Shown: in pieces, positions 1-64,000 of the stretch | Layout of the letters: each line of letters opens with the position of its first letter | Position numbering within the stretch: position 1 is the first letter of the stretch | Origin: Lachnospiraceae bacterium | Lineage (GTDB): Bacteria; Pseudomonadota; Alphaproteobacteria; RF32; CAG-239 | Direction of reading: 5' to 3' | Assembly: GCA_963594125.1 (NCBI GenBank) | Contig: CAVBCV010000003.1 | Coordinates: 22,797-86,796 of the forward strand | Length of the DNA: 64,000 nt | The notes under the pieces: model-generated | Told to the model about the DNA's origin: nothing | The model's database searches: none | Seen by the model: only the letters and a program-made list of their open reading frames with translations | Position numbers and translations under genes: made by a program

Positions 1-8
1 GGAATAAT

Positions 9-482
9 ATGGAAGTTAAAACCAACGCTTTGCGTATGCTTGATAAAATTAAAGCCGAATATGAGTGCTATCATTACACGCCGGACGCAACCTTAACCGG
101 CGCGCAGATTGCCGCTATTTTGGGGCAGAACCCTAAGCAGGTGTTTAAAACCTTGGTTACGGTTGCTAAGTCACGCCAACATTATGTATTTATGCTGCCG
201 GTAGAATGCGAACTTGATTTAAAAAAGGCTGCCGCAGCCGCGGGTGAAAAGGCGGTTGAGATGGTTAAACAAAAAGAACTTTTGCCTTTAACCGGATATG
301 TGCACGGCGGTTGCTCGCCGATTGGCATGAAAAAGTTGTTTCCGCTTATTATTCATCAGTCGGCGGCAGAATTTGCCACGCTTATTTTCAGCGCCGGCAG
401 AGTTGGCTCGCAGGTTGAAACCTCGCTTGACAATTTGCAAAAGTTAGCGCCTTTTAAACTTGCCGATATTTGCATAAACTAA
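9..482 (+). CDS. ybaK: Cys-tRNA(Pro)/Cys-tRNA(Cys) deacylase, YbaK/EbsC family
   Basis: 157-aa ORF. Its size and the GYVHGGCSPIGMKK block are typical of YbaK-type trans-editing proteins. Confidence 0.8.
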   Translation: MEVKTNALRMLDKIKAEYECYHYTPDATLTGAQIAAILGQNPKQVFKTLVTVAKSRQHYVFMLPVECELDLKKAAAAAGEKAVEMVKQKELLPLTGYVHGGCSPIGMKKLFPLIIHQSAAEFATLIFSAGRVGSQVETSLDNLQKLAPFKLADICIN

Positions 483-489
483 CCTTTTT

Positions 490-531
490 ATCCACAGTGC
501 ATTAACTATTTTTTAAGATAGTGGATTTTTT
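490..531 (+). terminator. Possible rho-independent terminator after ybaK
   Basis: ATCCAC...GTGGAT arms with an inner ACTAT/ATAGT stem, followed by T6. The hairpin has an internal bulge, so this is a weak call. Confidence 0.35.
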
Positions 532-581
532 GCGCAAATGTTGTAACATCTTAGCATTAATCAACTGTTTGTGAGGAAAAT

Positions 582-1745
582 ATGTTCTTAAAAAATAAAC
601 TGGTACTTGCTTCTTTGGCAGTGTTGGCGCTGACCGGATGCGATGATAAAAAGACAGAGCAAAGTCAAAAACCTTTAGATGTAGGGGTTGAAGTGATGGC
701 GGCGCACGATGTTCCGCTTTCATTTGAATTTGCGGCCCGTACACAAGGCTCAAAAGAAACGGAAGTGCGCGCGCGGGTAGGCGGCATTTTGCTTAAACGC
801 AACTACATTGAAGGCTCAGAGGTTGAAGAAGGCAGCGTTTTGTTTGAAATTGATCCCGAACCGTATCAGGTGGCGCTTAATCAGGCGCAGGCTAAGCTTG
901 AAAAAACAACGGCCGAGCTTAAAAACGCTAAAATTCAGTTAGATAGAACCGAAAAACTGTTTAAACAAAAGTACGCCAGTGAAAAAGCTTATGATGACGC
1001 GGTTGCCAATTACGACTCGCTGCATGCGGCATTGTCATCGGCGCAGGCTGATGTTGACGCGGCGCAGCTTAACTTAGATTATACCAAAGTTAAGGCGCCG
1101 ATTAGCGGTCTTACCAGTATGGAAGCGCAATCGGAAGGAAGCCTGATTTCAACCTCGGGCAATACCGGTTTGCTCACGCATATTACGCAGCTTGACCCGA
1201 TTTATGTTATGTTCTCACTTTCAGAAAACCAGATGATAACTATGGGACGCATGGTTGACAGCGGGCAAATCAGAAATCAGCCGAATACCTCTGACGCGGT
1301 TAAAGCAGTTAGAGCGGTTTTGCACTTTGGCGATAATACTGTTTATAACCATACCGGTGAAATTAACTTTGTTAATCCGAGCATTGATTCTTCAACCGGA
1401 ACCATTAAACTGCGCGCGGTATTTCCTAACCCTGACAAGCGTTTGCGTCCGGGGCAGTTTATGCGCCTGACCGTTGAAGGTTTGGAGCGCGCCAACGCCA
1501 TGACCGTTCCGCAAGAGGCGATTATGCAGGGTTCTAAAGGCTCTTACGTTTACAAAGTTAATGATAAAAATCAGGTTGAAATGGTAAGCGTTACCACCGG
1601 TATTGCCACTCCTGACGGCGGTTGGATTATTGATAACGGCTTAAATGAAGGCGATAAAGTGGTGGTTAATAACTTAATGAAAATCAGACCCGGCATGACG
1701 GTTAATCCGGTTAACGTTGCCGCGCAAAATGATAACCAAAAATAA
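582..1745 (+). CDS. RND efflux periplasmic adaptor (membrane fusion protein), lipoprotein
   Basis: Lipobox LALTGC. Coiled-coil hairpin region and barrel-sandwich motifs (LDYTKVKAPISG, VFPNPD..LRPGQF). GAGGA Shine-Dalgarno (SD) sequence. Lies directly upstream of the RND pump. Confidence 0.9.
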   Translation: MFLKNKLVLASLAVLALTGCDDKKTEQSQKPLDVGVEVMAAHDVPLSFEFAARTQGSKETEVRARVGGILLKRNYIEGSEVEEGSVLFEIDPEPYQVALNQAQAKLEKTTAELKNAKIQLDRTEKLFKQKYASEKAYDDAVANYDSLHAALSSAQADVDAAQLNLDYTKVKAPISGLTSMEAQSEGSLISTSGNTGLLTHITQLDPIYVMFSLSENQMITMGRMVDSGQIRNQPNTSDAVKAVRAVLHFGDNTVYNHTGEINFVNPSIDSSTGTIKLRAVFPNPDKRLRPGQFMRLTVEGLERANAMTVPQEAIMQGSKGSYVYKVNDKNQVEMVSVTTGIATPDGGWIIDNGLNEGDKVVVNNLMKIRPGMTVNPVNVAAQNDNQK

Positions 1746-1759
1746 CAGGGGCTTTAATA

Positions 1760-4700
1760 ATGTTTTCAAAGTTTTTTATTGACAGACCTATTTTTGCCAC
1801 GGTTATTTCATTGATTGTGGTGCTGGCGGGTTTGGTATCAATGAAGGTGTTGCCGGTGGAGCAATACCCGAACATTGTGCCGACTGAAATTCAGGTTACG
1901 GCGGTTTACCCCGGAGCAACGGCAGAGGTTTTGGCCGATACGGTTGCCGCGCCGCTTGAACAAGAGATTAACGGCGTTAAAAATATGATTTATATGTATT
2001 CAAACGCCACATCTTCAGGTTATTTAACCATCGGCGTGGTTTTTGACATCGGAACCGATCCTGATCAGGCAACCATTGACGTAAACAACAAAGTGCAAAT
2101 GGCAACCGCCAAACTTCCGGCAGAGGTTACCAAGCAGGGCGTTACCGTGCAACAAAAGTCAAACTCTATTTTGCAGGTTGTGGCAATGCGCTCAACTTCA
2201 GAACGTTATGACACAGTTTATGTTTCAAACTATGCGCTGCTTAATGTGTTAGATGAACTTAAGCGCTTAAAAGGCGTGGGCGACGCTTCATTGTTTGCCT
2301 CGCAGGATTATTCTATGCGGATTTGGCTTTCGCCGGATAAATTGGCGGAATACAGCTTAACGCCGCAAGATGTTATCAGCGCCATTCAAGAGCAAAACTC
2401 GCAGTTTGCCGCCGGTCAATTCGGGCAAGAGCCGATGGACAGCTCGGTTGCTTACACATATTCGGTTAATACCAAGGGGCGTTTGGTTAATAAAGAAGAG
2501 TTTGGCAATATTATTTTGCGCAGCAATGAAATCGGCGGAGCTTTGCGGCTTAAAGACGTTGCCCGCATTGAACTCGGCGCGCAGGATTACAGCGTCAGCT
2601 CGCGCTTTAACGGCGAGGAAGCGGTTGCTTTTGCGGTTTATCTGCAGCCGGGGGCTAACGCGCTGGAAACGGCGGAATTGGTAAAATCTACCATGGAAAG
2701 ACTTTCTAAAAACTTTCCACAGGGCATAACTTATGAAATTCCGTATGATACCACTTTGTTTGTTGAAGTTTCAATTGAAGAAGTTATCCATACCTTTTTT
2801 GAGGCGGTGCTGCTGGTTATTGTGGTGGTTTATCTGTTTTTGCAAAATTTCAGAGCAACTCTTATCCCGATTTTGGCGGTGCCGGTTTCAATCGTCGGTG
2901 CGTTTGCCGGTATGTATTTAATGGGCTTTTCTATAAACCTTTTAACATTGTTCGGCTTGATTTTGGCTATCGGTATTGTGGTTGATGACGCAATTATCGT
3001 GCTTGAAAACGTGGAGCGCTTAATGGAAGTTGAAAAACTTTCGCCGAAAGAAGCGGCAATTAAGGCAATGCAAGAAGTATCCGGACCGGTGGTTGCGGTT
3101 GCGTTGGTGCTCTCTTCGGTATTTTTGCCGATTGCGTTTTTGGGCGGTATGACCGGCGTTATGTATAAACAATTTTCAGTAACGATTGCGGTTTCAGTAT
3201 TAATTTCGGCCATGGTGGCGCTGACTTTAACGCCGTCGCTTTGCGCGCTGATTATTAAAAACAACCGAAACAAAAAAGAACCGATGGCGTTTTTTAAGTG
3301 GTTTAACACCTTTTTTGAAAAAGTTACGGCAGGTTATATTGCCGGCGTTGAATACTTTTTAACGCATCGTAAAACTGCGGTTTCGGCTTTTGTCGGCGTT
3401 TTGCTGTTGATTATCGGATTGTTTAAAATTATTCCGTCCGGTTTGGTGCCGACTGAAGATTTGGGCAACTTACTGATGGCGTACAGTATGCCGGAAGCTT
3501 CATCGCTGCCGCGTACCGAAAAATTTACCGGCGCGGTTTCAGATATGGTGCGCAAACACCCCGATATGCAAGATGTTTTGACGATTAACGGCTTTAATAT
3601 GTTATCTTCAAGTCAAAACACCTATTCAGGCATCAGCTTTATTACGCTTAAAGACTGGAACTTACGCAACAAGCCGGAGCAGTCGGCGTCGGCGCTTGCC
3701 AAAACCTTTACAATGTATGGGTTAAGCCGTAACGACGGTATCGGTTATGCTTTCAGTATGCCGCCGATTATGGGTATGAGCACTACCGGCGGGTTTGAAG
3801 CCTATATTCAAAATAAGACCGGTAAAACCTCGCAAGAGCTGATGGCTAAAACACAAGAATTTGTTGACGCCGCTAATAAGCGTCCGGAACTTTCCAATGT
3901 TAAAACCACGTTTTCAGTCAGCACGCCGCAATATCGGATAGACTTAGACCGTGAAAAAGCCAAGGCGCTTAATGTTCCGATTAACAGCGTTTACTCAGTA
4001 ATGCAGTCAACCTTTGGCAGCTTGTATGTTAATGATTTTACGTATATGGGGCGTAATTTCCGCGTAACGTTACAGTCTGAATCGCGTTTCAGAAGCTCGC
4101 CTGATGATTTGCGATATGTATATGTAAAATCAACTTCCGGCGAGCTGGTGCCGCTTGCCACCTTAATTACGGTTGAGCGCGTTACCGGTCCGGAATTGGT
4201 AAACCGCTTTAACATCTTTCCGGCGGCCAAAGTGTTGGGCGATCCGGCTTCCGGTTATTCTTCCGGTCAGGCTATTACGGCTATGGAAGAGGTTGCGGAC
4301 GAGGTTTTGGGTTCTGATTACGCTTTGTCATGGATTGGTTCGGCGTATCAGGAAAAACTTACCGGCGGCGCCTCAACTCAAGCCTTTATATTCGGTTTGA
4401 TTATGATATTTCTTATTCTTTCAGCGCAATATGAAAAGTGGTCATTGCCGATTGTGGTTATTTTGTCAGTGCCGTTTGCGGTATTGGGAGCTTTGCTGGC
4501 AACATGGCTGCGCGGTATTGAAAACGACTTGTACTTTCAGGTCGGCTTAGTAACCTTAATCGGGTTGGCGGCTAAAAACGCCATTTTGATTGTGGAATTT
4601 GCGGTAATGAAGGTTGAGGAAGGCTTAACTTATGCGCAAGCCGCGATTGAGGCGGCAAAGCTCCGGTTTAGGCCGATTGTGATGACCTCGCTTGCGTTTA

Positions 4701-4936
4701 CGTTTGGTGTTTTGCCGTTGGCGCTTTCAACCGGAGCAGGGGCGGCAAGCCGTCACTCTATCGGCACCGGCATGGTCGGCGGTATGATACTTTCAACCTT
4801 TGTGGCGACCTTGTTTGTTCCGATGATGTTTGCAATTATCGGCGAAACGTTTGATGAAGAAAACGTTAAACTGCGTAAAATTAATAAACGCGCGGAAAAA
4901 TTAGGGCGTCCGAAGCTTAAACGCGCCATGCGCTAA
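1760..4936 (+). CDS. RND multidrug efflux permease, AcrB/MexB family
   Basis: 1058 aa. Starts MFSKFFIDRPIFA and contains VVDDAIVVLENVER. Has the 12-TM architecture with two large periplasmic loops. Confidence 0.95.
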   Translation: MFSKFFIDRPIFATVISLIVVLAGLVSMKVLPVEQYPNIVPTEIQVTAVYPGATAEVLADTVAAPLEQEINGVKNMIYMYSNATSSGYLTIGVVFDIGTDPDQATIDVNNKVQMATAKLPAEVTKQGVTVQQKSNSILQVVAMRSTSERYDTVYVSNYALLNVLDELKRLKGVGDASLFASQDYSMRIWLSPDKLAEYSLTPQDVISAIQEQNSQFAAGQFGQEPMDSSVAYTYSVNTKGRLVNKEEFGNIILRSNEIGGALRLKDVARIELGAQDYSVSSRFNGEEAVAFAVYLQPGANALETAELVKSTMERLSKNFPQGITYEIPYDTTLFVEVSIEEVIHTFFEAVLLVIVVVYLFLQNFRATLIPILAVPVSIVGAFAGMYLMGFSINLLTLFGLILAIGIVVDDAIIVLENVERLMEVEKLSPKEAAIKAMQEVSGPVVAVALVLSSVFLPIAFLGGMTGVMYKQFSVTIAVSVLISAMVALTLTPSLCALIIKNNRNKKEPMAFFKWFNTFFEKVTAGYIAGVEYFLTHRKTAVSAFVGVLLLIIGLFKIIPSGLVPTEDLGNLLMAYSMPEASSLPRTEKFTGAVSDMVRKHPDMQDVLTINGFNMLSSSQNTYSGISFITLKDWNLRNKPEQSASALAKTFTMYGLSRNDGIGYAFSMPPIMGMSTTGGFEAYIQNKTGKTSQELMAKTQEFVDAANKRPELSNVKTTFSVSTPQYRIDLDREKAKALNVPINSVYSVMQSTFGSLYVNDFTYMGRNFRVTLQSESRFRSSPDDLRYVYVKSTSGELVPLATLITVERVTGPELVNRFNIFPAAKVLGDPASGYSSGQAITAMEEVADEVLGSDYALSWIGSAYQEKLTGGASTQAFIFGLIMIFLILSAQYEKWSLPIVVILSVPFAVLGALLATWLRGIENDLYFQVGLVTLIGLAAKNAILIVEFAVMKVEEGLTYAQAAIEAAKLRFRPIVMTSLAFTFGVLPLALSTGAGAASRHSIGTGMVGGMILSTFVATLFVPMMFAIIGETFDEENVKLRKINKRAEKLGRPKLKRAMR

Positions 4937-4956
4937 ATAACGCTTTAAGCAAAACA

Positions 4957-4997
4957 AACCCCGTCAGAGTTATTTTTCGGCGGGGTTTTATTTTTTT
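4957..4997. terminator. Bidirectional hairpin terminator between convergent RND and GT2 genes
   Basis: AACCCCG...CGGGGTT stem followed by a T-run on the plus strand. Confidence 0.6.
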
Positions 4998-5005
4998 ATC
5001 AAAAT

Positions 5006-5980
5006 TTAAATCTTCTTCCTGGTTGTTTCTTTGAGCAGTTTTTTATAAGCAAAGTAATTGCTGAGTTTATGTCCGCGCCAATGCAACAAGCCTCGTTGTT
5101 GCAACTCATGTAATTCTTGCGCAAAAGTCTGCCAAATTTCGGCGGAGCGGTCTGGCGTTAAGACGCTGCATCTTTTAAGTTCTTTGGACAAGATTAAAGG
5201 AATAAGATGATTTTTCATAAATTTCAGTTCTTTCGGAGTGGCTGATTTTTGAAAAACATCGCACACAAACAGCAAACCGGAGGCATAATCTTTGATAGTC
5301 TGCACGGAAGTTTTTTGCGCGGAGATTGACTGCGGGTTGATAGTGTAAAAATAAAGCGGAATATCTAAAATTACGGTTTTGGGGCGGCGCAACAAAGCGG
5401 CGTAAGTGTGCGGATAGTCTTGAAAATGAATTTTAGGAATAAATTGTAAGTCATTTATCAGTTCGCGCTTATAAAGTTTTGACCATACGTTAAAAGAAAT
5501 TCGGAATTTTCCGCCATGGGTTTGGAAAAATAACGGATTATCGGTGACTTTGTACTTGATTTGATTAAGGTCATATATTTGCGGCTTAATATTGCCGTCT
5601 TTGTTTTTTAAAAAGCTGAAAGAAACAAGTTCGGCTTTATTTTTTATGGCTAAGTTATAGGTGATTTCCAGGCATTGAGGGTGCATGCAATCATCAGAAT
5701 CCAAAAAATAAACATATTCGCCGCGGGCAAGTTTTAGACCATTGTTGCGGGCGCAACTTAAGCTCTGGTTAGTTTGGTTAACGATTTTAAAGCGTCTGTC
5801 TTTTTGTGCCTGCCGGTTTAAGATTTCGGCGCAATTATCGGTGCTGCCGTCATTAACGCAAATAGCTTCCCAATCGCTAAAAGTTTGCGCCGCAATACTG
5901 TCTAAACAGCGCTGTAAATATTGTTCAACATTGTACACCGGCATTATAATTGAAATTTTGGGCGAGTTTTCTGGTTTCAT
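5006..5980 (-). CDS. Family 2 glycosyltransferase
   Basis: N-terminal ISIIMPVYNVEQYLQRCLDSI...ICVNDGSTD and the YFLDSDD (DxD) motif. Confidence 0.85.
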   Translation of the reverse strand: MKPENSPKISIIMPVYNVEQYLQRCLDSIAAQTFSDWEAICVNDGSTDNCAEILNRQAQKDRRFKIVNQTNQSLSCARNNGLKLARGEYVYFLDSDDCMHPQCLEITYNLAIKNKAELVSFSFLKNKDGNIKPQIYDLNQIKYKVTDNPLFFQTHGGKFRISFNVWSKLYKRELINDLQFIPKIHFQDYPHTYAALLRRPKTVILDIPLYFYTINPQSISAQKTSVQTIKDYASGLLFVCDVFQKSATPKELKFMKNHLIPLILSKELKRCSVLTPDRSAEIWQTFAQELHELQQRGLLHWRGHKLSNYFAYKKLLKETTRKKI

Positions 5981-6078
5981 GAGCTAAAGTCCTCTCAGAA
6001 TGGTGGTTCTGAGGGGATTTTAGCTTGCCGTTTTTTTTTTGCAATCTTTACGAGTCGGGGTGTGCATAAGTTGTATTA
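5981..6078 (-). promoter_or_regulatory. Shared promoter/leader element, copy 1, drives the GT2 gene
   Basis: About 80 percent identical to the reverse complement of 27146..27243 and ends at the start codon. Contains TTGCAA-N16-TAAAAT, an A10 tract (T10 at 6031-6040 on plus) and an 18-bp-arm hairpin (5983-6000 / 6007-6024). Confidence 0.6.
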
Positions 6079-6095
6079 ACTATCGTGATTTTTCA

Positions 6096-6176
6096 CCACC
6101 CCGGCGGCGTTCCGCCGCCACCCCTCCATAGAGGGGAATTTGAGTACGCGGAATATATATAGGTTGCAGATAAAGG
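6096..6176. repeat. REP-like double-hairpin intergenic repeat, copy 1
   Basis: CCACCCCG, then GGCGGCG-TTC-CGCCGCC, then CCCCTC-CATA-GAGGGG, then AATTT, plus a trailing AATATATATAGGTTGCAGATAAA. Related copies occur at 8270 and 27094. Confidence 0.8.
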
Positions 6177-6178
6177 TT

Positions 6179-6207
6179 TTGACAAAAGGGGGAATATGAT
6201 GTATAAA
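6179..6207 (+). promoter_or_regulatory. Sigma70-type promoter for the 6240 cassette
   Basis: TTGACA (6179-6184), 17-nt spacer, TATAAA (6202-6207). A GAGAGG SD sequence precedes the ATG at 6240. Confidence 0.6.
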
Positions 6208-6239
6208 GAAAATAAATTAAACCAAAAAGAGAGGTTAAA

Positions 6240-6932
6240 ATGAGCAGAAGAGACGAAATAAAAGTGTATAACTCGGTTGAAGAAAGAGTTGATGATTACG
6301 AGAATTATAAAGACGATTGGAATTATGATGCCGATAAGCAAGAAGGCGTACACAAAAGCGGGCTTGAAATGCGTTATATGAGATTAGACCGAGCTAAAAT
6401 AGAGCCACGGAATTTAGTGGAATGGCAAAAGAAGATGGAAGCGGAAGGCTTAACCGAACATGAAATTAAACAGTATCTGGTGATGTTGCTTAATCAGTTT
6501 GTGGTGATGTTAGACGAGAATCCGCCGGAAGAAAAAGAGCTGACGATTGATGAGAGAATTAAGGATAAAGAAAAAGGGGATGCACAAAAATTACAATGGA
6601 TGAGAGAAGCGGGTCGTTCAGAAGAAGAAATAGCGCGCGTTAGTGAACATATGAAAAATTATAATGAAGAATTACGCAAGAAGTTGGAAGAAGAAGAGAA
6701 AATAGAGAAAAACAAGTCAGTTGGGCAGAGGATTAAAGAACGGGAAGAAGCTAATGAAAAGACCATACGAGAATTACTAGAGGCTGGAAATTCGGAAGAA
6801 AGTGTAGCTCGTTTTGCGGAAAAATTACGAAAAGAACGTGAGAAGTTGCGTAAAAAATGGGAGCAAGAAGAGCGGCTACAGAAACTGGAAAATATAAGAG
6901 AGAAGTTTAAAGGCTGCAAAGAGGACCGCTAA
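6240..6932 (+). CDS. Hypothetical highly charged (E/K/R-rich) coiled-coil protein with three AG-x-SEE-x-(I/V)AR-like repeats
   Basis: 230-aa ORF with good SD and promoter. Internal repeats REAGRSEEEIARVSEH and LEAGNSEESVARFAEK. I recognise no family. Confidence 0.65.
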   Translation: MSRRDEIKVYNSVEERVDDYENYKDDWNYDADKQEGVHKSGLEMRYMRLDRAKIEPRNLVEWQKKMEAEGLTEHEIKQYLVMLLNQFVVMLDENPPEEKELTIDERIKDKEKGDAQKLQWMREAGRSEEEIARVSEHMKNYNEELRKKLEEEEKIEKNKSVGQRIKEREEANEKTIRELLEAGNSEESVARFAEKLRKEREKLRKKWEQEERLQKLENIREKFKGCKEDR

Positions 6933-8239
6933 TGAGAAACCCGGATTTAACCGATAACGATACCCTAAAAGACCTGAAAGAACCGGTGGCGGTATACTTT
7001 ACCTATGCCGACGTAGATAAATTTCAATATTATTTGGAACATAATCAAGAATTGGTCAATATAGATAATCGTAATTGCGATGCGTTAGTTACATATCTAC
7101 AGGAGCATGATTTCATGGCAGTATCATATCAAGATCCGGCGGCGGCATATCCGGGGACAATTGTGGTGAGTAATACCGGAGTTCAAATGCCGTTTATGGA
7201 GCCTCAAGAAGCTAGGTCTTTTGCAAAGCGCTTATTGTATGATATAGAAGAATCTAAAATCGCAATGCCATTGAGCAACGCTCTTGGTATCAGGATTGAA
7301 CAGTTGTCGCCGCCGGTGTTAAAGGCGCAGGAAGAGGAACCACGCTTTCCGTTTACGCGCCATCCGGATGGTGAGATGTTGAAGTATTTGCAGCATCGGT
7401 TCGGTAAAGATTTTATTGAAAGATGCAATAAATATGCGTGGGAGCACGGCGAGGACGTTACACCAAGACTTAAACAAGAACATAATGCAGCGGACATGAA
7501 CGAGCCGATATATTCCGGGAGGCAGTTGGCGCTAGAGCGGTATGCTTCACATCCGCGGAATGACCTAGAAGCGCGGAATATTGTGTTCGGGACGTTACGA
7601 TTTGCCAAAGCGTGGCAATATGCAAAAGAGTTTGGATTTGTGCACAGATTTCACAAAGCAGAAAATCAAAAATATTATATAGATTATGGGGTTGAACGGG
7701 GCGAGTTATTTACGCTAAACCCTGTGGATCAGATAGAAACGATAGTAATCCCGGATAAGAATGAGTATTTAGGCGTGGAACTGAACTTAAAGACAAGAAG
7801 TTTTAACATTCCGCTAGAAGACGAGATGTGGATGGGATATGCGGAGGCGTTCAGGGCGGCAAGTATGCCCAAGGAAGTAAAGTTAAGAGAGCGGCGCATA
7901 AATATTTTACGAGATGCAAAGATGAACGGCGGACGAGCGATAACATACATGCCGGTGGGTTTTAATATACCAAGTTCAGAGTTAGAAAAGTATAAAAACA
8001 GAGAACCGGCAGAGCTTGAAGATGTGCTATTAAGTCCGATGACACCGATACGGGAAGGGTATCAAGAGCATAAAAAGAAGAAAGGCATAACGGAAGAAGA
8101 TAAGAAGCGATATTATGCATCACTTAATAATCTTGCAAATATGGCCCGCACGCTGAGAGCGGAAGATAATAAAGATACTTCCGCAAAACAATCCGCACAC
8201 CACACTACCACCAAGAACAATAATACCGGCAGGGAGTGA
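6932..8239 (+). CDS. Hypothetical protein, 435 aa, no recognisable family
   Basis: Its start overlaps the upstream stop (TAATG), so the two genes are translationally coupled. Long uninterrupted ORF with a basic low-complexity C-terminus. Confidence 0.65.
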   Translation: MRNPDLTDNDTLKDLKEPVAVYFTYADVDKFQYYLEHNQELVNIDNRNCDALVTYLQEHDFMAVSYQDPAAAYPGTIVVSNTGVQMPFMEPQEARSFAKRLLYDIEESKIAMPLSNALGIRIEQLSPPVLKAQEEEPRFPFTRHPDGEMLKYLQHRFGKDFIERCNKYAWEHGEDVTPRLKQEHNAADMNEPIYSGRQLALERYASHPRNDLEARNIVFGTLRFAKAWQYAKEFGFVHRFHKAENQKYYIDYGVERGELFTLNPVDQIETIVIPDKNEYLGVELNLKTRSFNIPLEDEMWMGYAEAFRAASMPKEVKLRERRINILRDAKMNGGRAITYMPVGFNIPSSELEKYKNREPAELEDVLLSPMTPIREGYQEHKKKKGITEEDKKRYYASLNNLANMARTLRAEDNKDTSAKQSAHHTTTKNNNTGRE

Positions 8240-8269
8240 GGTTTTGCGTTAAATGCCGCTTGCAAGAGA

Positions 8270-8388
8270 CCACCCCGTCGGCGTTCCGCCGCCATCCTTC
8301 CTCAGGATGGGAATTTTTATAGTGTGCGGCACCCCTCCATAGAGGGGAATTTAGGCATATGTAATATGTATAGATTGTAGATAAAACC
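8270..8388. repeat. REP-like double-hairpin intergenic repeat, copy 2, with second hairpin module duplicated
   Basis: CCACCCCGTCGGCGTTCCGCCGCC, then CCTTCCTCAGGATGGGAATTT, then CCCCTCCATAGAGGGGAATTT, then AATATGTATAGATTGTAGATAAA. It is a direct repeat of 6096..6176. Confidence 0.8.
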
Positions 8389-8403
8389 GCGGCAGTTTTG
8401 TCG

Positions 8404-8447
8404 TGAAAAATAAAACTCCCTGAAAGCGTGAAGCAAACAGGGAGTTT
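8404..8447 (-). terminator. Rho-independent terminator of argS
   Basis: AACTCCCTG / CAGGGAGTT stem followed by a U-run on the minus strand. Confidence 0.6.
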
Positions 8448-8470
8448 GGAATTTTAAATCAGCAACTTAT

Positions 8471-10210
8471 TTAATTTGCTTTGAGCATAACTTCAGGTGA
8501 TTCTATGCCAAGCAAATACAGCAGTTTTTTGAGCATATCGCGCACAATTGTGGCAAGTTTTAAGCGCGAGGCGGCAATTTGTTTGTCTTCTGCCGTCATA
8601 ATCGGGCAGGTGTTGTAAAAATTGCTGAATACTTGCGCCAAAGTGTAAACATAATCGGTAATAATGCTGGTTTCTTTGCCGGCGTGGGCGCGCATAATCA
8701 CATTTTCAAACTGAGCAAGTTTGAGAGCTAAATTGCGCTCGTCATCACTTTCAATGATAATGTTTCCGGCTTTTAATCCGGCGGCATCGGCCTTACGCAG
8801 AATGGAGTTAATCCGCGCAATGGCATATTGAATATAAGGACCGGTTTTGCCGTCAAATTTAGCAAAGTCTTCCAAATCAAAGGTGTAACCGGAAGCGATG
8901 TTATTTTTTAGATCTTGAAACTTAATGGCGCCGATGGCAACTTGACTGACAAGTTTTTCAATTTCGGCTTTGCCATAACCGGCAACCTCATCAGGCTTGG
9001 GCATAGACTGGCGGACTTTATCTTTGCTCATGGCAATTAAATCCGCAAGGTTCATCACGCCGCCGTCGCGGGTTTTGAAAGGCTTGCCGTCAGCGCCGTT
9101 GACCGTGCCAAAGCCGATATGTTCAAGTTTAACATCGGGGGCAATGCCCAACATTTCAGCAACTTTAAAAACTTGTTCAAAGTGCAGAGACTGGCGCTTA
9201 TCAACCACGTAAATAATTTCATCGGCTTTGAGGTCATCGCAGCGCATTTTTATGGTGGCAATATCAGTTACCTGATAGCCGAAGCCGCCGTCTGACTTAA
9301 CCAAAATTACCGGCGGCATTGGTTTGTTGCTCTCCGGCAGGCGGATAATGGTGGCGCCGTCGTCAACCTCAGACAAGCCTTTTTCTTGGGCGATTTTTAC
9401 AATTTCAGCGCAAGTATTATGGGCGTCGCTTTCGCCGAGTAATAAGTCAAAATGTGCGCTGAGCTCGTCATAATTTTCTTTAACCGCGGCAACCGAAACG
9501 CTGCGCAAATGCTGCCATGCCTTGCGGTACTCAGAGTTGCCGTTTTGCAGCTCGGCCGTAATGCGGCGGGCATCTTCTTTAGCGGCTTCGTCTTCTTTGC
9601 AGCGAATATTGGCTTGCTTATAAAATGATGAAATTTGCTCAATATCATAAGTTTCGGCTTTAGATAAGTCACCGTCATGGCGGATAATTTCAGCCAATAT
9701 CATACCCATCGGGGTGCCCCAATCGCCAAAATGAATATCCGAGATAACGTTATTGCCAATAAACAATTCAATCCGGCGGATAGCTTCGCCGATAACGGCT
9801 GAGCGCAAGTGTCCGACATGCAGAGATTTTGCCACATTCGGGCCGCCAAAATCCATAACAACTTTGGCAGGATTCGCAATTTTGCCGCAGCCGAAACGCT
9901 CGTCTTTTGCCATATTATCAAGCACTTCGCCGATAAAGCTATTATTGAGCTTTAAATTTATAAAACCAGGGCCGTCTATGGAAACGGCGGCAATATCGGC
10001 ATCATTTTGCAGCTCATTTACAATAGCTTGCGCAATTTCGCGCGGATTTTTATGCAAAATTTTAGCCTGAGCCAAAGCCCCGTTGCACTGAAAATCGCTC
10101 AAGTCAGGGCGGTCAGATGGTTTTACCGCGGCAAAACGCGGGTCTAAGTTAAGTTTGTTAAAAATATTGTTGAGTTTTTGATTAAGTGATTTTTCAATAG
10201 ATAAAGTCAT
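8471..10210 (-). CDS. argS: Arginine--tRNA ligase
   Basis: 579 aa. Class I HIGH motif as HVGHLRS, ArgRS N-terminal domain, and a DALR-type anticodon-binding C-terminus. Confidence 0.95.
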   Translation of the reverse strand: MTLSIEKSLNQKLNNIFNKLNLDPRFAAVKPSDRPDLSDFQCNGALAQAKILHKNPREIAQAIVNELQNDADIAAVSIDGPGFINLKLNNSFIGEVLDNMAKDERFGCGKIANPAKVVMDFGGPNVAKSLHVGHLRSAVIGEAIRRIELFIGNNVISDIHFGDWGTPMGMILAEIIRHDGDLSKAETYDIEQISSFYKQANIRCKEDEAAKEDARRITAELQNGNSEYRKAWQHLRSVSVAAVKENYDELSAHFDLLLGESDAHNTCAEIVKIAQEKGLSEVDDGATIIRLPESNKPMPPVILVKSDGGFGYQVTDIATIKMRCDDLKADEIIYVVDKRQSLHFEQVFKVAEMLGIAPDVKLEHIGFGTVNGADGKPFKTRDGGVMNLADLIAMSKDKVRQSMPKPDEVAGYGKAEIEKLVSQVAIGAIKFQDLKNNIASGYTFDLEDFAKFDGKTGPYIQYAIARINSILRKADAAGLKAGNIIIESDDERNLALKLAQFENVIMRAHAGKETSIITDYVYTLAQVFSNFYNTCPIMTAEDKQIAASRLKLATIVRDMLKKLLYLLGIESPEVMLKAN

Positions 10211-10222
10211 TTTTTGTTCCTG

Positions 10223-10579
10223 TTATTTAACGCATTTGAAATAAGCATGAGAGGGCAGCACAAGTTTGCAGCTGAAATGAGTGGTGTTTACTTTTTGGGC
10301 ATGAGAGCCGGTGTTGTTTTTAACGCACTCGTCATCGGCAAGCTTTTGCAATTCGTCCTCGGTTGTCCATAAACCATTGTAGCAAACCGCCGGAGCTTCC
10401 GGTTTTGATTTGCCTACATACAGGCGGCTGATATCCTGCGCGCCGGCATTTCGTCGTCGGTCAATAAAAGGCTCAAACAGCGAGCAGGCGGTTAAACTTA
10501 CTAAAAATAAAGTTGCAGTAATGATTTTTATACTGGACAATTTTAAAAACTCCATTACATTAAATTCAAATTGTTTCAA
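10223..10579 (-). CDS. Small lipoprotein, unknown function
   Basis: Signal peptide with lipobox SLTAC. The real start is probably the internal ATG at 10555. Confidence 0.55.
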   Translation of the reverse strand: MKQFEFNVMEFLKLSSIKIITATLFLVSLTACSLFEPFIDRRRNAGAQDISRLYVGKSKPEAPAVCYNGLWTTEDELQKLADDECVKNNTGSHAQKVNTTHFSCKLVLPSHAYFKCVK

Positions 10580-10604
10580 CCATATTATACAAAGAAGTTT
10601 TTAA

Positions 10605-11210
10605 ATGCAAAGCGAAAATGAATATATTGGCGATGATAAGTTCAAAAAATTTTTGGAACATTACCAATGCCCAACAACTTTAGACGTGGTTAAGATGAAA
10701 TTTGCCGGCGCAATATGCAGCCCTAACCTGGAGCTGCGTCCGACTGACGTTATTTCATCATTTTGGCCGGAAAATGAACAACCAAGGCTTGAAACCAAAA
10801 AAGAAGCGGAGTTGTTCTTTAAGTTTTTTATGGGGCTGTGGGATGAAATGTTTGATTTGGTCAAGCTAAATAAAGTCAGCTTACCGACCTTTAGCAAAGC
10901 AGAAAAAGCCAATCTGCCGCTTTGGTGCCAAAAGCGCTATGAGCAACTTGAACTCGGCTATTTGGAAGGCTTTTGGGGTGGATGCGATGACTTAAAACTT
11001 CCGGCTTATATTGCGGAGATTGCCGATTCTTTATCGGAACTGGCTGATTTGTATCCGGTACTTGCTAAGCGCGCTTTTGCCGGTGATGACAGCTCAGAGA
11101 TTAACAAAACGCTTGCCCATACCGATAAAATGGTGGAGCGGGCTATTCATTTTATTATTGAAAACTCGGTTTTGCCGCGTATCAGTTCGTTACAGCGCAA
11201 AACTAATTAA
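10605..11210 (+). CDS. Hypothetical protein, possibly UPF0149/YgfB-YecA-like
   Basis: 201 aa. The FAGAICSPNL..P..VISSFW pattern resembles UPF0149 proteins. This is a weak call. Confidence 0.45.
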   Translation: MQSENEYIGDDKFKKFLEHYQCPTTLDVVKMKFAGAICSPNLELRPTDVISSFWPENEQPRLETKKEAELFFKFFMGLWDEMFDLVKLNKVSLPTFSKAEKANLPLWCQKRYEQLELGYLEGFWGGCDDLKLPAYIAEIADSLSELADLYPVLAKRAFAGDDSSEINKTLAHTDKMVERAIHFIIENSVLPRISSLQRKTN

Positions 11211-11221
11211 CGGAGGTAAAA

Positions 11222-11758
11222 ATGGACGCATTAGAATGTATTTTAACCAGACGTTCGGTCAGACAATTTGATAACACTAAACAAATTCCACACGCTGATA
11301 TTGAAGAGCTGTTAAAAGCCGCTTCATACGCGCCTTCAGCTCATAATAAACAGCCGTGGCATTTTGTGGTAATTGAAGATAAAGAGGTGATTAAAGGGTT
11401 TAGGCAAATTCAGCCATGGACGAGCTTTGCCAAAGACGCATCATGCGTGATTGTTATTTGCGCCGATATGGAAGTTGCGTTTCATCGCGAAAAAGAAGAT
11501 GAAAAGTGGAGCTTTGCCGATATTGACTGCTCGCTTGCGGCGCAAAATTTGCTACTTGCCTGCCACGCTAAAGGCTTGGGCGCTTGTTTTTGCGGAGTAG
11601 CGCCGATGCCCGCGGTTATGGAAGGGCTTAAACATTATCTTGATTTACCGGAAAATATTCGTCCGCTTACCATTATTCCGGTCGGCTATCCGCTTGAAGA
11701 GCCAAAGCAGCCAGATAACAGATATAATCCCGATAAAGTTCATTGGGAACAGTGGTAA
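11222..11758 (+). CDS. Nitroreductase family protein
   Basis: 178 aa. Contains LTRRSVRQF and APSAHNKQPWHFVVI. GGAGG SD sequence. Confidence 0.85.
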   Translation: MDALECILTRRSVRQFDNTKQIPHADIEELLKAASYAPSAHNKQPWHFVVIEDKEVIKGFRQIQPWTSFAKDASCVIVICADMEVAFHREKEDEKWSFADIDCSLAAQNLLLACHAKGLGACFCGVAPMPAVMEGLKHYLDLPENIRPLTIIPVGYPLEEPKQPDNRYNPDKVHWEQW

Positions 11759-12211
11759 TTATTGCGCTTGTTCTTTAAATTTTAAGGCCTGCTGACGGGC
11801 GAGGGCGTCTACTCGCTCGTTTTCAGGGTGTCCGTTGTGACCTTTAACCCATACCCACCTGATTTCATGCGGTTTAATCAATTCATCAAGTTTAGTCCAT
11901 AAATCAACGTTTTTAACATCGCTCTTTTTATTGGCGGTTTTCCAGTTGTTGCGCTTCCAGTTTGGCAGCCACTCGTTAATGCCGTTCATTACATACTTGC
12001 TGTCAGTGTACAAGGTTATGTTGCAAACAGTTTTTAAGGCTTTTAACGCCTCAATTACCGCGGTTAATTCCATGCGGTTGTTGGTGGTATTGGCTTCGCC
12101 GCCGCTTAATTCTTTTTCAATATCTTTATGGCGTAATATAACGCCCCAACCACCGGCTCCGGGGTTGCCGGAACAAGCTCCATCAGTAAAAATTTCAACT
12201 CGTGCCGCCAT
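11759..12211 (-). CDS. rnhA: Ribonuclease HI
   Basis: 150 aa. Contains [33 protein letters not shown] and [15 protein letters not shown]. Confidence 0.95.
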
Positions 12212-12212
12212 G

Positions 12213-13277
12213 TTATTCGCTCTTCAAATACTCAGTAAAAAATTCGGTCAGCAGGCTTTCTTGCTCGTCTTCTTCGCGCAGAGCCTTAGCCACAAAAGAA
12301 CGCAGCTGATTTTTCGGAATAAAAATTCTGAAATCTTTGGGGACGGCTCCTTCCGCGCCGATAACGCCGTTAATGCACAAATCTTCTTCAATATAGGGCG
12401 ATAAAATTATCTGCACATTGGCAAATTTGAGCATACCGCGTGGGGGCAAGCGCAATTCGGGACGGGTAATTAAGTTGGTATGCCCGCTGATACCGGTTAA
12501 AGCATCCATTTGACTGTAATTTAAAAAGCGTACTTTGTTATATTCGCTGCCGGTAGATTCGGTGGTGCATGATAAATAAATTTCACGCGCTAAAGCGTTG
12601 CTTTGGTTATGCGCCTGAATTGAAAAGCCGATTTTAACATATTTTTCAGGCGGATTATCAATAGTTTTGGGGTAAAGCATATCTTCATCGGCGTTTTCTA
12701 AAATTTCAAGCGATTTATCTTTTAAGTCTAACTCAATATTAGGCTGCGGACGCTTGCCGAACATGCCGGCAATTACCGCGTATGGCGCCGGAACATTGTT
12801 AGAGCCGGAGCGAATGTAAATAGTGCTGTTGCCGGTGGTCATCAGCGGGGTTATCTCAGATTTAGGGATATAGGTGGCAATAAAGCCGTTGCCCTCCGCG
12901 TCAGAGCTGATAATATGGTTGCGGACTTTGTTGTGGCTCGGAATGGTGCAGCCGGATATGGCGCTTTCAAGCCAGCTTAAAAAGCGATGCACATTTTGGA
13001 CTTTAACTTTGGCTTTAGCGACATCGCCGATTTCAGTATCGCGGGAGCATTCAACACCCCAAATGACAACGCCGCCTTCAGAATTACCGAATCCGGAAAT
13101 AGCTTTAGCCAAATTTTTGCGGTCGTCACGGTGCAGGGTGTTAAAGTTTTTACCGGTTGAAACCGCTTGCTTAAAATCAAGGAACAACTCCTCGCTTTGC
13201 CGAGTTAAAATAAACTCATCAATGGCGTCTTCGCCAAAATAAATAAGTTTTTGAAAAATATCTTCCGCACGTGACAT
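12213..13277 (-). CDS. AlbA_2 / Schlafen-like domain protein with unknown C-terminal domain
   Basis: The N-terminal 170 aa match the AlbA_2 pattern: [29 protein letters not shown], and [12 protein letters not shown]. Its stop codon lies 1 nt from the rnhA start. Confidence 0.7.
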
Positions 13278-13337
13278 AGCGCAATCTCCGGTTTGTTAAA
13301 TTTAAACCGAATTTAACACAATTTGGATAACAAAGCC

Positions 13338-14600
13338 TTAAAATTGTAAATATTTTTGCAAGCGCTCATAATCAGGATATTCTTTTATATCGCCAAGCAA
13401 AGCATAAGTCGGCTTTGATGTAAACAGCATTTGCGCCGCTTTTTGAATATCATCGGCAGTTACCGCGTCAATATGCGCAACAATTTCATTAACCGGAATA
13501 ACGCGATTATACAAAAGCATTTGGCGGGCAATAACTTCGGCGGTTGCCGATGAGCTTTCAAGCGCCATTAACATACTGGCTTTGAGCTGTACTTTAGCAC
13601 GGTTGATTTCAGCCTCAGTAACCTTGTTTTGCACCACTTTTTTAATTTCGTCCGCCATTACCGGAATAATCTGATTGATTTCAGAGCCTGATAATCCGGC
13701 ATAAATGCCAAACAGACCGTTAGCGGTGTGCGAGTTGGTAAAGCTGTAAACGGTATATACCAAGCCTCTTTTTTCACGAATTTCCTGGAACAGGCGCGAG
13801 GACATACCGCCGCCGAACAAGGTTGAAAATACTGAAATCGGGTAATACATCGGGTTAAAATATTCAACGCCTTTAAATCCGACTAAAACATGAGCCTGCT
13901 CAATGTTGCGTTTTTCAGTATAAAAGCCGCCCTCATAAACTTGCGGAGCGGGCGTAAAGAGCTTTTTAGCCCTGAAACCGGCAAGACGGTCTTCAACCAT
14001 TTTAACAAACGCATCATGATTTAAGTTGCCGACCGCAACCACCATCATATTTTCAGCCGCATAATTGCGCTGCATGTAACCGCGTAAATCATCGGCGGTA
14101 AAAGCGCGGACTTTTTCGGCCGGACCTAAAATGGTGCGCCCCAAAGGCTGATTAGGGAAGGCTTTTTCTTGAAAATAATCAAAAATTACATCATCAGGGG
14201 TGTCGTTGCCTTGCTTAATTTCCTGCACCACAACTTCTTTTTCTTTAACCATTTCATCAGCCGGAAATGTCGGGTTTGCCACAAAATCAGCAATTACATC
14301 AAGCGCAAGTTCTAAGTCATTTTTAAGCATTTTAGCGTAAAACGCGGTAAATTCACGCGAGGTATAGGCATTGTTTTGTCCGCCGACGTTTTCAATTTCT
14401 TCCGAAATTTGCAAAGAGGTGCGCTTTTTAGTGCCCTTAAACACCATATGCTCAACAAAGTGCGAAATACCGTTAATATCTTCTGTTTCATATGCGGAAC
14501 CGGTATTTACCCAAATACCTAATGATACTGTTTCATTTTGCGGGCGCTCTGATGTTACAATGCGGAGCCCGTTGCTTAATATGGTTTGTTTTGTTTGCAT
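13338..14600 (-). CDS. M16 family zinc metallopeptidase (pitrilysin-like)
   Basis: 420 aa. Inverted zinc motif HFVEHMVFKGT (HxxEH). Confidence 0.9.
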   Translation of the reverse strand: MQTKQTILSNGLRIVTSERPQNETVSLGIWVNTGSAYETEDINGISHFVEHMVFKGTKKRTSLQISEEIENVGGQNNAYTSREFTAFYAKMLKNDLELALDVIADFVANPTFPADEMVKEKEVVVQEIKQGNDTPDDVIFDYFQEKAFPNQPLGRTILGPAEKVRAFTADDLRGYMQRNYAAENMMVVAVGNLNHDAFVKMVEDRLAGFRAKKLFTPAPQVYEGGFYTEKRNIEQAHVLVGFKGVEYFNPMYYPISVFSTLFGGGMSSRLFQEIREKRGLVYTVYSFTNSHTANGLFGIYAGLSGSEINQIIPVMADEIKKVVQNKVTEAEINRAKVQLKASMLMALESSSATAEVIARQMLLYNRVIPVNEIVAHIDAVTADDIQKAAQMLFTSKPTYALLGDIKEYPDYERLQKYLQF

Positions 14601-14691
14601 TTTTACCCTTTACTTAAAAATCTAAATTGACAGTATTATATCGTGCGTATAACATAAATCAACAATAATCGTATAAAACAGGAGTTTTAAT

Positions 14692-15357
14692 ATGCATAAA
14701 AATTGTAAATTTGCCGTGGTGCTTTCAGGTTGCGGCAGAGCCGACGGTTCGGAAATTCATGAGGCAACCTGCGCGTTGCTTGCTATCAGTAATGCAGGCT
14801 GTACCTATCAATGCTTTGCGCCGGATATGGAGCAAGCCACGGTAGTTAATCACTTAACCGGTAAAAGAACCGACGAACATCGCAATGTGCTGATAGAATC
14901 GGCGCGTATTGCCCGCGGCAACATTAAAAACCTGAACGAATTTAAGCCGGAAGACTATGACGCCGTAATTTTTATCGGCGGGGTCGGAGCTATTACTAAC
15001 TGGTGCGATTTTGCCGTTAAAGCCGATAATTGCACGGTTGAGCCGTCAGTTTATAATGCGGTTATGAATAGCTATAAAAACGGCACGGCAATCGGGGCGA
15101 TGTGCATTGCTCCGGTGTTGATTGCCAAAGTTTTGGGCGGCGAGGGCGTTTGCGTTACTATCGGTAATGACGAGGAAGTGGCAAACTTAATTGCCGCTAT
15201 GGGCGCCAAACATCAAAACTGCGCGGTTACTGAAGCTTGCGTTGATAAAAAATGCAAAGTTGTAACCACTCCGGCTTATATGCTCGCCGCTTCAATTTCA
15301 GAAGTTGCGCAAGGGGCTCAAAATATGGTAAAGGAAATACTTAATTTAGTAAAATAA
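14692..15357 (+). CDS. elbB: ElbB-like DJ-1/PfpI family protein (glyoxalase III-like)
   Basis: 221 aa. Contains AVVLSGCGRADGSEIHE and the NH..G...RNVL.ESARIARG pattern typical of ElbB. Confidence 0.8.
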   Translation: MHKNCKFAVVLSGCGRADGSEIHEATCALLAISNAGCTYQCFAPDMEQATVVNHLTGKRTDEHRNVLIESARIARGNIKNLNEFKPEDYDAVIFIGGVGAITNWCDFAVKADNCTVEPSVYNAVMNSYKNGTAIGAMCIAPVLIAKVLGGEGVCVTIGNDEEVANLIAAMGAKHQNCAVTEACVDKKCKVVTTPAYMLAASISEVAQGAQNMVKEILNLVK

Positions 15358-15371
15358 CGGACTAGAATATT

Positions 15372-16091
15372 ATGCGTTTGGTTGACACTCATATCCACTT
15401 GCAAGATTTTGATATACCGGCGGAAGAAGTTGTTGGTCTTTTGCAACAAAACGGTATTGATAAGTGTGTTTGCATTTCTGCTACGGAAGATGATTGGGAA
15501 AAAGTCGGCGCTTTAGCGCAAAAGTTTCCGCAAACAGTGATACCGGCGTTTGCCATTCACCCATGGTATGCCCAAAGCGCAAAATCAGGCTGGCGCAACA
15601 GATTGGAACAAAAACTTAAAGATTTTCCGCAAGCTTTAATCGGCGAGTGCGGGCTAGACCTTTTAAAAGGAGCGGAAATATCGTTGCAACAAAAAGTGTT
15701 TGAAGAGCACATTGCTTTAGCCAAGCAATACCATCGCCCGCTTTTGCTGCATATGGTAAAAGCTTGGAATTTGTTAAATAATTATTGGAATGAACTGCCG
15801 CAACCGTTTGTTTTTCATTCATTTAACGGTAGCGCTGAACTCTTGCGCCAAATAATTAAGTATGGCGGACATATTGCGCTGAATGCCAAAATTTTGCAGA
15901 CAAAGCATGCAAAAGAGGTTATTAAAAATGCGCCTGAAAACAGGCTGTTGCTTGAAACAGACGCGCCTTATCAGAGCAAAATATCCGATTTGCCGCATTT
16001 GTGCGAAAAAATTGCTTTAATCCGCGGCGAAAGGGTTGAAGATTTGGCTGATAATGTTTATTATAACTCATTGAGGATTATAAATTTATGA
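15372..16091 (+). CDS. TatD family metal-dependent hydrolase
   Basis: 239 aa. Contains LVDTHIHL, GECGLD and LLLETDAPY. Confidence 0.85.
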   Translation: MRLVDTHIHLQDFDIPAEEVVGLLQQNGIDKCVCISATEDDWEKVGALAQKFPQTVIPAFAIHPWYAQSAKSGWRNRLEQKLKDFPQALIGECGLDLLKGAEISLQQKVFEEHIALAKQYHRPLLLHMVKAWNLLNNYWNELPQPFVFHSFNGSAELLRQIIKYGGHIALNAKILQTKHAKEVIKNAPENRLLLETDAPYQSKISDLPHLCEKIALIRGERVEDLADNVYYNSLRIINL

Positions 16092-16813
16092 ACGATAAAA
16101 GACTTATGCGCACCAAAGCGTTACTTGGTGAAAACGGGGTTAAAAATTTGCAAAATGCCACAGTTATGGTGTTTGGTCTTGGCGCCGTCGGCGGCTATGC
16201 GTTAGAAGGTTTGGCACGCGCCGGCATCGGGCATTTAATTTTGGTTGATTTTGATGTTTTTGACGAAAGCAATATCAACCGGCAGATTTTGGCGTTAAGC
16301 TCAACCATCGGCAAAAAGAAGACGGAAGCGGCTAAGCAAAGAGTTTTGGAAATTAATCCAGAATGTGATGTTGAACTTGAAGATACTTTTGTAAGTGACG
16401 AAAATATCGGCATTTTATTAAATCGCAAAATAGATTATGCGGTTGACGCAATAGATGTGCTAAAGTCAAAATGCTGTTTGATATATGAGCTTTATAAGCG
16501 GCAAATTCCGTTTGTCAGCTCAATGGGGGCAGCGCTTAAAACCGATGCCTCGTGCATTAAAACTGCCAAGCTCTCAGAAACGCTTAATTGTCCGATGGCG
16601 CGTTGTATCAGGCAAAACTTAAAAAAGCGCGGCGCTGATTTAAGCAAAATAGATTGCGTGTTTTCAGCAGAGCAATGTAATTTGCCGGAAGGGGCAATAA
16701 CTAAAAATCCTCAGGGCGGTAAAAATATTTTAGGTTCTCTGCCGACGATTACCGCCATTTTCGGCTTAACTATCGCCAATAAAATAATCGGAGATATTGC
16801 AAAAGGAAGGTAG
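16088..16813 (+). CDS. tcdA: tRNA threonylcarbamoyladenosine dehydratase (ThiF/E1-like)
   Basis: 241 aa. Contains VMVFGLGAVGGYALEGLARAGIGHLILVDFD.....NINRQ. ATGA overlap with the upstream gene. Confidence 0.8.
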   Translation: MNDKRLMRTKALLGENGVKNLQNATVMVFGLGAVGGYALEGLARAGIGHLILVDFDVFDESNINRQILALSSTIGKKKTEAAKQRVLEINPECDVELEDTFVSDENIGILLNRKIDYAVDAIDVLKSKCCLIYELYKRQIPFVSSMGAALKTDASCIKTAKLSETLNCPMARCIRQNLKKRGADLSKIDCVFSAEQCNLPEGAITKNPQGGKNILGSLPTITAIFGLTIANKIIGDIAKGR

Positions 16814-16816
16814 GCT

Positions 16817-18067
16817 ATGCAAAATAATTCGGCGGACTATAAGGACTATAAAATTAAAATTGTGGTACTTGGGCGCCGAAAATCAGGCAAAACCAGTTTT
16901 ATCAGCCTGATAACCGGCAAAAATGCCGATATTGAAGGCAAGCCTTCTGCACTTGCCGCCGGAACTTATGAAATTACACAGCAAATGTATCCGATAGGTT
17001 CGCTGCTATGGTTTGATACAATAGGTTTTGGCGGCGGCAATACCAACATAAAAAATCAGCTTGATAGTTTGGCGCCGGTGTTAAATGCCGCTGATGCTGC
17101 GGTTTTGGTTTGCGAAGGCGATAAAATCGGCAAAATTGAGCGCGCTTTAATTACCAATTTGGAACTTAAGAGAATTCCGCTGATTGTGGTTTTTAATAAA
17201 GCCGATACGCATCATATCGGCGATACGGTTGGCGCAATTGCCGTAAATTCAACCGATTTACTCTCTCGCGACAAAGTTTTGTCGGAGTTAAAAGAAGCTT
17301 TAATCAGAGTTTGTCCGGAGGATTTATTAGTGCCGCCGGTTTTGCTCGGTGATTTAGCGCCAAGCGGCGGGCTTGTTATCATGTTGGTTGCAGATGATTA
17401 TAAAGCGCCGCAAGGGCGCCTGATATTGCCGCAGGTACAGGCAATCCGCGATTGTATTAATCACCGGCAGTCTGTTTTAACCGTTACGGAAAAAGAATAT
17501 GCCAACACTTTGAAAAAACTTAAAACTCCGCCGGATTTAGTAATTTGTGATTCTGACTTGGTAACAACAATGGTCGCGCAAACACCGCCTTCAGTTAAAT
17601 GCACCACATTTGCGGTTTTGACCGCGCGTATGCAGGGCGACCTGCAGCAAATGACTTCCGGCGCTTTGGCGTTATGGAAACTTAAAGATGGCGATAAAGT
17701 GCTGATTGCCGAGCCGTTTAAGCCGGAGGAGCTGAAAGATGATGTCGCCACTATTCAAATTCCGCGGCAAATATCCGAAAAAACCGGCAAAGACTTAGTT
17801 ATTGACCATTTTTTCGGCTCAGATTGTCCGATTGGGCTTGAAAATTACAATTTAGTAGTACATCGCGGACTACATCTTTCCAGTCGGCGCGAATATTTGG
17901 CAGAACAAAGCAGATGCGCCAGGGCTAATGTTCCGCTGACTAATTACAGCGTTTGTATTTCAGAATTGAATGGCGCGCTTGAAACCATTTTGCGACCGTT
18001 TCCAAATACGTTGGAGCGCTATAAACGCCGCCGCGATGAAATTTTAGCGACGGGACGGCGATTATAA
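16817..18067 (+). CDS. Degenerate HydF-like GTPase paralog lacking the [4Fe-4S] ligands
   Basis: Colinear with the HydF downstream. P-loop GRRKSGKT, DTIG and NKAD are kept. ESCTHH is replaced by EPFKPE and QCGGCM by HRGLHL. Confidence 0.7.
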   Translation: MQNNSADYKDYKIKIVVLGRRKSGKTSFISLITGKNADIEGKPSALAAGTYEITQQMYPIGSLLWFDTIGFGGGNTNIKNQLDSLAPVLNAADAAVLVCEGDKIGKIERALITNLELKRIPLIVVFNKADTHHIGDTVGAIAVNSTDLLSRDKVLSELKEALIRVCPEDLLVPPVLLGDLAPSGGLVIMLVADDYKAPQGRLILPQVQAIRDCINHRQSVLTVTEKEYANTLKKLKTPPDLVICDSDLVTTMVAQTPPSVKCTTFAVLTARMQGDLQQMTSGALALWKLKDGDKVLIAEPFKPEELKDDVATIQIPRQISEKTGKDLVIDHFFGSDCPIGLENYNLVVHRGLHLSSRREYLAEQSRCARANVPLTNYSVCISELNGALETILRPFPNTLERYKRRRDEILATGRRL

Positions 18068-18159
18068 TTTGCAGACGTTGCATAAAATTACTGATGTTGT
18101 TGCGGATTTTATCTTTTGCGCTATTATTTGCTATATTTTACTTTAATAAGGATACTTAA

Positions 18160-19380
18160 ATGCAACAAACACCTAAAGGATTACGCCTGCAAATAGCTTT
18201 ACTCGGGCGGGTTAATGCCGGAAAATCCAGCTTTTTGAACTTAGTGACCGGACAAGATATTTCAATTACATCAGAAGTTGCCGGAACTACCACCGATGTG
18301 GTTGAAAAAGCGCAAGAACTTTTGCCGATTGGTCCGGTTTTGTGGCTTGATACCGCCGGTTTTGGCGATGAAACCAAACTTTCGGACAAACGACTGGAAA
18401 AAACGTTAAAGGTTTTAGACCGCGCCGATGTGGCGGTTTTGGTTTGTGAAGGCGATAAAATCGGCAAAATTGAGCGCCATATAATAGAGCAGGTAGAGGC
18501 AAAAAAAATTCCGCTGATTGTGGTGTTTAACAAGGCGGATATTCGCAAAATTAAAAATCCAGATGGCGCGATTGTTGTAAATTCATTGGATAAAAGCTCG
18601 CGTGATAAAGTTTTAAATGAACTTAAATCGGCCTTGATTAAAATTTGCCCTGATGAAGTGCTTAATCCTCCGGCATTGCTTGGCGATTTGGTGCCTCAGC
18701 ATGGAACGGTTATAATGATTGTGCCGATTGATTATGAGGCTCCAAAAGGAAGAATTATTTTGCCGCAGGTGCAAGCTATTCGCGATTGTTTGGATTATAA
18801 TCAGACTGTGATTGTGGTAAAAGAAAATGATTATGCGGCGGCATTGCAAAACTTAAAGAAAGCGCCTGATTTGGTAGTTTGCGATTCGCAAGTGGTTAGC
18901 AAAATGACGGTGGAAACTCCGGCAGATATTAAATGTACTACCTTTTCGGTTTTAATGGCACGCTTGAAAGGCGATTTAGATAAACTGGCTCAAGGCGCGG
19001 CGGCTATTTGGAAGTTGGAAGACGGCGATAGGGTGCTGATTGCCGAATCATGTACGCATCATGCCATGAAGGACGATATCGGCACGGTTAAAATTCCTAA
19101 CTTGTTAAAATTAAAGACCGGTAAAGATTTAATTATTGATCATGTTTCAGGTTGTGAGTTCCCGTATAATTTAGATAAATATAATTTGGTTATTCAGTGC
19201 GGCGGATGTATGCAAAATCGGCGCGAGATATTATCGCGTATAAATAAATGCGAACAGGTTAAGGTGCCGATTACTAATTACGGAATTTGTATTTCAGAGC
19301 TTAACGGCGTGTTAGCCAGGGTTTTGGAGCCGTTTGGCGATATTTATCAGCGTTATGCGGCGATGAAACCGACAAAGTGA
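18160..19380 (+). CDS. hydF: [FeFe] hydrogenase H-cluster maturation GTPase HydF
   Basis: 406 aa. Contains GRVNAGKSS, GTTTD, DTAG and NKAD. C-terminal cluster motif is CTHH...(Q)CGGC. Confidence 0.85.
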   Translation: MQQTPKGLRLQIALLGRVNAGKSSFLNLVTGQDISITSEVAGTTTDVVEKAQELLPIGPVLWLDTAGFGDETKLSDKRLEKTLKVLDRADVAVLVCEGDKIGKIERHIIEQVEAKKIPLIVVFNKADIRKIKNPDGAIVVNSLDKSSRDKVLNELKSALIKICPDEVLNPPALLGDLVPQHGTVIMIVPIDYEAPKGRIILPQVQAIRDCLDYNQTVIVVKENDYAAALQNLKKAPDLVVCDSQVVSKMTVETPADIKCTTFSVLMARLKGDLDKLAQGAAAIWKLEDGDRVLIAESCTHHAMKDDIGTVKIPNLLKLKTGKDLIIDHVSGCEFPYNLDKYNLVIQCGGCMQNRREILSRINKCEQVKVPITNYGICISELNGVLARVLEPFGDIYQRYAAMKPTK

Positions 19381-19416
19381 TTTTTTATTGTAACTTCAAA
19401 TTGTTATCGCAAAAAA

Positions 19417-19443
19417 CGATACAAGACGATACAAAAAGATACA
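19417..19443 (+). promoter_or_regulatory. Three helically phased (C)GATACA direct repeats, candidate regulator binding site
   Basis: GATACA begins at 19418, 19428 and 19438, an exact 10-bp period. The repeats sit just upstream of a putative -35. Confidence 0.35.
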
Positions 19444-19452
19444 TTTTTCTAC

Positions 19453-19481
19453 TTGTGAAAGCTATTTAATTAATCTTAATA
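19453..19481 (+). promoter_or_regulatory. Putative promoter of the 19522 gene
   Basis: TTGTGA, 17-nt spacer, TTAATA, in an AT-rich intergenic region. Confidence 0.35.
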
Positions 19482-19521
19482 TAAATTAGGATTGATTTTA
19501 ATATTTTATAAGGAGAAAACA

Positions 19522-20715
19522 ATGTTAGGAAAAACAAATTCAGTTGCTAAAAATGCGGGTGGGGCGACTCTCACCGCGGTAAACAAGACCGGCGCGGCTA
19601 TCAGCCAAGGCGACAAGGTGTGGATTAACAGCAATGTTCAGACCGCGGGCGGCAACTACAAGCTTGCCAACTATTCCGGCGGCTCGTCAATGTGTCCGGT
19701 CATCAGCCGTACCGGTAATTTCGGGTGGAATTACTCTGTCCTTTTAAGTATCGGGGCGGAGGCGGCGACCAATGTCGGCAGTTTTAGCGCAGAGTCAATG
19801 TGTATCCGTTATTTGGCGGATAGTAGTATGTTTCTTGGTAACAAACGGGTTGATGATACCGCGCAGTATGATATGGGATATTACCGTATACCGGTTGGCA
19901 ATGACTTATGCTATGGGTACGACAAAGGAACTAATAATTTCCATTTTTACAAAATAAATATGGCTAACGGCGAAATTTTGCAAACATGGGATATTGCAAC
20001 TGCTCCCACGTCCAGTACGTATAACAGCATGGCTTTAGTCGGCGACAAGATTTATGACGTGCGAGGCTCTAAGTATTATGAGCTTGGCGAAGATTCCTCA
20101 ATTACCGAAAGCACTTATACTTGGACTAATAAAGACACCAACACTATATTATATCCGGCGGGAGTAACCGCGGACGGCAAGTATATTATCTGTTCAACTG
20201 ATTATCGTTTTTCAAATCAAGATAACACGTTAGGTTCTTTGCGTTTGGTTGAAGTGCTAGACAGCTCGCGCCTTAAATGCTTGCAACAAACAGAAATGCC
20301 CGCGGATTTACAGCAGTTTTACAACGGAAGGTGTCATATGGTGTTTAACCCATACACCGGAATTTTGACGCTTGTTAAAAATAGAAGCACCACATACGCG
20401 GTTATGAAATATGCCGGCGGAGTTTGGAGCAAGCTTGCTTTTGATTTGAGCGGCTTTTTGGGTGATGAGTTTTGGCTTAAAGGCTCAATTACGGTTGCGG
20501 ACGATTTAAGCAGAGCATGCGTAAATTACAGCAAAAACAATACTTCCGCTGATTACACTTATTGGGCGCAGATTGTGAACATGAGCGATACCAGCGGCTA
20601 TGCGGCGGTGCCGTACAAGGCTTATAACGTTACGGCTGACACGGTAACCGGTTATGCCAAAGCCGCGGCAAGCACCGGTGCTTCTTTTGAGGCAAATGTG
20701 GCGAGTGTTGAATAA
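19522..20715 (+). CDS. Hypothetical protein, 397 aa, beta-rich, no signal peptide
   Basis: The ATG at 19522 is preceded by TAAGGAGAAAACA. The upstream extension in the ORF track starts at a non-ATG codon and lacks an SD sequence. I recognise no family. Confidence 0.65.
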   Translation: MLGKTNSVAKNAGGATLTAVNKTGAAISQGDKVWINSNVQTAGGNYKLANYSGGSSMCPVISRTGNFGWNYSVLLSIGAEAATNVGSFSAESMCIRYLADSSMFLGNKRVDDTAQYDMGYYRIPVGNDLCYGYDKGTNNFHFYKINMANGEILQTWDIATAPTSSTYNSMALVGDKIYDVRGSKYYELGEDSSITESTYTWTNKDTNTILYPAGVTADGKYIICSTDYRFSNQDNTLGSLRLVEVLDSSRLKCLQQTEMPADLQQFYNGRCHMVFNPYTGILTLVKNRSTTYAVMKYAGGVWSKLAFDLSGFLGDEFWLKGSITVADDLSRACVNYSKNNTSADYTYWAQIVNMSDTSGYAAVPYKAYNVTADTVTGYAKAAASTGASFEANVASVE

Positions 20716-20729
20716 AACAGCCTAAAGGC

Positions 20730-20767
20730 GGAAAGGAAAGGGGCGGAAACGTCCCTTTTTTATATGA
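20730..20767 (+). repeat. 38-bp repeat / terminator-like hairpin, copy A
   Basis: GGAAAGGAAAGGGGCGGAAACGTCCCTTTTT(T)ATATGA. An identical sequence apart from one T occurs at 26018..26054. It forms an 8-bp stem followed by a T-run. Confidence 0.8.
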
Positions 20768-20789
20768 TTTTTACGAAAGGAACGAATAA

Positions 20790-22814
20790 ATGAATGCGAT
20801 TGAACGTATTTGGCGAATCGGTCAGACCGGCGATGTGAACGACCCGCAGGAGCTTTCGCCGGTGGAAAACATTATGCGCAACTATCAGCTGCCGAAAGCA
20901 AGCGCCAACATGGCAAGCACGGCGCAAGCGCAGAATCAGCCGACAGATAACAGCATGTGGGGTAAATTTAAGAATTTTGCCGGAAGTAAAGGCGGTCGCA
21001 TGGTGCTGGGCGGGCTTGGCACTGCCGCCGCAGTCGGTTTAACCGGCGGAGGTTTGGGCGACGCGCTCGGATACGGCGTTATCGGCGCCGGAAATACCGC
21101 AAACACTATTTATAACAAAGAGCAAGACGCTTTAGGTTGGCTTGAAAAAGAAAAAGAGCGACAGGCGCGATTAAGTGACGCCAAAGCAAGCCGTGATGAA
21201 GCATGGCGCCGTTTGGAAGCCACGTTGCAGGCGCAAAAAGACGCGCGGCAAGCGCAGTATGACAACGCTGTCAATATGTTAAACTTCAATCGTGACTTGA
21301 AGCAAAAAGATTATGAGCGCGGGCGTCAGTGGCTTTTGGATAATCCAGACCTTGACGAGGATGCTCGCAAAAAGGCTTTACGAAGTTTAGACGCCGGATA
21401 TTACGGCGTGACTTTGCCGAATGCTGAGAAAGTGCCTCTTAAAGACTTTGCGCAAGCTATGGATTATCTGAACAAAGCAGGCGCCACTGCAGATTCGCGG
21501 AATAAGTATGCTGAAGGTCAAGGATATGGTATGCTTCAATTTGAGGATACCAGCAAAAAAGTCAGTGAAGCGCTTAATACATATAATGATTTAATAGCGC
21601 AAGGTTGGAGCGACGAAAACGCTCGCTATGCTTCAGGGCTGAAACAACTGCAAGATGACCTCGCTTTATATGAGGGCAAGAGCAACATTGACACTAACAA
21701 TAATATTAGGGCGCATGGCGTTAATGCCGGTGTTGATTTTGGGTATAAAGAACAAGGGGCGAATAATCAGCTTAACCGCGATGTGACTAAATCAAACCAC
21801 GATTTTGAACTTAAATTGTTGAACTCGGAATATGACAATGAATTAAAGAAAGATTTTGAGCAGTTTAAGGCTAATTTGCCGGTACAAACGGTACTTGCAG
21901 CTGAACAAAAGGCAGAGAGGTTGAAACGAGACGGTTATAATGTATCAGCCGGTGATATTATCGCGGAAGAATATTTGAATGCTCGCTTGAGTAACGAGAA
22001 TATTCAATCGCAGATTAATAGTCGCGAAACGACTCCGCAAATTATTAATGCGGAATGGCTGCAAAGCCATCCTGAGGCGCAAAATCTGCCGGTGTTTAAG
22101 ACTGGTACGAATGTTACGGTTAATAATGGTCAGAACAATAGCGAATTTGCCAAACAACAAGGCAAAAACATGGCTAACCGCTATGATGACTATCAAAAAG
22201 CCGGAGTGGCGGCGCTTGCGCAACTTGGTATTATTAACAACATGAAAGACGCTGTTAATAATCCGAGTGTTTATCAGGGTATCGGCGGTAATATGGTCAA
22301 TACTTTAAAAAGAGCACTATCTTCTGCCGGCTTTAATATTAATGGTTTAAGTGACGCAGCCATTATTGAATCGGGCAAATCGCAGTTGATGGGTGCTTTG
22401 CGCAAGGATTTAATGCCGGGACCGATGTCAGATAGAGATATTGAGTTTTTGGTGAACATTGTTCCTTCATTGGGTAAAACGCCTGAACAAAATAAAGCGA
22501 TTATAACTTTGTTTGAAAAAATATATCAACGCCAAGCGGAAGCGGCGGAATTTGTTAATAACTATACGATTGAACACGGTGTGTTTGACGCGCAAGGCGA
22601 GCGTGAATTGTATCAATTTACAAATCGCCCTATATTTACGGAAGAAGAAAAAGCGGCAGCCGCCGGACAAGCAGTTTCAGGAAACCAGAACGGCGGGCAA
22701 AATGCCGCAACCGGAGCAGATACGGTACGGATGGAAACGCCTGACGGGCAGATTGTGTTTGTTCCGCGAGAAGAAGTTGACGAGGCTATTAGCCACGGAG
22801 GGAGGATAGCATAA
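20790..22814 (+). CDS. Hypothetical 674-aa protein: N-terminal glycine-zipper hydrophobic segment, long coiled coil, C-terminal globular part
   Basis: Residues 64-102 read GSKGGRMVLGGLGTAAAVGLTGGGLGDALGYGVIGAG, followed by a Q/R/K/E-rich heptad-like region. Resembles phage ejection, pilot or tape-measure proteins (inference only). Confidence 0.65.
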   Translation: MNAIERIWRIGQTGDVNDPQELSPVENIMRNYQLPKASANMASTAQAQNQPTDNSMWGKFKNFAGSKGGRMVLGGLGTAAAVGLTGGGLGDALGYGVIGAGNTANTIYNKEQDALGWLEKEKERQARLSDAKASRDEAWRRLEATLQAQKDARQAQYDNAVNMLNFNRDLKQKDYERGRQWLLDNPDLDEDARKKALRSLDAGYYGVTLPNAEKVPLKDFAQAMDYLNKAGATADSRNKYAEGQGYGMLQFEDTSKKVSEALNTYNDLIAQGWSDENARYASGLKQLQDDLALYEGKSNIDTNNNIRAHGVNAGVDFGYKEQGANNQLNRDVTKSNHDFELKLLNSEYDNELKKDFEQFKANLPVQTVLAAEQKAERLKRDGYNVSAGDIIAEEYLNARLSNENIQSQINSRETTPQIINAEWLQSHPEAQNLPVFKTGTNVTVNNGQNNSEFAKQQGKNMANRYDDYQKAGVAALAQLGIINNMKDAVNNPSVYQGIGGNMVNTLKRALSSAGFNINGLSDAAIIESGKSQLMGALRKDLMPGPMSDRDIEFLVNIVPSLGKTPEQNKAIITLFEKIYQRQAEAAEFVNNYTIEHGVFDAQGERELYQFTNRPIFTEEEKAAAAGQAVSGNQNGGQNAATGADTVRMETPDGQIVFVPREEVDEAISHGGRIA

Positions 22815-25174
22815 TGAGTTATTGGGATAAATTTGAAAAAGAAGACAATTATTGGAGCCGGTTTGATAAAAACAAGCCGGCATTACGTCCGATGACTGAA
22901 AGCCAAAAGGCGGAAGCGCTTAATTTGGCGCGGCAAATCAGACCGAAGACCGATAATACTTTTGGCGATTATTTAGCGCAAAATGTGGCTGATATGGCTT
23001 ATGGCGCCGATAGGGCGTTATCAGGGGCGACTTTTGGAGCTTATGACTGGCTTAAAAGAAAAACCGGATTAGGCGTTAATCAAGACGAATATATGGCGAT
23101 GAAGCGCTATAATGACGGAAGCGACATGCCGGCAACCGCTGCCGGTGTTGTTGCGGAAATCGGCGGTAATATTACCGGTGCCGGTGGCGCTTTGGCCAGA
23201 GGTTTGAGCAAAGCGGGGCTAAAAGGCTTAAAGCTGGCAAGCGCGGCGGGCGGCTTGGAGGGCGCCGCTTATGGTGTAACCGGTTCTGACACTTTGGGCG
23301 ATTTACCGAAAAATATTGCTTTAAGCGGAACACTTGGCGCTGGAATGGGCGCGGGTATGCCGTATCTGCTTAAACCGGCAACAAAGTTAGTACGCCCGGT
23401 GGCGGATAAAATTTCAAGTACTTATAATGCAGGAAAAGAATTGTTAAAAGCCAAAAGACAATTAAATCAGTTGACAAATGATCCAGATGTTGGTATTGTC
23501 AAAAATATATGGAATAAAGTAACAGGAAATGGAAAATCAATAAATGATATTCTCTATGAAGAAAATCAAAGGTTGGCTAGACAAGCGGCGAAAGCAGAAA
23601 AAATTAAAACGGCAAGAAGAAATACGCCGGAAAATAGCTATACTAGACAAGAAGTTTCCGGACTGGGAAGTTTGGGGTCTGGATATAGGGGACGCTGGGA
23701 GGCTGGAAAAAATGTAAAAGGCGCAGTAAATGCGCCTTTATCTTTTAATGAATACTTTCCAAATAAAGAAAATGGTAATCGTTTTTATCAGGCCATGTCT
23801 GCTTTCAAGAAAGGAGCCGGGGCAAAAGGTGAACAGGTTTATCAATATAGTCCTGAAGAATATGCAAAAATGCGAACATTCTTAACTGATGATGGCAAAA
23901 CAGGCTTTGCGCTTAAAGATGATGGCGATATTGTTTCAGTATTTAACGGGGGAGCTAAAGGTGGTATTGATTCTATAATGCCTGCCGCCACTTCCGCTGG
24001 TGGCACTAAGTTAGATGCTTATGATACCTTTTTACCTGGGGAATATTCTCGGCATGGTTTTAAGGAAATTAGTCGCGATATGTGGAATGAGCAATTCGCA
24101 CCAAATAGATGGAATAAAAAAGCGATGAGAAAATTTAACCTAGGCGAGCCTGATGTTGTTTATATGGAATATGATCCTAGTTATTATGGTAATTATCAAT
24201 CGCCAAATAGTTTGCAAAATGTTATTAACCGTTTGCAGGATAATATCAAAAATTCAAAAGAAGCAATTAGAAATGTTTGGCAACCACAACAGTCAATTAA
24301 AGGTGACCAAATAAACCGTTCTTTTGTTGAGGCGTTAGCAAACAGGGATAAAGCAAGAATTATGCGCAACGGTGTGTTGTCAGGGGCAAGTGATTTGTCG
24401 GAACGGGCGCGTATTTTGCAAGACAATCTGGCACGGCGTAAAAATGGTTGGTTTGATGCTGATTTTGAAAAACTGATTAAAACCCCGGAAATGGCAAAAG
24501 CTGAAGTTTCGTATGCTCAGTTTATGGCTAAAAACGGCGGAAAAACACTTGCGCCGGAAAAGGTAAATAGTTTTTATCAAAATCACCCGATTGCCAAAGA
24601 TATAATTGCCGAAATGCGAGAGGTTGATCCGCGAGCTTTTGATAATATAGCTCCGGGAAGTTTGGCAGAATTTGATATGCTGAAGAAAATATTGCGTGAA
24701 GAAGCCGGAAATAAAATTAAAGTCGGCGCTTCAAAGTCAGGTGCCTTGAAAAGAGCTGAAAATTCATTAAAAGAATTAATGGATACAGAGTTTCCGGGAT
24801 TTAAGGATATTAACACTAAATACGCGGAAGCGACTTCTGCTCAAAATATCTTTGAGAGTAAGTTAAATCAAGGCTTGACTTCAGTTGGCGGCGGAACGGC
24901 AAATGTAACCCCGTTTTGGAGCGGAATATCAAGTCCTCTGACCGCTGCCGGTGTTGTGGGCGGCTTTTTTAATCCGATGTCATTGGCGGTAACTGGTGCC
25001 GGTTTGGCTGGTAAAGCTTTGATGCGTAACAGCCGACGCGCTGCCGCGCGGCGTTTGGCTGACGGAATAGTGCGTACACCAATTAATGTTGATATTAATC
25101 CGGTGTTTACAAATGGCTTGTCAGCACCGGCATTAAGAGCTGCATCAGATTATCAAAATAAACAATGGTATTAA
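22814..25174 (+). CDS. Hypothetical 786-aa protein with Gly/Ala-rich hydrophobic segments at both ends and a central GNAT-like region
   Basis: TAATG overlap with the upstream gene and a GGAGGGAGGA SD sequence. Residues 105-185 and 735-765 are glycine-zipper-like. Residues about 340-420 (GFALKDDGDIVSVFNGGAKGG...YSRHGFKEI) resemble an acetyltransferase fold. That last point is weak. Confidence 0.65.
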   Translation: MSYWDKFEKEDNYWSRFDKNKPALRPMTESQKAEALNLARQIRPKTDNTFGDYLAQNVADMAYGADRALSGATFGAYDWLKRKTGLGVNQDEYMAMKRYNDGSDMPATAAGVVAEIGGNITGAGGALARGLSKAGLKGLKLASAAGGLEGAAYGVTGSDTLGDLPKNIALSGTLGAGMGAGMPYLLKPATKLVRPVADKISSTYNAGKELLKAKRQLNQLTNDPDVGIVKNIWNKVTGNGKSINDILYEENQRLARQAAKAEKIKTARRNTPENSYTRQEVSGLGSLGSGYRGRWEAGKNVKGAVNAPLSFNEYFPNKENGNRFYQAMSAFKKGAGAKGEQVYQYSPEEYAKMRTFLTDDGKTGFALKDDGDIVSVFNGGAKGGIDSIMPAATSAGGTKLDAYDTFLPGEYSRHGFKEISRDMWNEQFAPNRWNKKAMRKFNLGEPDVVYMEYDPSYYGNYQSPNSLQNVINRLQDNIKNSKEAIRNVWQPQQSIKGDQINRSFVEALANRDKARIMRNGVLSGASDLSERARILQDNLARRKNGWFDADFEKLIKTPEMAKAEVSYAQFMAKNGGKTLAPEKVNSFYQNHPIAKDIIAEMREVDPRAFDNIAPGSLAEFDMLKKILREEAGNKIKVGASKSGALKRAENSLKELMDTEFPGFKDINTKYAEATSAQNIFESKLNQGLTSVGGGTANVTPFWSGISSPLTAAGVVGGFFNPMSLAVTGAGLAGKALMRNSRRAAARRLADGIVRTPINVDINPVFTNGLSAPALRAASDYQNKQWY

Positions 25175-25294
25175 CGTTAAGCCGCCTTTTGGGGCGGCTT
25201 GGCAAATTAAATCCGGCGGCTGTTTCTGCGCCATTTTATAAAAACTATTGATTTTATGCTCCAAATAAAGTATCATAATAATAAAGGAGGAACA

Positions 25295-25450
25295 ATGGCT
25301 GTTATTGTTTGGTTTGTGCTTTTTTGGACTATGGTGTACATATTTATAGAGTTGTTCAATTCTGTAAAAGAGCAAATCATAGATTATAAAATGCTCAGAA
25401 AGGCTGGCAGAGGTCGCATATACAGCTTTATAAAAGCTATTTTTGGATGA
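25295..25450 (+). CDS. Small single-pass membrane protein (51 aa)
   Basis: AAAGGAGGAACA precedes the ATG. Hydrophobic N-terminus VIVWFVLFWTMVYIFI and a basic C-terminus. Confidence 0.5.
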   Translation: MAVIVWFVLFWTMVYIFIELFNSVKEQIIDYKMLRKAGRGRIYSFIKAIFG

Positions 25451-25509
25451 TATAATTATTCATAAATAAAGAAACTAACAGTAACTGTATGGCATATAGA
25501 TAAATATCA

Positions 25510-25710
25510 ATGGCGGAAATGAAAATATTTTTAAATGGTATAAAAGAGTTTTGTAAACTATGCCTTATTGGCTTTTTCGTATCGCTTATAGTTATCGGGT
25601 TGCCGGGGGCTATAATGTTGTCGTGGGGTGATGAAGAAAATATTGAACGGTGTATGCAAGAGTTTCCGGAGCGAACGTATGATGAATGCGAAAGCGCCGT
25701 TGCTTGGTAG
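25510..25710 (+). CDS. Small single-pass membrane protein (66 aa) with four Cys
   Basis: TM segment CLIGFFVSLIVIGLPGAIML and an acidic Cys-containing tail. Confidence 0.45.
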   Translation: MAEMKIFLNGIKEFCKLCLIGFFVSLIVIGLPGAIMLSWGDEENIERCMQEFPERTYDECESAVAW

Positions 25711-25898
25711 CAGATTTTATGGAGATGGTAACTGTGAAGAAATGGTGTCTAAATTTGTCCGTGAAAATGCCTCGCACGATGAAAATTGTGGACAGAGTGT
25801 TTAATTTTTTGGAATGGCTGACAAAACCAAAGGTAATGGTGTTGTTTTGTTTGCTTTGGCTTGTTATTGCTTATTGTCTTGTTATGGCAGGGTATTAA
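25686..25898 (+). CDS. Small C-terminally anchored membrane protein, start uncertain
   Basis: TM segment VMVLFCLLWLVIAYCLVMAG. Several candidate internal starts. A strong terminator follows. Confidence 0.35.
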   Translation: MRKRRCLVADFMEMVTVKKWCLNLSVKMPRTMKIVDRVFNFLEWLTKPKVMVLFCLLWLVIAYCLVMAGY

Positions 25899-25946
25899 GA
25901 CATCAACACAAACGCCGTTTGGTAGCGGGGTTTAATTTTTTTACGC

Positions 25947-25970
25947 AAGAGGCTTAAAGCCTCTTTTTTT
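25947..25970 (+). terminator. Rho-independent terminator ending the 20790-25898 operon
   Basis: AGAGGC-TTAA-GCCTCT stem-loop followed by T7. Confidence 0.7.
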
Positions 25971-26017
25971 ATGAAAGAACAAATAATAATTTAGTGTACC
26001 CGTATCAGTTTGAAAGT

Positions 26018-26054
26018 GGAAAGGAAAGGGGCGGAAACGTCCCTTTTTATATGA
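26018..26054 (+). repeat. 38-bp repeat / terminator-like hairpin, copy B
   Basis: Same sequence as 20730..20767 minus one T. Confidence 0.8.
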
Positions 26055-26132
26055 ATATATGCGAGCACGCGGCTTGTAAAATTAAGGTTAGTGATTATTA
26101 TAAAACAGAGAGTGATTTTTATGGAGGGGAAA

Positions 26133-26507
26133 ATGGAGTTTTTTATTTGTAATCACTGCGGCAATATTATAACTTTTGTGCACAATTCCGGCGCGCCGGT
26201 TTCATGTTGCGGGGATTTTATGCAAAAAATTACGGAAAATACGGTTGACGCCTCGGCTGAAAAGCATGTGCCGGTTATTAAACAAAAAGGAAACAATGTG
26301 GTGGTTAAAATTGGCAGTATTCCGCATCCGATGGAGCCTAAGCATTATATTATGTGGATTGTATTGGAAACAAAATCAGGCTATCAATTCAAACGTTTAA
26401 GACCAGGCGAGGCGCCGGAAGCTATTTTTGAGCTTTCAGCTGATGATGAAGTTGTAAAAGCTTATGAATATTGCAATATTCACGGGCTTTGGAGCGTCGC
26501 TTTGTAA
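26133..26507 (+). CDS. dfx: Desulfoferrodoxin (2Fe superoxide reductase)
   Basis: 124 aa counted from the ATG after GGAGGGGAAA. N-terminal CNHCGN...CCG rubredoxin-like centre. C-terminal KHVPVI, HPM, H.I.WI and EYCNIHGLW. Confidence 0.9.
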   Translation: MEFFICNHCGNIITFVHNSGAPVSCCGDFMQKITENTVDASAEKHVPVIKQKGNNVVVKIGSIPHPMEPKHYIMWIVLETKSGYQFKRLRPGEAPEAIFELSADDEVVKAYEYCNIHGLWSVAL

Positions 26508-26565
26508 TAAAAAACATACTTAAACTCTCCGTTTTTAACAAAATGAAAAAAAGTTAAAAAATCAG

Positions 26566-26594
26566 TTGACGAGAATGAAAAGATACGTTAAATA
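26566..26594 (+). promoter_or_regulatory. Putative promoter of tRNA-Ser
   Basis: TTGACG, 17-nt spacer, TAAATA. It ends 13 nt before the mature tRNA 5' end. Confidence 0.45.
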
Positions 26595-26607
26595 TAATCG
26601 CAACCAC

Positions 26608-26696
26608 GGAGAGTTGGCAGAGTGGTAATGCAGCGGATTGCTAATCCGTCATCGTGTTAAAGCGATGCACAGGTTCGAGTCCTGTACTCTCCGCCA
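26608..26696 (+). tRNA. tRNA-Ser (anticodon GCU), CCA encoded
   Basis: Acceptor stem GGAGAGT/ACTCTCC. Anticodon loop TTGCTAA. Long variable arm CATCG..CGATG. T-loop GGTTCGAGTCC. 3' GCCA. Confidence 0.95.
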
Positions 26697-26700
26697 TTAA

Positions 26701-26727
26701 AAAGGAAACGCAAGTTTCCTTTTTTTG
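26701..26727 (+). terminator. Rho-independent terminator after tRNA-Ser
   Basis: GGAAAC-GCAA-GTTTCC stem-loop followed by T7. Confidence 0.75.
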
Positions 26728-26742
26728 TTTCCGACATATACC

Positions 26743-26764
26743 GGTTAGTACAGGACGCGAACCT
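26743..26764 (-). repeat. Inverted partial copy of the tRNA-Ser 3' end (T-arm and acceptor)
   Basis: The reverse complement AGGTTCGCGTCCTGTACT matches the tRNA sequence AGGTTCGAGTCCTGTACT at 17 of 18 positions. Confidence 0.6.
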
Positions 26765-26788
26765 ATAATGATAAGGTGAATTTAAAAA

Positions 26789-27049
26789 ATGAACATATTT
26801 GCTGAAATTATCGGCTATATTGCCGGATTATGTATTGCCACTTGTTTTTTGCCGCAGACTTTGCAAACCATTAAAAGTAAAAATGTAAAAGACTTGTCAT
26901 TGATAAGCTATATCATCTATTGCACCGGAATGATTTGTTGGGTGATTTACGGCATATATTTACACTCAGTACAGATGATTCTGTTTAATTTAATTTCGCT
27001 TTATTTTGCCGGTACTATTTTATACATGATTGTTCGGTACAAAAAATAA
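26789..27049 (+). CDS. SemiSWEET / PQ-loop family small transporter
   Basis: 86 aa with three TM helices and an LPQ motif in TM1 (CFLPQTLQTIKSK). Confidence 0.75.
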   Translation: MNIFAEIIGYIAGLCIATCFLPQTLQTIKSKNVKDLSLISYIIYCTGMICWVIYGIYLHSVQMILFNLISLYFAGTILYMIVRYKK

Positions 27050-27093
27050 ACTTTAAAAACAACCGGTTAGTCTGCCATTGGGCGGGCTTGCGA

Positions 27094-27133
27094 CCACCCC
27101 GCCTTCGGCACTCCTCCATAGAGGGTAATTTTT
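27094..27133. repeat. REP-like element, copy 3 (degenerate first hairpin)
   Basis: CCACCCCGCCTTCGGCACTCCTCCATAGAGGGTAATTT. Confidence 0.7.
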
Positions 27134-27145
27134 AATTGCGGATTT

Positions 27146-27243
27146 AAATACAACTTATGCACAGCATGGACTCGTAAATATTGCAAAAAAAAAACGCGAG
27201 CTAAAATCTTCTCAAAATTAACATTTTGAAAGGATTTTAGCTC
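27146..27243 (+). promoter_or_regulatory. Shared promoter/leader element, copy 2, drives the pilin-like gene
   Basis: Homologous to the reverse complement of 5981..6078. TTGCAA (27181-27186), A10 tract (27185-27194), TAAAAT (27202-27207), hairpin arms 27200-27217 / 27224-27241, then ATG at 27244. Confidence 0.6.
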
Positions 27244-28071
27244 ATGTATACATATTTTAACCGCTTTTTACACTACATGCTGTCACACTCCGATGCAGAA
27301 CCGCAGTCCACCCCTATGTTGTCATATTCGGGCTTGACCCGAATATCCAGGTGGGGCAAATTTGCTAATTGGTTTGACCTGGACACTCCGATCAAGTCGG
27401 AGTGTGACAGTATGGGGAAGGACGCATCGCTCAAGCCCGATGGTGACAACATAGAGAATGTTGGTCGGTCTATGGTAGAGATGCTGGGCGTGCTCGCGAT
27501 TATTGGAGTTTTAAGCGTTGGGGCGATAAGCGGTTATAGCAAAGCAATGTTTAAGTATAAGCTTAACCGGCATGCGGAAGCGGTTAATATGCTTATAAAT
27601 AATGTGCTGCAACTCAAAGGGCAGCTGCTAATCGGGCAAAATGAAGAAAAATGTTACGGCACCTTGTTTAAACAAATAAATTTGATACCGGACGGAATAA
27701 ATTATCGCAATAACTGCCAATTAGAAGATAGCTTCTTTAACGGTAATATAAAAATTTATCGTAATACTCAGAAACAGCAAAATTTTGGCGGCTTGTGTTT
27801 TTATTTACCGGTATCATCGCAAGGCGAGGAGATATGCCGTAATATTTTGTTTGCCGCTAAAGAAAATGCTGATAATTTATGGATAGTTGAACTTATAAAA
27901 TATATGTCTGATTCCAGTGTGGAATATTCTGAAAAATCTATTTACGGCAATAATTATTGCAATCAAGGTGACAAATGTTTGTATAACATGACGCTTAATG
28001 ATACGGAAGTTCTTTGTAATGTATGTGACGGAGTGTCATGTGGTTTGTGCGTGTTAATGAGCTATAAATAG
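27244..28071 (+). CDS. Prepilin-type N-terminal cleavage/methylation-domain protein (pilin or pseudopilin-like), start uncertain
   Basis: Class III signal G/RSMVEMLGVLAIIGVLSVGAISG, with Glu at +5, sits at residues 75-97. In-frame alternative starts exist at 27412 and 27472. The first 70 codons are occupied by a palindromic element. Confidence 0.6.
   Translation: MYTYFNRFLHYMLSHSDAEPQSTPMLSYSGLTRISRWGKFANWFDLDTPIKSECDSMGKDASLKPDGDNIENVGRSMVEMLGVLAIIGVLSVGAISGYSKAMFKYKLNRHAEAVNMLINNVLQLKGQLLIGQNEEKCYGTLFKQINLIPDGINYRNNCQLEDSFFNGNIKIYRNTQKQQNFGGLCFYLPVSSQGEEICRNILFAAKENADNLWIVELIKYMSDSSVEYSEKSIYGNNYCNQGDKCLYNMTLNDTEVLCNVCDGVSCGLCVLMSYK
27281..27454. repeat. Nested/interleaved palindromic element inside the 5' end of the pilin-like ORF
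   Basis: A perfect 13-nt inverted repeat (IR): 27281-27293 / 27397-27409. A 24-nt IR matching at 21 of 24: 27314-27337 / 27431-27454. Local hairpins at 27324-27346, 27347-27382 and 27383-27405. Confidence 0.75.
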
Positions 28072-28165
28072 AATAAAAGTTAATGTAACGCATTAAACTA
28101 AAAGGGTGATTAAAAAACACTCTTTTGTCGCATAATGTATATTATGTATACAAAGAGGGCGAAAA

Positions 28166-29746
28166 TTACAATAAAGAGGCTTTTATTAACGTTTTGGCAT
28201 ATTCTGACTGCGGATTTGCAAACACATCGTCCGTAGCGCCTTGCTCAATTATTTTGCCGTCTTTCATCACGGCAACGCTATCCGCAATCGCTCGCACAGC
28301 GCGCATGTCATGCGATATAAATACATAAGCTATGTTATATTTTTGCTGCAACTCACTAAGCAATTTAATAATTTGCGCCTGAATGGTTACGTCAAGCGCT
28401 GAAGTCGGCTCGTCTAAAATTACTAATTTCGGATTGACAATCAGCGCTCTGGCAATGGCTATGCGCTGACGTTGTCCGCCGGAAAATTCATGCGGATATT
28501 TATACAAGTCATTTGCAGTTAAACCGACTTCTGACAACATAGTAATAACTTTTTGCTTAATTTCTGCGTTTTTTAAGCGCGGAAAATGCACTTTTAAGCC
28601 TTCAGCGACAATTTCAAGCACATTTAAACGCGGATTTAATGAATTGTACGGATCCTGAAACACAATTTGCACATTTTTACGGAACTCGCGGCTGTTTATA
28701 TTAAAGCCTGCCAATTCTATTGTTCCGGAAAATTTAATCATATTGGCTAAGCACATGCCCAGCGTGGTTTTGCCGGAGCCGCTCTCGCCGACCAAGCCTA
28801 AAGTTTGCCCTTGATAGAGCTTCAGCGACACATTATTTACGGCAAACAGACGTTTGGTAACCCTGCCCCAAAAGCTTTTTTCCAGAGGATAACTGACCGT
28901 TATGTTACGGGCACTTAGGACATCTTCGCTAAATATTTTTTTGTTTGTTTTCAATAGTGAATAAGCTTGTATTAATTTTTTAGTATAACTATCTTGCGGG
29001 TGTAAAAATATACTTTCAGCCTCTCCGCTTTCAACAATCTTGCCGTTTTTCATCACAATTATTTTATCGGCAATTTTGCGCACCAAGCGTAAATCATGAC
29101 TAATAAACAGCACTGACATATTAAATTTGTTTTTTAAGTTGAGCAGCAAATTAATGATTTGCTCTTGAATTGTAACGTCTAGCGCGGTTGTCGGTTCATC
29201 GGCGATTAAAATTTGCGGATTGTTGGCAATTGCCATAGCTATCATCACGCGCTGACGCTGCCCGCCGGAAAGCTCATGCGGATAAGCGTTGAATCTTGCC
29301 GCCGGATTTTTAATGCCAGCTAATTTTAAGAGCCTTACAGTTTGTCTTTTGGCTTGTTTTAACGTAATTTTTTGGTGCATAAGCAGATTTTCAGCCACTT
29401 GATGACCAATTTTGTGCAGCGGATTTAATGATGACATCGGCTCTTGAAAAATAAAACCGATTTGCCCGCCGCGAATTTGCCGTAAATCTTTTTCAGGCGC
29501 GCCAATCAGTTCCTTTCCGTGCAATTTTATGGAAGAATTGTCCGAAAGTTTGGCTTTGCCGCGCGGCAATAAGCCTAAAACAGACAATGCGGTTACTGAT
29601 TTACCGGAGCCGCTCTCGCCGACGATGCCCAACACCTCGCCTTTTTTAAGACTAAATGAAATATCATCAACGGCGGCAAACGGAGCGGCGTTGTCACGAT
29701 TAAAACCGACCGATAAATTTTTAACTTCAAGCACTTGTTCGGTCAT
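28166..29746 (-). CDS. yejF: ABC transporter ATP-binding protein with two fused ATPase domains (YejF-like)
   Basis: 526 aa. Two Walker A motifs (GESGSGKS, GESGSGKT), two LSGGQRQR signatures, and oligopeptide-type C-terminal extensions. Confidence 0.85.
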   Translation of the reverse strand: MTEQVLEVKNLSVGFNRDNAAPFAAVDDISFSLKKGEVLGIVGESGSGKSVTALSVLGLLPRGKAKLSDNSSIKLHGKELIGAPEKDLRQIRGGQIGFIFQEPMSSLNPLHKIGHQVAENLLMHQKITLKQAKRQTVRLLKLAGIKNPAARFNAYPHELSGGQRQRVMIAMAIANNPQILIADEPTTALDVTIQEQIINLLLNLKNKFNMSVLFISHDLRLVRKIADKIIVMKNGKIVESGEAESIFLHPQDSYTKKLIQAYSLLKTNKKIFSEDVLSARNITVSYPLEKSFWGRVTKRLFAVNNVSLKLYQGQTLGLVGESGSGKTTLGMCLANMIKFSGTIELAGFNINSREFRKNVQIVFQDPYNSLNPRLNVLEIVAEGLKVHFPRLKNAEIKQKVITMLSEVGLTANDLYKYPHEFSGGQRQRIAIARALIVNPKLVILDEPTSALDVTIQAQIIKLLSELQQKYNIAYVFISHDMRAVRAIADSVAVMKDGKIIEQGATDDVFANPQSEYAKTLIKASLL

Positions 29747-30759
29747 TGGGTTTTCCTTGTGTCAAAAGCATCGCGCACGCCCTCGCCGATAAAAATCAGC
29801 AAAGTCAACAATCCGGATAGCACAATAAAAATGGTAATGCCAATCCACGGAGCTTGCAGGTTGTCTTTACCTTGCCGGACTAAATCGCCCAATGACGGAT
29901 AATCGCCCGATAGTCCTAACCCCAAAAAGTCAAGCGAGGTTAGCGCCACAATGGCTTCCGATAAAATAAACGGAATAAATGTTACACTGGTGACTAAAGC
30001 ATTGGGCAATATGTGTCTGAAAATAATACGAAAATTACCAACTCCCAATGCTTTGGCCGCAGCCACATATTCAAAATTACGGGTGCGCAAAAACTCAGCG
30101 CGCACCATAGAAGTTAAAGAAGTCCATGAAAACAACATTAAAATCAGCAAGATTGTCCAAAATGTAGGTAAAAATACGCTGGCAACAATGATTAAAATAA
30201 AAAGCTGCGGCAAAGATTCCCAAATTTCAATAAAACGTTGCAAAATCAAATCGGTTTTGCCGCCGAAATAGCCCTGAACAGCGCCGATAGTAATGCCGAT
30301 AACTGAAGAAAATAAGGTGAGCAAAAAGGCAAACAGCACGGATAATCTGATTCCGTATAAAATGCGGGCGGCAATATCCCTGCCCTCATCATCAGTGCCT
30401 AAAAGGTGGTGCTTATCAGGCGCTGACGGAACCGGAGTGTTGATTTCATAGTCAACGGTGTTGTATGAAAAAGGTATCGGCGGCATTATCATCCAACCGT
30501 TATTTTTGATATTTTCCGCAATATATTTATCCTGATAATCGGCAGGCGTCGGGAAATCGCCGCCAAAAAATTCATCGGTATAGGTTGTAAGTATCGGAAA
30601 ATAAAAATGCCCTTTATACTTTAGCAATAACGGCTTATCGTTGGCAATCAGCTCGGAAAACAACGACACGGCAAAAATCAAAATAAACAATACGGCTGAA
30701 ATTTTAGCCCGTTTATTTTGCTTAAAAGCGGTAAATCGTTGTTTCCAAACCGGACTCAT
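29743..30759 (-). CDS. yejE: ABC transporter permease, YejE-like (microcin C/peptide importer family)
   Basis: 338 aa, colinear with E. coli YejE. Contains ELIANDKPLL, LGTD..GRD, VRAEFLRTRNF.Y..AA.ALG and QAPW.GIT. Confidence 0.85.
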   Translation of the reverse strand: MSPVWKQRFTAFKQNKRAKISAVLFILIFAVSLFSELIANDKPLLLKYKGHFYFPILTTYTDEFFGGDFPTPADYQDKYIAENIKNNGWMIMPPIPFSYNTVDYEINTPVPSAPDKHHLLGTDDEGRDIAARILYGIRLSVLFAFLLTLFSSVIGITIGAVQGYFGGKTDLILQRFIEIWESLPQLFILIIVASVFLPTFWTILLILMLFSWTSLTSMVRAEFLRTRNFEYVAAAKALGVGNFRIIFRHILPNALVTSVTFIPFILSEAIVALTSLDFLGLGLSGDYPSLGDLVRQGKDNLQAPWIGITIFIVLSGLLTLLIFIGEGVRDAFDTRKTQ

Positions 30760-32786
30760 TCGTTATTTGTCTCTTTCAGCAATAACTCATTTTTCAATTC
30801 AGGCGTATCGTTATCTTGCGGATTGGACGCATTTTCAGATTGCGATTTGTCTTTGGTGACAATATCAGGTTTGACATCATCGTTGATTTTGTTAATGTAG
30901 CACCATTTCGCATACCATTTTTCAAAACCAGGAATCGCCTGATTTGCCTGCTCTTGCGTTATATCAAGTAATTGCAGCTTGCGTTGCAGTTCATCTTTTA
31001 AGCTTTGGTGAATATTAATTGATTCTAAGCCTTTGCAGATGCCGTCATGATAAATGTACTGGCGCAAAATGTCTTGCGTGCGGCATACGCTGTTATCTAA
31101 GGTCAACTGCTTGTTATTAGGCGATTTAATGGCAAGCATTGACATTTTATCATACAAAAAGCTATTGATAAAATCATCATACGGAATATTGCGGAAATCA
31201 TCAACGCTGGACATGCCGTTGATAACAATAACCGACTTATTTAACAAACCGGCGTTGTCAAGTTTGTTGATAAATTCTTGCATTTTGCCGAACAAACATT
31301 GGGTTTGGTCTAAATAACCGTTGCGTTTGGCCATGCTGTTATCGGTTTTTATCCATGGCATATTTTCCATATTAACCCACTGCTCGCGCGGTTTAATATT
31401 GCAAAATTCGTCATATACAAACATATCGGACGGAATATCGGCATAAACAAAATAAGCCTGCGCGCCTTTATCATTAATTACATCTTCGGCTAAAATATCA
31501 AAGGTTTTAACAGAATTGATAACATACAGGTTGTTATAATTTATACCGACCATCGGCATGGTTTCAGGCTGCCCGATAATGCGCAAAGCCTGATAAATAC
31601 CGGACATATCCTTGAAGATTTTCATGCTTGAAATCCACTCAATCAAGAGCACCTGCGAGCGCTCAATGGAGCTCATGCTTGAGCTGTATAAGTTAACCGG
31701 ACGATTTAATTTTTCCATACATCTGTCAACGTTAAACACGTGATTTTTATGGCATAAATCAAACCCGCGCGATTTATAGGCGGATATTTTATATCCGGCT
31801 TTGCGGAAAGTATCAAACATCTGGTTATCTTTTAAGAAAATATATTCATCATTTACATTAAAAAACTTCCAGTATTTGTATATCATCATGGTATCTAAAA
31901 TATGCTTGGACGCGGCATCATCGCTAAACAAATTTACTGCCAACACCATGTTAATGAACGAATTATTTTCTTCATTATAAGAGTTTGAAAATACACTGAA
32001 TTTATTTTTAGCGTAAAAGCCGTTTATCAATTTGGTAACATTTTGAGCTTTGGCATCGTTAATACTGTAAAAATACTTAGTGGCTGCCAAGTTGGGCAGC
32101 ATAAAATAAATAAACTTTTTATCATCATCGGAAGAATAATCTTTAAGTTGCGATTGATAAAGCTCAATAAAATCATGCTGATTGCGCATGTTGTTAACTT
32201 CATGGCGCAAAATTCCGGCAAACGCTACCACAAACAGCAACACATATATCGCCAAAATTATGACATGGGCGCGCCAAAAGAGCCATAATACCAACAATGA
32301 GAGCAAGACCGAAACCACAACATAAGAGCCGACATACAAAAATTGCGGTGTGGACGAGCCTAAAAAATTCTGCACATATTCGCCCAAAAAGGTTTGCGTA
32401 TCAAATTGCGCGAACTGGTTAAACAGCACGATTGAAAACCAACAAGTTACCAATGCGCAGATAATATTCTGTACCCATGATGAAAAAGAGGTGATAATCA
32501 TCAAGACTGTTGACAGAGCAAGCATAAAGGTCATCAGACCAACCAGCTCCGCCGCCAAAACAAAATTGGCGCCGAAAATATTCAGATTGCCGGAATCGGT
32601 GAACAAAACCAAGTCAATCGCCATTAACAAAAAGATATACAAGGCTTTTAACAAAGTGCTGAGTATTAAAATCGGGATTTTATGTTTTTGTGGATTTTTA
32701 TGACCGCGGAAAAATTTTTCACTTTCAAAAGTCAGCGGTGAGCGAAAATGACGTGTATACATTTTTATTAATCCTGTTATTGTCAA
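30756..32786 (-). CDS. Polytopic membrane protein with a large C-terminal alkaline-phosphatase/sulfatase-like domain, possibly catalytically degenerate
   Basis: About 6 N-terminal TM helices. The C-terminus has a sulfatase-like layout (FIYFMLPNL early, YLDQTQCLFGKMQEFINKLDNAGLLNKSVIVINGMS late), but I do not see the usual GDH(G)-type residues. 4-nt overlap with yejE. Confidence 0.5.
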   Translation of the reverse strand: MTITGLIKMYTRHFRSPLTFESEKFFRGHKNPQKHKIPILILSTLLKALYIFLLMAIDLVLFTDSGNLNIFGANFVLAAELVGLMTFMLALSTVLMIITSFSSWVQNIICALVTCWFSIVLFNQFAQFDTQTFLGEYVQNFLGSSTPQFLYVGSYVVVSVLLSLLVLWLFWRAHVIILAIYVLLFVVAFAGILRHEVNNMRNQHDFIELYQSQLKDYSSDDDKKFIYFMLPNLAATKYFYSINDAKAQNVTKLINGFYAKNKFSVFSNSYNEENNSFINMVLAVNLFSDDAASKHILDTMMIYKYWKFFNVNDEYIFLKDNQMFDTFRKAGYKISAYKSRGFDLCHKNHVFNVDRCMEKLNRPVNLYSSSMSSIERSQVLLIEWISSMKIFKDMSGIYQALRIIGQPETMPMVGINYNNLYVINSVKTFDILAEDVINDKGAQAYFVYADIPSDMFVYDEFCNIKPREQWVNMENMPWIKTDNSMAKRNGYLDQTQCLFGKMQEFINKLDNAGLLNKSVIVINGMSSVDDFRNIPYDDFINSFLYDKMSMLAIKSPNNKQLTLDNSVCRTQDILRQYIYHDGICKGLESINIHQSLKDELQRKLQLLDITQEQANQAIPGFEKWYAKWCYINKINDDVKPDIVTKDKSQSENASNPQDNDTPELKNELLLKETNNE

Positions 32787-32852
32787 TAGTTGCTTTATTA
32801 TTTACACATACGCCGGCAATAACAAGTTTTTATACATACCTATCCACAATAA

Positions 32853-32889
32853 TAAAAAAAGCGGAGAAATAAATCCCCGCTTTTTTTTG
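32853..32889 (-). terminator. Rho-independent terminator of rpsD
   Basis: On the minus strand, a GCGGGG...CTCCGC stem followed by U7. Confidence 0.7.
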
Positions 32890-32905
32890 TAGTAATATTT
32901 CCGGA

Positions 32906-33520
32906 CTATCTGGAGTAAAACTCAATAACCAGATTCGGTTCCATAAGAGCCGCATACGGAATATCATCAAATTTCGGTACAAAAGTATATTTTGCCGACA
33001 ATTTTTTGTTGTCAACTTCCAAATAAGACGGAGCTTCACGACCCTGTGATTCAACAGAAGCTACAACCAAAGCCATAGATTTTGATTTTTCTCTGACTTC
33101 AATAACATCGCCAACTTTAACCATGTAAGAAGGAATGTTTACTTTTTTGCCGTTTACGGTTACATGACCGTGATTTACAAACTGACGAGCAGCAAATACG
33201 GTCGGAACAAATTTAGCTTTGTATACCAAGTTGTCCAAACGTGATTCAAGCAAACCAACCAAGTTTTCAGCAGCGTCACCTGTACGACGAATAGCTTCGG
33301 CGTAATATTTGTGGAACTGTTTTTCTGAAATGTTACCATAGTAGGTTTTCAATTTTTGTTTTGCATATAATTGCTCGCCGTAGTCAGTGGTCTTTTTTCT
33401 TCTTTGACCATGTTGACCAGGAGCATAGCTGCGTTTGTTAATCGGGCTGTTGGCATCACCCCAAAGGTTTACGCCATAGCGACGGCTGGGTTTTTTCTTT
33501 GCAGAAACGATACTTTTCAT
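32906..33520 (-). CDS. rpsD: 30S ribosomal protein S4
   Basis: 204 aa. Contains [24 protein letters not shown], and an S4 RNA-binding domain. Confidence 0.97.
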
Positions 33521-33680
33521 AAAATTAAATCCTTATATTGTTATTAGGTTATTGTCCCGATAGTTTTAAACATGAATTTAAAACGGGATACATGTATCCG
33601 CTTTCTCGGAAGTGAGTGTAAAATAATACAAAATAATCAAATATGCAAGCAAAAAATTTGCCATAATATCAATTAGTAAC

Positions 33681-34778
33681 CTATAAGCTAAGATTAAGAC
33701 CGAAAGATATAACCGCCGCCGGTGAATTTTTATCTTCAAAGCCGCGTTTTAAGTATAATTGCGCGTCGGAAAGCACTGATAAATTGTTGTTTATGCTGTA
33801 ATTATAATATGTTTCAATTATGTGCTCGCAGCGGTTATAAACCTTTGTATCAGTTGCTTTTTTATTTATTTTATTGATAGAGTACGCCACTCCTAAGCTG
33901 TCATTTTGCGAACGATTAAACGGGTTGTTATAAAGCAAGCCTGCCGTATATGAATGGTCAGCAATATTATTGCCGGTTGAGCCGTTTAACCTAAAAAACA
34001 GACTATGTTTATCGCTGATGTCTTGCGCTAAATACAATGACCATCCCTGCCCCGAGTATGCTGATTTTTTAACATTAGGTTTGTTATACAGCAACAAGCT
34101 GTATGAACCTTGGTAACGGCTGTAAATTTTAGGAACATAATTTACGGACGCAAAATATGAGTTTTTAGCAAAATGATTAAAACGTATTCCGTCCGCCGTC
34201 GGATTAGAGGCATCAATAAGCCCCAAACTCAAAACCATATTCGGGTTTAAGTAAGCTTGCGTATAAGCCCCAATACCCGCAGTCGGGTAAATAAAGGTGG
34301 TGTTTTGTGATGTCGCGGAGTTTAAAAAGTAATAACGCTGCAAATCACTTGCAATCGGGCTGTCAAATTTTGCAATCGGAATTTGTCCGATGGCGACAGT
34401 TATGTTGTTGTATTCGTTTGGTAAATTGTATGAAAGATACAGCTCATATAACTCATTATAATCAGTATCATAACTGTTAAATAAAGTGGCAATTTTTTGC
34501 CGCGCAGCCGCTTCTGCCGGTTTGGTGTGTGGAAATCTTACAATATTCATTGAAAAATTAAAATCCGTTTTGCCATATTTATTGTCTGAAAGGTTTTTAT
34601 TTAAATAAGGCGTAATCAACAGCTGCGATATGTTTTGCGATTTTACATTTTGGAAGCGATAAATGCCGTCTACTCCAAAATTAACATTGTATTGCTCTTC
34701 AATATCTTGTTTGTTTAATGCTTGGGTCTGAGCCGCGCACAGCAAAAGCATTATGGCCAAAAGTAATTTTCGGGTCAT
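33681..34778 (-). CDS. Outer-membrane beta-barrel porin, OprB (carbohydrate-selective porin)-like
   Basis: Signal peptide ending AQTQA. Alternating beta-strand pattern. The C-terminal EHIIETYYNYSINNNLSVLSDAQLY...ISFGLNLSL resembles the OprB family end. Confidence 0.6.
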   Translation of the reverse strand: MTRKLLLAIMLLLCAAQTQALNKQDIEEQYNVNFGVDGIYRFQNVKSQNISQLLITPYLNKNLSDNKYGKTDFNFSMNIVRFPHTKPAEAAARQKIATLFNSYDTDYNELYELYLSYNLPNEYNNITVAIGQIPIAKFDSPIASDLQRYYFLNSATSQNTTFIYPTAGIGAYTQAYLNPNMVLSLGLIDASNPTADGIRFNHFAKNSYFASVNYVPKIYSRYQGSYSLLLYNKPNVKKSAYSGQGWSLYLAQDISDKHSLFFRLNGSTGNNIADHSYTAGLLYNNPFNRSQNDSLGVAYSINKINKKATDTKVYNRCEHIIETYYNYSINNNLSVLSDAQLYLKRGFEDKNSPAAVISFGLNLSL

Positions 34779-34810
34779 TTTGTGGTCCTTATTAAAAATG
34801 TTGCGTTATA

Positions 34811-35632
34811 TCAGATAGCTAACTTGTTTAAATGATAATCAACCAGTTCTCCGCCGTAACAAACAACGTTGGAAATTCCGTAAGATAGTTTTTTGATATA
34901 AAATGTGACCGGAACGCCTTTATAATTCCATTCTATACGGTCAAAAAACTCGGTATCCTGCCGGATAACTTCCGCATGCTTGCTCATGGCTTCTATAACT
35001 GCCGCGGCATCATCTTTGGTTAAGGCATTATCACTAATCCAGCGTGAATACGGATTGTCTGTTTTGCCGTTCAAAGTATTTAAATTTAAGGTTTTAAGAC
35101 TGATGGTTTTAATGTTGGGATAGGTATCAATATATTGCTTGATTTCCGCCAAATAATCCGCAAAGCTTTTGTCTTTTAACATTACGTAATTAAGCCGTAT
35201 ATTTGCTTTTGCAAACAGCGGCGAGTTGATGTAATCTTGATTATATCCTAAAATTTTCATATCTTTGTTGCTGTCAAAATCAACTCTGGTAATTTCAATG
35301 ATAAAGTCATTTTTAATCAGCTCCAGCTTATCCGGCTCAAAGAATATGTTACCGGACGATTGAAAGCGTTTTTCATCAAAAATATTGACTTTGCGGGTTG
35401 CCTCAACTACTTTACGGATAGTTTCATAACTGTGTAATGAAGGCTCTCCGTTGCCGCAAAATATAAAATAACGGAAATTGATGTTTTTTGACTTTAAGTA
35501 ATTAAATTTAGCTTCCAGTTCGTCAACTTTATCATCAACCGGCGGCCATTTGGTTATTTTTGCGGTGCAATACGGGCAATTTTTGTTGCATCTAAAAGAT
35601 GACAAAATCAGTTCAAATTCTTTGTATTTCAT
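34811..35632 (-). CDS. Small radical-SAM enzyme of unassigned subfamily
   Basis: 273 aa. Contains CNKNCPYC (CxxxCxxC) at residues 15-22 and FCGNGEPS. A GGAGG SD sequence lies inside the upstream gene, and the ATG follows the upstream TAA directly. Confidence 0.8.
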   Translation of the reverse strand: MKYKEFELILSSFRCNKNCPYCTAKITKWPPVDDKVDELEAKFNYLKSKNINFRYFIFCGNGEPSLHSYETIRKVVEATRKVNIFDEKRFQSSGNIFFEPDKLELIKNDFIIEITRVDFDSNKDMKILGYNQDYINSPLFAKANIRLNYVMLKDKSFADYLAEIKQYIDTYPNIKTISLKTLNLNTLNGKTDNPYSRWISDNALTKDDAAAVIEAMSKHAEVIRQDTEFFDRIEWNYKGVPVTFYIKKLSYGISNVVCYGGELVDYHLNKLAI

Positions 35633-36145
35633 TTAAAGTACCTCCTCTAAGGTTTTGCTGATTAAATTTACAATTTCAGAATAATCTTTGTATTTACGCA
35701 CCACTAAGTTTTTGCTACGTTTAAGCGCGTCGGCAATGGCAAACCAATATTCTGATTTAATGGTATAAGCAGAATCTTCTTCTTGATAGAGCAGAATAAT
35801 CTGCTTGCCGGCATTTAGCGCCCAACCAAGTTCCACAATAGAGCCGACGGAAAAACTTTCGCCCAAAACCGCCGCAAAAATATCGCTGCTTAAAATAAAG
35901 TTATATTCAGCGTTAAGCACTTCATTGCAATCGGTTGAAGTAAAATTGCCGCCGGAAGCCTGCTCGCAATAAAACGGTCCCGCATATTCAAATTTGCCGC
36001 CGACAACCAAATTACGCTGATAATAGGTCAATAATTTAGAATCTTGCAAAAGTTTGGCGCGATAGTCTTCACTTAAAGCAGCGGATAAAGGCAATCCCTT
36101 TTGCTTGCTTTTATTAAATTTTCCGGCAAAATATACTTTTTTCAT
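35633..36145 (-). CDS. Nucleoside 2-deoxyribosyltransferase-like (NDT/DNPH1 fold) protein
   Basis: N-terminal KKVYFAGKF and late FSVGSIVELGWALNAGKQIILLY, typical of the NDT-like fold. The start at 36145 forms an ATGA overlap with the pnuC stop. Confidence 0.65.
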   Translation of the reverse strand: MKKVYFAGKFNKSKQKGLPLSAALSEDYRAKLLQDSKLLTYYQRNLVVGGKFEYAGPFYCEQASGGNFTSTDCNEVLNAEYNFILSSDIFAAVLGESFSVGSIVELGWALNAGKQIILLYQEEDSAYTIKSEYWFAIADALKRSKNLVVRKYKDYSEIVNLISKTLEEVL

Positions 36146-36699
36146 TTTACATTTCCTTTCATGAGTCTTAACCAATTAAAAAACGAGATTATCGCCATTA
36201 CCGTCCACACAATGTTTAAGCCCATTAAATAATAAGCCTGAGCCGGAAGCATGGCGTATTGCACTGTGTAGCAAAGGTCATTAACAAACCAGATAACCCA
36301 CGTATCCAGCTTTTTTCTGACCATATAATAAGTGGCGACAAATGAAGATACGGTGCTGAACGCGTCAATATGCGGCAGCGGGTCCGAAGTTTGTTTTAAA
36401 AACGCAAACAACACACCTGAGCTGACGGCGATTACTAAAACGTATATTAACCGCTCGGTTGATGAGCATTGCGTTATGGCGGTTTGTTTGTTGCTTTTCC
36501 ACAAAATCCACCCTGCGATACCCATAAACAGATATATGGTGTTGCTTAAAACATCGCCGTATAAATGGTTAAGATATGAAAAACAAATTAAACAGCCGAT
36601 TTGCGCAATATAAAACAACCAATTGCAACGCTTGTTTAAGAGCACAAAAAGCCCTTGCAACAATCCTAAGACTGTTGCGCATATTTCTAAAATTTGCAT
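36142..36699 (-). CDS. pnuC: PnuC-family nucleoside-type transporter (nicotinamide riboside transporter-like)
   Basis: 185 aa, about 7 TM helices. Conserved Trp/Asn pattern (NKRCNWLFY, GIAGWILW, WVIWFVNDL). Confidence 0.8.
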   Translation of the reverse strand: MQILEICATVLGLLQGLFVLLNKRCNWLFYIAQIGCLICFSYLNHLYGDVLSNTIYLFMGIAGWILWKSNKQTAITQCSSTERLIYVLVIAVSSGVLFAFLKQTSDPLPHIDAFSTVSSFVATYYMVRKKLDTWVIWFVNDLCYTVQYAMLPAQAYYLMGLNIVWTVMAIISFFNWLRLMKGNVK

Positions 36700-36707
36700 A
36701 GCGCCAC

Positions 36708-36764
36708 CTACCTTTGCATGATAAGCGGTGAAATGTAATGAAGTTTTTGACTGAATTTAGTCAT
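36708..36764 (-). other. 18-codon upstream ORF with strong SD in the pnuC leader (speculative leader peptide)
   Basis: AAGGAGA, 7 nt, then ATG ACT AAA ... TAG. It ends 8 nt before the pnuC ATG and encodes MTKFSQKLHYISPLIMQR. Confidence 0.25.
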
Positions 36765-36850
36765 AGATTTTCTCCTTGACAGCAGGTTAATTTATGGTTT
36801 GTCTCGCCTGTCCCTTCAAGACCCAAACCAACAAAAATCAAAGTTTGAAA

Positions 36851-37390
36851 TTATTCATCTTCATAAAAACTTTTTTGGATAAGCTCCAAATTTTCAGGAT
36901 GAACAAATTGTTTGTATCGGCTATCTTTGAGCGCAATCATATCACGCACCATATTTCCGGATAAAAACGGAAAATCTTGCGTGGTACGCGAGCAAACGCC
37001 AACATTCGGAACATCATTGGCAAAAAAGCGGTATTCGCTTTCATCGCCAACGTAAATAATATCCGGTTTGGGTTTGTCAGGCTCTTCTTTTTTTATGGTA
37101 TCCAAAACGTGTACATTCCACGGAATATTATTGACGTCTTTAACGCCGATAATCTTCAAACGTGAATAGGCTTCATTTTTGCGCCACACATTTTGTATCA
37201 TTTTTTTGCGAACAAAATAAGGCAGAGGATTTTTCTCGGTTCCGCTTTCTTGCGCGGCGGCAATCAAAACGGTTCCCCAAGCGCACTCTTCCATCATTTT
37301 TGTAATCAGTCTGTTATGCCCGATATGAAAAGGCTGACAGCGAATAATGCAAAAACCATGTTGATATTTAAACATAAAAAAACCTTTCAT
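36851..37390 (-). CDS. nadM: Nicotinamide-nucleotide adenylyltransferase, archaeal/NadM type
   Basis: 179 aa. Contains RCQPFHIGH (the GRxQPFHxGH nucleotidyltransferase motif), AAAQES....NPLPY and a late SGNMVRDM block. Confidence 0.75.
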   Translation of the reverse strand: MKGFFMFKYQHGFCIIRCQPFHIGHNRLITKMMEECAWGTVLIAAAQESGTEKNPLPYFVRKKMIQNVWRKNEAYSRLKIIGVKDVNNIPWNVHVLDTIKKEEPDKPKPDIIYVGDESEYRFFANDVPNVGVCSRTTQDFPFLSGNMVRDMIALKDSRYKQFVHPENLELIQKSFYEDE

Positions 37391-37601
37391 ACTGAAAGGC
37401 CACTCATCAAATGGGTATACTCCCCGCTTATATATTGATGACCGGCCAAGTCGTTAAAGTTCGTGCCTATTGCCCTCAAGCACCCGAACATAGGTAGAAT
37501 ATTATACCTAAAATCGCTTGTCAACAATTTTTTATTTGCGGCAATAAAAATAAAACTGGAAATTAAAAAAAATAAACGTAAAATAAAGGGCGGAGAGCAA
37601 A

Positions 37602-39323
37602 ATGTCATACGATTTATTGTTTGAAAAAGCTAATAATTTATATTTAACCGGCGCGCTTAATCAGGCGGAAGATTTATATCGGCAAATTTTAGAGGTTGTG
37701 CCCGAAAACCCTGATGTTTTAAATATGATGGGTTTGACTGCCCATGCCAAAGGCTGTTTTAGCGAGGCGTGCGAATATTTTTACAAGGCATTGCGGTTTG
37801 CTCCCCGTCATCTGCCGCTTTATTTTAACTTAGCGGTTTCATTAACGGCGGCGGAAAAATTACATGAGGCGGCAAACGCATATTTTGAAGTTATAAAATT
37901 AGATGCTAATATCAAAGAGGCTTATAATAATTTAGGCGGAATTTATGAAAGCTTAAATCAGCCGGAAAAAGCTAAAGAATATTACCGCAAGGCGCTTGAG
38001 CATGACCCCGCTTATTTGGAGCCATCGGTTAATTTGGCGGCGCTTGACCATGATGTTGCGGCGTTGCAAAGCCTCTGCGAGCAACACCCTGCATCTGCCC
38101 TGCCCGTATATTATTTGGCACTCATTAATTTTAAACAAAATAACCTTGCAGAGGCTGAGCAATATATAAAACTTGCGCAAAATCGGGATACCTCTTCTGC
38201 TGATATATATTTGCTTGCCGGAAATATTGCGTTAAAAATCAATAATACCGATGAGGCGGTCAAAGATTTTGCACAAGCCTTGCAAATTAACGGCAAATGC
38301 ATTCCGGCGCTGATTAATCTTGCCGCATTGACCGAAGATGAAAGCTTATACCGCAAAGCGCTTGATTTAGAACCGAACAATGCGGAAGCTCATGCCGGAT
38401 TGGCGGCTCTATTGTATAAACAAAAGCGCACCTTGGAAGCCTTGGAAGAGTACCGCCAGGCAGTTATTTTGAATCCGGATATGCCGGAAGTAAGCAATAA
38501 TTTAGCCTTAATTTTGAAAGATAGCGGCGATTATGAGCGCGCTGCCGATTTATTGCTGAACGCCATTAAACAAGCGCCGCAACAGACTGAATTTTCTATC
38601 AATTTAGCTGAAACGCTTACGCTTTTTTATGCTCAAAACCCGCAAGAGGCGTGCAAAATTGCCGAACAATGGCAAAAATTTGCCCCTGATAACGTATTTG
38701 CCAACCGCTTAGTTGCAGCATTTAACGGCAAAAACAGCACTGACGGCAAAGCATACACAGAAGCTTTGTTTGATGCATTTGCTGAAAATTATGAGCAGAC
38801 AATGCAAAATATTAATTACTCCGCCATTGCTAAATTAAAAGAATTGAACTTTGCGCCTATTGGCAAAGTGCTTGATTTAGGGTGCGGTACCGGATTAGTC
38901 GGGCAAGCATTTAAATCAACTAAAAACAGCTTTATCGGGGTTGACATCTCGCAAAAAATGTTAAATTTGGCGGCGAGCAAAGGTGTGTATGCTGATTTAA
39001 TTAAAGATGATATTGTTAATTTTTTAAGCTGCAATAAGCTGAGCTTTGACTTGTGTATTGCGCTTGATGTGGTTGAATATATTGATGATTTTGCCAAAGT
39101 GACAACTCTTATTAAAAACAAACCGTTTATTTTTACGATTGAAAATGCTCCTGATGAAGTGAGCAGCTATCAGCTTAATGCCAGCGGCAGATACCAACAC
39201 AATCCGCAATATATCCGCAAGCAGCTTACCGCCGCCGGATATAAAAATATTAAAGAACATCCTTTAATCTTGCGGCAGGAAAACGGCGCGGACGTAAACG
39301 GCACGCTGTTTTGGGCGGAATAA
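37602..39323 (+). CDS. TPR-repeat protein fused to a class I SAM-dependent methyltransferase
   Basis: 573 aa with many 34-aa TPR units (AYNNLGGIYE..). C-terminal VLDLGCGTGLVG motif I. Confidence 0.85.
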   Translation: MSYDLLFEKANNLYLTGALNQAEDLYRQILEVVPENPDVLNMMGLTAHAKGCFSEACEYFYKALRFAPRHLPLYFNLAVSLTAAEKLHEAANAYFEVIKLDANIKEAYNNLGGIYESLNQPEKAKEYYRKALEHDPAYLEPSVNLAALDHDVAALQSLCEQHPASALPVYYLALINFKQNNLAEAEQYIKLAQNRDTSSADIYLLAGNIALKINNTDEAVKDFAQALQINGKCIPALINLAALTEDESLYRKALDLEPNNAEAHAGLAALLYKQKRTLEALEEYRQAVILNPDMPEVSNNLALILKDSGDYERAADLLLNAIKQAPQQTEFSINLAETLTLFYAQNPQEACKIAEQWQKFAPDNVFANRLVAAFNGKNSTDGKAYTEALFDAFAENYEQTMQNINYSAIAKLKELNFAPIGKVLDLGCGTGLVGQAFKSTKNSFIGVDISQKMLNLAASKGVYADLIKDDIVNFLSCNKLSFDLCIALDVVEYIDDFAKVTTLIKNKPFIFTIENAPDEVSSYQLNASGRYQHNPQYIRKQLTAAGYKNIKEHPLILRQENGADVNGTLFWAE

Positions 39324-39338
39324 AATTAAAGTATTGCC

Positions 39339-40067
39339 TTAATAAAAGTTTTTATCGCCTTTAATGCGCTTGCTCGGGCGCATATCTATCAGTTTACCGT
39401 CTTTGAGCATAACCTGTCTATCCATTTTGGCGGCAAGCTCCAAATTATGAGTGGCGATTAAGGCGGAAAGTCCGGTTTCTTTAACAATATCAAGCAAGGC
39501 AAAAAACACATTGTCGGAAGTGTGCGGGTCTAAGTTGCCGGTTGGCTCGTCTGCCAATAATAATTTGGGCGTGTTAGCCAAAGCGCGGGCAATAGCCACT
39601 CTTTGCTGTTCGCCGCCCGAAAGCTCAGCCGGACGATGGGTTATTCTTTCTTTTAAACCCAAACGCGAGAGCAGCCATTCGGCTTTTTCAGCGGATTCTT
39701 TGGTATTTTTACCGGCAATCAGCTGAGGAATCATCACATTTTCAAGCGCGTTAAAATCAGGCAATAAATTATGATATTGATACACAAAGCCCAAATAATC
39801 ACGGCGCAAAACGGTACGAACCCCGTCATCGGCTTTGGAGCAATCTTCACCGTCAAGAAAAATTTGCCCTGATGACGGCTTGTCTAACAATCCGGCAATT
39901 TGCAGCAAGGTAGACTTACCGGAACCGGAAGGTCCGATTAACGCTACCACCTCATTGGCGGCAATATTTAAGTCAACACCTTTTAAAACCTCAAGTTTTT
40001 GCTCACCCTGATAATAGTGTTTGCAAATTTCTTTTAATTGCATGGTGTGTACGATTTTATTACTCAT
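39339..40067 (-). CDS. lolD: Lipoprotein-releasing ABC transporter ATP-binding protein
   Basis: Contains GPSGSGKST, LSGGEQQRVAIARAL and LLADEPTGNLD. The start at 40067 overlaps the upstream permease stop by 8 nt. Confidence 0.9.
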   Translation of the reverse strand: MSNKIVHTMQLKEICKHYYQGEQKLEVLKGVDLNIAANEVVALIGPSGSGKSTLLQIAGLLDKPSSGQIFLDGEDCSKADDGVRTVLRRDYLGFVYQYHNLLPDFNALENVMIPQLIAGKNTKESAEKAEWLLSRLGLKERITHRPAELSGGEQQRVAIARALANTPKLLLADEPTGNLDPHTSDNVFFALLDIVKETGLSALIATHNLELAAKMDRQVMLKDGKLIDMRPSKRIKGDKNFY

Positions 40068-41307
40068 AACGCAAGGCCTCCACCGGATCAAATTTTGCGG
40101 CGCGATACGCCGGATAGATTGTGGCTAAAAATGAGAGCAACAGCGAAACTCCGGCCACAACCCCAACTTCAGTCCAGTCCATTTTGGCCGGAAGTTTGGA
40201 TAGAAAATAAATTTCAGCCGAAAACAGTTCGCGACCGGATAATCCTTCCAAAAACTGGCGGATAGAATCAATATTTTCACAAAAAACAACGCCTAAGCCT
40301 AAGCCGATAAGTGTTCCGACCACGCCGATAAACGCGCCGTCCATGAAAAAGATACGCATAATCATACCTTTGGTTGCGCCCATAGTGCGCAGAACCGCAA
40401 CATCGCGCCCTTTGTCTTTAACCAGCATAATTAAGCCGGTAATAATGTTAAACGCCGCCACTAATATAATCAAAGTCAAAATTAAAAACATAACGTTGCG
40501 TTCAACGTCAATAGCATTAAAAAAGGCGGAATTGCTTTGCTTCCAGTCATAAACATAACCATCGTAACCGATACTTTGCTCAATAATTTCACGAATATCC
40601 GCCAAATCTTCATCATGCAGCAAGGTAACATCTATCTGTGTTGCCGCTTCCGGCAGGCTGAAATAAGTTTGCGCGGCTTCCAGCGGCATAAATAAATGAG
40701 TGGCGTCATATTCATACATGCCGACATTAAAAGTGCCTAAAACCTGATAAGTTTTCATTCTGGGCACGGTGCCGAACGCCGTTACTTTGCCGTTAGGCGA
40801 AATAAGCGTAATTTCATCACCGGCAATAACGCCCATTTTGTTTGCTAAGCGCTCGCCTAAAATAACCTTGTTGCCGGTAAATTGTTCAACGTCAACACCG
40901 GCAAGTCCGTTGCGGACAACTTGTTTTTTAAGTAAATCTTCTTTGCTGATACCGCGCACAATAGCGCCTTCCGCAGTGCCGCCGCCGGAGATAAGAAGTT
41001 GTTTTTCAATCATCGGAATAGCGAGCTTAACGCCGTCTATTTTTTCAATATCCGTCACCGCGGTTTTATAATCGGTAAACGGAAAGCCTTGCGCGGCAAC
41101 AATAGTTATATGTCCGTTAATACCTAGTATGCGCGACAACAATTCGCTTTTAAACCCGTTCATTACCGCCATAACGATAATTAAAGTGGCAACGCCTAAA
41201 GCAATACCGGTAAATGCAAACCCCGTAATTACCGAGATAAAGCCTTCTTTGCGCTTGGCTCTTAAATAACGTCCGGCAACCATTCGTTCAAATTTTGAAA
41301 AAATCAT
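40060..41307 (-). CDS. Lipoprotein-releasing system permease, LolC/LolE family
   Basis: 415 aa. MacB-like FtsX topology. N-terminal RYLRAKRKEGFIS and C-terminal YPAYRAAK.DPVEALRYE. Confidence 0.9.
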   Translation of the reverse strand: MIFSKFERMVAGRYLRAKRKEGFISVITGFAFTGIALGVATLIIVMAVMNGFKSELLSRILGINGHITIVAAQGFPFTDYKTAVTDIEKIDGVKLAIPMIEKQLLISGGGTAEGAIVRGISKEDLLKKQVVRNGLAGVDVEQFTGNKVILGERLANKMGVIAGDEITLISPNGKVTAFGTVPRMKTYQVLGTFNVGMYEYDATHLFMPLEAAQTYFSLPEAATQIDVTLLHDEDLADIREIIEQSIGYDGYVYDWKQSNSAFFNAIDVERNVMFLILTLIILVAAFNIITGLIMLVKDKGRDVAVLRTMGATKGMIMRIFFMDGAFIGVVGTLIGLGLGVVFCENIDSIRQFLEGLSGRELFSAEIYFLSKLPAKMDWTEVGVVAGVSLLLSFLATIYPAYRAAKFDPVEALRYE

Positions 41308-41362
41308 TTATTTTTCTCCCTACCCTGATTGTAACGGGGCTGTTGGCGATTTACAAGTAAAA

Positions 41363-42499
41363 CTATTTAAACAAGTCTTTAATTTTGTTAAAAAAGCTTT
41401 TTATTTCAGGCTGGCAGTTATTATCCTCGCTTAAACTGCGGAATTCTTCCAAAAGCTCCTTTTCACGCGGGGACAAATTGGTCGGGGTAACTACTTTTAA
41501 AATCACATACAAATCACCGCGTTTGTCTTGATTCATAATGCTCATACCCTCGCCTTTAACGCGGAGTTTGCTGCCGGTTTGAGTTCCTGCCGGAATAGAG
41601 AGCTCTACCTTTTTGCCGTCTATGCCCGGAATTTCCATTTTACCGCCTAACGCGGCGCACACCATTGAAACCGGCACCGCCGTATATAAGTCTTTGTTAT
41701 CGCGCTCATAAAGTTTGTGGTCTTTAATAGTTACATAAACATACAAATCGCCTTTTTCACCGCCGCGTTTTCCGGCTTCACCGGCGCCGGTAATACGCAT
41801 GCGCACATTATTTTCCATACCGGCGGGAATTTTAACTTTCAGTGATTTTTCAACTCTTATTGCGCCTTTACCGCCGCATTCTTTGCATTTGTCTTTAACT
41901 ATGCGCCCTTCGCCATGGCATTCAGGGCATACGGTTTCAAAAAACAAAAAGCCGCCGCGATTGCTTCTTACTTTGCCGCTGCCGTGACAGGTTGGGCAAA
42001 CCGGAGCTTCTTTACCATCGGCAGTGCCGAACCCATTGCATTTTTCGCACGGTTCCGTGGTTTTGATTTTAATTTCTTTTTCAACGCCGGTAAAAGCTTC
42101 TTCTAAGCTGATTTCAAGATTATAGGTTAAATCAGCGCCGCGCACCGCGCCATTACTGCCGCGTGGTCTGCCGCCGCCCATAAAGTCAGAGAAAATATTG
42201 GAAAAAATATCGGATAAATCCTCAGCATTCATACCAAAACCGGCGCCGAACGGATTGCCGCCGCCCATACCGCCCTGAAAAGCCTGCGCGCCGTACCGGT
42301 CATAAGCCGCGCGTTTTTGGTCATCTTTTAAAACCTCATAAGCTTCGTTAATTTCTTTAAACTTTTGTTCGGCTTCTTTATCACCGGGGTTGCGGTCAGG
42401 GTGATATTTCATCGCCAATTTTCTGAACGCGGTTTTAATTTCATCACCGCTCGCATCTTTGCTAACTTCCAAAAGTTCGTAATAATCTTTTTCCGTCAT
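41363..42499 (-). CDS. dnaJ: Molecular chaperone DnaJ
   Basis: J domain with HPDRNPGD, a G/F-rich region, and four CxxCxGxG zinc-finger repeats. Confidence 0.97.
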   Translation of the reverse strand: MTEKDYYELLEVSKDASGDEIKTAFRKLAMKYHPDRNPGDKEAEQKFKEINEAYEVLKDDQKRAAYDRYGAQAFQGGMGGGNPFGAGFGMNAEDLSDIFSNIFSDFMGGGRPRGSNGAVRGADLTYNLEISLEEAFTGVEKEIKIKTTEPCEKCNGFGTADGKEAPVCPTCHGSGKVRSNRGGFLFFETVCPECHGEGRIVKDKCKECGGKGAIRVEKSLKVKIPAGMENNVRMRITGAGEAGKRGGEKGDLYVYVTIKDHKLYERDNKDLYTAVPVSMVCAALGGKMEIPGIDGKKVELSIPAGTQTGSKLRVKGEGMSIMNQDKRGDLYVILKVVTPTNLSPREKELLEEFRSLSEDNNCQPEIKSFFNKIKDLFK

Positions 42500-42508
42500 T
42501 TTTTATCT

Positions 42509-43399
42509 CTATTTGTTTCCGGTTGATTTAGGACTAACCCACATATTGCCTTTACGTAAAAATTCAGGCAGTTCTTTTAATGAAGAAGCGCCCGCCGCTT
42601 TGGCATGCCCGCCGCCGCCGAATTTTTCCGCCACTTTTGAAACGTCTACACTATCTTTGGCAGTGTAAAACGACAAATTCCAACAGTTTTTCTTATTCAT
42701 GAAAAAGTTTACCATCATATCGTAATCTTTAACATTGTCTAAGGAGTCATAAAACTCCGAATAGCCTTGCGGTATATTGGCGCAAATACACTTTAAGCCT
42801 TGATATTCGCTTTCAAACGCTTCTGCCCGCGCTAAACGAAAATTGCGATTGCGGATATACGATAAAATCGCCTTGCCTTTTTCCACCATTTCCGTAACGT
42901 CAAGCGTATCATTAATCAGTTCAGACCAGATTTTATCGGTCGGACGGTTGACGCCTAAAGCCTGCATGGCATATTCAAACGGGCGCACTCGCTTGTCGCG
43001 CAAGTCAAACACATCATTTAAGCCTAACAGTTTTATGCCAAGCGGCAGCGGACGGTCAGGATAAAAATATTCCCATGTCAACATCAGCGCCGCCGTGCCT
43101 ACGCGGCGAATACCTTTTATCGGCTCATGCGCTCCTTCTTTAATAGCTTTTTCATACTGCTCAATTACGGAAACATGATGGTCAATCCAGGTAAAATCGC
43201 GGCTTTGGCTCAGTTCAAACATAAAATCAAGCGGGAGCGCAAAATCGCAAACAATTATTTGGTCATGCTTAGCAATTTCATCATACGGAATTTCCATATC
43301 GTGATTAAGCCCCATCAGCTCTGTTTCAGGGTAAACACTCTTTACAATCGCGGCGGAACCTTTTCCGTCATGGTCGGCAATATGATATATACAAAGCAT
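42509..43399 (-). CDS. DHH/DHHA1 family phosphoesterase
   Basis: Contains HIADHDG, IDHH and C-terminal GGGHAKAAG. Confidence 0.7.
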   Translation of the reverse strand: MLCIYHIADHDGKGSAAIVKSVYPETELMGLNHDMEIPYDEIAKHDQIIVCDFALPLDFMFELSQSRDFTWIDHHVSVIEQYEKAIKEGAHEPIKGIRRVGTAALMLTWEYFYPDRPLPLGIKLLGLNDVFDLRDKRVRPFEYAMQALGVNRPTDKIWSELINDTLDVTEMVEKGKAILSYIRNRNFRLARAEAFESEYQGLKCICANIPQGYSEFYDSLDNVKDYDMMVNFFMNKKNCWNLSFYTAKDSVDVSKVAEKFGGGGHAKAAGASSLKELPEFLRKGNMWVSPKSTGNK

Positions 43400-43416
43400 T
43401 ACATCTTCCTTTCCTG

Positions 43417-44202
43417 TTAAAACTCAACCGTCATGTTATCATAAGCGGGATAAACGTTATCCGGCGTCAGATTATTAATATTATCATAATCACATTCAAC
43501 CGCCATGTGGTTAATAACGGTTTTGCGCGGATTTATGATTTTGACGTATTCCAGCAGCTGATTTAGCCCCATGTGCGAGGGCTGAGGTATAAGCGTGGTA
43601 AGAGGCATAACCAAAACTTCAGGCTGTTTGGTAATCAGCTTTAATCCGGCATCGGAAATTTTTTTACAGTCAGCAATATAAACCAACCTGCCGTCGTCAA
43701 TAATATAACCGGTAGAATGAACGGGGTGTCCTTCTAATGAAATCGGCACAATTTTAACATCGTTAACATAAAATTCTTTGCCCTCTTCAATAGTGTGAAT
43801 ATCCAAACTCGGGAAAAACACCGGATTATTCATGTGAGTTTTATCGGCGACCAAATAAGAAAAGCGCTGTTTGATAATATCTGAAGTTTGGCTATTGGCA
43901 TAAACGTCAAGCGGGCGCAGTAAAATGCGGTTTAAATCGCGTAAATCGTCAATGCCGTGCAAATGGTCGGCATGTCCGTGCGTATACAGCACCGCGTCAA
44001 GAAAACGAATATTATTGTTTAACAAGTGCATACGCACGTCAGGCGATGTATCAATTAAAATTTTTGTAGAACGTATTTCCAAATATACACCGGTACGAGT
44101 GCGGCGGTTTTTAGGATTATCAGGGTTGCAATCGCCCCACCCGTTGGCAATGGCCGGAACTCCGGGAGCTGCTCCGCTGCCCATTATTACAAGTTTGCTC
44201 AT
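43417..44202 (-). CDS. MBL-fold metallo-hydrolase
   Basis: Contains THGHADHLHG (HxHxDH). Confidence 0.85.
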   Translation of the reverse strand: MSKLVIMGSGAAPGVPAIANGWGDCNPDNPKNRRTRTGVYLEIRSTKILIDTSPDVRMHLLNNNIRFLDAVLYTHGHADHLHGIDDLRDLNRILLRPLDVYANSQTSDIIKQRFSYLVADKTHMNNPVFFPSLDIHTIEEGKEFYVNDVKIVPISLEGHPVHSTGYIIDDGRLVYIADCKKISDAGLKLITKQPEVLVMPLTTLIPQPSHMGLNQLLEYVKIINPRKTVINHMAVECDYDNINNLTPDNVYPAYDNMTVEF

Positions 44203-44230
44203 CTGTCTTTGTCTTTCTTTATTTTTTTAT

Positions 44231-45019
44231 TTACAGTATTCTTAAACTTTGCGCCTTTTTAAACAACTTAAAAAAGTTGTTAGTAGTTATAGCTGATATA
44301 TTAATAAAATCAAGACCTTTTATTTTAGCCAAACATTCTGCCGTATGCACCATAAACGACGGCTCGTTGACTTTGCCGCGTAACGGAATCGGCGCCAAAT
44401 ACGGGCTGTCGGTTTCAAGCAGCAACCTTTCTTCCGGCACTTTGGCAAATGAGGTTCGCAATTCTTCTGAGTTTTTGAAGGTTATAATTCCCGATGCCGA
44501 AACATAAAAGCCTATATCAAGCAAGGCAGAAGCCAACTTCCATGCGGAAGAATAGCAGTGCAAAACGCCGGTAAAGGGCTTTTGTTGATAGGCATCAGTT
44601 AAAATTTCCGCGGTATCATCTTCCGCCTCGCGGCTATGAATAATTATCGGCAACCCGCTTTGCTGCGCCGCGGCAATCATCTTTTTAAGCACTTTAATTT
44701 GCACGTCTTTGGGGCTGAAATCATAAAAATAATCAAGCCCGCACTCGCCGATTGCCACCACTTGCGGCAATAAAGTGTTTTTCAGCACATCTTCAGTCGT
44801 TACATGTTCGTAATCAGCCGCGTCATGCGGGTGCACGCCGGTGACGGTTACAGTCTCGGGATATTTTTTGCAAATTTCCAACTGGCGCGGCAGTTCGTCA
44901 AACTTACCGCCGGCATTTAATATATATTGCACTCCGGCTTCATGGGCGCGCTTTATAACGCCATCTAAATCAGCGTAAATTTCATCAGAGCCTAAATGGC
45001 AATGGCTATCGGTTAACAT
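44231..45019 (-). CDS. tatD: TatD family deoxyribonuclease (YcfH-like)
   Basis: Contains LTDSHCHL, GECGLDY and LLLETDSPYL. The start at 45019 overlaps the holB stop (TAATG). Confidence 0.9.
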   Translation of the reverse strand: MLTDSHCHLGSDEIYADLDGVIKRAHEAGVQYILNAGGKFDELPRQLEICKKYPETVTVTGVHPHDAADYEHVTTEDVLKNTLLPQVVAIGECGLDYFYDFSPKDVQIKVLKKMIAAAQQSGLPIIIHSREAEDDTAEILTDAYQQKPFTGVLHCYSSAWKLASALLDIGFYVSASGIITFKNSEELRTSFAKVPEERLLLETDSPYLAPIPLRGKVNEPSFMVHTAECLAKIKGLDFINISAITTNNFFKLFKKAQSLRIL

Positions 45020-46062
45020 TACAGAGCTCCGCAAATGGTGGTTATGATATTGTACATAACCTGTTTTTTATCCATATTAAGCGAATCGGCTTCATTGAGC
45101 GTTGTTCTGACTTTGTTCCAGGCTTCGCTCAACTCGTTAATTTTGGCGCCGCCTTTCATATTTTCAGAAATAAAATGCTCAATCAGCTCCGCCGCTAAAT
45201 TCCACAAATTTTCATCACGCGATACTTCATCGCAAAATTGCAAAGCGTCAGTTAAATTATAGTGCTCGCGGGCATAGAACAAGCTTTCAAGCAACTTATA
45301 TTTATTAAGTCCGCCGTATTCAGAATAACGCAGAGCCTTGCCGATGCTGCCGGAGCTGATTTTGGCAATGCCTTTAACATCAGCCTCGCTCAATTCAGGA
45401 TTATAACGGCGCAGTAATGAGGCGACCTCGTCTTCAGACAGCGGCTGTAAATTGATTTTAGCGCAACGCGAGCGGATAGTAGGCAACAAGCGGTTAGGAT
45501 TATGACTGATTAAAAACAGCAGGCTTTTAGCGGGCGGCTCTTCTAAAATTTTAAGTATGGCATTGGCGCTGGCGGTGTTCATATCATCAACGCTATCAAT
45601 AACCACAATGCGCCAGTTGCCGTCAAACGATTTTTTGCACAAAAATTCATTTACTGTGCGCACTTCATCAACCTTAATTACCGCCGATTTTTTCAAATTT
45701 TGCAATTCATCATCGCTTAAAGCCTCGCCGTCTTTAATGGCTTTAATCACTTTTTTCTTATCGGTTTCAATATAATCGCGCTCAATAATTTTTAAATTAG
45801 GGTGCGAACGATTAGCAACCAGCCTAAAGTCGGCATTGCTTTCCGGCAATTCAAGCGAGGTGTACGCCTCTTTTTTGCTTTCATCAGCGGCAAGTAAAAA
45901 ACGCGCCATACGATAAGCCAAAGTTGCTTTACCGATACCTTCCGGACCGGTTATCATCAATGAATTATGCAAACTTCCGGCTTTCCATGCCTTTAAGAAC
46001 ATTTCTTCGGCTTCTTGGTGTCCGCATAAATACGGGTTGGCGTATGGCTCAATTTTTTCCAT
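45019..46062 (-). CDS. holB: DNA polymerase III subunit delta prime
   Basis: 347 aa. AAA+ P-loop GPEGIGKAT, DSVDDMN box, and SRC motif as RSRC. Confidence 0.85.
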   Translation of the reverse strand: MEKIEPYANPYLCGHQEAEEMFLKAWKAGSLHNSLMITGPEGIGKATLAYRMARFLLAADESKKEAYTSLELPESNADFRLVANRSHPNLKIIERDYIETDKKKVIKAIKDGEALSDDELQNLKKSAVIKVDEVRTVNEFLCKKSFDGNWRIVVIDSVDDMNTASANAILKILEEPPAKSLLFLISHNPNRLLPTIRSRCAKINLQPLSEDEVASLLRRYNPELSEADVKGIAKISSGSIGKALRYSEYGGLNKYKLLESLFYAREHYNLTDALQFCDEVSRDENLWNLAAELIEHFISENMKGGAKINELSEAWNKVRTTLNEADSLNMDKKQVMYNIITTICGAL

Positions 46063-46071
46063 GACAATCCT

Positions 46072-46725
46072 TTACAACCTAAACTTTGATTCAATTACGG
46101 CGACAATATCGCGGTGCAATTCTTCAACCGTTTTATCAGCATTTAGAACAACACATCGTTTGGGTTCGCTTTCGGCAATTTCCAAATAACCGCGGCGCAG
46201 CTTGTTATGCCACTCAAGCGCCTTATTTTCAAAGCGAACTTCTTTAACCTCCATACCTTCCGCCTTTTTGAACGAGCGCGCTAAACCGATTTTGGGGTCA
46301 ATATCCAAAATGATGGTTAAGTCAGGCTTGAAATTACCGGCGACAAAGGCATACAGCGCGTTAATATCCTCTTGCGACAAGCGTTTATCATAGGCGTAAT
46401 ACTGATATGCCATGGTAGAATCGGCAAAGCGGTCGCTTAAAACCCACTCGCCGTTTTTAAGCGCAGGCCAAACTTTTTGCGCCAGATGTATGCGCCGGTC
46501 GGCAAAAAACAACAGAGCTTCGCTGACAGCGTCTATTTTATCTGCTTCGCCTTCGGTTAAAATATGGCGCAGCTGTTTGCCGATTTCAGTTCCGCCCGGT
46601 TCTTTGGTTAAAACCGTTTTTTTACCTTTTTGCTCAAGGTAATCAGCCAGTAATTTGATTTGAGTGGATTTTCCGGTTCCCTCGCCGCCTTCAAAGGTGA
46701 TGAATTTTCCGGCAGAGGCATTCAT
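46072..46725 (-). CDS. tmk: Thymidylate kinase
   Basis: Contains FITFEGGEGTGKSTQ and DRFADST.AYQ. Confidence 0.95.
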   Translation of the reverse strand: MNASAGKFITFEGGEGTGKSTQIKLLADYLEQKGKKTVLTKEPGGTEIGKQLRHILTEGEADKIDAVSEALLFFADRRIHLAQKVWPALKNGEWVLSDRFADSTMAYQYYAYDKRLSQEDINALYAFVAGNFKPDLTIILDIDPKIGLARSFKKAEGMEVKEVRFENKALEWHNKLRRGYLEIAESEPKRCVVLNADKTVEELHRDIVAVIESKFRL

Positions 46726-47867
46726 TATTTATCTCCTAATACCAAATACTTTAAGTTTGCCCAAAAGCGTCCCATTACGCCAAGTTCGGCAACATTATCT
46801 GCCGCCACTAAATCTATTTTGCGAATTTCGCCTTCAGGATCGGTGATTTCGGCATGACCGATAAGCTCGCCTTTTTTAATCGGGGCTTTAACCGGCTCAT
46901 CATAAACCACTTTCATTTTATATTGTGAGCGAGCATTGCGGCGTATGGTTTCGGTAATATCTTCCGGCACCGCGATATTTACGCTTTTAACCTCGCCGTA
47001 CCAAACCGGAACTTCCGCCATCACCTGCCCCGCTGATAAAATTTTGTAGTTATCAAATTCGCGGAAGCCGTAATTCATGAGCCGTTCAGCCTCTTCAGAG
47101 CGCTCTTTGTTGCTGCTCATGCCGGACATAACCTCAATCAAGCGGCGTCCGCCTTTGGCAACAGAGGCAGTTAAGCAAAATCCGGCTTCATCGGTGTGTC
47201 CGGTTTTTAAGCCGTCAGCCCCCGGCATGGTATAAAGCAAAGGATTGCGGTTGCCTTGTTTAATGTTATTGTGCTTAAATTCTTTTTCCGAAAAAATATG
47301 GTAAAATTGCGGAAATTCTTTAATGATTTTGCGCGCGAGCAAGGCTAAGTCTTCAACCGACATTTTTTGATCAGGGTGCGGCAGTCCGGTCGCGTTGGCA
47401 AAGGTGCTGTTTTTAAGCCCGATTTTTTCAGCCGTTTCATTCATTAAAACAGCAAAATCTTCTTCGGTGCCGGCAATATTTTCAGCCGCGGTAATACAGG
47501 CATCGTTGCCTGATTGCACGATAATTCCCTGCAATAAGTCCTCAACGGTAACGCTTTCGCCGATTTTTAAGAACATAGTTGAACCGCCGCTTGCCGCGCC
47601 GCCTTTACGCCATGCGTTTTCACTAACTGTAAAAGTATCTTCCAATGAGAGCGAGCCGTTTCTTAACTTATCAAAAATTATGTACAAAGTCATCAGTTTG
47701 CTCATGGAAGCAGGCGCCACTTTAACATCGTGGTCTTTGGTGTAAATATATGCTCCGGTGTCATAATCAATTAAAATTGCATTGCGCGCGGCGGTTTCAA
47801 AGGCAAAAGCCTGCCCTGAAACGCTGCTTAAAAGCAAGGCTGCAAATAACGTTTTTTTACCATTCAT
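46725..47867 (-). CDS. D-alanyl-D-alanine carboxypeptidase (PBP5/6 family)
   Basis: Signal peptide, SMSKLMT (SxxK), SGND (SxN) and KTGHT (KTG). Confidence 0.9.
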   Translation of the reverse strand: MNGKKTLFAALLLSSVSGQAFAFETAARNAILIDYDTGAYIYTKDHDVKVAPASMSKLMTLYIIFDKLRNGSLSLEDTFTVSENAWRKGGAASGGSTMFLKIGESVTVEDLLQGIIVQSGNDACITAAENIAGTEEDFAVLMNETAEKIGLKNSTFANATGLPHPDQKMSVEDLALLARKIIKEFPQFYHIFSEKEFKHNNIKQGNRNPLLYTMPGADGLKTGHTDEAGFCLTASVAKGGRRLIEVMSGMSSNKERSEEAERLMNYGFREFDNYKILSAGQVMAEVPVWYGEVKSVNIAVPEDITETIRRNARSQYKMKVVYDEPVKAPIKKGELIGHAEITDPEGEIRKIDLVAADNVAELGVMGRFWANLKYLVLGDK

Positions 47868-47879
47868 GTTAATTTCTCC

Positions 47880-48698
47880 TTATTCTCTTATGATTTTGGC
47901 ATCATAAACGCCATAATTTCTGATTTTGTTAAGCGTGACTATGGCTTCTTCCTCATGTAAGAAAGGACCAATACGCACGCGGTAAAACATTGTGTTGCCG
48001 ACAAAAGCATTGCTTACGCAGCTTTTGCCGAATTGCGATAATTTAGCCGACAAGTTGTCAGCGTATTCTTGTTGTGTAAACGAACCGGCTTGTACATAAT
48101 AACTGACCTCGCCATTGTTTGCCGCCGGAACTTTCATGACCGGAATTGTCACATTATCAGGAACTTTTTGCCCAAGCAACGCCGCTTTAAGCGCCTTGCT
48201 TTCTTTAGCCATAATTTCAACCCGAACTTTGGTGATGCCTTTGGTTTGGTAACCCAAAAGCTGCGCGCCGCGTTTGGAAATGTCAATAATGCGTTCTTTG
48301 GCGTAAGGACCGCGGTCATTAACGCGCAGCACCAGCGAGCGTCCGTTTTCCAAGTTGGTGACTTTTACAATAGACGGCAGCGGCAAAGTGCGGTGGGCGG
48401 CGGTTAAAGTGTTCATGTCATAGCGCTCGCCGTTGGCGGTTTTTTTAGCGTGAAAATCTTCGCCGTACCAACTGGCCATACCAACTTCGGAATAATCATA
48501 ATCTTCAGCCGGATAATACCATTTGCCCATAATTTTATACGGGTTGCCGACTTTATATGTTCCGCCGAATTGTTTGATGGTTATGGCTTGCGCCTGCGGC
48601 GAAAGTCCGCTCAATTCAGGCGTTCCGGTTGAGGAGCATGCCGCCAACACGGTTATTAATGCTAAGCTTATGTAAATTTTTATTTTATTAAAGTTCAT
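47880..48698 (-). CDS. rlpA: Septal ring lytic transglycosylase RlpA with C-terminal SPOR domain
   Basis: Lipobox LAACS. DPBB domain ASWYGEDFHAKKTANGERYD...VRVNDRGPY. SPOR domain YYVQAGSF...YRVRIGPF. Confidence 0.9.
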   Translation of the reverse strand: MNFNKIKIYISLALITVLAACSSTGTPELSGLSPQAQAITIKQFGGTYKVGNPYKIMGKWYYPAEDYDYSEVGMASWYGEDFHAKKTANGERYDMNTLTAAHRTLPLPSIVKVTNLENGRSLVLRVNDRGPYAKERIIDISKRGAQLLGYQTKGITKVRVEIMAKESKALKAALLGQKVPDNVTIPVMKVPAANNGEVSYYVQAGSFTQQEYADNLSAKLSQFGKSCVSNAFVGNTMFYRVRIGPFLHEEEAIVTLNKIRNYGVYDAKIIRE

Positions 48699-48735
48699 TT
48701 TATATTTTATTCTCGCTTTTAATAATCATATCGGC

Positions 48736-50067
48736 TTAATTTAACTTGCTTTTGGCTTTACGTCCAGCATCATTTTCAGCCTGTGAATTTTTTGCGCTTA
48801 AATTTTTGGGCGGCTGTACCGGAACAATAAAGCCGGTTTTAGAATTGTAATGGCGGATTTTGTTCAAAAGCTGCCAATCAGGATAACCATCCTGATGCAT
48901 TCCGGCTTTAGCCTGCAGTCTTTTTACGGCTTGTTTGGTTTTAGGTCCTAAAATGCCGTCTTCTTTAAGCTTTGTGCGCAAAAGCTTGTTGGCAAACGCC
49001 TGAACTTCTTTAACCTCTTTATCGGTCAGCTTATATTGCTGAGCATTGTTAATAGCTTTATGCGGAAGCTTATTGTTTACATAATCGGCTAAAATACCGA
49101 TGCTTAAAGCATAATTTTCCGAGCGGTTCCATATCATTATCCGCTTAAAATTGCCAAACACCAGATAAGCGGTGCCCTTGCGCCCGTCCGGAATAATCAA
49201 CGAGCCTTTCAGGTCTTGATTCCACGGTAATTTTTTACCGCCTAAAGTTTTAACGCCTAAATCAGACCACTGTTTAACCGTTTTAACTTTTTTATATCCG
49301 GTTTCAGAATAGTTAAAGTTCCACGGCAAGCGGACTTTGCCGCCCCACGGTTCATCGGCTTTCCATCCCAGTTTGCTTAAATAATTGGCGGCGGAGCCAA
49401 CCGCATCATCAAACGAATCCCAAATATCAACAATGCCGTCGCCGTCATAGTCTATCGCATAAGCGTTAAAAGTTGAAGGCATAAACTGGAAATGCCCCAT
49501 GGCGCCTGCCCACGAGCCAAGCATTTTATCGTTTTCAAGGTCATACTTTTCCATAATTTTCAAAACATTAAACAATTCATTCTTGAAAAAGTCAGAGCGG
49601 CGGTTGTTGTAACTTAAATTGGTTAAGCCGTCAATTAAGTGATATTTGCCCTTATTTTCGCCAAAGTTGGTTTCAACCGCCCAAAAAGCGGTCAGATAAT
49701 TAAGCGGAACGCCATACTCTTGCTCAAGAGTCGGAAATTCTTTTTGCAATTTGCGATAATAATTACGGGCTTTTTCAATTCGGTACGGATTAACCAGACG
49801 ATTGATATAATCTTTAGAAGTTAAAACAAATTCAGTCTGTTTTTTATCTTTGCTTACCACTTCCGGCGCTTGGTGATAATAGGTGTTGTTGCCATAAGCC
49901 CTATCAATGGTTTTGGGGCTGATGCCGCGCTTTATCATATCGGCTTTAAGCTCGCTTAAAAACGCGAGCCATTCTTTAGTCGGCTCATCTGCGGCAGTTT
50001 TTGCCTCAGCCGCAAAAGCTATTGTTACCGCCAATAAAATTATGAATATTTTTTTTAAGACCAGCAT
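48736..50067 (-). CDS. Lytic murein transglycosylase (MltB/SLT_2-like) with C-terminal peptidoglycan-binding domain
   Basis: Contains GAMGHFQFMPSTF and DGDG..DIW. C-terminal DGILGPKTKQAVKRLQ. Confidence 0.85.
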   Translation of the reverse strand: MLVLKKIFIILLAVTIAFAAEAKTAADEPTKEWLAFLSELKADMIKRGISPKTIDRAYGNNTYYHQAPEVVSKDKKQTEFVLTSKDYINRLVNPYRIEKARNYYRKLQKEFPTLEQEYGVPLNYLTAFWAVETNFGENKGKYHLIDGLTNLSYNNRRSDFFKNELFNVLKIMEKYDLENDKMLGSWAGAMGHFQFMPSTFNAYAIDYDGDGIVDIWDSFDDAVGSAANYLSKLGWKADEPWGGKVRLPWNFNYSETGYKKVKTVKQWSDLGVKTLGGKKLPWNQDLKGSLIIPDGRKGTAYLVFGNFKRIMIWNRSENYALSIGILADYVNNKLPHKAINNAQQYKLTDKEVKEVQAFANKLLRTKLKEDGILGPKTKQAVKRLQAKAGMHQDGYPDWQLLNKIRHYNSKTGFIVPVQPPKNLSAKNSQAENDAGRKAKSKLN

Positions 50068-50165
50068 CTTGCACCCTATTTTACAAATATGCGCTCAGTG
50101 TAAAGCATTTAAACTCAACTTGCAACCCGCTCTTGCGGTTATAAGATGAGTTTTGCACAAGATGA

Positions 50166-51473
50166 TTACGCCAAAAGCTTAATCCCGAAAATTTTGGCTA
50201 ATTTTGCCGCCTCTGTCGCGCCGATTTTTACTAAAAACACTATTTGTTCTTCAGTTTGAGCCGCGCTTAATACTTCCGCATTGGCGTAAAGCCATGATTG
50301 CAGTTTGCCGTCATCTGCCGCGACTTTTATTTGATAAGTTTTGTTATGGGCGGCAAGCTTATCATCAATAAGTTTTAACAATTCCCCGCAGCCCTGCCCC
50401 GTTAAGGCGGAAACCGCTAAAAGCGCTTTAGGTTGATTGTTCAGTTTATGGGTTAAAACCGCTTTTTCATCTTCGGTCAGCAAATCGGTTTTATTTAACA
50501 CTTCAATGTAATTTTCAGAGCTTTCTGCTTGTTTTAAGCCTAAATTGTGCAAAACTTCAAGAACATCGGCACGCTGAAGGTCGGTGTCGGCGTTTGATAT
50601 ATCGCGCACATGCACCACAATATCCGCTTCTAAAACTTCTTCCAGCGTGGAGCGAAACGCCATCACCAGTTCATGCGGAAGATCAGAAATAAAACCGACC
50701 GTATCAGAAAAAATCACTTCCCGTCCCGAAGGCAGCGCCACTTTGCGCAAAGTCGGGTCAAGCGTTGCAAACAGCATATCTTCAGAGAGCACATTACTGC
50801 CCGAAAGCCGATTAAACAGCGATGACTTGCCAGCATTGGTATAGCCGACCAGCGCTACAATCGGATACGGAACTTTACGGCGGTTGCCGCGCTGCAATTC
50901 GCGCGTATTTTTAACTTTTTCAAGCTCTTTTTTAATTTTGATGATTTTATCGTCAATAATACGCCGGTCAAGCTCTATTTGTTTTTCACCGGGGCCGCCC
51001 AAAAAACCGGCGCCGCCGCGTTGGCGTTCAAGGTGCGTCCAGCTTCTGACCAAACGCGAGCGCTGATAGGTTAAATGAGCCAAACTTACCTGTAATTTGC
51101 CTTCATTGGTCTGCGCGCGTTCGCCGAAAATTTCAAGTATCAGCGCGGTGCGGTCAATTACTTTAATATTCAGCTCTTTTTCAAGGTTGCGCTGCTGAAT
51201 CGGAGTGAGCGCGGCATCAACAATCATCAACCAAACATCATCAGCCTCAGCTTTTTGCTTGATATTTTCAATAAAAGTTCGGCTGAAAAATGTTGCGGGC
51301 TTAATTTCGCGGATTTTTGGCGATTCGGTAAACACAACATTTAAATTAATAGCCAGAGAAAGCCCGATTGCTTCAGCCAAACGGCTTTCGGCAGACATGA
51401 GCTTTTTCCGGCTTAAAATAAACGGACAAACCACACACGCGTTGGTTTTAACGTTTTGATTAAATTCAGGCAA
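50166..51473 (-). CDS. hflX: GTPase HflX
   Basis: HflX N-terminal domain, plus GYTNAGKSSLFN, DTVGF and NKTD. Lies directly downstream of hfq. Confidence 0.95.
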   Translation of the reverse strand: MPEFNQNVKTNACVVCPFILSRKKLMSAESRLAEAIGLSLAINLNVVFTESPKIREIKPATFFSRTFIENIKQKAEADDVWLMIVDAALTPIQQRNLEKELNIKVIDRTALILEIFGERAQTNEGKLQVSLAHLTYQRSRLVRSWTHLERQRGGAGFLGGPGEKQIELDRRIIDDKIIKIKKELEKVKNTRELQRGNRRKVPYPIVALVGYTNAGKSSLFNRLSGSNVLSEDMLFATLDPTLRKVALPSGREVIFSDTVGFISDLPHELVMAFRSTLEEVLEADIVVHVRDISNADTDLQRADVLEVLHNLGLKQAESSENYIEVLNKTDLLTEDEKAVLTHKLNNQPKALLAVSALTGQGCGELLKLIDDKLAAHNKTYQIKVAADDGKLQSWLYANAEVLSAAQTEEQIVFLVKIGATEAAKLAKIFGIKLLA

Positions 51474-51476
51474 GTT

Positions 51477-51695
51477 TTATTCTTCTACAACGTCAACGGC
51501 TTGCACCGGCATAATGGTAGAAACAGCATGCTTATAAACAAGCTGAGTGTGACCATCGCGGCGCAAAAGCAAAGAGCTGTCATCAAACCATGTAATAACG
51601 CCCTGCAGCTTTACACCGTTGATTAAAAATACGGTAACCGCAATTTTGTTTTCTTTTATATCATTTAAAAAATCATTCTGAGCATTTTTAGTCAT
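51477..51695 (-). CDS. hfq: RNA chaperone Hfq
   Basis: 72 aa. Sm1/Sm2 motifs: [16 protein letters not shown]....LL......[11 protein letters not shown]. Confidence 0.95.
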
Positions 51696-51802
51696 TTAAT
51701 AATATCCTTATCAGATTATTAATTTTTATCAGCTTTTAAAATAAGCGCATACTCATAAATAGTAAAGAGTTGATTTTAAACAAGGGGATAACTTTATGTT
51801 TT

Positions 51803-52339
51803 TTATGCCTCTTCTGCTTTTGAAGCGCGATATTTTTCAAGCTTTTTCAAAAGCATATTGCGCTTTAAGCGGCTTAGATGGTCAATGTATAAAATGCCGT
51901 CCAGATGGTCAATTTCATGCTGAAGAACAACCGCTTCATAATCAACCGCCTCAATTTCAGATTCTTTGCCGTTATAATCGGTGTAACGAACCTTGATTCG
52001 TTCATGGCGCTCAACATCGGCGCTTTGCCCCGGAAGCGAAAGGCAACCCTCGCAAAAAATGATTTTTTCTTCTGACTTGTAAATAATTTCAGGATTTATT
52101 AAGTACATGGGCTTACCGGCTTTCCAGTTATCGTCTTCACCGCGCTGCTTGGTATCAAGCACAATCACGCGCTTGGAAACACCGACCTGCGGAGCCGCCA
52201 ACCCGACGCCTTTGTCGGCATACATGGTTTCAAGCATGTCGTCTAAAAGCTTGCGCAATTCGTCATCAACTTTCAAAACCCGTTCGCACTTTTGATGCAA
52301 TATCGGGTGCGGGTATTCATAAAGCTGTAAAACCGCCAT
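51803..52339 (-). CDS. def: Peptide deformylase
   Basis: Contains GVGLAAPQVG, EGCLS and HEIDHL. Confidence 0.95.
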   Translation of the reverse strand: MAVLQLYEYPHPILHQKCERVLKVDDELRKLLDDMLETMYADKGVGLAAPQVGVSKRVIVLDTKQRGEDDNWKAGKPMYLINPEIIYKSEEKIIFCEGCLSLPGQSADVERHERIKVRYTDYNGKESEIEAVDYEAVVLQHEIDHLDGILYIDHLSRLKRNMLLKKLEKYRASKAEEA

Positions 52340-52352
52340 TTTATTCTCCTGA

Positions 52353-52841
52353 TTAAGCTCTTACGGCGTGGGCAATTTGGTCAAGCAAAGCGTTTACCAT
52401 TTTGGGTTCGTTTTTGTTATAAAACGCATAAGCTAAATCAACATATTCTTGAATTAAAACTTTAGTATCAACGTCCATCGTATTGGTTAATTCATAAACC
52501 GCGCACAATAGCAAAGCCTGCATTGTGCCGTCCATGCGCTCTAACGACCATTTTTCTTTTAAGTAATGCGCCAGCGAGCGTTCCAAATCTTGCTTTTTGG
52601 CATGAGCACCGCGTACCAAACTTTCAAAGTATTCGGTATCAATCGGTGAAATTTCAATCATTTCTTCGGTTTCGGTAACCGAATCTTCTTCAATAACATA
52701 GCGACCGACTTTGCCTTCGGTAAAGTCTTTAATAACTTCATCAACCGGCAGCTGACCATAAGCAATCATATAAGTTGCCTGCACAGCGGCTAAGCGAGCG
52801 CCTGATTTGCGGCGGATTTTTCCTGATACAAATTTAGTCAT
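52353..52841 (-). CDS. nusB: Transcription antitermination factor NusB
   Basis: [10 protein letters not shown] helical NusB pattern. The start at 52841 overlaps the nrdR end by 8 nt. An alternative start exists at 52856. Confidence 0.85.
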
Positions 52842-53331
52842 CGTTTTTTCCTTCAATATTATTTTCTAAAACCGGCTTTGCCAATTTATCAATCGTATCA
52901 ACAAATTCTTCAAAGTCTTTGATTTCTTTAAAATCTTTATAAACCGACGCAAAGCGGATATAGGCAATGTTATCAAGCCTTGATAATGCTTCCATAACCG
53001 CCTCGCCGATAGCCTCAGTGGTAATTTCGTTTTCGCCGGAGCTTTCAAAGCGGCGCTGAATAGAGTTTACAACCTTATCAACACGTTCCGGTGAAATCGG
53101 GCGCTTGCGAACGGCAAGCTCAATGGAGCGATAAAGCTTTTCGCGGTCAAAAAACGTTCTCTCGCCGTTCTTTTTAATAACAATCAGCTCCCTTAGCTGC
53201 ACGCGTTCAAAGGTGGTAAAACGCGAACCGCACTCCGGACACTCGCGGCGGCGCCGAATAGAAGTATCATCATCAGTGTTGCGCGAATCTTTTACAACCG
53301 TGTCATCACACCCGCAAAACGGACATTTCAT
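52834..53331 (-). CDS. nrdR: Transcriptional repressor NrdR
   Basis: Starts MKCPFCG and has a second [10 protein letters not shown] zinc-ribbon half, followed by an ATP-cone domain. Confidence 0.95.
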
Positions 53332-54662
53332 TGTTTAAGCCCCTTTTCTTTTAACTCATCAGCCACCTGATAAAGCTTTGAAGAATATCTTGCTCCTTTT
53401 ATAAGGACAATATCTTCATTTTGCAAGAGTTGATTTAATAAAAAGTCTGCCACATTATCTTTATTTTCAAAATAGTATTGCGTTATATGCGGCGGAAGCT
53501 CGGCTAACATATCTTTCATTTCAGGGCAAACGCCGACCACAATATTAATATTGCTTTTGGCAAGCTCCTGCCCGATTTCGGTATGCTTTTGCTTAGAGCA
53601 AGCGCCAAGTTCGGCCATTTTGCCCAAAACAGCGATTTTACGACCATTGGTTTTAAGGCTGTTTAAGGACTTAATTGCCAGTTTCATCGCCTCGGGCTGC
53701 CCCGAATAACTATCGTCAATTAAGGTATAAGTTCCTTTATGGTCTGAAAGTTTTAAAGTATAAGGTTTGCCCCTGCCCTCTAACGGTTCAAAAGTCTTGA
53801 TTTTTTCAGCCGCTTTGGCAACGTTTAGCCCTAAAGCCTCAACTGTTTTCAAAACGCACCAAGCGTTATAAAGAAAGGGCTCGCCCTCTGCCGGAGCTGC
53901 AACCTTTACTTCAGGCTGGTAATTTTGCCCGAATTTAACAATTTTGGCATTATGCGCCGCCGCTTTTTGCTCCAAAATATCGGCATAGTTAGTATCGGCG
54001 TTAATAACGGCAATTCCGCCCTTTGGCGGCAAGCCCTCAAAAATTTCGGCTTTAGCCTCGGCAATACCTTGCAAATTTTTAAAAAACTCAATATGCATCG
54101 GGTATATGTTGGTAATAATGGCAACATCAGGCTTTACAAATGAGGTTAAGCGCGATATTTCGCCTTTGGCGCTCATGCCCATTTCAATAATGGCAAAATC
54201 AGCCGATAAATCCATATTGCACAGGCTTTCGGGCACACCGATAAAATTGTTGTGATTACCGATGGTGGCATAAACTTTGCCAAACTCCGCCAAAGCAAAT
54301 TTAAGCTCTTCTTTGGTGGTGGTTTTGCCGGCGCTGCCGGTTAAGCCGATAACCTTTCCCTTAAACAATGAGCGGTTATACGCCCCGATTTTGCCATAAG
54401 CGATTAAGGTATCAGCAACCACAATTTGTTTTTGTGGCGGAACATCAGGGAGCAAGCGGTTTACAATAGCAAGCGGACACCCCGCGGCAATAACATCAGG
54501 CACAAAATCATGACCGTCAAATTTTTCGCCGGAGATGGCAATAAACACATCATTTTGCCCACATTTGCGGCTATCGGTTGAAACGCCGGTGATAACTGCC
54601 GGCGCAACCTTAGAATCAGAGCCGACAATTGCGGCTATTTGCTCAGATGAAAGCGCTTGCAT
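53328..54662 (-). CDS. murF: UDP-N-acetylmuramoyl-tripeptide--D-alanyl-D-alanine ligase
   Basis: 444 aa. Contains [13 protein letters not shown], a Mur ligase middle domain, and DDSYSGQP. Confidence 0.9.
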
Positions 54663-54663
54663 T

Positions 54664-56124
54664 TTATTTATCTTTCTGCAAATCTTTCAAATCAGGGCTG
54701 GTTTTAACGTAGTTATTAACCATAATTTCAGCTTTTTTAGGCATTACAACACACCCCGGACCGCCGACGCAGCCGCCTTCGCAGCACATAACCTCAATCA
54801 AGTTAAATTCACCGGCACTCTTTTTAGCGGCATACATTTTAAGCTTTTTGAAAGCGTCTTTGTTTAAGCCGTTAATCGGTTCCGGTTTGCAAACCGCCGT
54901 GTCGCCGACAATGTGGGCAACCGCTCCGGCAACGCCGCCGCTGACCGGAAAGATGCGTCCTTGTGCAGATGAAACCTTGGCAAAAGTTGAATTTTCACAT
55001 GTTGCGACATTAATGCCTGCTCCGGCTAACATAGCGGCAATTTCATCAAACACTAAAACATAATCAACGTCTTTATCGCCCTCCGCCTCAATGCGTTTGG
55101 CAAGGCACGGACCGACAAACACGGTAATGCTTTCAGGATTTTGTTTTTTAACCAACTCGGCAATGTAATACATCGGGGGTTTGGTGCTTGAAACATACGG
55201 AGCAATTTCAGGAATATGGGTTTGGGTGGCCTTATACCATGCCGGACAGCAAGAAGTTGTCATAAACGGGCGCCCCTCTTCCATGCGCTCAATAAATTCT
55301 TTAGCCTCGTTTAAGGTGGTAACGTCAGCGCCTTCGGCAACTTCAACCACATCGGCAAAACCAAGCTGTTTTAGAGCTGTGATAATTTTGGCGGCATCCG
55401 TGCCGAACTGACCGATAACCGCCGGAGCCAACATGGCAACCACCGGCTTTTGCGCGCGTTTAATTTGGTTTAACACATCGGTAAGTTGCGAATTGTAGGC
55501 AATGGCGCCGAACGGACATGATTTTATGCACTTGCCGCAAGAAATACACTTGTTATAATCAATATGTTCAAAGCCGTTTTCATCTTTGGTGATAGCTCCG
55601 ACCGGACAAGCGTCTTCACACGGAACCGGCGCTTTGTTAATGGCGCCATAAGGGCAAACATTGGCGCACATGCCGCATTTAATGCAGTTCGCCTGGTTAA
55701 TAAAGGCTTTATCTTCAACGGTGATGGTCTTTTTAGGGCAGTTGACCTCGCACGGGCGAGCCACACAGCCGCGGCACATATCGGTAACCGTGAATTGCGT
55801 TTTCATGCAGGCGGCGCAGGCGGACGGCAAAACCGAAACGGTTGCCACCGGCGCGGCATTGCGGGTTAAAGCATCTTTGGCAAAGTCTGCCAACGGGCGG
55901 GATAAATCCTCATTTTCAGGGGTAAAGCCCAAAACCGCCACAATATGTTCTTTAATAACCTGTCGGTCTTTGGCAAGCGAGCCGCGTAGCGGACGTGCCT
56001 CGTTAGGTACTAAAACCTCAGGCAGGCTGTCAATATCGGCAAAATTGTTTTTAATAAAGCTTTCGGCGACTTTCGCCAAAATTTGCGCGTGCATGGTTGC
56101 AACATTATTTTTTGCTGTAAGCAT
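54664..56124 (-). CDS. Monomeric [FeFe] hydrogenase, group B-like
   Basis: Several CxxCxxCxxxCP ferredoxin clusters. H-cluster motifs TSCCPAW, GPCLAKRIE and MCCEGGCVGGPG. Confidence 0.85.
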   Translation of the reverse strand: MLTAKNNVATMHAQILAKVAESFIKNNFADIDSLPEVLVPNEARPLRGSLAKDRQVIKEHIVAVLGFTPENEDLSRPLADFAKDALTRNAAPVATVSVLPSACAACMKTQFTVTDMCRGCVARPCEVNCPKKTITVEDKAFINQANCIKCGMCANVCPYGAINKAPVPCEDACPVGAITKDENGFEHIDYNKCISCGKCIKSCPFGAIAYNSQLTDVLNQIKRAQKPVVAMLAPAVIGQFGTDAAKIITALKQLGFADVVEVAEGADVTTLNEAKEFIERMEEGRPFMTTSCCPAWYKATQTHIPEIAPYVSSTKPPMYYIAELVKKQNPESITVFVGPCLAKRIEAEGDKDVDYVLVFDEIAAMLAGAGINVATCENSTFAKVSSAQGRIFPVSGGVAGAVAHIVGDTAVCKPEPINGLNKDAFKKLKMYAAKKSAGEFNLIEVMCCEGGCVGGPGCVVMPKKAEIMVNNYVKTSPDLKDLQKDK

Positions 56125-56210
56125 TAAAGTGGTTACCTTTCGTTAGTCAAAATCAAAATTTTTTTCACTATAACGGCTTATGTTAAAAATTGCAAGACCG
56201 ATTTACGTTT

Positions 56211-56249
56211 TAGGCAAAAAGAAAACGGCGCCCGAAAAGGACACCGTTT
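56211..56249 (-). terminator. Rho-independent terminator after the large lipoprotein gene
   Basis: On the minus strand, AAACGGTG...CGCCGTTT stem followed by TTTTCTTTTT. Confidence 0.55.
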
Positions 56250-56393
56250 ATTTATGATTTATGCCGATAGCGCTTGGCTATCGGGAGATTTATTTTTTGT
56301 TTCCATAACTTTGGAAGCTTAAAGGTTTCACAAAAGATTATACAAACCTCAATACCAAAACAAAAGGCATTGAGTAAAAAGATTGCGCTTAGA

Positions 56394-59300
56394 TTACCTC
56401 AGCTGGAGAACAACCTCGCCTTTGTAGGTCACGGTCAGAGTGCCATCGTCGGAAACTGCGAATGTATAACCATCAACCTTGGTTGAATAGTTGCCATTGC
56501 GCCAGTTCCACATCTTGAGGGTCGTGAAACGAATATTACGAGCGCCAGTATTCTGGTCGCGATAATAACCGATACGATCCGTCAGATCTTTGGCGATTGC
56601 AGGTGCCCACTTGTTGACAGCATAGGAGCCCCTGTTGCTGTTACTTGTGTAATACCCGGAATTATACTCTGGACCGAAGGTTCCTTTGCAGAAGTATCCA
56701 TTAAGAATATCCTGCACCGCCGGAGCCTTGGCGTTCATATCGGCGATGATGGCGACAGATCCCTTCTCAGTTCTGAGGTTAAAGCACTTCTGCGCATATT
56801 CACCTCTTACCTGATCTGCAGGAACTGCTGTAACAGCCATGCCAATAATCTTGCCCCAGTCTTCAGGGATGATCCTGTTGATCGGCTTAACGATAGCTAT
56901 TTTAGCAGCTGCTGATGCAGATGCCTGATAGTTACCGCCGGAGATTACATAATTGGTGCTGATCTTGTTCTGATAATCATATACAAGATAAGTTGTACCA
57001 TTCTGTGTGGTCTCCGTTGCCTGTGAGGAAACGCTTGAGCCTGCCTCGCTGAAGTTCCAGTTGGCGTAGTCAAAAGTGACTGTGTAGTATCCTGTCGGAT
57101 CTACATAAACCGCCTTCTGATAATCATACGAGTAGACATTGTTGAACGGATTAACGCCGTTGGTAGCAGTTGAACTGTACCTCATTGAGCGTGTTGTTAT
57201 CGTCCAATTTCCGTCCTTGCTTGGGCTCTCACTGATTTGTGAACTTCCGTTGCTCTTGGTGGAATAACTGTTGTTCACAGTATATACCCACTGGAGAGCC
57301 GGTTCGCTGAGGTGGCGTGAAAGGTTCTTGGTGATAGTGTTTGTTTTCTCACCTGAAACCGACCATGTCTCAACTTCCGTGAAGGAAATTCTCTCAGTAT
57401 TGGCGTTAACGATCTCTCTCTTGACGTCCCTGTAGGATTTGCTCACAAGCTTGTCCTCCGGCTTAGGCTTAACGATAGCTATTTTGGCAGTTGCGGACGC
57501 AGAAGCCTGATAGTTACCGCCGGAGATTACATAATTGGTGCTGATCTTGTTCTGATAATCATATACAAGATAAGTTGTACCATTCTGTGTGGTCTCCGTT
57601 GCCTGTGAGGAAACGCTTGAGCCTGCCTCGCTGAAGTTCCAGTTGGCGTAGTCAAAAGTGACTGTGTAGTATCCTGTCGGATCTACATAAACCGCCTTCT
57701 GATAATCATACGAGTAGACATTGTTGAACGGATTAACGCCGTTGGTAGCAGTTGAACTGTACCTCATTGAGCGTGTTGTTATCGTCCAATTTCCGTCCTT
57801 GCTCGGGGTCTCACTGACCTGAGATGATCCGTTACTCTTGGTGGTATAACTGTTGTTCACAGTATAAATCCACTGGAGAGCCGGTTCGCTGAGGTGTCTG
57901 GTCAAATTCCTGGTGATAGTGTTTGTCTTTTCACCACTAACCGACCATGTCTCAACTTCCGTGAAGGAAATTCTCTCAGTATTCGCGTTAACGATCTCGC
58001 GCTTCATATTCCGGTATGACTTGCTGACGAGCTTGTCCTCTCTGGTCTGGACGTACAGCATTCGCTGATAAGGAACTGCCACGCGATAGGTGGTAACTTC
58101 CTCACCGGATGCCTTAGTTTTAGCCTTAGAATCGTTCTTGACAACGTCAAGATCGTAATAAAGCGTTACATCGGCAACCTTGCGATTGGCTGTGGACGCC
58201 TGTTCATTCAACTTGGCATCAGCTCTTACGAATCTGATGTTTTGCACAGCTGAATAAGTCAGAGCCTTGTCCAAATAGGTGAGATACTCGTAGACGGAAC
58301 TGTTAGACACAGTCTCGCCTGCGTTGAGCTGATAGCTCCTCGCAAATGTACGAGTTGTGGTTCTGAAATTACCGTTTGAGCTAATATTCACCTTATCGTC
58401 ACCAATCGTGGTGTTGACAAGTTGAACATTCGTCAAATCGGATTCTTTCTCCACCCAAACTTCAGAGTCCACCTCAAAGGTAGAACCGAGGTTGAGGTCA
58501 GCCGAAACTCTTTTGCGGCTGATTTCTTCGTCATTTTTGTAGCGAACCTCTTCAGCGGTAACCCTTTGTTCATCAGTGACAAGTTTTTTGGTTTTTGCCT
58601 CAAACTCACCGATGTAGGTGTCATTCTCCAGTTTGGTCTCGTAATTGTCCGGAACCTGTACGTGCTTGTGAATGCGGGTGTACGGAACTCTGATTAGATA
58701 ATCCGCAATCTTAGCGCCATTCTCACGTACCAGTGTTGCAACAAAGAACAAATGGACGGTGTTGACGGTGCTATCCGCATTGGACAATGCCGTATTTCTA
58801 ACGGACTTGCTGTGAGAGTAAGCAATGTTGCTAATCTCTGCGTGTGCAAGAGTGCTATCGCCATAAGCGAGTGCCTCATACGCCGCGTTGATATATACTC
58901 TCTCACCCTCATTGAAGCTGAACGAATAGTTCTGTTGATATGAGGATTTAACAAATCTACCGTTAGTACCGGCGATTGAGCGTGTCAGGTTATCCTTGGA
59001 CTGCGCGGTAAGCGCAACCAAGTTCAGCGCGTTGTCACTGCTAACCCAAAGCTTGTTCGGGCTGATAGTGGCGTCGGCTCTGAGATTTAAGTCCTCGCGG
59101 AAGCTTTCTTTACGCAGGATGTCGGCGTTGTTGTACGAAACAACCATGCCGGCAACATTTTGCTTTACCGTAAACAGCTTGCACACGGTGGTGTCAAACT
59201 GAGCAGCAAAGGTAATGTTTTCCAGACGCTTGTAAAAATTGTCCGGAAGTTTACCGCTCTTATAGATGCGCTGCGTAGGAACACGAACGAGCGTGTCACG

Positions 59301-59963
59301 CTTGGCACCTTCCACGTCAAAGTCAACCTTAAAGAAGAGATTGACGTCAAAGACGGTTGAATCCGCATTGGAAAGTTGCGCATTCTTCTTAGCCTCGGCG
59401 TATTTGTAGTTTACGCCTTTGACTACCGCGGCTGCCAAAGCGCTGTCCTTTGCCGCGACCACAAGCTGCTGCCAGGTGGCGTCAGCTGTCACGACCTCGT
59501 TTGCATTGAAGACAAACTCATCGTGCTGGGTGTTGGTCACAAGCTTGAACGGAGTCTTGCTGACTGAGGAGGTGTTCACCTTGCCCTCTTTGAAGCTTAC
59601 AAGCCCGATATCGGACAAAAGCTTCTCCTCCGGCACGTATACCTTTTTAGGCGCACATGCGAAGTTTACTTTGAAGACAAGGTCCTGATCAAAACGCATA
59701 CGCGATGTCTCAGATCCACCCTCTTTTTCCACAATCTCACCGCTGATATTCTCTTTGGAAGAGAACTCGTTATCGGCGACATTGAAATCATTCACCAACG
59801 AGATATTTTCATACCTCGTTTGCTTCTTAGTCCTGACCTCTTCCGAAACATTCAGTTTCGTTGATTCTTTGACGAAATCGTCACAAGAGAAGGTCATCAT
59901 AGCACATACCGCGGCGATTACCACTTTGATAACCATTGCCGCAAAAGCTTTTACGTTTGCCAT
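56394..59963 (-). CDS. 1189-aa repeat-containing surface lipoprotein of unknown function, Bacteroidota-like signals
   Basis: Signal peptide ending MTFSC followed by DD. No SD sequence before the ATG. Codon usage differs from neighbours (CTG, TTC, ATC, AGG). Three diverged plus two near-identical modules of about 194 aa, and a unique C-terminal domain. Confidence 0.8.
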   Translation of the reverse strand: MANVKAFAAMVIKVVIAAVCAMMTFSCDDFVKESTKLNVSEEVRTKKQTRYENISLVNDFNVADNEFSSKENISGEIVEKEGGSETSRMRFDQDLVFKVNFACAPKKVYVPEEKLLSDIGLVSFKEGKVNTSSVSKTPFKLVTNTQHDEFVFNANEVVTADATWQQLVVAAKDSALAAAVVKGVNYKYAEAKKNAQLSNADSTVFDVNLFFKVDFDVEGAKRDTLVRVPTQRIYKSGKLPDNFYKRLENITFAAQFDTTVCKLFTVKQNVAGMVVSYNNADILRKESFREDLNLRADATISPNKLWVSSDNALNLVALTAQSKDNLTRSIAGTNGRFVKSSYQQNYSFSFNEGERVYINAAYEALAYGDSTLAHAEISNIAYSHSKSVRNTALSNADSTVNTVHLFFVATLVRENGAKIADYLIRVPYTRIHKHVQVPDNYETKLENDTYIGEFEAKTKKLVTDEQRVTAEEVRYKNDEEISRKRVSADLNLGSTFEVDSEVWVEKESDLTNVQLVNTTIGDDKVNISSNGNFRTTTRTFARSYQLNAGETVSNSSVYEYLTYLDKALTYSAVQNIRFVRADAKLNEQASTANRKVADVTLYYDLDVVKNDSKAKTKASGEEVTTYRVAVPYQRMLYVQTREDKLVSKSYRNMKREIVNANTERISFTEVETWSVSGEKTNTITRNLTRHLSEPALQWIYTVNNSYTTKSNGSSQVSETPSKDGNWTITTRSMRYSSTATNGVNPFNNVYSYDYQKAVYVDPTGYYTVTFDYANWNFSEAGSSVSSQATETTQNGTTYLVYDYQNKISTNYVISGGNYQASASATAKIAIVKPKPEDKLVSKSYRDVKREIVNANTERISFTEVETWSVSGEKTNTITKNLSRHLSEPALQWVYTVNNSYSTKSNGSSQISESPSKDGNWTITTRSMRYSSTATNGVNPFNNVYSYDYQKAVYVDPTGYYTVTFDYANWNFSEAGSSVSSQATETTQNGTTYLVYDYQNKISTNYVISGGNYQASASAAAKIAIVKPINRIIPEDWGKIIGMAVTAVPADQVRGEYAQKCFNLRTEKGSVAIIADMNAKAPAVQDILNGYFCKGTFGPEYNSGYYTSNSNRGSYAVNKWAPAIAKDLTDRIGYYRDQNTGARNIRFTTLKMWNWRNGNYSTKVDGYTFAVSDDGTLTVTYKGEVVLQLR
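56884..58047. repeat. Tandem in-frame 582-bp duplication inside the lipoprotein gene
   Basis: Unit 1 is 56884-57465 and unit 2 is 57466-58047. A 299-bp core is perfectly identical (56923-57221 versus 57505-57803). The flanks are roughly 85-90 percent identical. Confidence 0.95.
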
Positions 59964-60228
59964 AATTGTTTATTATTTTTTTGGTTTATTTTTTCTTTTA
60001 ATAAAACAAATTTACGTATACCAAATGTTATGAAAAATCTTTTCAATTTTTCAATAATTTAACATAAGAGTAGACATAATTCGTATTTTGTAAAGGGGAT
60101 TTTAGCATATAAGCGACTAAAAAACAAGCACAAAATTAATTTTGTCAAAAAAAATTAAACCACAAAAATGCCCGCCGCGATGAGGCAAGCAGGCACCTTT
60201 GTTTTAGCCATTGTAAAGACTTTATATT

Positions 60229-61203
60229 TTATGCTTCAATAAAAATATGTCCATTTTCAATAACGGCTTTGCCGCCAAGCGGAATGGTTGCAATCGGAGT
60301 GGTGTGCCCCATATCGGTATTGGCAATAACCGGCATATTTTTAAGTTCAGGCTTTGAGTTAATGATAAACTCCAGAGTCTCGCGGCTCATACCGGAAGCT
60401 TTTTGGAACCTACCGATAACCAAGCCTTTAACATTTACAAAATCAGGCTGATTAATCAGCGCTTGCAAGTTGCGCTCAAAATGAACCGGCTTGGACTCAT
60501 CATCGTCTTCAATAAACAAAATGGTGTCTTTAACAAATTGCGGGCGATATTCAGTGCCTAAATTAAGGTTAAAGGTGCACAAATTGCCGCCGATTATCGT
60601 TCCCTCAGCGTTGCCGGAGTGAATATGCCACCAGCCATCGTTTTTGATAAACTCGCGCTGCTCTTGATTTAAGAACCATAAATCATCGCTCCATTCGTCT
60701 GAAGCTTTTAATTCATATTTTCCATTGCTAAACAACGTATTATGAGCGTTTGTTAAAGTATAATCGCAACCTTTTAGCATACCTAAAGAGCTGTAATGCG
60801 GACCGTAATATGTAACCATTCCGGTTTTAGCATAAATAGCGGCATGCAAAGCGGTAATATCAGAAAAGCCGATAAATACTTTCGGGTTTTGTTTGATAAC
60901 ATTAAAGTCTAAACGCTTTAAGAGCTGGTTAGAATTAAAACCGCCGATGACCGTAAACACGCCTTTAATCGTTTTATCGGCAAATGCGGTCATTAAATCA
61001 GCAGCGCGCTTTTCAATGCTTGCGGAGCCTAACATATCATAATTTTCATCAGTGGTATTGGGCGCAAAAACAACCTCAAGCCCCCACTCCGCCAAGCGTT
61101 TTTCCGCAATTTGGCGGCAATCGGCTCCTATCAGTTTTAAGCCGCGCGACGGCGCCACAATCATAATTTTATCGCCTTTGTGTAATTTAGGTGCGTTTAA
61201 CAT
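60229..61203 (-). CDS. LD-carboxypeptidase / MccF-like S66 family peptidase
   Basis: 324 aa. Contains IMIVAPS, GFSDITAL (nucleophile Ser) and C-terminal GHT. Size is typical of the family. Confidence 0.85.
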   Translation of the reverse strand: MLNAPKLHKGDKIMIVAPSRGLKLIGADCRQIAEKRLAEWGLEVVFAPNTTDENYDMLGSASIEKRAADLMTAFADKTIKGVFTVIGGFNSNQLLKRLDFNVIKQNPKVFIGFSDITALHAAIYAKTGMVTYYGPHYSSLGMLKGCDYTLTNAHNTLFSNGKYELKASDEWSDDLWFLNQEQREFIKNDGWWHIHSGNAEGTIIGGNLCTFNLNLGTEYRPQFVKDTILFIEDDDESKPVHFERNLQALINQPDFVNVKGLVIGRFQKASGMSRETLEFIINSKPELKNMPVIANTDMGHTTPIATIPLGGKAVIENGHIFIEA

Positions 61204-61204
61204 T

Positions 61205-62866
61205 TTAATTCTCCTTAGTTTCTTGGTAAATATGGAAAAATGTAACCGGTTTTATATCGGTTGCCTGCAAAACTTTTTTACGAATCCGACCTTTGATAAA
61301 TTCTTGAACCGCCGGAGTTAAGCCGCCGCATTCGTGCAATTTTTCCTCAATCTGCGGGATAACCGCCTGCTTAATTTCCGCGGCAAGCGGCTCCCAATCT
61401 TTGGCTTCTAATATATCTATGGAGGAAATTTGCAAATCCGCCACGCGGTTATCGGCAGTTATTACCGCGCTGATAAACAAACTGCAATTATAGGCAATTT
61501 TTTTGCGGTTTTTAACCACGTCAGAAGTTAACGACACGCAACGCCCGCGATCAACGCCCATAACCTCAGACTCAACTTCTTCGGTTTTGGTAATAGCGCC
61601 GCCGTTTACTAAAAACATATCGCCGTTTTGCCCCGAGCAAACCTCAGGCACGCCGCAACTTAAAGCAAAGCGTTTGTGCTCGCGGATAAAGCGCTTATCG
61701 CCATGCACCGGAAAAACAATCTGCGGGCGCAAAATCTGATACATCTTTTTAAGCTCTTCTTTAGACGGGTGTCCGGAAGTGTGTACCAATTCGGTTTCTT
61801 CCGTGATGACGGTAACGCCCAAATCCATCATTTTTTCCTGCATGTGCTCAATTTTTTCCTCGTTTCCGGGGATGATTTTGGAAGAAAAAATAATGGTGTC
61901 ATTTTTGCCAAGCTTAACATACTTGCTATCGCCGTTGGCAATAATGCTTAAAGCGCTGCGATAATTAGCTTGCGAGCCGGTGCAAATATACAAGGCTTTA
62001 TCTTCGGTGATGCCCTGCACCTCCTGCGGAGTGTAAACTTTGGGCAAATCAGCAAAATAGCCGCATTCTTTGGCAATTTTCATGTTAGTGATTAAGCTTT
62101 TGCCCATTAAAACCGGAGTTCTGCCGGCTTTTTCAGCCGCTAAAACCAAGCTTTCAAGCCGCATCAGGTTAGAGGCAAAACAAGTCACGATTAAGCCGCC
62201 CTCAATTTGCGGAATCCGCTCAATCAGGCTTTGGCGGATAACCGCCTCGCTCGGCTGAATTTTTTCAAGCATTACATTGGTAGAATCGCATACAAACATA
62301 TTTATGCCTTCATCACCGGCGGCTTTTAATTCCGCCATGCCGGTCGGGAGCATATCAAGTCTGCCGTCATCAAAGCGCCAATCGGTAGCGTGAAAGATAT
62401 TGCCGTATTCGGTTTTAATCAGCAAACCGCAAGTTTCCGGCACGGAATGCACCAGCGGAATATATTTTACCGTGAACTCGTCAAGTTCAACCGTGTCACC
62501 GGCATGCACGGGGTTTAAGGGCACGATTTTTTCCATTTTATATTCTTTTAAGCGCTCTTTGATAAGCCCTAGAGCAAAAGGCGTGCCGTATACCGGACAT
62601 TGCAATGACGGCCAAATATGGGCAATGGCGCCCATGTGGTCTTCATGTCCGTGAGTAATAAAAATGCCTTTTACATCATTTTTAAATTCTTCCAAAAATT
62701 CCGGCGAGGCATAGCTCATATCCATTCCGGGGTAGTCGTCATTTAAAAAGCCGTAACCGGTGTCAACCACAATCCACTTGCCGTTGACGCTGTATGCATA
62801 CATGTTCATGCCGATTTCATCGGCGCCGCCTAACGGCAAAAAATATATTCCTTCTTTTTTAATCAT
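61205..62866 (-). CDS. rnj: Ribonuclease J (MBL/beta-CASP)
   Basis: Contains THGHEDHMGA and beta-CASP motifs. The start at 62866 follows AGAGGA and overlaps the birA end by 8 nt. Confidence 0.9.
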   Translation of the reverse strand: MIKKEGIYFLPLGGADEIGMNMYAYSVNGKWIVVDTGYGFLNDDYPGMDMSYASPEFLEEFKNDVKGIFITHGHEDHMGAIAHIWPSLQCPVYGTPFALGLIKERLKEYKMEKIVPLNPVHAGDTVELDEFTVKYIPLVHSVPETCGLLIKTEYGNIFHATDWRFDDGRLDMLPTGMAELKAAGDEGINMFVCDSTNVMLEKIQPSEAVIRQSLIERIPQIEGGLIVTCFASNLMRLESLVLAAEKAGRTPVLMGKSLITNMKIAKECGYFADLPKVYTPQEVQGITEDKALYICTGSQANYRSALSIIANGDSKYVKLGKNDTIIFSSKIIPGNEEKIEHMQEKMMDLGVTVITEETELVHTSGHPSKEELKKMYQILRPQIVFPVHGDKRFIREHKRFALSCGVPEVCSGQNGDMFLVNGGAITKTEEVESEVMGVDRGRCVSLTSDVVKNRKKIAYNCSLFISAVITADNRVADLQISSIDILEAKDWEPLAAEIKQAVIPQIEEKLHECGGLTPAVQEFIKGRIRKKVLQATDIKPVTFFHIYQETKEN

Positions 62867-63596
62867 CTTTTTCCTCTTTTGGCGCGGCAAACATATCTCC
62901 GGCAATTATTACCTCGGTCTTGCGCCCGTTTTTTAACAGCAAACAGCCGTTATCATCTATGCCGGCAAAAATGCCGCTTTTATCATTATTTTCTTGTTTT
63001 ATAACTATCGGTTTATTAAGGTTGCAAGCATTGCTCTGCCATATCTGTTTTAACTTTTCAAATCCTTCTTGGCGGTAAATGTACAACAGAGTGTTCCAAT
63101 TCGCAATAAGTTTTTTAAGCACGGCTATGCGGTCGGTATCCGCGCCCAAAGCGTTAAGCCCCGCCGTGGCATAAGCGGAGGCGCCTAAATCAGGGTGCGA
63201 AACAATGTTGATGCCAACGCCCATAATCCAAAAATCAGCCGGTCCGCGCTCAAACAGAATACCGGAAATCTTAGCACCGCCAACCAGCACATCATTCGGC
63301 CATTTTAATTTTATATCAGCTTGCGGGCAGAAAAACTGCACGGTTTGCATTACCGCAATGCCGCTGATTATGACCAAACGGCTTAAATCTTGCAATTCAG
63401 CCTTGAACGCCATAGACATAAACAAATTGCCGCTCTCACTAATCCAACTATGACCGCGGCGCCCCCTACCCTTGGTCTGAACTTCAGAGGTTACCAGGCA
63501 TGGAGCTTTCAGCTTATCGCAAAGTTTGTAAACTTCAGTATTGGTGCTCTCGCAAGTTTTTTTATCCTGCCAGATTATGCCGTTAATCTCGTTCAT
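62859..63596 (-). CDS. birA: Biotin--[acetyl-CoA-carboxylase] ligase
   Basis: Contains GRGRRGHSW (GRGRxGRxW) and KWPNDV. Confidence 0.9.
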   Translation of the reverse strand: MNEINGIIWQDKKTCESTNTEVYKLCDKLKAPCLVTSEVQTKGRGRRGHSWISESGNLFMSMAFKAELQDLSRLVIISGIAVMQTVQFFCPQADIKLKWPNDVLVGGAKISGILFERGPADFWIMGVGINIVSHPDLGASAYATAGLNALGADTDRIAVLKKLIANWNTLLYIYRQEGFEKLKQIWQSNACNLNKPIVIKQENNDKSGIFAGIDDNGCLLLKNGRKTEVIIAGDMFAAPKEEKDD

Positions 63597-64000
63597 TATT
63601 TAACCCCGCTTATCAGCCACAAAGATTTATCCAACAAAAATTCAGGGTAAAACATAATGCTTAACGATAAAAGCATATTAAGCATAATCAGAATGTAAAG
63701 TATCGGCTCCGCGCGGTCGGTATTGGCAGCGGATGCGGCAAAAAACACCGTGCGGAAAATTTGCATAAACGCCGGAAGTATTATTATCAGCGCAAACACT
63801 ATCGCGGCAACCATAAAATATTGCCCGCCAAGCACCAAATAATTAAGCGTATTCCAGGCTGAAAAGAATATCGGCAGCGGTGAAACAATCATTAAAGACA
63901 GTATGAAAAACAACAATGCCACGGCTATAAAAGGTTTGTTTTTGGCAACTCCGTTCAGCATATTTAAGTTTGATAAATACTCGCCGTTGCGCTTAAAAGC
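63596..64000 (-). CDS. C-terminal part of a NuoN/Mrp-type proton-translocating membrane subunit (gene runs off the window)
   Basis: The frame stays open to position 64000. Hydrophobic helices. Its position upstream of birA-rnj matches the nuoN-birA-rnj order seen in Alphaproteobacteria. Confidence 0.5.
   Translation of the reverse strand, partial: AFKRNGEYLSNLNMLNGVAKNKPFIAVALLFFILSLMIVSPLPIFFSAWNTLNYLVLGGQYFMVAAIVFALIIILPAFMQIFRTVFFAASAANTDRAEPILYILIMLNMLLSLSIMFYPEFLLDKSLWLISGVK

Follow-up and report, generated by a model that had tools for sequence, protein, structure and literature searches.

What is a cluster of three large and three very small genes, none of them readily recognisable, doing between hydF and dfx in the chromosome of an uncultured gut alphaproteobacterium? 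The block was analysed within a stretch of 64 kb (the window) from a source contig of 91.7 kb; both the sequence and its junctions come from a metagenome assembly. The initial annotation had described it as a single 6.5-kb island next to tRNA-Ser and had offered a domesticated toxin or injection module, a divergent small mobile element and a novel effector system as possible identities.

All six open reading frames of the block (ORF1, ORF2, ORF3, s1, s2 and s3; Table 1) were found where that annotation had placed them, as were the TAATG overlap (ORF2 and ORF3 share one base within CATAATG), the Gly/Ala-rich stretches and the clean terminator hairpin 3' of s3. A further terminator had been missed: it lies directly 3' of ORF1 (20734-20761), has a 12-pair stem and is stronger than the one at 25947-25965. 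The strong Shine-Dalgarno sequences that had been claimed are present 5' of ORF1, ORF3 and s1 (AAGGAG/GGAGGA type), but ORF2 has only a weaker AAAGGA. The supposed AT-rich promoter region is indeed an AT-rich spacer, but a scan for promoter-like sites stayed at chance level (14 sites versus 15.4 expected). This spacer is chromosomal and not of phage origin; homology to the phage contig L012 begins only at 19559, and L020, another MAG, matches positions 19477-19630 at 81%. The block does not adjoin tRNA-Ser, as dfx separates the two. The small proteins are membrane proteins as described: s2 and s3 have one strongly hydrophobic segment each (Kyte-Doolittle 2.5-2.8) and the 51-aa phage homologue of s1 reaches 2.3. 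The absence of virion and integration genes from the block was also borne out, with no Pfam match for ORF1, ORF2 or ORF3. The flanks of the block are host genes in synteny with related contigs, and ten ORFs sampled outside the block have cellular Pfam families or no match, none of them viral.

Table 1. Features of the block and its surroundings (positions in the window)
Feature	Position	Strand	Remarks
hydF–ORF1 spacer	19381..19521	+	AT-rich; bears the ORF1 Shine-Dalgarno sequence AAGGAG
ORF1	19522..20715	+	397 aa from ATG; 407 aa from upstream TTG
ORF1 terminator, left direct-repeat copy	20718..20767	+	repeat D1
ORF2	20790..22814	+	674 aa; putative ejection / internal virion protein
ORF3	22814..25174	+	786 aa; putative ejection protein
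ORF3 central cassette	23576..24313	+	α/β domain also found in giant polyvalent proteins
s1	25295..25450	+	51 aa, one TM; same size as phage homologues
s2	25510..25710	+	66 aa, single TM
s3	25686..25898	+	70 aa, single TM; overlaps s2
Intrinsic terminator 3' of s3	25947..25965	+	hairpin
Stub of the next phage gene (374-aa, tail-fibre-like)	25966..26012	+	probable deletion scar
Right copy of the ORF1-terminator direct repeat	26006..26055	+	followed by the chromosomal dfx upstream region
dfx	26133-26507		between block and tRNA-Ser(GCT)
tRNA-Ser(GCT)	26608-26696		beyond dfx

Collinearity with temperate podophages and the boundaries of the block

ORF1–ORF2–ORF3–s1 are collinear with the end of the virion module in temperate podophage contigs of 32–36 kb, which have the order terminase, SU10-type portal, capsid, SU10-type adaptor, receptor-binding slot, ORF2, ORF3, s1, Bro-N, lysozyme and integrase. 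Three of these contigs (L010-L012) carry Terminase_3, SU10_portal, Phage_capsid_4, SU10_adaptor, Bro-N, Phage_lysozyme and Phage_integrase, and the same gene order is found in the further phage contigs L014 and L031-L034. Only positions 19559-25475 of the window match L010-L012, in phage gene order (tblastn, tblastx and blastn). The comparison covered 64 of the 91.7 kb of the source contig and, up to the early genes, 21.9 kb of each reference contig; the rest of the 64-kb window has no match to these 21.9 kb of L010/L012. The similarity is mosaic, with blocks of 92-97% nucleotide identity to L010-L012; amino acid identities are 40% for ORF1, 49-57% for ORF2, 86% for the N module and 98.6% for the C module of ORF3, and 94-95% for s1. 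The counterpart of s1 is a 51-aa gene 3' of the ORF3 homologue, and a 51-aa gene is also found at this position in L031, L033 and L034; s1 can thus be regarded, by homology, as a small phage moron gene trailing ORF3. No match to s2 or s3 was found in any phage contig examined.

The block is not one island but has two layers, ORF1 with its terminator and a segment of 5.3 kb (about 20.76-26.05 kb) that holds ORF2, ORF3, s1–s3 and, as a stub, the phage gene that follows. The 5.3-kb segment is absent from all nine sister contigs (L001-L005, L013, L016, L017 and L019, including three GTDB representative genomes, L016, L017 and L019), which keep the order ThiF-hydF-hydF-ORF1(-dfx). It is bracketed by a 43-nt direct repeat of the ORF1 terminator (repeat D1; 31 nt identical, spacing 5288), present as a single copy in the sister loci. 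The left copy is identical in the phages L010 and L012 and in the sister loci and is at the same time the native spacer between the receptor-binding protein (RBP) gene and ORF2 of the phage. At the other end, the stub corresponds to the ribosome-binding region and about codons 5-14 of a 374-aa gene (blastn 80% over 40 nt to L012 15216-15255 and L014 7773-7812); a gap of about 12 nt has removed the ATG. In the phages, this 374-aa gene lies downstream of the s1 region and looks tail-fibre-like. The right repeat copy is fused to the stub via a GGCGG/AAAGG microhomology, and the junction reads as a microhomology deletion scar.

Collinearity with complete phage genomes, the lack of terminase, portal, capsid, lysis, integrase and replication modules in the 64-kb window, and variable presence among relatives with a recognisable junction all agree with a defective prophage fragment, and very probably the block is just that: a two-layered remnant of an ordinary temperate podophage. 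The initial annotation had itself named the tail end of an ordinary prophage as a finding that would overturn its reading, and the block is indeed the end of a phage virion module, with the remaining phage genes absent from the window.

Could the window instead preserve the ancestral arrangement, an old ORF1-ORF2-ORF3-s1-s3 stump once general in the lineage, from which the sisters lost 5.3 kb between the terminator copies? A direct repeat of 31-43 nt is what such a deletion needs and the sisters retain one copy; moreover, in L020, s2 (92% identical in nucleotides) and a variant of s3 stand directly 3' of an ORF1 homologue with a truncated terminator, indicating that deletions occur at the locus. 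We nevertheless consider this improbable: ORF2, ORF3 and s1 are 92-97% identical in nucleotides to present-day phage contigs, the flanking hydF is at a dS of about 0.6 from the sisters, so that an old stump would be expected to have diverged or decayed, and none of the nine sister contigs, GTDB representatives included, has the segment. As to direction, either this strain would have gained the segment or every other one would have lost it.

The identities proposed initially found no support, as complete temperate phages of 32-36 kb contain this very succession of genes. It is very improbable that the block is a domesticated module of phage origin for injection, toxin or bacteriocin action, or a novel secreted effector system, in either case with immunity or holin functions for the small membrane proteins. 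All ORFs are intact and the Gly-zipper segments recall pore formers, but sister genomes lack the segment, its border is a recombination scar, ORF1 and ORF2 are kept apart by a strong terminator, and Pfam has no secretion, lysis or toxin family that matches any of the six ORFs. The best Foldseek matches of ORF3 are α-pore-forming toxins and colicins, but E-values of 0.4-3 and TM < 0.1 make them meaningless; with these matches at chance level and none in Pfam or PDB, we decided against a pore-forming bacteriocin or toxin-immunity module. We give next to no credence to the idea that a mobile element or satellite of its own, autonomous but very small and divergent, has inserted near tRNA-Ser. A strain-specific segment with flanking direct repeats and a nearby tRNA gene would suit such an element, but the content of the 5.3-kb part is one uninterrupted stretch from a larger phage genome, it has no integrase, replication or packaging gene, and its borders are a duplicated phage terminator and a scar, not tRNA-derived att sites. 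As dfx intervenes and the tRNA-Ser sequence has no match in the phage loci, a tRNA-targeting integrative element was rejected.

ORF1 and its alleles in phages and chromosomes

An AF2 model of ORF1 is a seven-bladed β-propeller (pLDDT 88, pTM 0.88), for which Foldseek returned only generic WD40/YVTN/lactonase propellers (TM about 0.45). In L012, the ORF2 homologue is directly preceded by a gene of 393 aa that is 40% identical to ORF1, which identifies ORF1, by sequence, as a homologue of a protein in the receptor-binding slot of the phage. This slot follows the tail genes and is exchangeable: it holds a 133-aa gene and the ORF1 homologue in L012, LRR_5 and a 99-aa gene in L010, L014 and L034, and Tlde1_dom and a 92-aa gene in L031. 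The N-terminal block of ORF1 (ATVTAVNKTG…GDKVWIN) is invariant or nearly so, and two contigs (L028 and L029) match residues 1-62 only; outside this block, alleles are 28-81% identical. A conserved N-terminal anchor with a variable distal domain is the organisation of a receptor-binding or tail-fibre protein.

ORF1 and its terminator are present and intact in the hydF–dfx spacer of each of the nine related contigs, with ω values of 0.11-0.33 for ORF1. The possibility that the large proteins belong to a housekeeping complex conserved at this locus was partly right: ORF1, and ORF1 alone, is conserved across the lineage, but it is phage-derived and not part of a housekeeping complex. The chromosomal allele of L005/L019 is 88-90% (amino acids) and 90-92% (nucleotides) identical to the allele of phage L012 and 44% identical to the allele of the window, the dS of ORF1 is incongruent with the dS of hydF, and an allele carried by a phage (L036) falls within the group of chromosomal alleles. 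We take this as evidence of an exchange of ORF1 alleles between phage and chromosome.

A bolder reading, which we regard as distinctly unlikely, is that the host lineage keeps this receptor-binding gene intact at a fixed locus under purifying selection, as more than a leftover, and that it is active in phage–host conflict. It is conceivable that ORF1 poisons or redirects the virion assembly of related phages; also conceivable is a 'landing pad' or allele bank, at which phages swap host-range cassettes and occasionally deposit late genes.

ORF2 and ORF3 as putative ejection proteins

Homologues of ORF2 are 49-83% identical and are always found between the receptor-binding slot and the ORF3 homologue (L010-L012, L014 and L031-L034); one is labelled Caudoviricetes sp. 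by its source. ORF2 has no match in Pfam or PDB and has a Gly-zipper-like segment (aa 64-102) and, after it, a long region that is probably helical. Two modules of ORF3 are conserved, the N module (aa 1-~230) and the C module (aa 502-786), the latter with a Gly-rich hydrophobic hairpin; an optional cassette (aa ~255-500) lies between them. Phage contig L014 has a 99% identical copy, and L031-L034 have versions of 496-508 aa that lack the cassette. The PHROG matches of ORF3 (phrog_5880 and phrog_2563) are both families of unknown function and its structure model is poor (pLDDT 53.5). On the Kyte-Doolittle scale (19-residue window), ORF2 peaks at 1.41 (aa 71-100) and ORF3 at 1.06-1.31 (aa 109-128, 168-186 and 701-733): the Gly/Ala-rich peaks of both proteins (1.06-1.41) are moderately hydrophobic and below the classical threshold of 1.6. 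The unusual design that the 674- and 786-aa proteins had been said to share is present in both, but it does not reflect kinship in sequence (BLASTP E = 0.8).

The likeness to phage ejection or pilot proteins, pointed out initially, proved a good lead, as the homologues of ORF2 and ORF3 hold the corresponding position in complete podophage genomes. Most likely, both are ejection (internal virion) proteins; this is suggested by their position between tail/RBP genes and a tail-fibre-like gene, by the succession of two large, translationally coupled genes, and by their moderately hydrophobic Gly-rich segments and mosaic domain make-up. Ejection proteins of podoviruses are recognised by size and synteny, not by sequence (PMC8954989). 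With 674 and 786 aa, ORF2 and ORF3 are within the ranges of gp15-like (431-982 aa) and gp16-like (609-1337 aa) ejection proteins, and hydrophobic segments near the C-terminus and a mosaic structure with domain swapping are further common features (PMC8954989). Like T7 gp14/15/16, P22 gp7/20/16 and the SU10 ejection proteins gp20-24 (PMC9509320), they are encoded by clustered, consecutive and coupled virion-module genes of a short-tailed phage, beside the tail and fibre genes. Unlike these, the two putative ejection proteins have no detectable sequence or fold similarity to characterised ejection proteins (single-sequence and profile searches of PDB; Foldseek). In comparison with T7, no small multi-TM gene resembling gp14 was identified. 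A phage protein of 208 aa that shares the MWGK…Gly-zipper motif is a gp14-like candidate.

ORF2 and ORF3 could also be virion proteins that are not ejected (tail-needle, tail-extension, tail-lysin, head-decoration or scaffold-like proteins), which we consider unlikely but worth weighing: the genes are placed among tail genes, homology to known ejection proteins is lacking, and one ORF2 homologue, P0219, has a match to phrog_26675 (C-terminal part), a family named 'endolysin'. A lytic domain alone is however no bar, as the genuine ejection proteins T7 gp16 and SU10 gp20 have such domains (PMC8954989, PMC9509320). Two coupled large genes with presumed conditional-membrane Gly-zipper segments, and in ORF3 an exchangeable internal cargo cassette of the kind seen in injected polyvalent or MuF-type proteins, are both a better fit to internal, ejected proteins than to parts on the outside of the tail.

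This cassette matches 3059 representative proteins at E ≤ 0.001, many of them with 2000-4200 aa; such domains occur in giant polyvalent proteins of phages and plasmids, and two of the three cassette-bearing giants tested have Pfam LPD22 and/or LPD23. Recurrence in very large proteins with LPD marker domains places it in the domain repertoire of the polyvalent proteins, which, like the MuF-fused effectors, belong to phages and conjugative elements (Iyer, Burroughs, Anand, de Souza, Aravind 2017, PMC5512222). It is also the C-terminal domain of a 'minor capsid protein' encoded beside the portal gene in Microbacterium phage UtzChips. The cassette of ORF3 resembles polyvalent and MuF-fused effectors in this distribution and in being optional and exchangeable; it differs in its place, in the middle of a putative membrane-active, ejection-type protein and neither appended to MuF nor strung into a multi-enzyme giant. 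Streptomyces phage records call it 'acetyltransferase', and a β-β-β-α-β-α-β pattern at aa 354-421 of ORF3 and the motif YSRHGF, both read from the sequence, are compatible with GNAT. No Pfam or PDB match supports a GNAT fold, even with a profile of 19 sequences, and Foldseek with the whole ORF3 model was uninformative for the cassette; the GNAT identity, drawn solely from depositors' names and the secondary-structure pattern, is not confirmed. The less radical part of the bolder reading introduced for ORF1 is that ORF3 stands for a class of ejection proteins of its own, into whose centre an effector cassette from the polyvalent-protein repertoire can be plugged.

In the phage, ORF2 and ORF3 would travel in the head and be expelled before the DNA; by inserting their Gly-zipper segments into the envelope, they would form a trans-periplasmic conduit, and the central cassette of ORF3 may be an enzyme-like cargo domain that is delivered into the host.

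Origin of the two layers and comparison with cryptic prophages

For the block as a defective prophage fragment, we infer the following order of events. ORF1 with its terminator would be an old phage-derived gene, resident between hydF and dfx in the lineage. Chromosome and phage are nearly identical in two stretches, the conserved 5' anchor of ORF1 and its 3' end with the terminator, and these may let infecting or lysogenising phages recombine with the locus and swap ORF1 alleles. In this strain, a recombination that began in the shared ORF1-3'/terminator segment would have brought in ORF2, ORF3, the small-membrane-protein morons s1-s3 and the start of the tail-fibre-like gene: either the phage entered whole through a single crossover and later lost about 27 kb by internal deletion, or a linear phage fragment was joined directly. 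By either route, the right junction would have been sealed at the GGCGG/AAAGG microhomology beside the second terminator copy, and the phage genes missing from the window would have been deleted or never transferred. The tests run on the 64-kb window revealed no gene for replication, packaging, lysis or integration. In the chromosome, the fragment probably does nothing but serve as a recombination substrate. All its genes are intact and of full length, so it may still have retained a function.

The cryptic prophages of E. coli K-12 are defective remnants that keep tail-fibre genes and recombine with infecting phages. The block resembles them as a contiguous slice of a late operon devoid of replication, packaging, lysis and integration functions, in its strain-variable presence and in the exchange of alleles with related phages at the receptor-binding gene. 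It differs in its host, an uncultured low-GC gut alphaproteobacterium, in being anchored by ORF1, which is intact in every genome examined, and in an extra segment whose borders are a duplicated terminator instead of att sites. The phage family, too, has no cultured relative: a search with the phage portal against about 50,000 deposited phage genomes brought up no close counterpart.

The apparent orphan island is a clean negative, a slice of an ordinary temperate phage, and should therefore not be pursued as a new class of toxin or mobile element. What emerges is the outline of an uncultured family of temperate podophages with SU10-type portal and adaptor that infects gut Alphaproteobacteria. 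Two of its protein families, ORF2 and ORF3, without Pfam or PDB match or named function in PHROGs, can tentatively be assigned a role as ejection proteins. The exchange between phage and chromosome, for which ORF1 provides evidence, concerns a receptor-binding gene that is kept intact at a fixed chromosomal site and bears on the evolution of host range in gut phages.

The hydF-dfx block and its counterpart in relatives

The block between hydF and dfx holds the six open reading frames of the initial annotation, all found as described, along with the Shine-Dalgarno sequences it had pointed out, the overlap of ORF2 and ORF3 (CATAATG) and, at 25947-25965, the hairpin terminator it had placed at 25947; a second hairpin terminator directly 3' of ORF1 (20734-20761) had been missed. 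The Gly/Ala-rich stretches reported for ORF2 and ORF3 are present, but just moderately hydrophobic (Kyte-Doolittle maxima 1.06-1.41), and 'next to tRNA-Ser' is a loose description: tRNA-Ser(GCT) is at 26608-26696, with dfx in between. One strong trans-membrane segment each is found in s2, s3 and the phage homologue of s1, and the G+C content of the block is indistinct from its surroundings. Outside the block, ten sampled ORFs gave the families AcrB, FtsX/MacB-type permease, DNA polymerase III δ', MltB-type transglycosylase, HflX, RNase J, TPR-methyltransferase and PQ-loop protein, or no match.

Open reading frames of the block, in window coordinates
Feature	Position	Product
ORF1	19522-20715	397 aa
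ORF2	20790-22814	674 aa
ORF3	22814-25174	786 aa
s1	25295-25450	51 aa, counted from the ATG used in phage homologues
s2	25510-25710	66 aa
s3	25686-25898	70 aa

Nine related contigs were compared: L001-L005 are from sequencing-run assemblies, L013 is from an NCBI genome and L016, L017 (a human-gut MAG) and L019 belong to GTDB representatives with the title uncultured Alphaproteobacteria or Proteobacteria bacterium. The host gene order ThiF, hydF, hydF, intact ORF1 homologue, dfx is kept in the nine (L016 stops inside ORF1, and L004 and L016 fall short of argS upstream), and ORF2, ORF3 and s1-s3 are found in none of them. The same terminator sequence follows ORF1 in all nine, and it is also the spacer between the gene preceding the ORF2 homologue and that homologue in related phages. 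In the window this terminator is duplicated, at 20718-20760 and 26006-26048 (31 identical nucleotides, 5288 nucleotides apart), bracketing ORF2 to s3. The block is composed of two layers: ORF1 with its terminator, and a 5.3-kb segment that, in comparison with the nine related contigs, is present in the window strain only.

At its right end, the segment has a deletion scar. The stub of a phage gene for a 374-aa protein abuts the right terminator copy on its left; it keeps the ribosome-binding region and about codons 5-14, and its ATG is lost in a gap of about 12 nucleotides. Stub and terminator are fused where both read GGCGG, followed by A-rich bases, and the chromosomal dfx upstream region resumes right of the terminator copy. 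As far as the sequences tell, the absence of this right junction from the phages argues against a simple assembly chimera.

Contigs of 13.0 kb with an ORF1 homologue might have been small circular elements or dimers of a 6.5-kb island, and turned out to be chromosomal argS-to-dfx fragments breaking at the tRNA. The locus has been rearranged a second time, independently, in another Alphaproteobacteria MAG (L020, 1-1910): there, a truncated terminator copy comes after the ORF1 homologue, then about 280 bp of unmatched sequence, s2 (92% nucleotide identity) and a variant s3, and ORF2, ORF3 and s1 are absent.

The surroundings of the block have features of their own. The tandem hydF paralogues (16817-18067 and 18160-19380, about 50% identical) are kept as a pair in all sister loci; both have the HydF dimerisation and tetramerisation domains, with a weaker GTPase-domain match in the first, and the L016 copy at 7586-8806 has one internal stop codon, which may be a sequencing error, a frameshift or a sign of a pseudogene. 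The 3' end of tRNA-Ser (26671-26693) is repeated in inverted orientation 48 nucleotides downstream (26742-26764), and in L013 two direct copies of an 87-bp stretch from the tRNA region lie about 220 bp apart (11913-11998 and 12135-12221); these repeats could be scars of past integrations at the tRNA. The contigs of several sisters break at tRNA-Ser. Genes downstream of the tRNA (26789-28071) encode an 86-aa PQ-loop protein and a protein of 275 aa, which is without a Pfam match and has a pilin-like hydrophobic segment. The spacer between dfx and the ABC transporter is 1659 bp in the window versus 767 bp in L013, thus the stretch downstream of the tRNA also varies between relatives. A 1189-aa ORF on the minus strand (56394-59963), among housekeeping genes, is unmatched in Pfam at E ≤ 1e-5.

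Podophage relatives

Pfam has no match for ORF1-3, s1-s3 or their homologues, IMG/VR scans with ORF1 and ORF3 returned nothing, and PDB sequence and profile searches gave no match for ORF1, ORF2, ORF3 or the central cassette of ORF3. In tblastn searches of deposited phages, ORF1 had no match and ORF2 just four marginal ones, to Vibrio phages; an exact-sequence look-up of ORF2 had a 3-kb contig ending at the repeat as its sole result and was uninformative. Homologues of the block proteins are numerous in a collection of 5.8 billion proteins, and their genomic contexts were decisive.

Three contigs (L010 and L011, 35.7 kb; L012, 32.6 kb) are temperate podophage genomes. They start with Terminase_3, portal (SU10_portal family in L010 and L011), Phage_capsid_4, SU10_adaptor and genes of 529, 130 and 208 aa, followed by an exchangeable slot, which we read as the position of the receptor-binding protein; then come the homologues of ORF2 and ORF3, a 51-aa gene, Bro-N, a 374-aa gene, Phage_lysozyme and Phage_integrase. 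The ORF3 homologue of all three begins on the last base of the ORF2-homologue stop codon. Four further phage contigs (L031-L034) have the same order of adaptor, slot, ORF2 and ORF3, with the 51-aa gene next in L031, L033 and L034 and then Bro-N in L031 and L033. Across the family, the slot holds at least three unrelated cassettes (L010 8252-9926; L012 8328-9925; L031 3715-4654): an LRR_5 protein (454 aa) with a 99-aa gene, a 133-aa gene with a 393-aa propeller, and a Tlde1-domain protein (164 aa) with a 92-aa gene. The last codons and the terminator are identical at the ends of the L012 and L010 slot genes.

The 393-aa slot protein of L012 is 40% identical to ORF1. Identities between L012 and the window are 57% for ORF2, 95% for s1 and, for ORF3, 86% over the N-terminal 211 aa and 98.6% over the C-terminal 285 aa; another phage contig (L014) encodes a 786-aa ORF3 that is 99% identical. 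At the nucleotide level, window positions 20614-21789, 22692-23367 and 24322-25460 are 92-97% identical to L012, and the rest of the 64-kb window has no match to the 21.9 kb of phage sequence compared. The 5.3-kb segment is a contiguous slice of the late operon of these phages. A portal search of 50,697 phage records gave just two matches, at about 22% identity, and the phage family has no close cultured relative.

The hairpin AACGTTAAGCCGCCTTTTGGGGCGGC 3' of ORF3 (25174-25200; in L012, 14001-14030 and 15170-15200) recurs after Bro-N in L012. Its copies flank an insert of s1 (with Bro-N) that is missing from L014 and resembles a moron cassette with repeated terminators at its borders.

Remoter ORF3 homologues (64%) close the tail module in prophages that have a faint P22_portal match, in MAGs titled 'Alphaproteobacteria bacterium'. 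In such prophages (L006 12327-16967; L009 12228-15320) tandem paralogues follow the ORF3 homologue, which either have only the ORF3 N-terminal module (aa 13-280) in common or carry N- and C-module as separate genes, a layout resembling polymorphic, cassette-swapping loci.

Predicted roles of ORF1, ORF2 and ORF3

An AlphaFold2 model of ORF1 from 56 homologues is confident and all-β (pLDDT 88, pTM 0.88), and Foldseek places it among seven-bladed WD40/YVTN/lactonase-type propellers (TM about 0.45), including several uncharacterised Caudovirales propeller proteins; the predicted fold is generic. The N-terminal 37 residues are nearly invariant and the remainder is variable, and in some genomes only residues 1-62 were matched. 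Together with the exchangeability of the slot, this suggests a receptor-binding or tail-fibre role.

All chromosomal ORF1 copies are intact, with ω of 0.11-0.33 versus about 0.06 for hydF. Vertical inheritance as a domesticated gene was first supported by the comparison of the window with four sisters, where dS of ORF1 (0.54-0.60) equals that of hydF (0.59-0.62), and was then weakened by incongruent sister pairs (L013-L017, dS 0.66 for ORF1 and 0.32 for hydF; L005-L019, 0.17 for ORF1 and 0.04 for the flanks) and by a phage-borne allele that nests among the chromosomal ones. The latter (L036) is of the window type, extended by 34 aa at the N-terminus, and lies in phage surroundings, with a lysozyme gene two genes downstream. 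The allele of L005 and L019 is 44% identical to that of the window and 88-90% (amino acids) to that of phage L012. We conclude that ORF1 is a fixed feature of the hydF-dfx locus and has been exchanged repeatedly with phages.

ORF2 and ORF3 are not detectably homologous (BLASTP E = 0.8) and were rejected as paralogues. Their position in the phages matches the description of podovirus ejection proteins, which are encoded by clustered genes, are assigned by size and synteny given their minimal sequence similarity (gp15-like 431-982 aa, gp16-like 609-1337 aa), and have hydrophobic helices toward the C-terminus and domain swapping (PMC8954989); in SU10, five ejection proteins (gp20-24) exit the head upon genome release (PMC9509320). 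The MWGK…Gly-zipper motif at the start of the ORF2 hydrophobic stretch is also found at the end of the 208-aa phage protein, which is a candidate third member of the ejection set. Other virion roles of ORF2 and ORF3 are possible. A match to the C-terminal portion of a PHROG called 'endolysin' was obtained for one homologue of ORF2, which is weak evidence. The two PHROG families of ORF3 are both unnamed.

ORF3 is modular: conserved N and C modules (about aa 1-230 and aa 502-786) enclose a variable centre. As the length of ORF3 in phages is 496, 508, 693, 696 or 786 aa, the centre is an optional cassette. Foldseek rows for the ORF3 model, all at E > 0.3, were discarded, the model being too poor (pLDDT 53.5). 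The window cassette (aa 255-500) matches 3059 representative proteins, many of 2000-4200 aa with the domain mid-chain; markers of large polyvalent proteins (Pfam LPD22 and/or LPD23) were found in two of three giant proteins tested. The cassette is also seen in Microbacterium phage UtzChips, as the C-terminus of a 'minor capsid protein' adjoining the portal gene, and Streptomyces phage records name it 'acetyltransferase'. GNAT families are described both within polyvalent proteins and as stand-alone late genes, and packaging and injection are predicted for them (Iyer et al., PMC5512222). Pfam, PDB profile search and Foldseek with the poor full-length model (pLDDT 53.5) gave no GNAT fold for the cassette.

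Origin of the phage segment

Copies of a duplicated sequence that phage and chromosome have in common flank the segment, and we infer that phage DNA entered by recombination in this shared ORF1-3'/terminator segment. Either the whole genome was inserted in a Campbell-type event and about 27 kb were subsequently deleted, or a linear fragment was captured directly; on both routes, microhomology would have sealed the right end. An ancestral stump, with loss of the segment in the sisters, is possible, but the 92-97% identity to phages of today makes it less likely. The toxin/bacteriocin-type module or small mobile element proposed in the initial annotation is not supported: the block has no integrase, att site, toxin or secretion family, and no phage attP matching tRNA-Ser was found.

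At the phage stage, ORF2 and ORF3 would be packaged into the head and then ejected, forming an envelope-spanning conduit, with the ORF3 cassette as possible delivered cargo. The chromosomal fragment is probably inert, given the strong terminator before ORF2 and a promoter scan at chance level. The block is a defective prophage fragment from an uncultured family of podophages whose portal and adaptor are of SU10 type, and it sits on a persistent phage-derived gene with a putative role in receptor binding.

Follow-up and report, generated by a model that had tools for sequence, protein, structure and literature searches.

Do the tightly packed minus-strand genes within the 64,000-nt stretch of alphaproteobacterial DNA analysed here (the window) form a functional unit, and what might such a unit do? 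In the direction of transcription, the genes encode a PnuC transporter (36142–36699; 185 aa with a 7-TM core), a nucleoside deoxyribosyltransferase (NDT)-like protein (35633–36145; 170 aa, counted from the ATG), a radical-SAM protein (34811–35632; 273 aa) and an OprB-family porin (33681–34778; 365 aa), and they follow a gene for a NadM-like (HxGH) nucleotidyltransferase (36851–37390; minus strand, 179 aa). As read from the sequence, pnuC and the NDT-like gene share an ATGA overlap (36145–36142), the TAA of the NDT-like gene directly abuts the ATG of the radical-SAM gene, which has GAGGAGG 8 nt upstream, and a 32 nt spacer separates the radical-SAM TGA from the porin ATG, with no terminator-like site found at any junction of the four genes. 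The initial annotation had proposed that these four genes are tightly coupled and lie next to and downstream of a NadM-type gene; the former held, and the latter held for the window, the direct adjacency being particular to it. An upstream TTG was rejected as start of the NDT-like gene, since the homologues all begin with MKK(I/V)YFAGKF and are approximately 170 aa long. The pnuC 5′ leader (36700–36770, minus strand) contains a 9-bp minimum free energy hairpin (CCGCUUAUC/GGUAGGUGG, z-score about -3), which pairs with the pnuC Shine-Dalgarno sequence. Conservation of this leader is limited to the closest relative (locus L005), where two substitutions both keep the hairpin pairing, and no Rfam family matched the leader.

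The identity of the transporter is clear, with matches to Pfam NMN_transporter (E = 3.7e-37), to TIGR01528 (62.7 bits, above the cut-off of 42.45) and to the PnuC structure 4QTN (E = 1.6e-8), and its WVIWFVND sequence fits the described WxxW(x)3D/N motif (PMC5749112). Pnu transporters work by facilitated diffusion and metabolic trapping, and co-localise with kinases (PMC5749112), while phages use PnuC for the rebuilding of NAD (PMC13464706). As PnuC is a uniporter, export cannot be excluded.

The NDT-like protein scored 23 bits with Pfam Nuc_deoxyrib_tr, under the gathering score of 28.8, and its sequence matches in the PDB were BcmB (4jen, E = 7e-8), MilB (2e-5) and NDT (4e-3). Foldseek with the AF2 model (pLDDT 88) ranked BcmB, MilB, DNPH1 and BlsM, which are known as NMP or dNMP N-glycosidases, above NDT. 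A family search gave 280 hits, with the catalytic Glu invariant throughout the family, as are the motifs FSVG(S/T)(I/V)VEL.WA, containing Glu105, and GPFYCE.AS.G..TSTDC. The protein thus has the N-(deoxy)ribosyltransferase-like fold, with an N-glycosidase or transferase activity inferred from sequence and predicted model, and its resemblance is greater to the nucleotide (5′-phosphate) N-glycosidases than to the true nucleoside deoxyribosyltransferases.

The radical-SAM protein carries CNKNCPYC (CX3CX2C at residues 15–22) and GNGEPS, lacks auxiliary-cluster cysteines, and passed the Pfam Radical_SAM gathering score of 29.5 with 30.5 bits. None of the NCBIfam models scored above 20 bits, and PDB sequence searches with the single sequence and with the family profile gave no match. 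Of 264 homologues found, the best 120 had at least 66% identity, and the family matched just 106 clusters (50% identity) among 1.84 billion (1.84e9) representative proteins, so there is little doubt that it represents a new family, small and with sharp boundaries. Foldseek with its AF2 model (pLDDT 85) gave MoaA (E = 2.6e-8, TM 0.59) and viperin-like enzymes (TM 0.55–0.58) as top matches; both MoaA and viperin are known to bind or act on nucleoside triphosphates. Assignment of the protein as a prokaryotic viperin (pVip) was rejected, as the PADLOC model matched with 18 bits over the N-terminus only, and no other PADLOC model matched. Distant branches of the family are fused to cytidylate kinase and have a true pVip as neighbour, together with CYTH and MBL genes.

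Linkage was counted on contigs from one genome per species, using only loci with enough flanking sequence, and comparison of these loci demonstrated that the gene adjacency is not restricted to the window. Of the 60 informative loci, 58 have PnuC adjacent to both other genes, NDT-like and radical-SAM. At ≥60% radical-SAM identity, the radical-SAM gene has PnuC and the NDT-like gene in its flanks in 48/49 loci, with the single exception being a gene fragment, while at 38–60% identity the trio is linked in 10/11 loci, nine of which belong to a clade with 40–42% identity and a permuted gene order. In several of the loci at 38–60% identity the NDT-like and radical-SAM proteins are fused; such fusions exist in both orders (P0122, P0124, P0131, P0134 and L059 7977–9347), and a 416-kb phage contig from IMG/VR has the trio without other cassette genes. 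The hosts, all uncultured gut bacteria, are Alphaproteobacteria, Bacilli, Clostridia and Tenericutes, and the radical-SAM identity of 66–71% between alphaproteobacterial and Firmicutes-type contigs indicates lateral transfer of the unit. Linkage, fusions and phage copy are shown directly; the three genes constitute a conserved module, very likely a horizontally mobile one.

The porin is not part of this core. It has a signal peptide and matches Pfam OprB (63 bits, gathering score 22.9), and resembles AaxA (E = 1.6e-44), yet is far under the cut-off of the AaxA model. At 15 loci, almost all of them with an Alphaproteobacteria label, it comes directly after the radical-SAM gene; Gram-positive and phage cassettes lack it, and outer-membrane parts (porin or small lipoprotein) are restricted to Gram-negative cassettes. 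We consider it likely to be a lineage-specific addition in Alphaproteobacteria, with an inferred function as outer-membrane entry step. The NadM-like protein carries QPFHIGH and aligns over its full length with the archaeal-type NMNAT models PRK01153 and TIGR01527 (E about 1e-12), although its 46 bits fall short of their cut-offs (127 and 181). In 25 loci, again almost all with an Alphaproteobacteria label, its gene is located on the strand of PnuC, 0.3–2.4 kb upstream of it; the L005 locus lacks the gene. The usual order in related Alphaproteobacteria is NadM-like, CofE-like, DUF5662 and then PnuC, and the gene in the window is likely to be a remnant of this longer operon; its product, an accessory neighbour, is a probable NMN adenylyltransferase, albeit one below the model cut-offs.

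These results largely bear out the initial annotation, which had described an import-and-remodel system of four genes. The assignments as PnuC-like transporter, OprB-like beta-barrel and 273-aa radical-SAM protein with CNKNCPYC and GNGEPS all held, as did the NDT/DNPH1 fold of the approximately 170-aa protein (AF2 model, Foldseek and catalytic Glu). Its description as deoxyribosyltransferase-like held only in part, as the fold is right and the nearest relatives are nucleoside-5′-monophosphate N-glycosidases. The set of four had to be corrected to a unit of three, as adjacency is conserved for these and not for the porin. The proposal was to be abandoned if the 170-aa protein lacked an NDT-like fold, or if the radical-SAM protein fell inside a characterised family and the adjacency was not conserved outside this genome; neither the fold searches, nor the negative NCBIfam and PDB searches and 106 clusters, nor the locus counts, fusions and phage copy met these terms. 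The statement that no system with such architecture has been described also stands, since no paper on the cassette was found in the literature searched. Import and remodelling as such is supported overall, yet remains an inference without an identified substrate.

Other versions of the cassette carry additional genes, which vary from clade to clade, and their regulators are NrtR-like or LysR. An NrtR-like regulator (PF21906, E = 1e-14) is present in about 16 loci in two phyla, and 10 of these show 21-bp GT-N7-AC palindromes, as defined previously (PMC2330246), in the promoter region; in L028 such palindromes precede purA. NrtR-family regulators also govern non-NAD pathways (PMC2330246). Ham1/RdgB is located inside the cassette at 17 loci, purA precedes pnuC in L002, L003, L028 and L030, CinA/PncC and NAMPT genes adjoin the cassette in L001–L004, and DHH, metallophosphoesterase and DUF5662 genes are further accessories. 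Gram-positive cassettes encode a P-loop kinase fused to an unassigned N-terminal domain (p298), with the P-loop IIEGTDGVGKTT weakly matching thymidylate kinase models. The window contains neither an NrtR gene nor an NrtR-type operator, its cassette lacks a kinase and the other accessories, and tblastn for six accessory genes elsewhere in the window detected no homologue.

That the cassette has spread across gut bacteria of unrelated lineages and a giant phage suggests a probable role in salvaging or remodelling a nutrient of nucleoside type. The fuller reading, a nucleoside capture-and-processing module using undescribed chemistry, may as readily prove wrong as right. Transport direction, order of steps, substrate and product are all inferred, while the analysis itself shows the gene identities, the folds, the linkage with its fusions and phage copy, and the NrtR-type operators. 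In this reading, the OprB-type porin would admit a ribosylated solute through the outer membrane, PnuC would move it over the inner membrane by facilitated diffusion, and enzymatic conversion inside the cell would trap it. The p298 kinase fusion could serve for trapping in Gram-positives, whereas in the alphaproteobacterium of the window this step would have to fall to a kinase of the host or to the two enzymes. The radical-SAM enzyme, which combines a single [4Fe-4S] cluster with a MoaA/viperin-like core, is predicted to perform a 5′-deoxyadenosyl-radical step on the nucleotide sugar or base, and the NDT-like enzyme would cleave or exchange the N-glycosidic bond of the 5′-phosphorylated form, with the conserved Glu as putative nucleophile, freeing a base or sugar phosphate for use by the cell; both enzymes may act as a physically coupled pair. 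The favoured substrate class, possible and unproven, is a pyridine riboside akin to nicotinamide riboside, which may reach NAD via the NadM-like adenylyltransferase. This tentative preference rests on the TIGR01528 score of PnuC, the NadM-like gene in the operon in 25 loci, the NrtR-like regulator and its operators, the CinA/PncC and NAMPT genes next to the L001–L004 cassettes and the precedent of phage PnuC. Against it, the window lacks an NrtR gene, an operator and a cassette-encoded kinase, the NadM-like protein is under all NMNAT cut-offs and missing in L005, the NrtR family is not limited to NAD and its operators precede purA in L028, Ham1/RdgB, purA and the CMP-glycosidase-like loop suit a purine or cytidine substrate equally, and hydrolysis of NMN would be wasteful. 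To our knowledge, no NAD pathway requires a radical-SAM enzyme or NMP glycosidase.

Two other forms of salvage could be envisaged, both of which we consider unlikely. The cassette could be a non-orthologous counterpart of the Clostridioides difficile route for queuosine/7-deazapurine salvage, in which PnuC would import queuosine (Q), the NDT-like enzyme would free the base from Q or Q-5′-phosphate, and the radical-SAM enzyme would supply TGT with preQ1 in the manner of the queuine lyase QueL (YP_001088187.1); the product of the phage copy could then feed DNA modification. The three-part logic of transporter, N-glycosidase and radical-SAM enzyme is identical (PMC12632869, PMC11570991), the hosts are all small-genome gut organisms, which are often Q auxotrophs (PMC6593275), MoaA as closest fold binds a guanine nucleotide, and Ham1 acts on non-canonical purine NTPs. 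However, a preQ1 riboswitch, as known from the C. difficile operon (PMC11477304), was detected neither in 19 loci nor in the window, regulation of the cassettes is by NrtR-like or LysR proteins, QueT and QueK come from other families than the transporter and hydrolase seen here, a survey of Q-salvage transporters does not mention PnuC, and tgt and queA do not recur in the locus flanks. Alternatively, hosts weak in de novo nucleotide synthesis could use the cassette for general purine/pyrimidine salvage, with PnuC importing common or damaged nucleosides, the kinase and Ham1 handling phosphorylated forms, the NDT-like enzyme exchanging or freeing bases, and the radical-SAM enzyme repairing or converting a modified nucleotide. 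This would fit the Ham1/RdgB and purA genes, including the L028 purA behind NrtR-type operators, the weakly thymidylate kinase-like P-loop, the DHH, metallophosphoesterase and DUF5662 accessories, and the resemblance of the NDT-like substrate loop to that of CMP glycosidases. Radical chemistry is not needed in ordinary nucleoside salvage, however, and these clade-variable accessories are lacking from the cassette in the window.

Production rather than uptake is very unlikely. Here the cassette would make a modified nucleotide or nucleoside, a viperin-like antiviral or an antimicrobial, with PnuC and the Gram-negative porin as exit, and the NDT-like enzyme tailoring the product or protecting the producer. 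In its favour are the near-viperin fold, the distant family members fused to a viperin-associated kinase and beside a true pVip with CYTH and MBL, the roles of BcmB, MilB and BlsM in nucleoside-antibiotic synthesis, and the facilitator nature of PnuC, which allows outward flow (PMC5749112). It is disfavoured by the poor pVip score (18–20 bits, cluster-binding N-terminus only) and negative results with other PADLOC models, by surroundings that do not resemble defence islands, by control through a metabolite-type repressor, and by the very strong conservation in genome-reduced commensals; no exporter is known in the Pnu family. Finally, for the window alone, the adjacency could represent operon packing in a compact genome, so that the genes would be chance neighbours or merely co-transcribed without common function. 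This is all but excluded, because the linkage persists where the gene order has changed, where the unit has crossed phyla, where two of its genes are fused and where a phage carries it.

Nucleoside capture and processing remains our preferred reading, and the cassette can be set beside four known systems. The PnuC-NadR nicotinamide riboside salvage (bacterial salvage III; phage NARP3) likewise encodes a PnuC-family facilitator beside substrate-capturing enzymes, is under NrtR control in some taxa and has phage-borne versions, and the adenylyltransferase gene next to the window cassette is a further likeness. In contrast, the cassette lacks NadR, its radical-SAM and NMP-type N-glycosidase partners are unnecessary for the route from nicotinamide riboside to NAD, and its kinase, where present, is a P-loop protein unlike that of the PnuC-NadR system and fused to an unassigned domain. 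Queuosine salvage in C. difficile (QueT/QrtT, QueK, QueL), also found in gut bacteria, similarly combines a transporter and nucleoside N-glycosidase with a radical-SAM enzyme that remodels the freed moiety, but has an ECF-type rather than Pnu-type transporter, an IunH-type rather than NDT-like hydrolase, and a preQ1-I riboswitch instead of protein regulators.

For the individual enzymes, MoaA and viperin/pVip are the closest folds to the radical-SAM protein (TM 0.55–0.6), which shares a single N-terminal CX3CX2C cluster with viperin, and whose relatives are kinase-associated as in viperin/pVip. It has no sequence match to viperin or MoaA outside the cluster loop, lacks the N-x-H substrate motif of viperin and the second cluster of MoaA, and has a different, beta-rich C-terminal domain. 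The CMP/dNMP N-glycosidases BcmB, MilB, BlsM and DNPH1, as top sequence and structure matches, share with the 170-aa protein a Rossmann-like fold, the catalytic motif G-x-x-x-E-(I/L)-G-(W/Y)-A and a preceding F-x-S-x-D substrate loop, although the identity is merely 18–22% and the invariant GPFYCE...TSTDC loop is its own. Whereas the BcmB-type enzymes are partnered by hydroxymethylases or methyltransferases, the 170-aa protein is partnered by a transporter and a radical-SAM enzyme.

Five consecutive ORFs on the minus strand of the window encode an OprB-like porin (33681-34778, 365 aa), a radical-SAM protein (34811-35632, 273 aa), a protein resembling nucleoside 2-deoxyribosyltransferases (NDT-like, 35633-36145, 170 aa counted from the ATG), PnuC (36142-36699, 185 aa) and a NadM-like protein (36851-37390, 179 aa), with a 151-nt gap between the latter and pnuC. 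We read the strand directly and found an ATGA overlap between pnuC and the NDT-like gene (36145-36142), direct abutment of the NDT-like TAA and the radical-SAM ATG, the sequence GAGGAGG being located 8 nt 5′ of this ATG, and a 32-nt spacer before the porin ATG; all three junctions described in the initial annotation were thus upheld. A consensus scan detected no terminator-like site in any of the junctions. The G+C content of positions 24000-38000 (0.37-0.39) is below that of the rest of the window (0.43 overall), and that of the cassette genes is 0.36-0.40. Gene orientation shifts from mostly plus to almost all minus at around 26000-28200, where the cumulative GC skew has its maximum and the genes converge as expected of a replication terminus, and a tRNA is located at 26608-26693. 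The other genes in the surroundings include one for a 676-aa protein (30756-32786, minus strand) which apparently crosses the membrane several times within its N-terminal third, has a large soluble part and had no match in Pfam or NCBIfam, and one for a 573-aa fusion of TPR repeats with a class I SAM methyltransferase domain (37602-39323, plus strand), which is divergent from the NadM-like gene and is kept next to pnuC in L005, the closest relative of the window.

A scan of one genome per species gave 79 homologous loci, which were compared by tblastn and ORF clustering. Genes for PnuC and the NDT-like protein accompany the radical-SAM gene in 48 of the 49 loci with ≥60% radical-SAM identity and enough flanking sequence, the single exception being a gene fragment. 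The trio was also present in 10/11 loci with 38-60% identity, nine of these ten forming one clade (40-42% identity) with the order PnuC, radical-SAM, NDT-like, and in several loci of this clade both enzymes are encoded by a single ORF of ~450 aa. Independent fusions of the NDT-like and radical-SAM proteins were found in both orders (proteins P0122, P0124, P0131 and P0134). According to their labels, the hosts are uncultured Alphaproteobacteria, Bacilli, Clostridia and Tenericutes/Mycoplasmatota of the gut, with 66-71% radical-SAM identity across phyla, and a 67%-identical homologue of the window protein sits in Gram-positive-type contigs. Labels of 'Muribaculaceae' or beginning with 'Gastranaerophil' (L013, L035 and L064) are probably binning errors, as these loci are syntenic with, and 78-87% identical to, Alphaproteobacteria or Tenericutes loci. 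The trio was further detected on a 416 kb jumbo-phage contig from IMG/VR (IMGVR_UViG_3300011005_001194, L084 7424-9337), where it is isolated among phage genes and has a 39%-identical radical-SAM protein; neither enzyme had a tblastn match in GenBank phages or a PHROG in PHROGs. Since the genes stay linked when their order changes, when they move between phyla, when two of them fuse and when a phage carries them, we conclude that the trio is a functional unit.

The initial annotation proposed a four-gene nucleoside import-and-remodel operon next to nadM, and in related genomes the adjacency of the trio was conserved, but that of the porin and NadM-like genes was not. The porin gene is found 3′ of the radical-SAM gene in no more than 15 loci, almost all of which bear an Alphaproteobacteria label; in four further Gram-negative loci its place is taken by a gene for a small lipoprotein before pnuC. 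Most Alphaproteobacteria have the arrangement NadM-like, CofE-like, DUF5662, PnuC, NDT-like, radical-SAM and sometimes porin, with gaps of ≤93 nt. The CofE-like gene (397 aa, F420-0:gamma-glutamyl ligase family; PF01996, E = 3e-50) is located between the NadM-like gene and pnuC in L006 (5205-6928) and 19 other loci, nearly all of the 20 labelled Alphaproteobacteria, and is followed by DUF5662 in most of them; in other clades DUF5662 likewise accompanies the cassette, in some cases as a fusion with a DHH phosphoesterase. Both genes are absent from the whole 64-kb window and missing in its closest relatives, and L005 additionally lacks the NadM-like gene, and therefore the direct NadM adjacency in the window is a local remnant. 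Firmicutes cassettes add p298, a 298-aa orphan with a Tmk-like P-loop (IIEGTDGVGKTT) in its C-terminal half, and every member of its family is annotated as 'hypothetical'. A CYTH/TTM identity for the N-terminal half of p298, first suggested by motifs, was set aside, as hhalign gave a probability of <1% versus a Pfam-confirmed CYTH neighbour family and no support came from a PDB profile search, Pfam or NCBIfam. The Firmicutes cassettes additionally encode a relative (hhalign 98%) of a 288-aa protein that neighbours the cassette in the second clade, together with an NrtR-like regulator (PF21906, E = 1e-14) and a Ham1/RdgB protein above the TIGR00042 cut-off. In the second clade itself, the accessory genes encode a LysR regulator as well as phosphoesterases of the DHH/NrnA-like kind and metallophosphoesterases. 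The conserved unit consists of three genes, to which those for the porin and the NadM-like protein are added in particular lineages.

The 273-aa protein belongs to the radical SAM superfamily, as it passes the PF04055 threshold (30.5 bits, gathering score 29.5), contains CNKNCPYC and GNGEPS, with the cluster motif C15-x3-C19-x2-C22 and G60-N-G-E-P being invariant, and has a predicted partial TIM barrel fold like that of radical-SAM structures. Its family is new, small and sharply bounded: we found 264 homologues (the best 120 at ≥66% identity), and a profile search of 1.84 billion cluster representatives recovered only 106 proteins. No match was found in PDB sequences with either the single sequence or the family profile, and no NCBIfam family scored above 20 bits. 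In a 16-sequence sample 113/273 positions were invariant, and public annotation of the homologues is limited to '4Fe-4S cluster-binding domain-containing protein'. Foldseek placed the model (pLDDT 85) nearest to MoaA (E = 2.6e-8, TM 0.59) and viperin-like enzymes (TM 0.55-0.58), both of which act on nucleoside triphosphates by initiating a radical reaction at the ribose. An identity as MoaA was rejected, as the protein lacks the conserved C-terminal cysteines for a second [4Fe-4S] cluster and no MoaA model was among the NCBIfam matches; the resemblance, which is a model prediction, is limited to the fold. An identity as viperin/pVip was likewise rejected, with NF038283 matching residues 14-81 only (20 bits versus a cut-off of 180) and the PADLOC pVip score being 18 bits, while a true pVip from the Bacilli locus L066 scored 127-131 bits in the same searches. 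Membership of a defence system was rejected too, since PADLOC yielded only sub-significant pVip matches to the cluster-binding loop.

A Candidatus Uhrbacteria locus (L057 3688-5530) has a tandem radical-SAM pair (38% and 36% identity) without PnuC or NDT-like neighbour and, downstream on the opposite strand, a Maf-like nucleotide pyrophosphatase whose identity rests on inspection of the sequence alone. In nine Bacilli loci (L066 4961-10100, L067, L069, L071, L072, L074 and L076-L078) a distant branch is fused to cytidylate kinase, in most cases alongside a genuine pVip (PADLOC 131 bits), a CYTH protein and a LysR regulator, and in 9/9 with a metallo-beta-lactamase-fold protein and a CYTH-like protein downstream of the fusion. 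These loci appear to represent a separate nucleotide-modifying cluster.

The 170-aa protein was initially read as having the NDT/DNPH1 fold, and this was upheld. Comparison with PDB sequences matched it to the CMP N-glycosidase BcmB (E = 7e-8), MilB (2e-5) and NDT (4e-3), and in a Foldseek search with an AlphaFold (AF2) model built on 18 homologues (pLDDT 88), BcmB, MilB, DNPH1 and BlsM ranked above true NDT, with E between 3e-6 and 1e-3. The catalytic Glu105, located within FSVG(S/T)(I/V)VEL.WA, is invariant in the 18 homologues and all fusion proteins examined, and its motif (G-x-x-x-E-L/I-G type) aligns with VEIGWA of BcmB and MilB. The sequence matches, the model and the catalytic Glu therefore confirm the NDT-like fold. 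BcmB and MilB have a substrate loop to which part of an invariant flexible loop of the protein (GPFYCE.AS.G..TSTDC) can be aligned. A redox cysteine pair in this invariant loop was rejected, since the divergent fused clade has Asn in place of Cys60 and only Cys73 is universal. The protein misses the Pfam gathering scores (PF05014, 23.3 bits versus 28.8; PF15891, 14.8 versus 30), and represents a divergent branch of the N-(deoxy)ribosyltransferase-like superfamily. Its homologues are publicly annotated only as 'nucleoside 2-deoxyribosyltransferase', but NDT ranks below the NMP glycosidases by both sequence and structure, the activity itself being inferred. BcmB, MilB, DNPH1 and BlsM all hydrolyse nucleoside 5′-monophosphates, and these nearest relatives suggest, in the absence of activity data, that the substrate is phosphorylated.

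The window PnuC is a member of the Pnu (PnuC/PnuT/PnuX) family, matching PF04973 (NMN_transporter, E = 3.7e-37), the equivalog TIGR01528 (62.7 bits, cut-off 42.45) and PDB 4QTN (E = 1.6e-8). The WxxW(x)3D/N ligand motif of TM6, as defined for Pnu transporters (PMC5749112), is present as TWVIWFVND, and does not settle the substrate, because it ends in D here and in PnuT, whereas the N. mucosa PnuC has N at this position. The evidence bearing on transport of nicotinamide riboside is contextual only, namely the NadM-like gene, NrtR-like regulators and PncC neighbours. The porin belongs to the OprB carbohydrate-selective porin family (PF04966, 63.3 bits, gathering score 22.9) and has a typical signal peptide at its N-terminus (MTRKLLLAIMLLLCAAQTQA). 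The NadM-like protein carries a QPFHIGH (HxGH-type) motif and aligns end-to-end with archaeal-type NMNAT models, although its score of 46 bits is below their cut-offs (127 and 181), and its PHROGs families are cytidyltransferase and NMNAT.

Rfam at gathering scores gave only tRNAs and no riboswitch in the window and 19 related loci, and a riboswitch upstream of pnuC was rejected, as a permissive Rfam scan of 36600-37650 gave only chance-level matches. The pnuC leader (36700-36770, minus strand) is conserved with L005 only and matches no Rfam family. It contains a 9-bp hairpin (CCGCUUAUC/GGUAGGUGG; z-score ~ -3) which can pair with the pnuC Shine-Dalgarno sequence, and the pairing of the hairpin is kept despite two substitutions in L005. 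An 18-codon uORF at 36764-36708 has a strong Shine-Dalgarno sequence in the window but not in L005, and is therefore more likely to be part of the structured leader than a real uORF. Loci encoding the NrtR-like protein carry a 21-bp palindrome (TTATGGT-N7-ACCATAA, 0-3 mismatches) at pnuC or upstream of the operon, with the GT-N7-AC core architecture of NrtR operators (PMC2330246). A palindrome pair flanks the promoter (positions -78 and -37 relative to pnuC) in L023 (6853-6914), L025 (620-681) and L052 (592-653), with similar arrangements in L027 (668-729), L038 and L050, and a single palindrome with 0-2 mismatches is located upstream of the lipoprotein-pnuC operon in L040, L042 (6576-6596), L048 (109-129) and L053 (6562-6582). 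In L028 (5205-5266), operator pairs precede an unknown gene and purA, the latter located directly 5′ of pnuC. Taken as a whole, the cassette thus has both a regulator gene and an operator in the promoter, as required of an NrtR regulon. The window itself has neither an NrtR regulator nor a TTATGGT-N7-ACCATAA site.

In the model that is best supported, a ribosylated solute would enter via the porin and then PnuC, and would be captured through phosphorylation or direct conversion, after which the radical-SAM enzyme may act at the nucleotide level and the NDT-like enzyme may cleave or exchange the N-glycosidic bond, with both enzymes working as a putative complex. The identities of the components and their linkage are shown, while direction, order of steps and substrate are inferred; uptake is favoured by the restriction of outer-membrane components to the Gram-negative versions. 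Pyridine nucleotides are indicated by four independent context features, namely the score of the PnuC equivalog, the presence of a NadM-like gene, the NrtR-type regulon, and the PncC and NAMPT genes neighbouring the cassette in L001-L004, and phages use PnuC for rebuilding NAD (PMC13464706). Against this link, no NAD route requiring a radical-SAM or NDT-like enzyme is known to us, NrtR relatives also control other pathways, and a purine or cytidine substrate would fit with Ham1, purA and the CMP-glycosidase-like loop.

Chance adjacency of the genes is all but excluded by the comparative data. Queuosine salvage analogous to the QueT-QueK-QueL route of Clostridioides difficile has an identical three-part logic, but we consider it unlikely, as the expected preQ1 riboswitch was not found in the window and 19 loci, the hydrolase is not of the IunH type and the transporter is not QueT/ECF; relatedness to QueL falls outside this comparison. 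A pathway making and exporting a viperin-like product would be in line with the similarity in fold and with the distant family branch fused to cytidylate kinase beside a real pVip, but is also improbable, since the window protein did not pass the pVip tests and, in commensals, the cassette is under metabolite-type repression. A bolder reading, which we regard as very unlikely, is that the radical-SAM and NDT-like pair forms a minimal deoxyribonucleotide route without ribonucleotide reductase, in which deoxygenation of the ribose of an imported and phosphorylated nucleoside would be initiated by the MoaA/viperin-like enzyme, and its NDT-like partner would then hand deoxyribosyl 5-phosphate to other bases. 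It fits loosely with the nearest folds acting on NTP ribose, a partner from the dNMP/NMP glycosyl-transfer superfamily, accessories comprising a Tmk-like kinase and the dITP/XTP pyrophosphatase Ham1, and the trio standing alone on a phage contig, but no result specifically supports it and none excludes it. If true, it would provide a portable dNMP supply for small-genome anaerobes and giant phage.

The import-and-remodel reading is preferred: what the initial annotation observed was confirmed and its interpretation supported, with three corrections, in that three rather than four genes are conserved, the porin and NadM-like genes are lineage-specific, and the NDT-like glycosidase is most like enzymes acting on 5′-phosphates. 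Its claim that no such system had been described is consistent with the full-text literature searched, in which no paper linked PnuC with a radical-SAM or NDT-like enzyme. The very high conservation and the movement between uncultured gut lineages and giant phage suggest that the metabolite is important in the gut, and if the NAD link is true, the cassette would provide the microbiome with a previously undescribed branch of vitamin B3 salvage, and might also serve in phage counter-defence. Known Pnu transporters operate by facilitated diffusion, with the substrate trapped by a co-encoded enzyme (PMC5749112). The system described here is of this transporter-plus-trapping-enzyme type of nucleoside/vitamin salvage, built around a new radical-SAM family, and would add to it a novel reaction of a radical-SAM enzyme with a nucleoside or nucleotide, give the NDT/DNPH1 fold a new role, and extend Pnu transporters to a new substrate or a new trapping mechanism.
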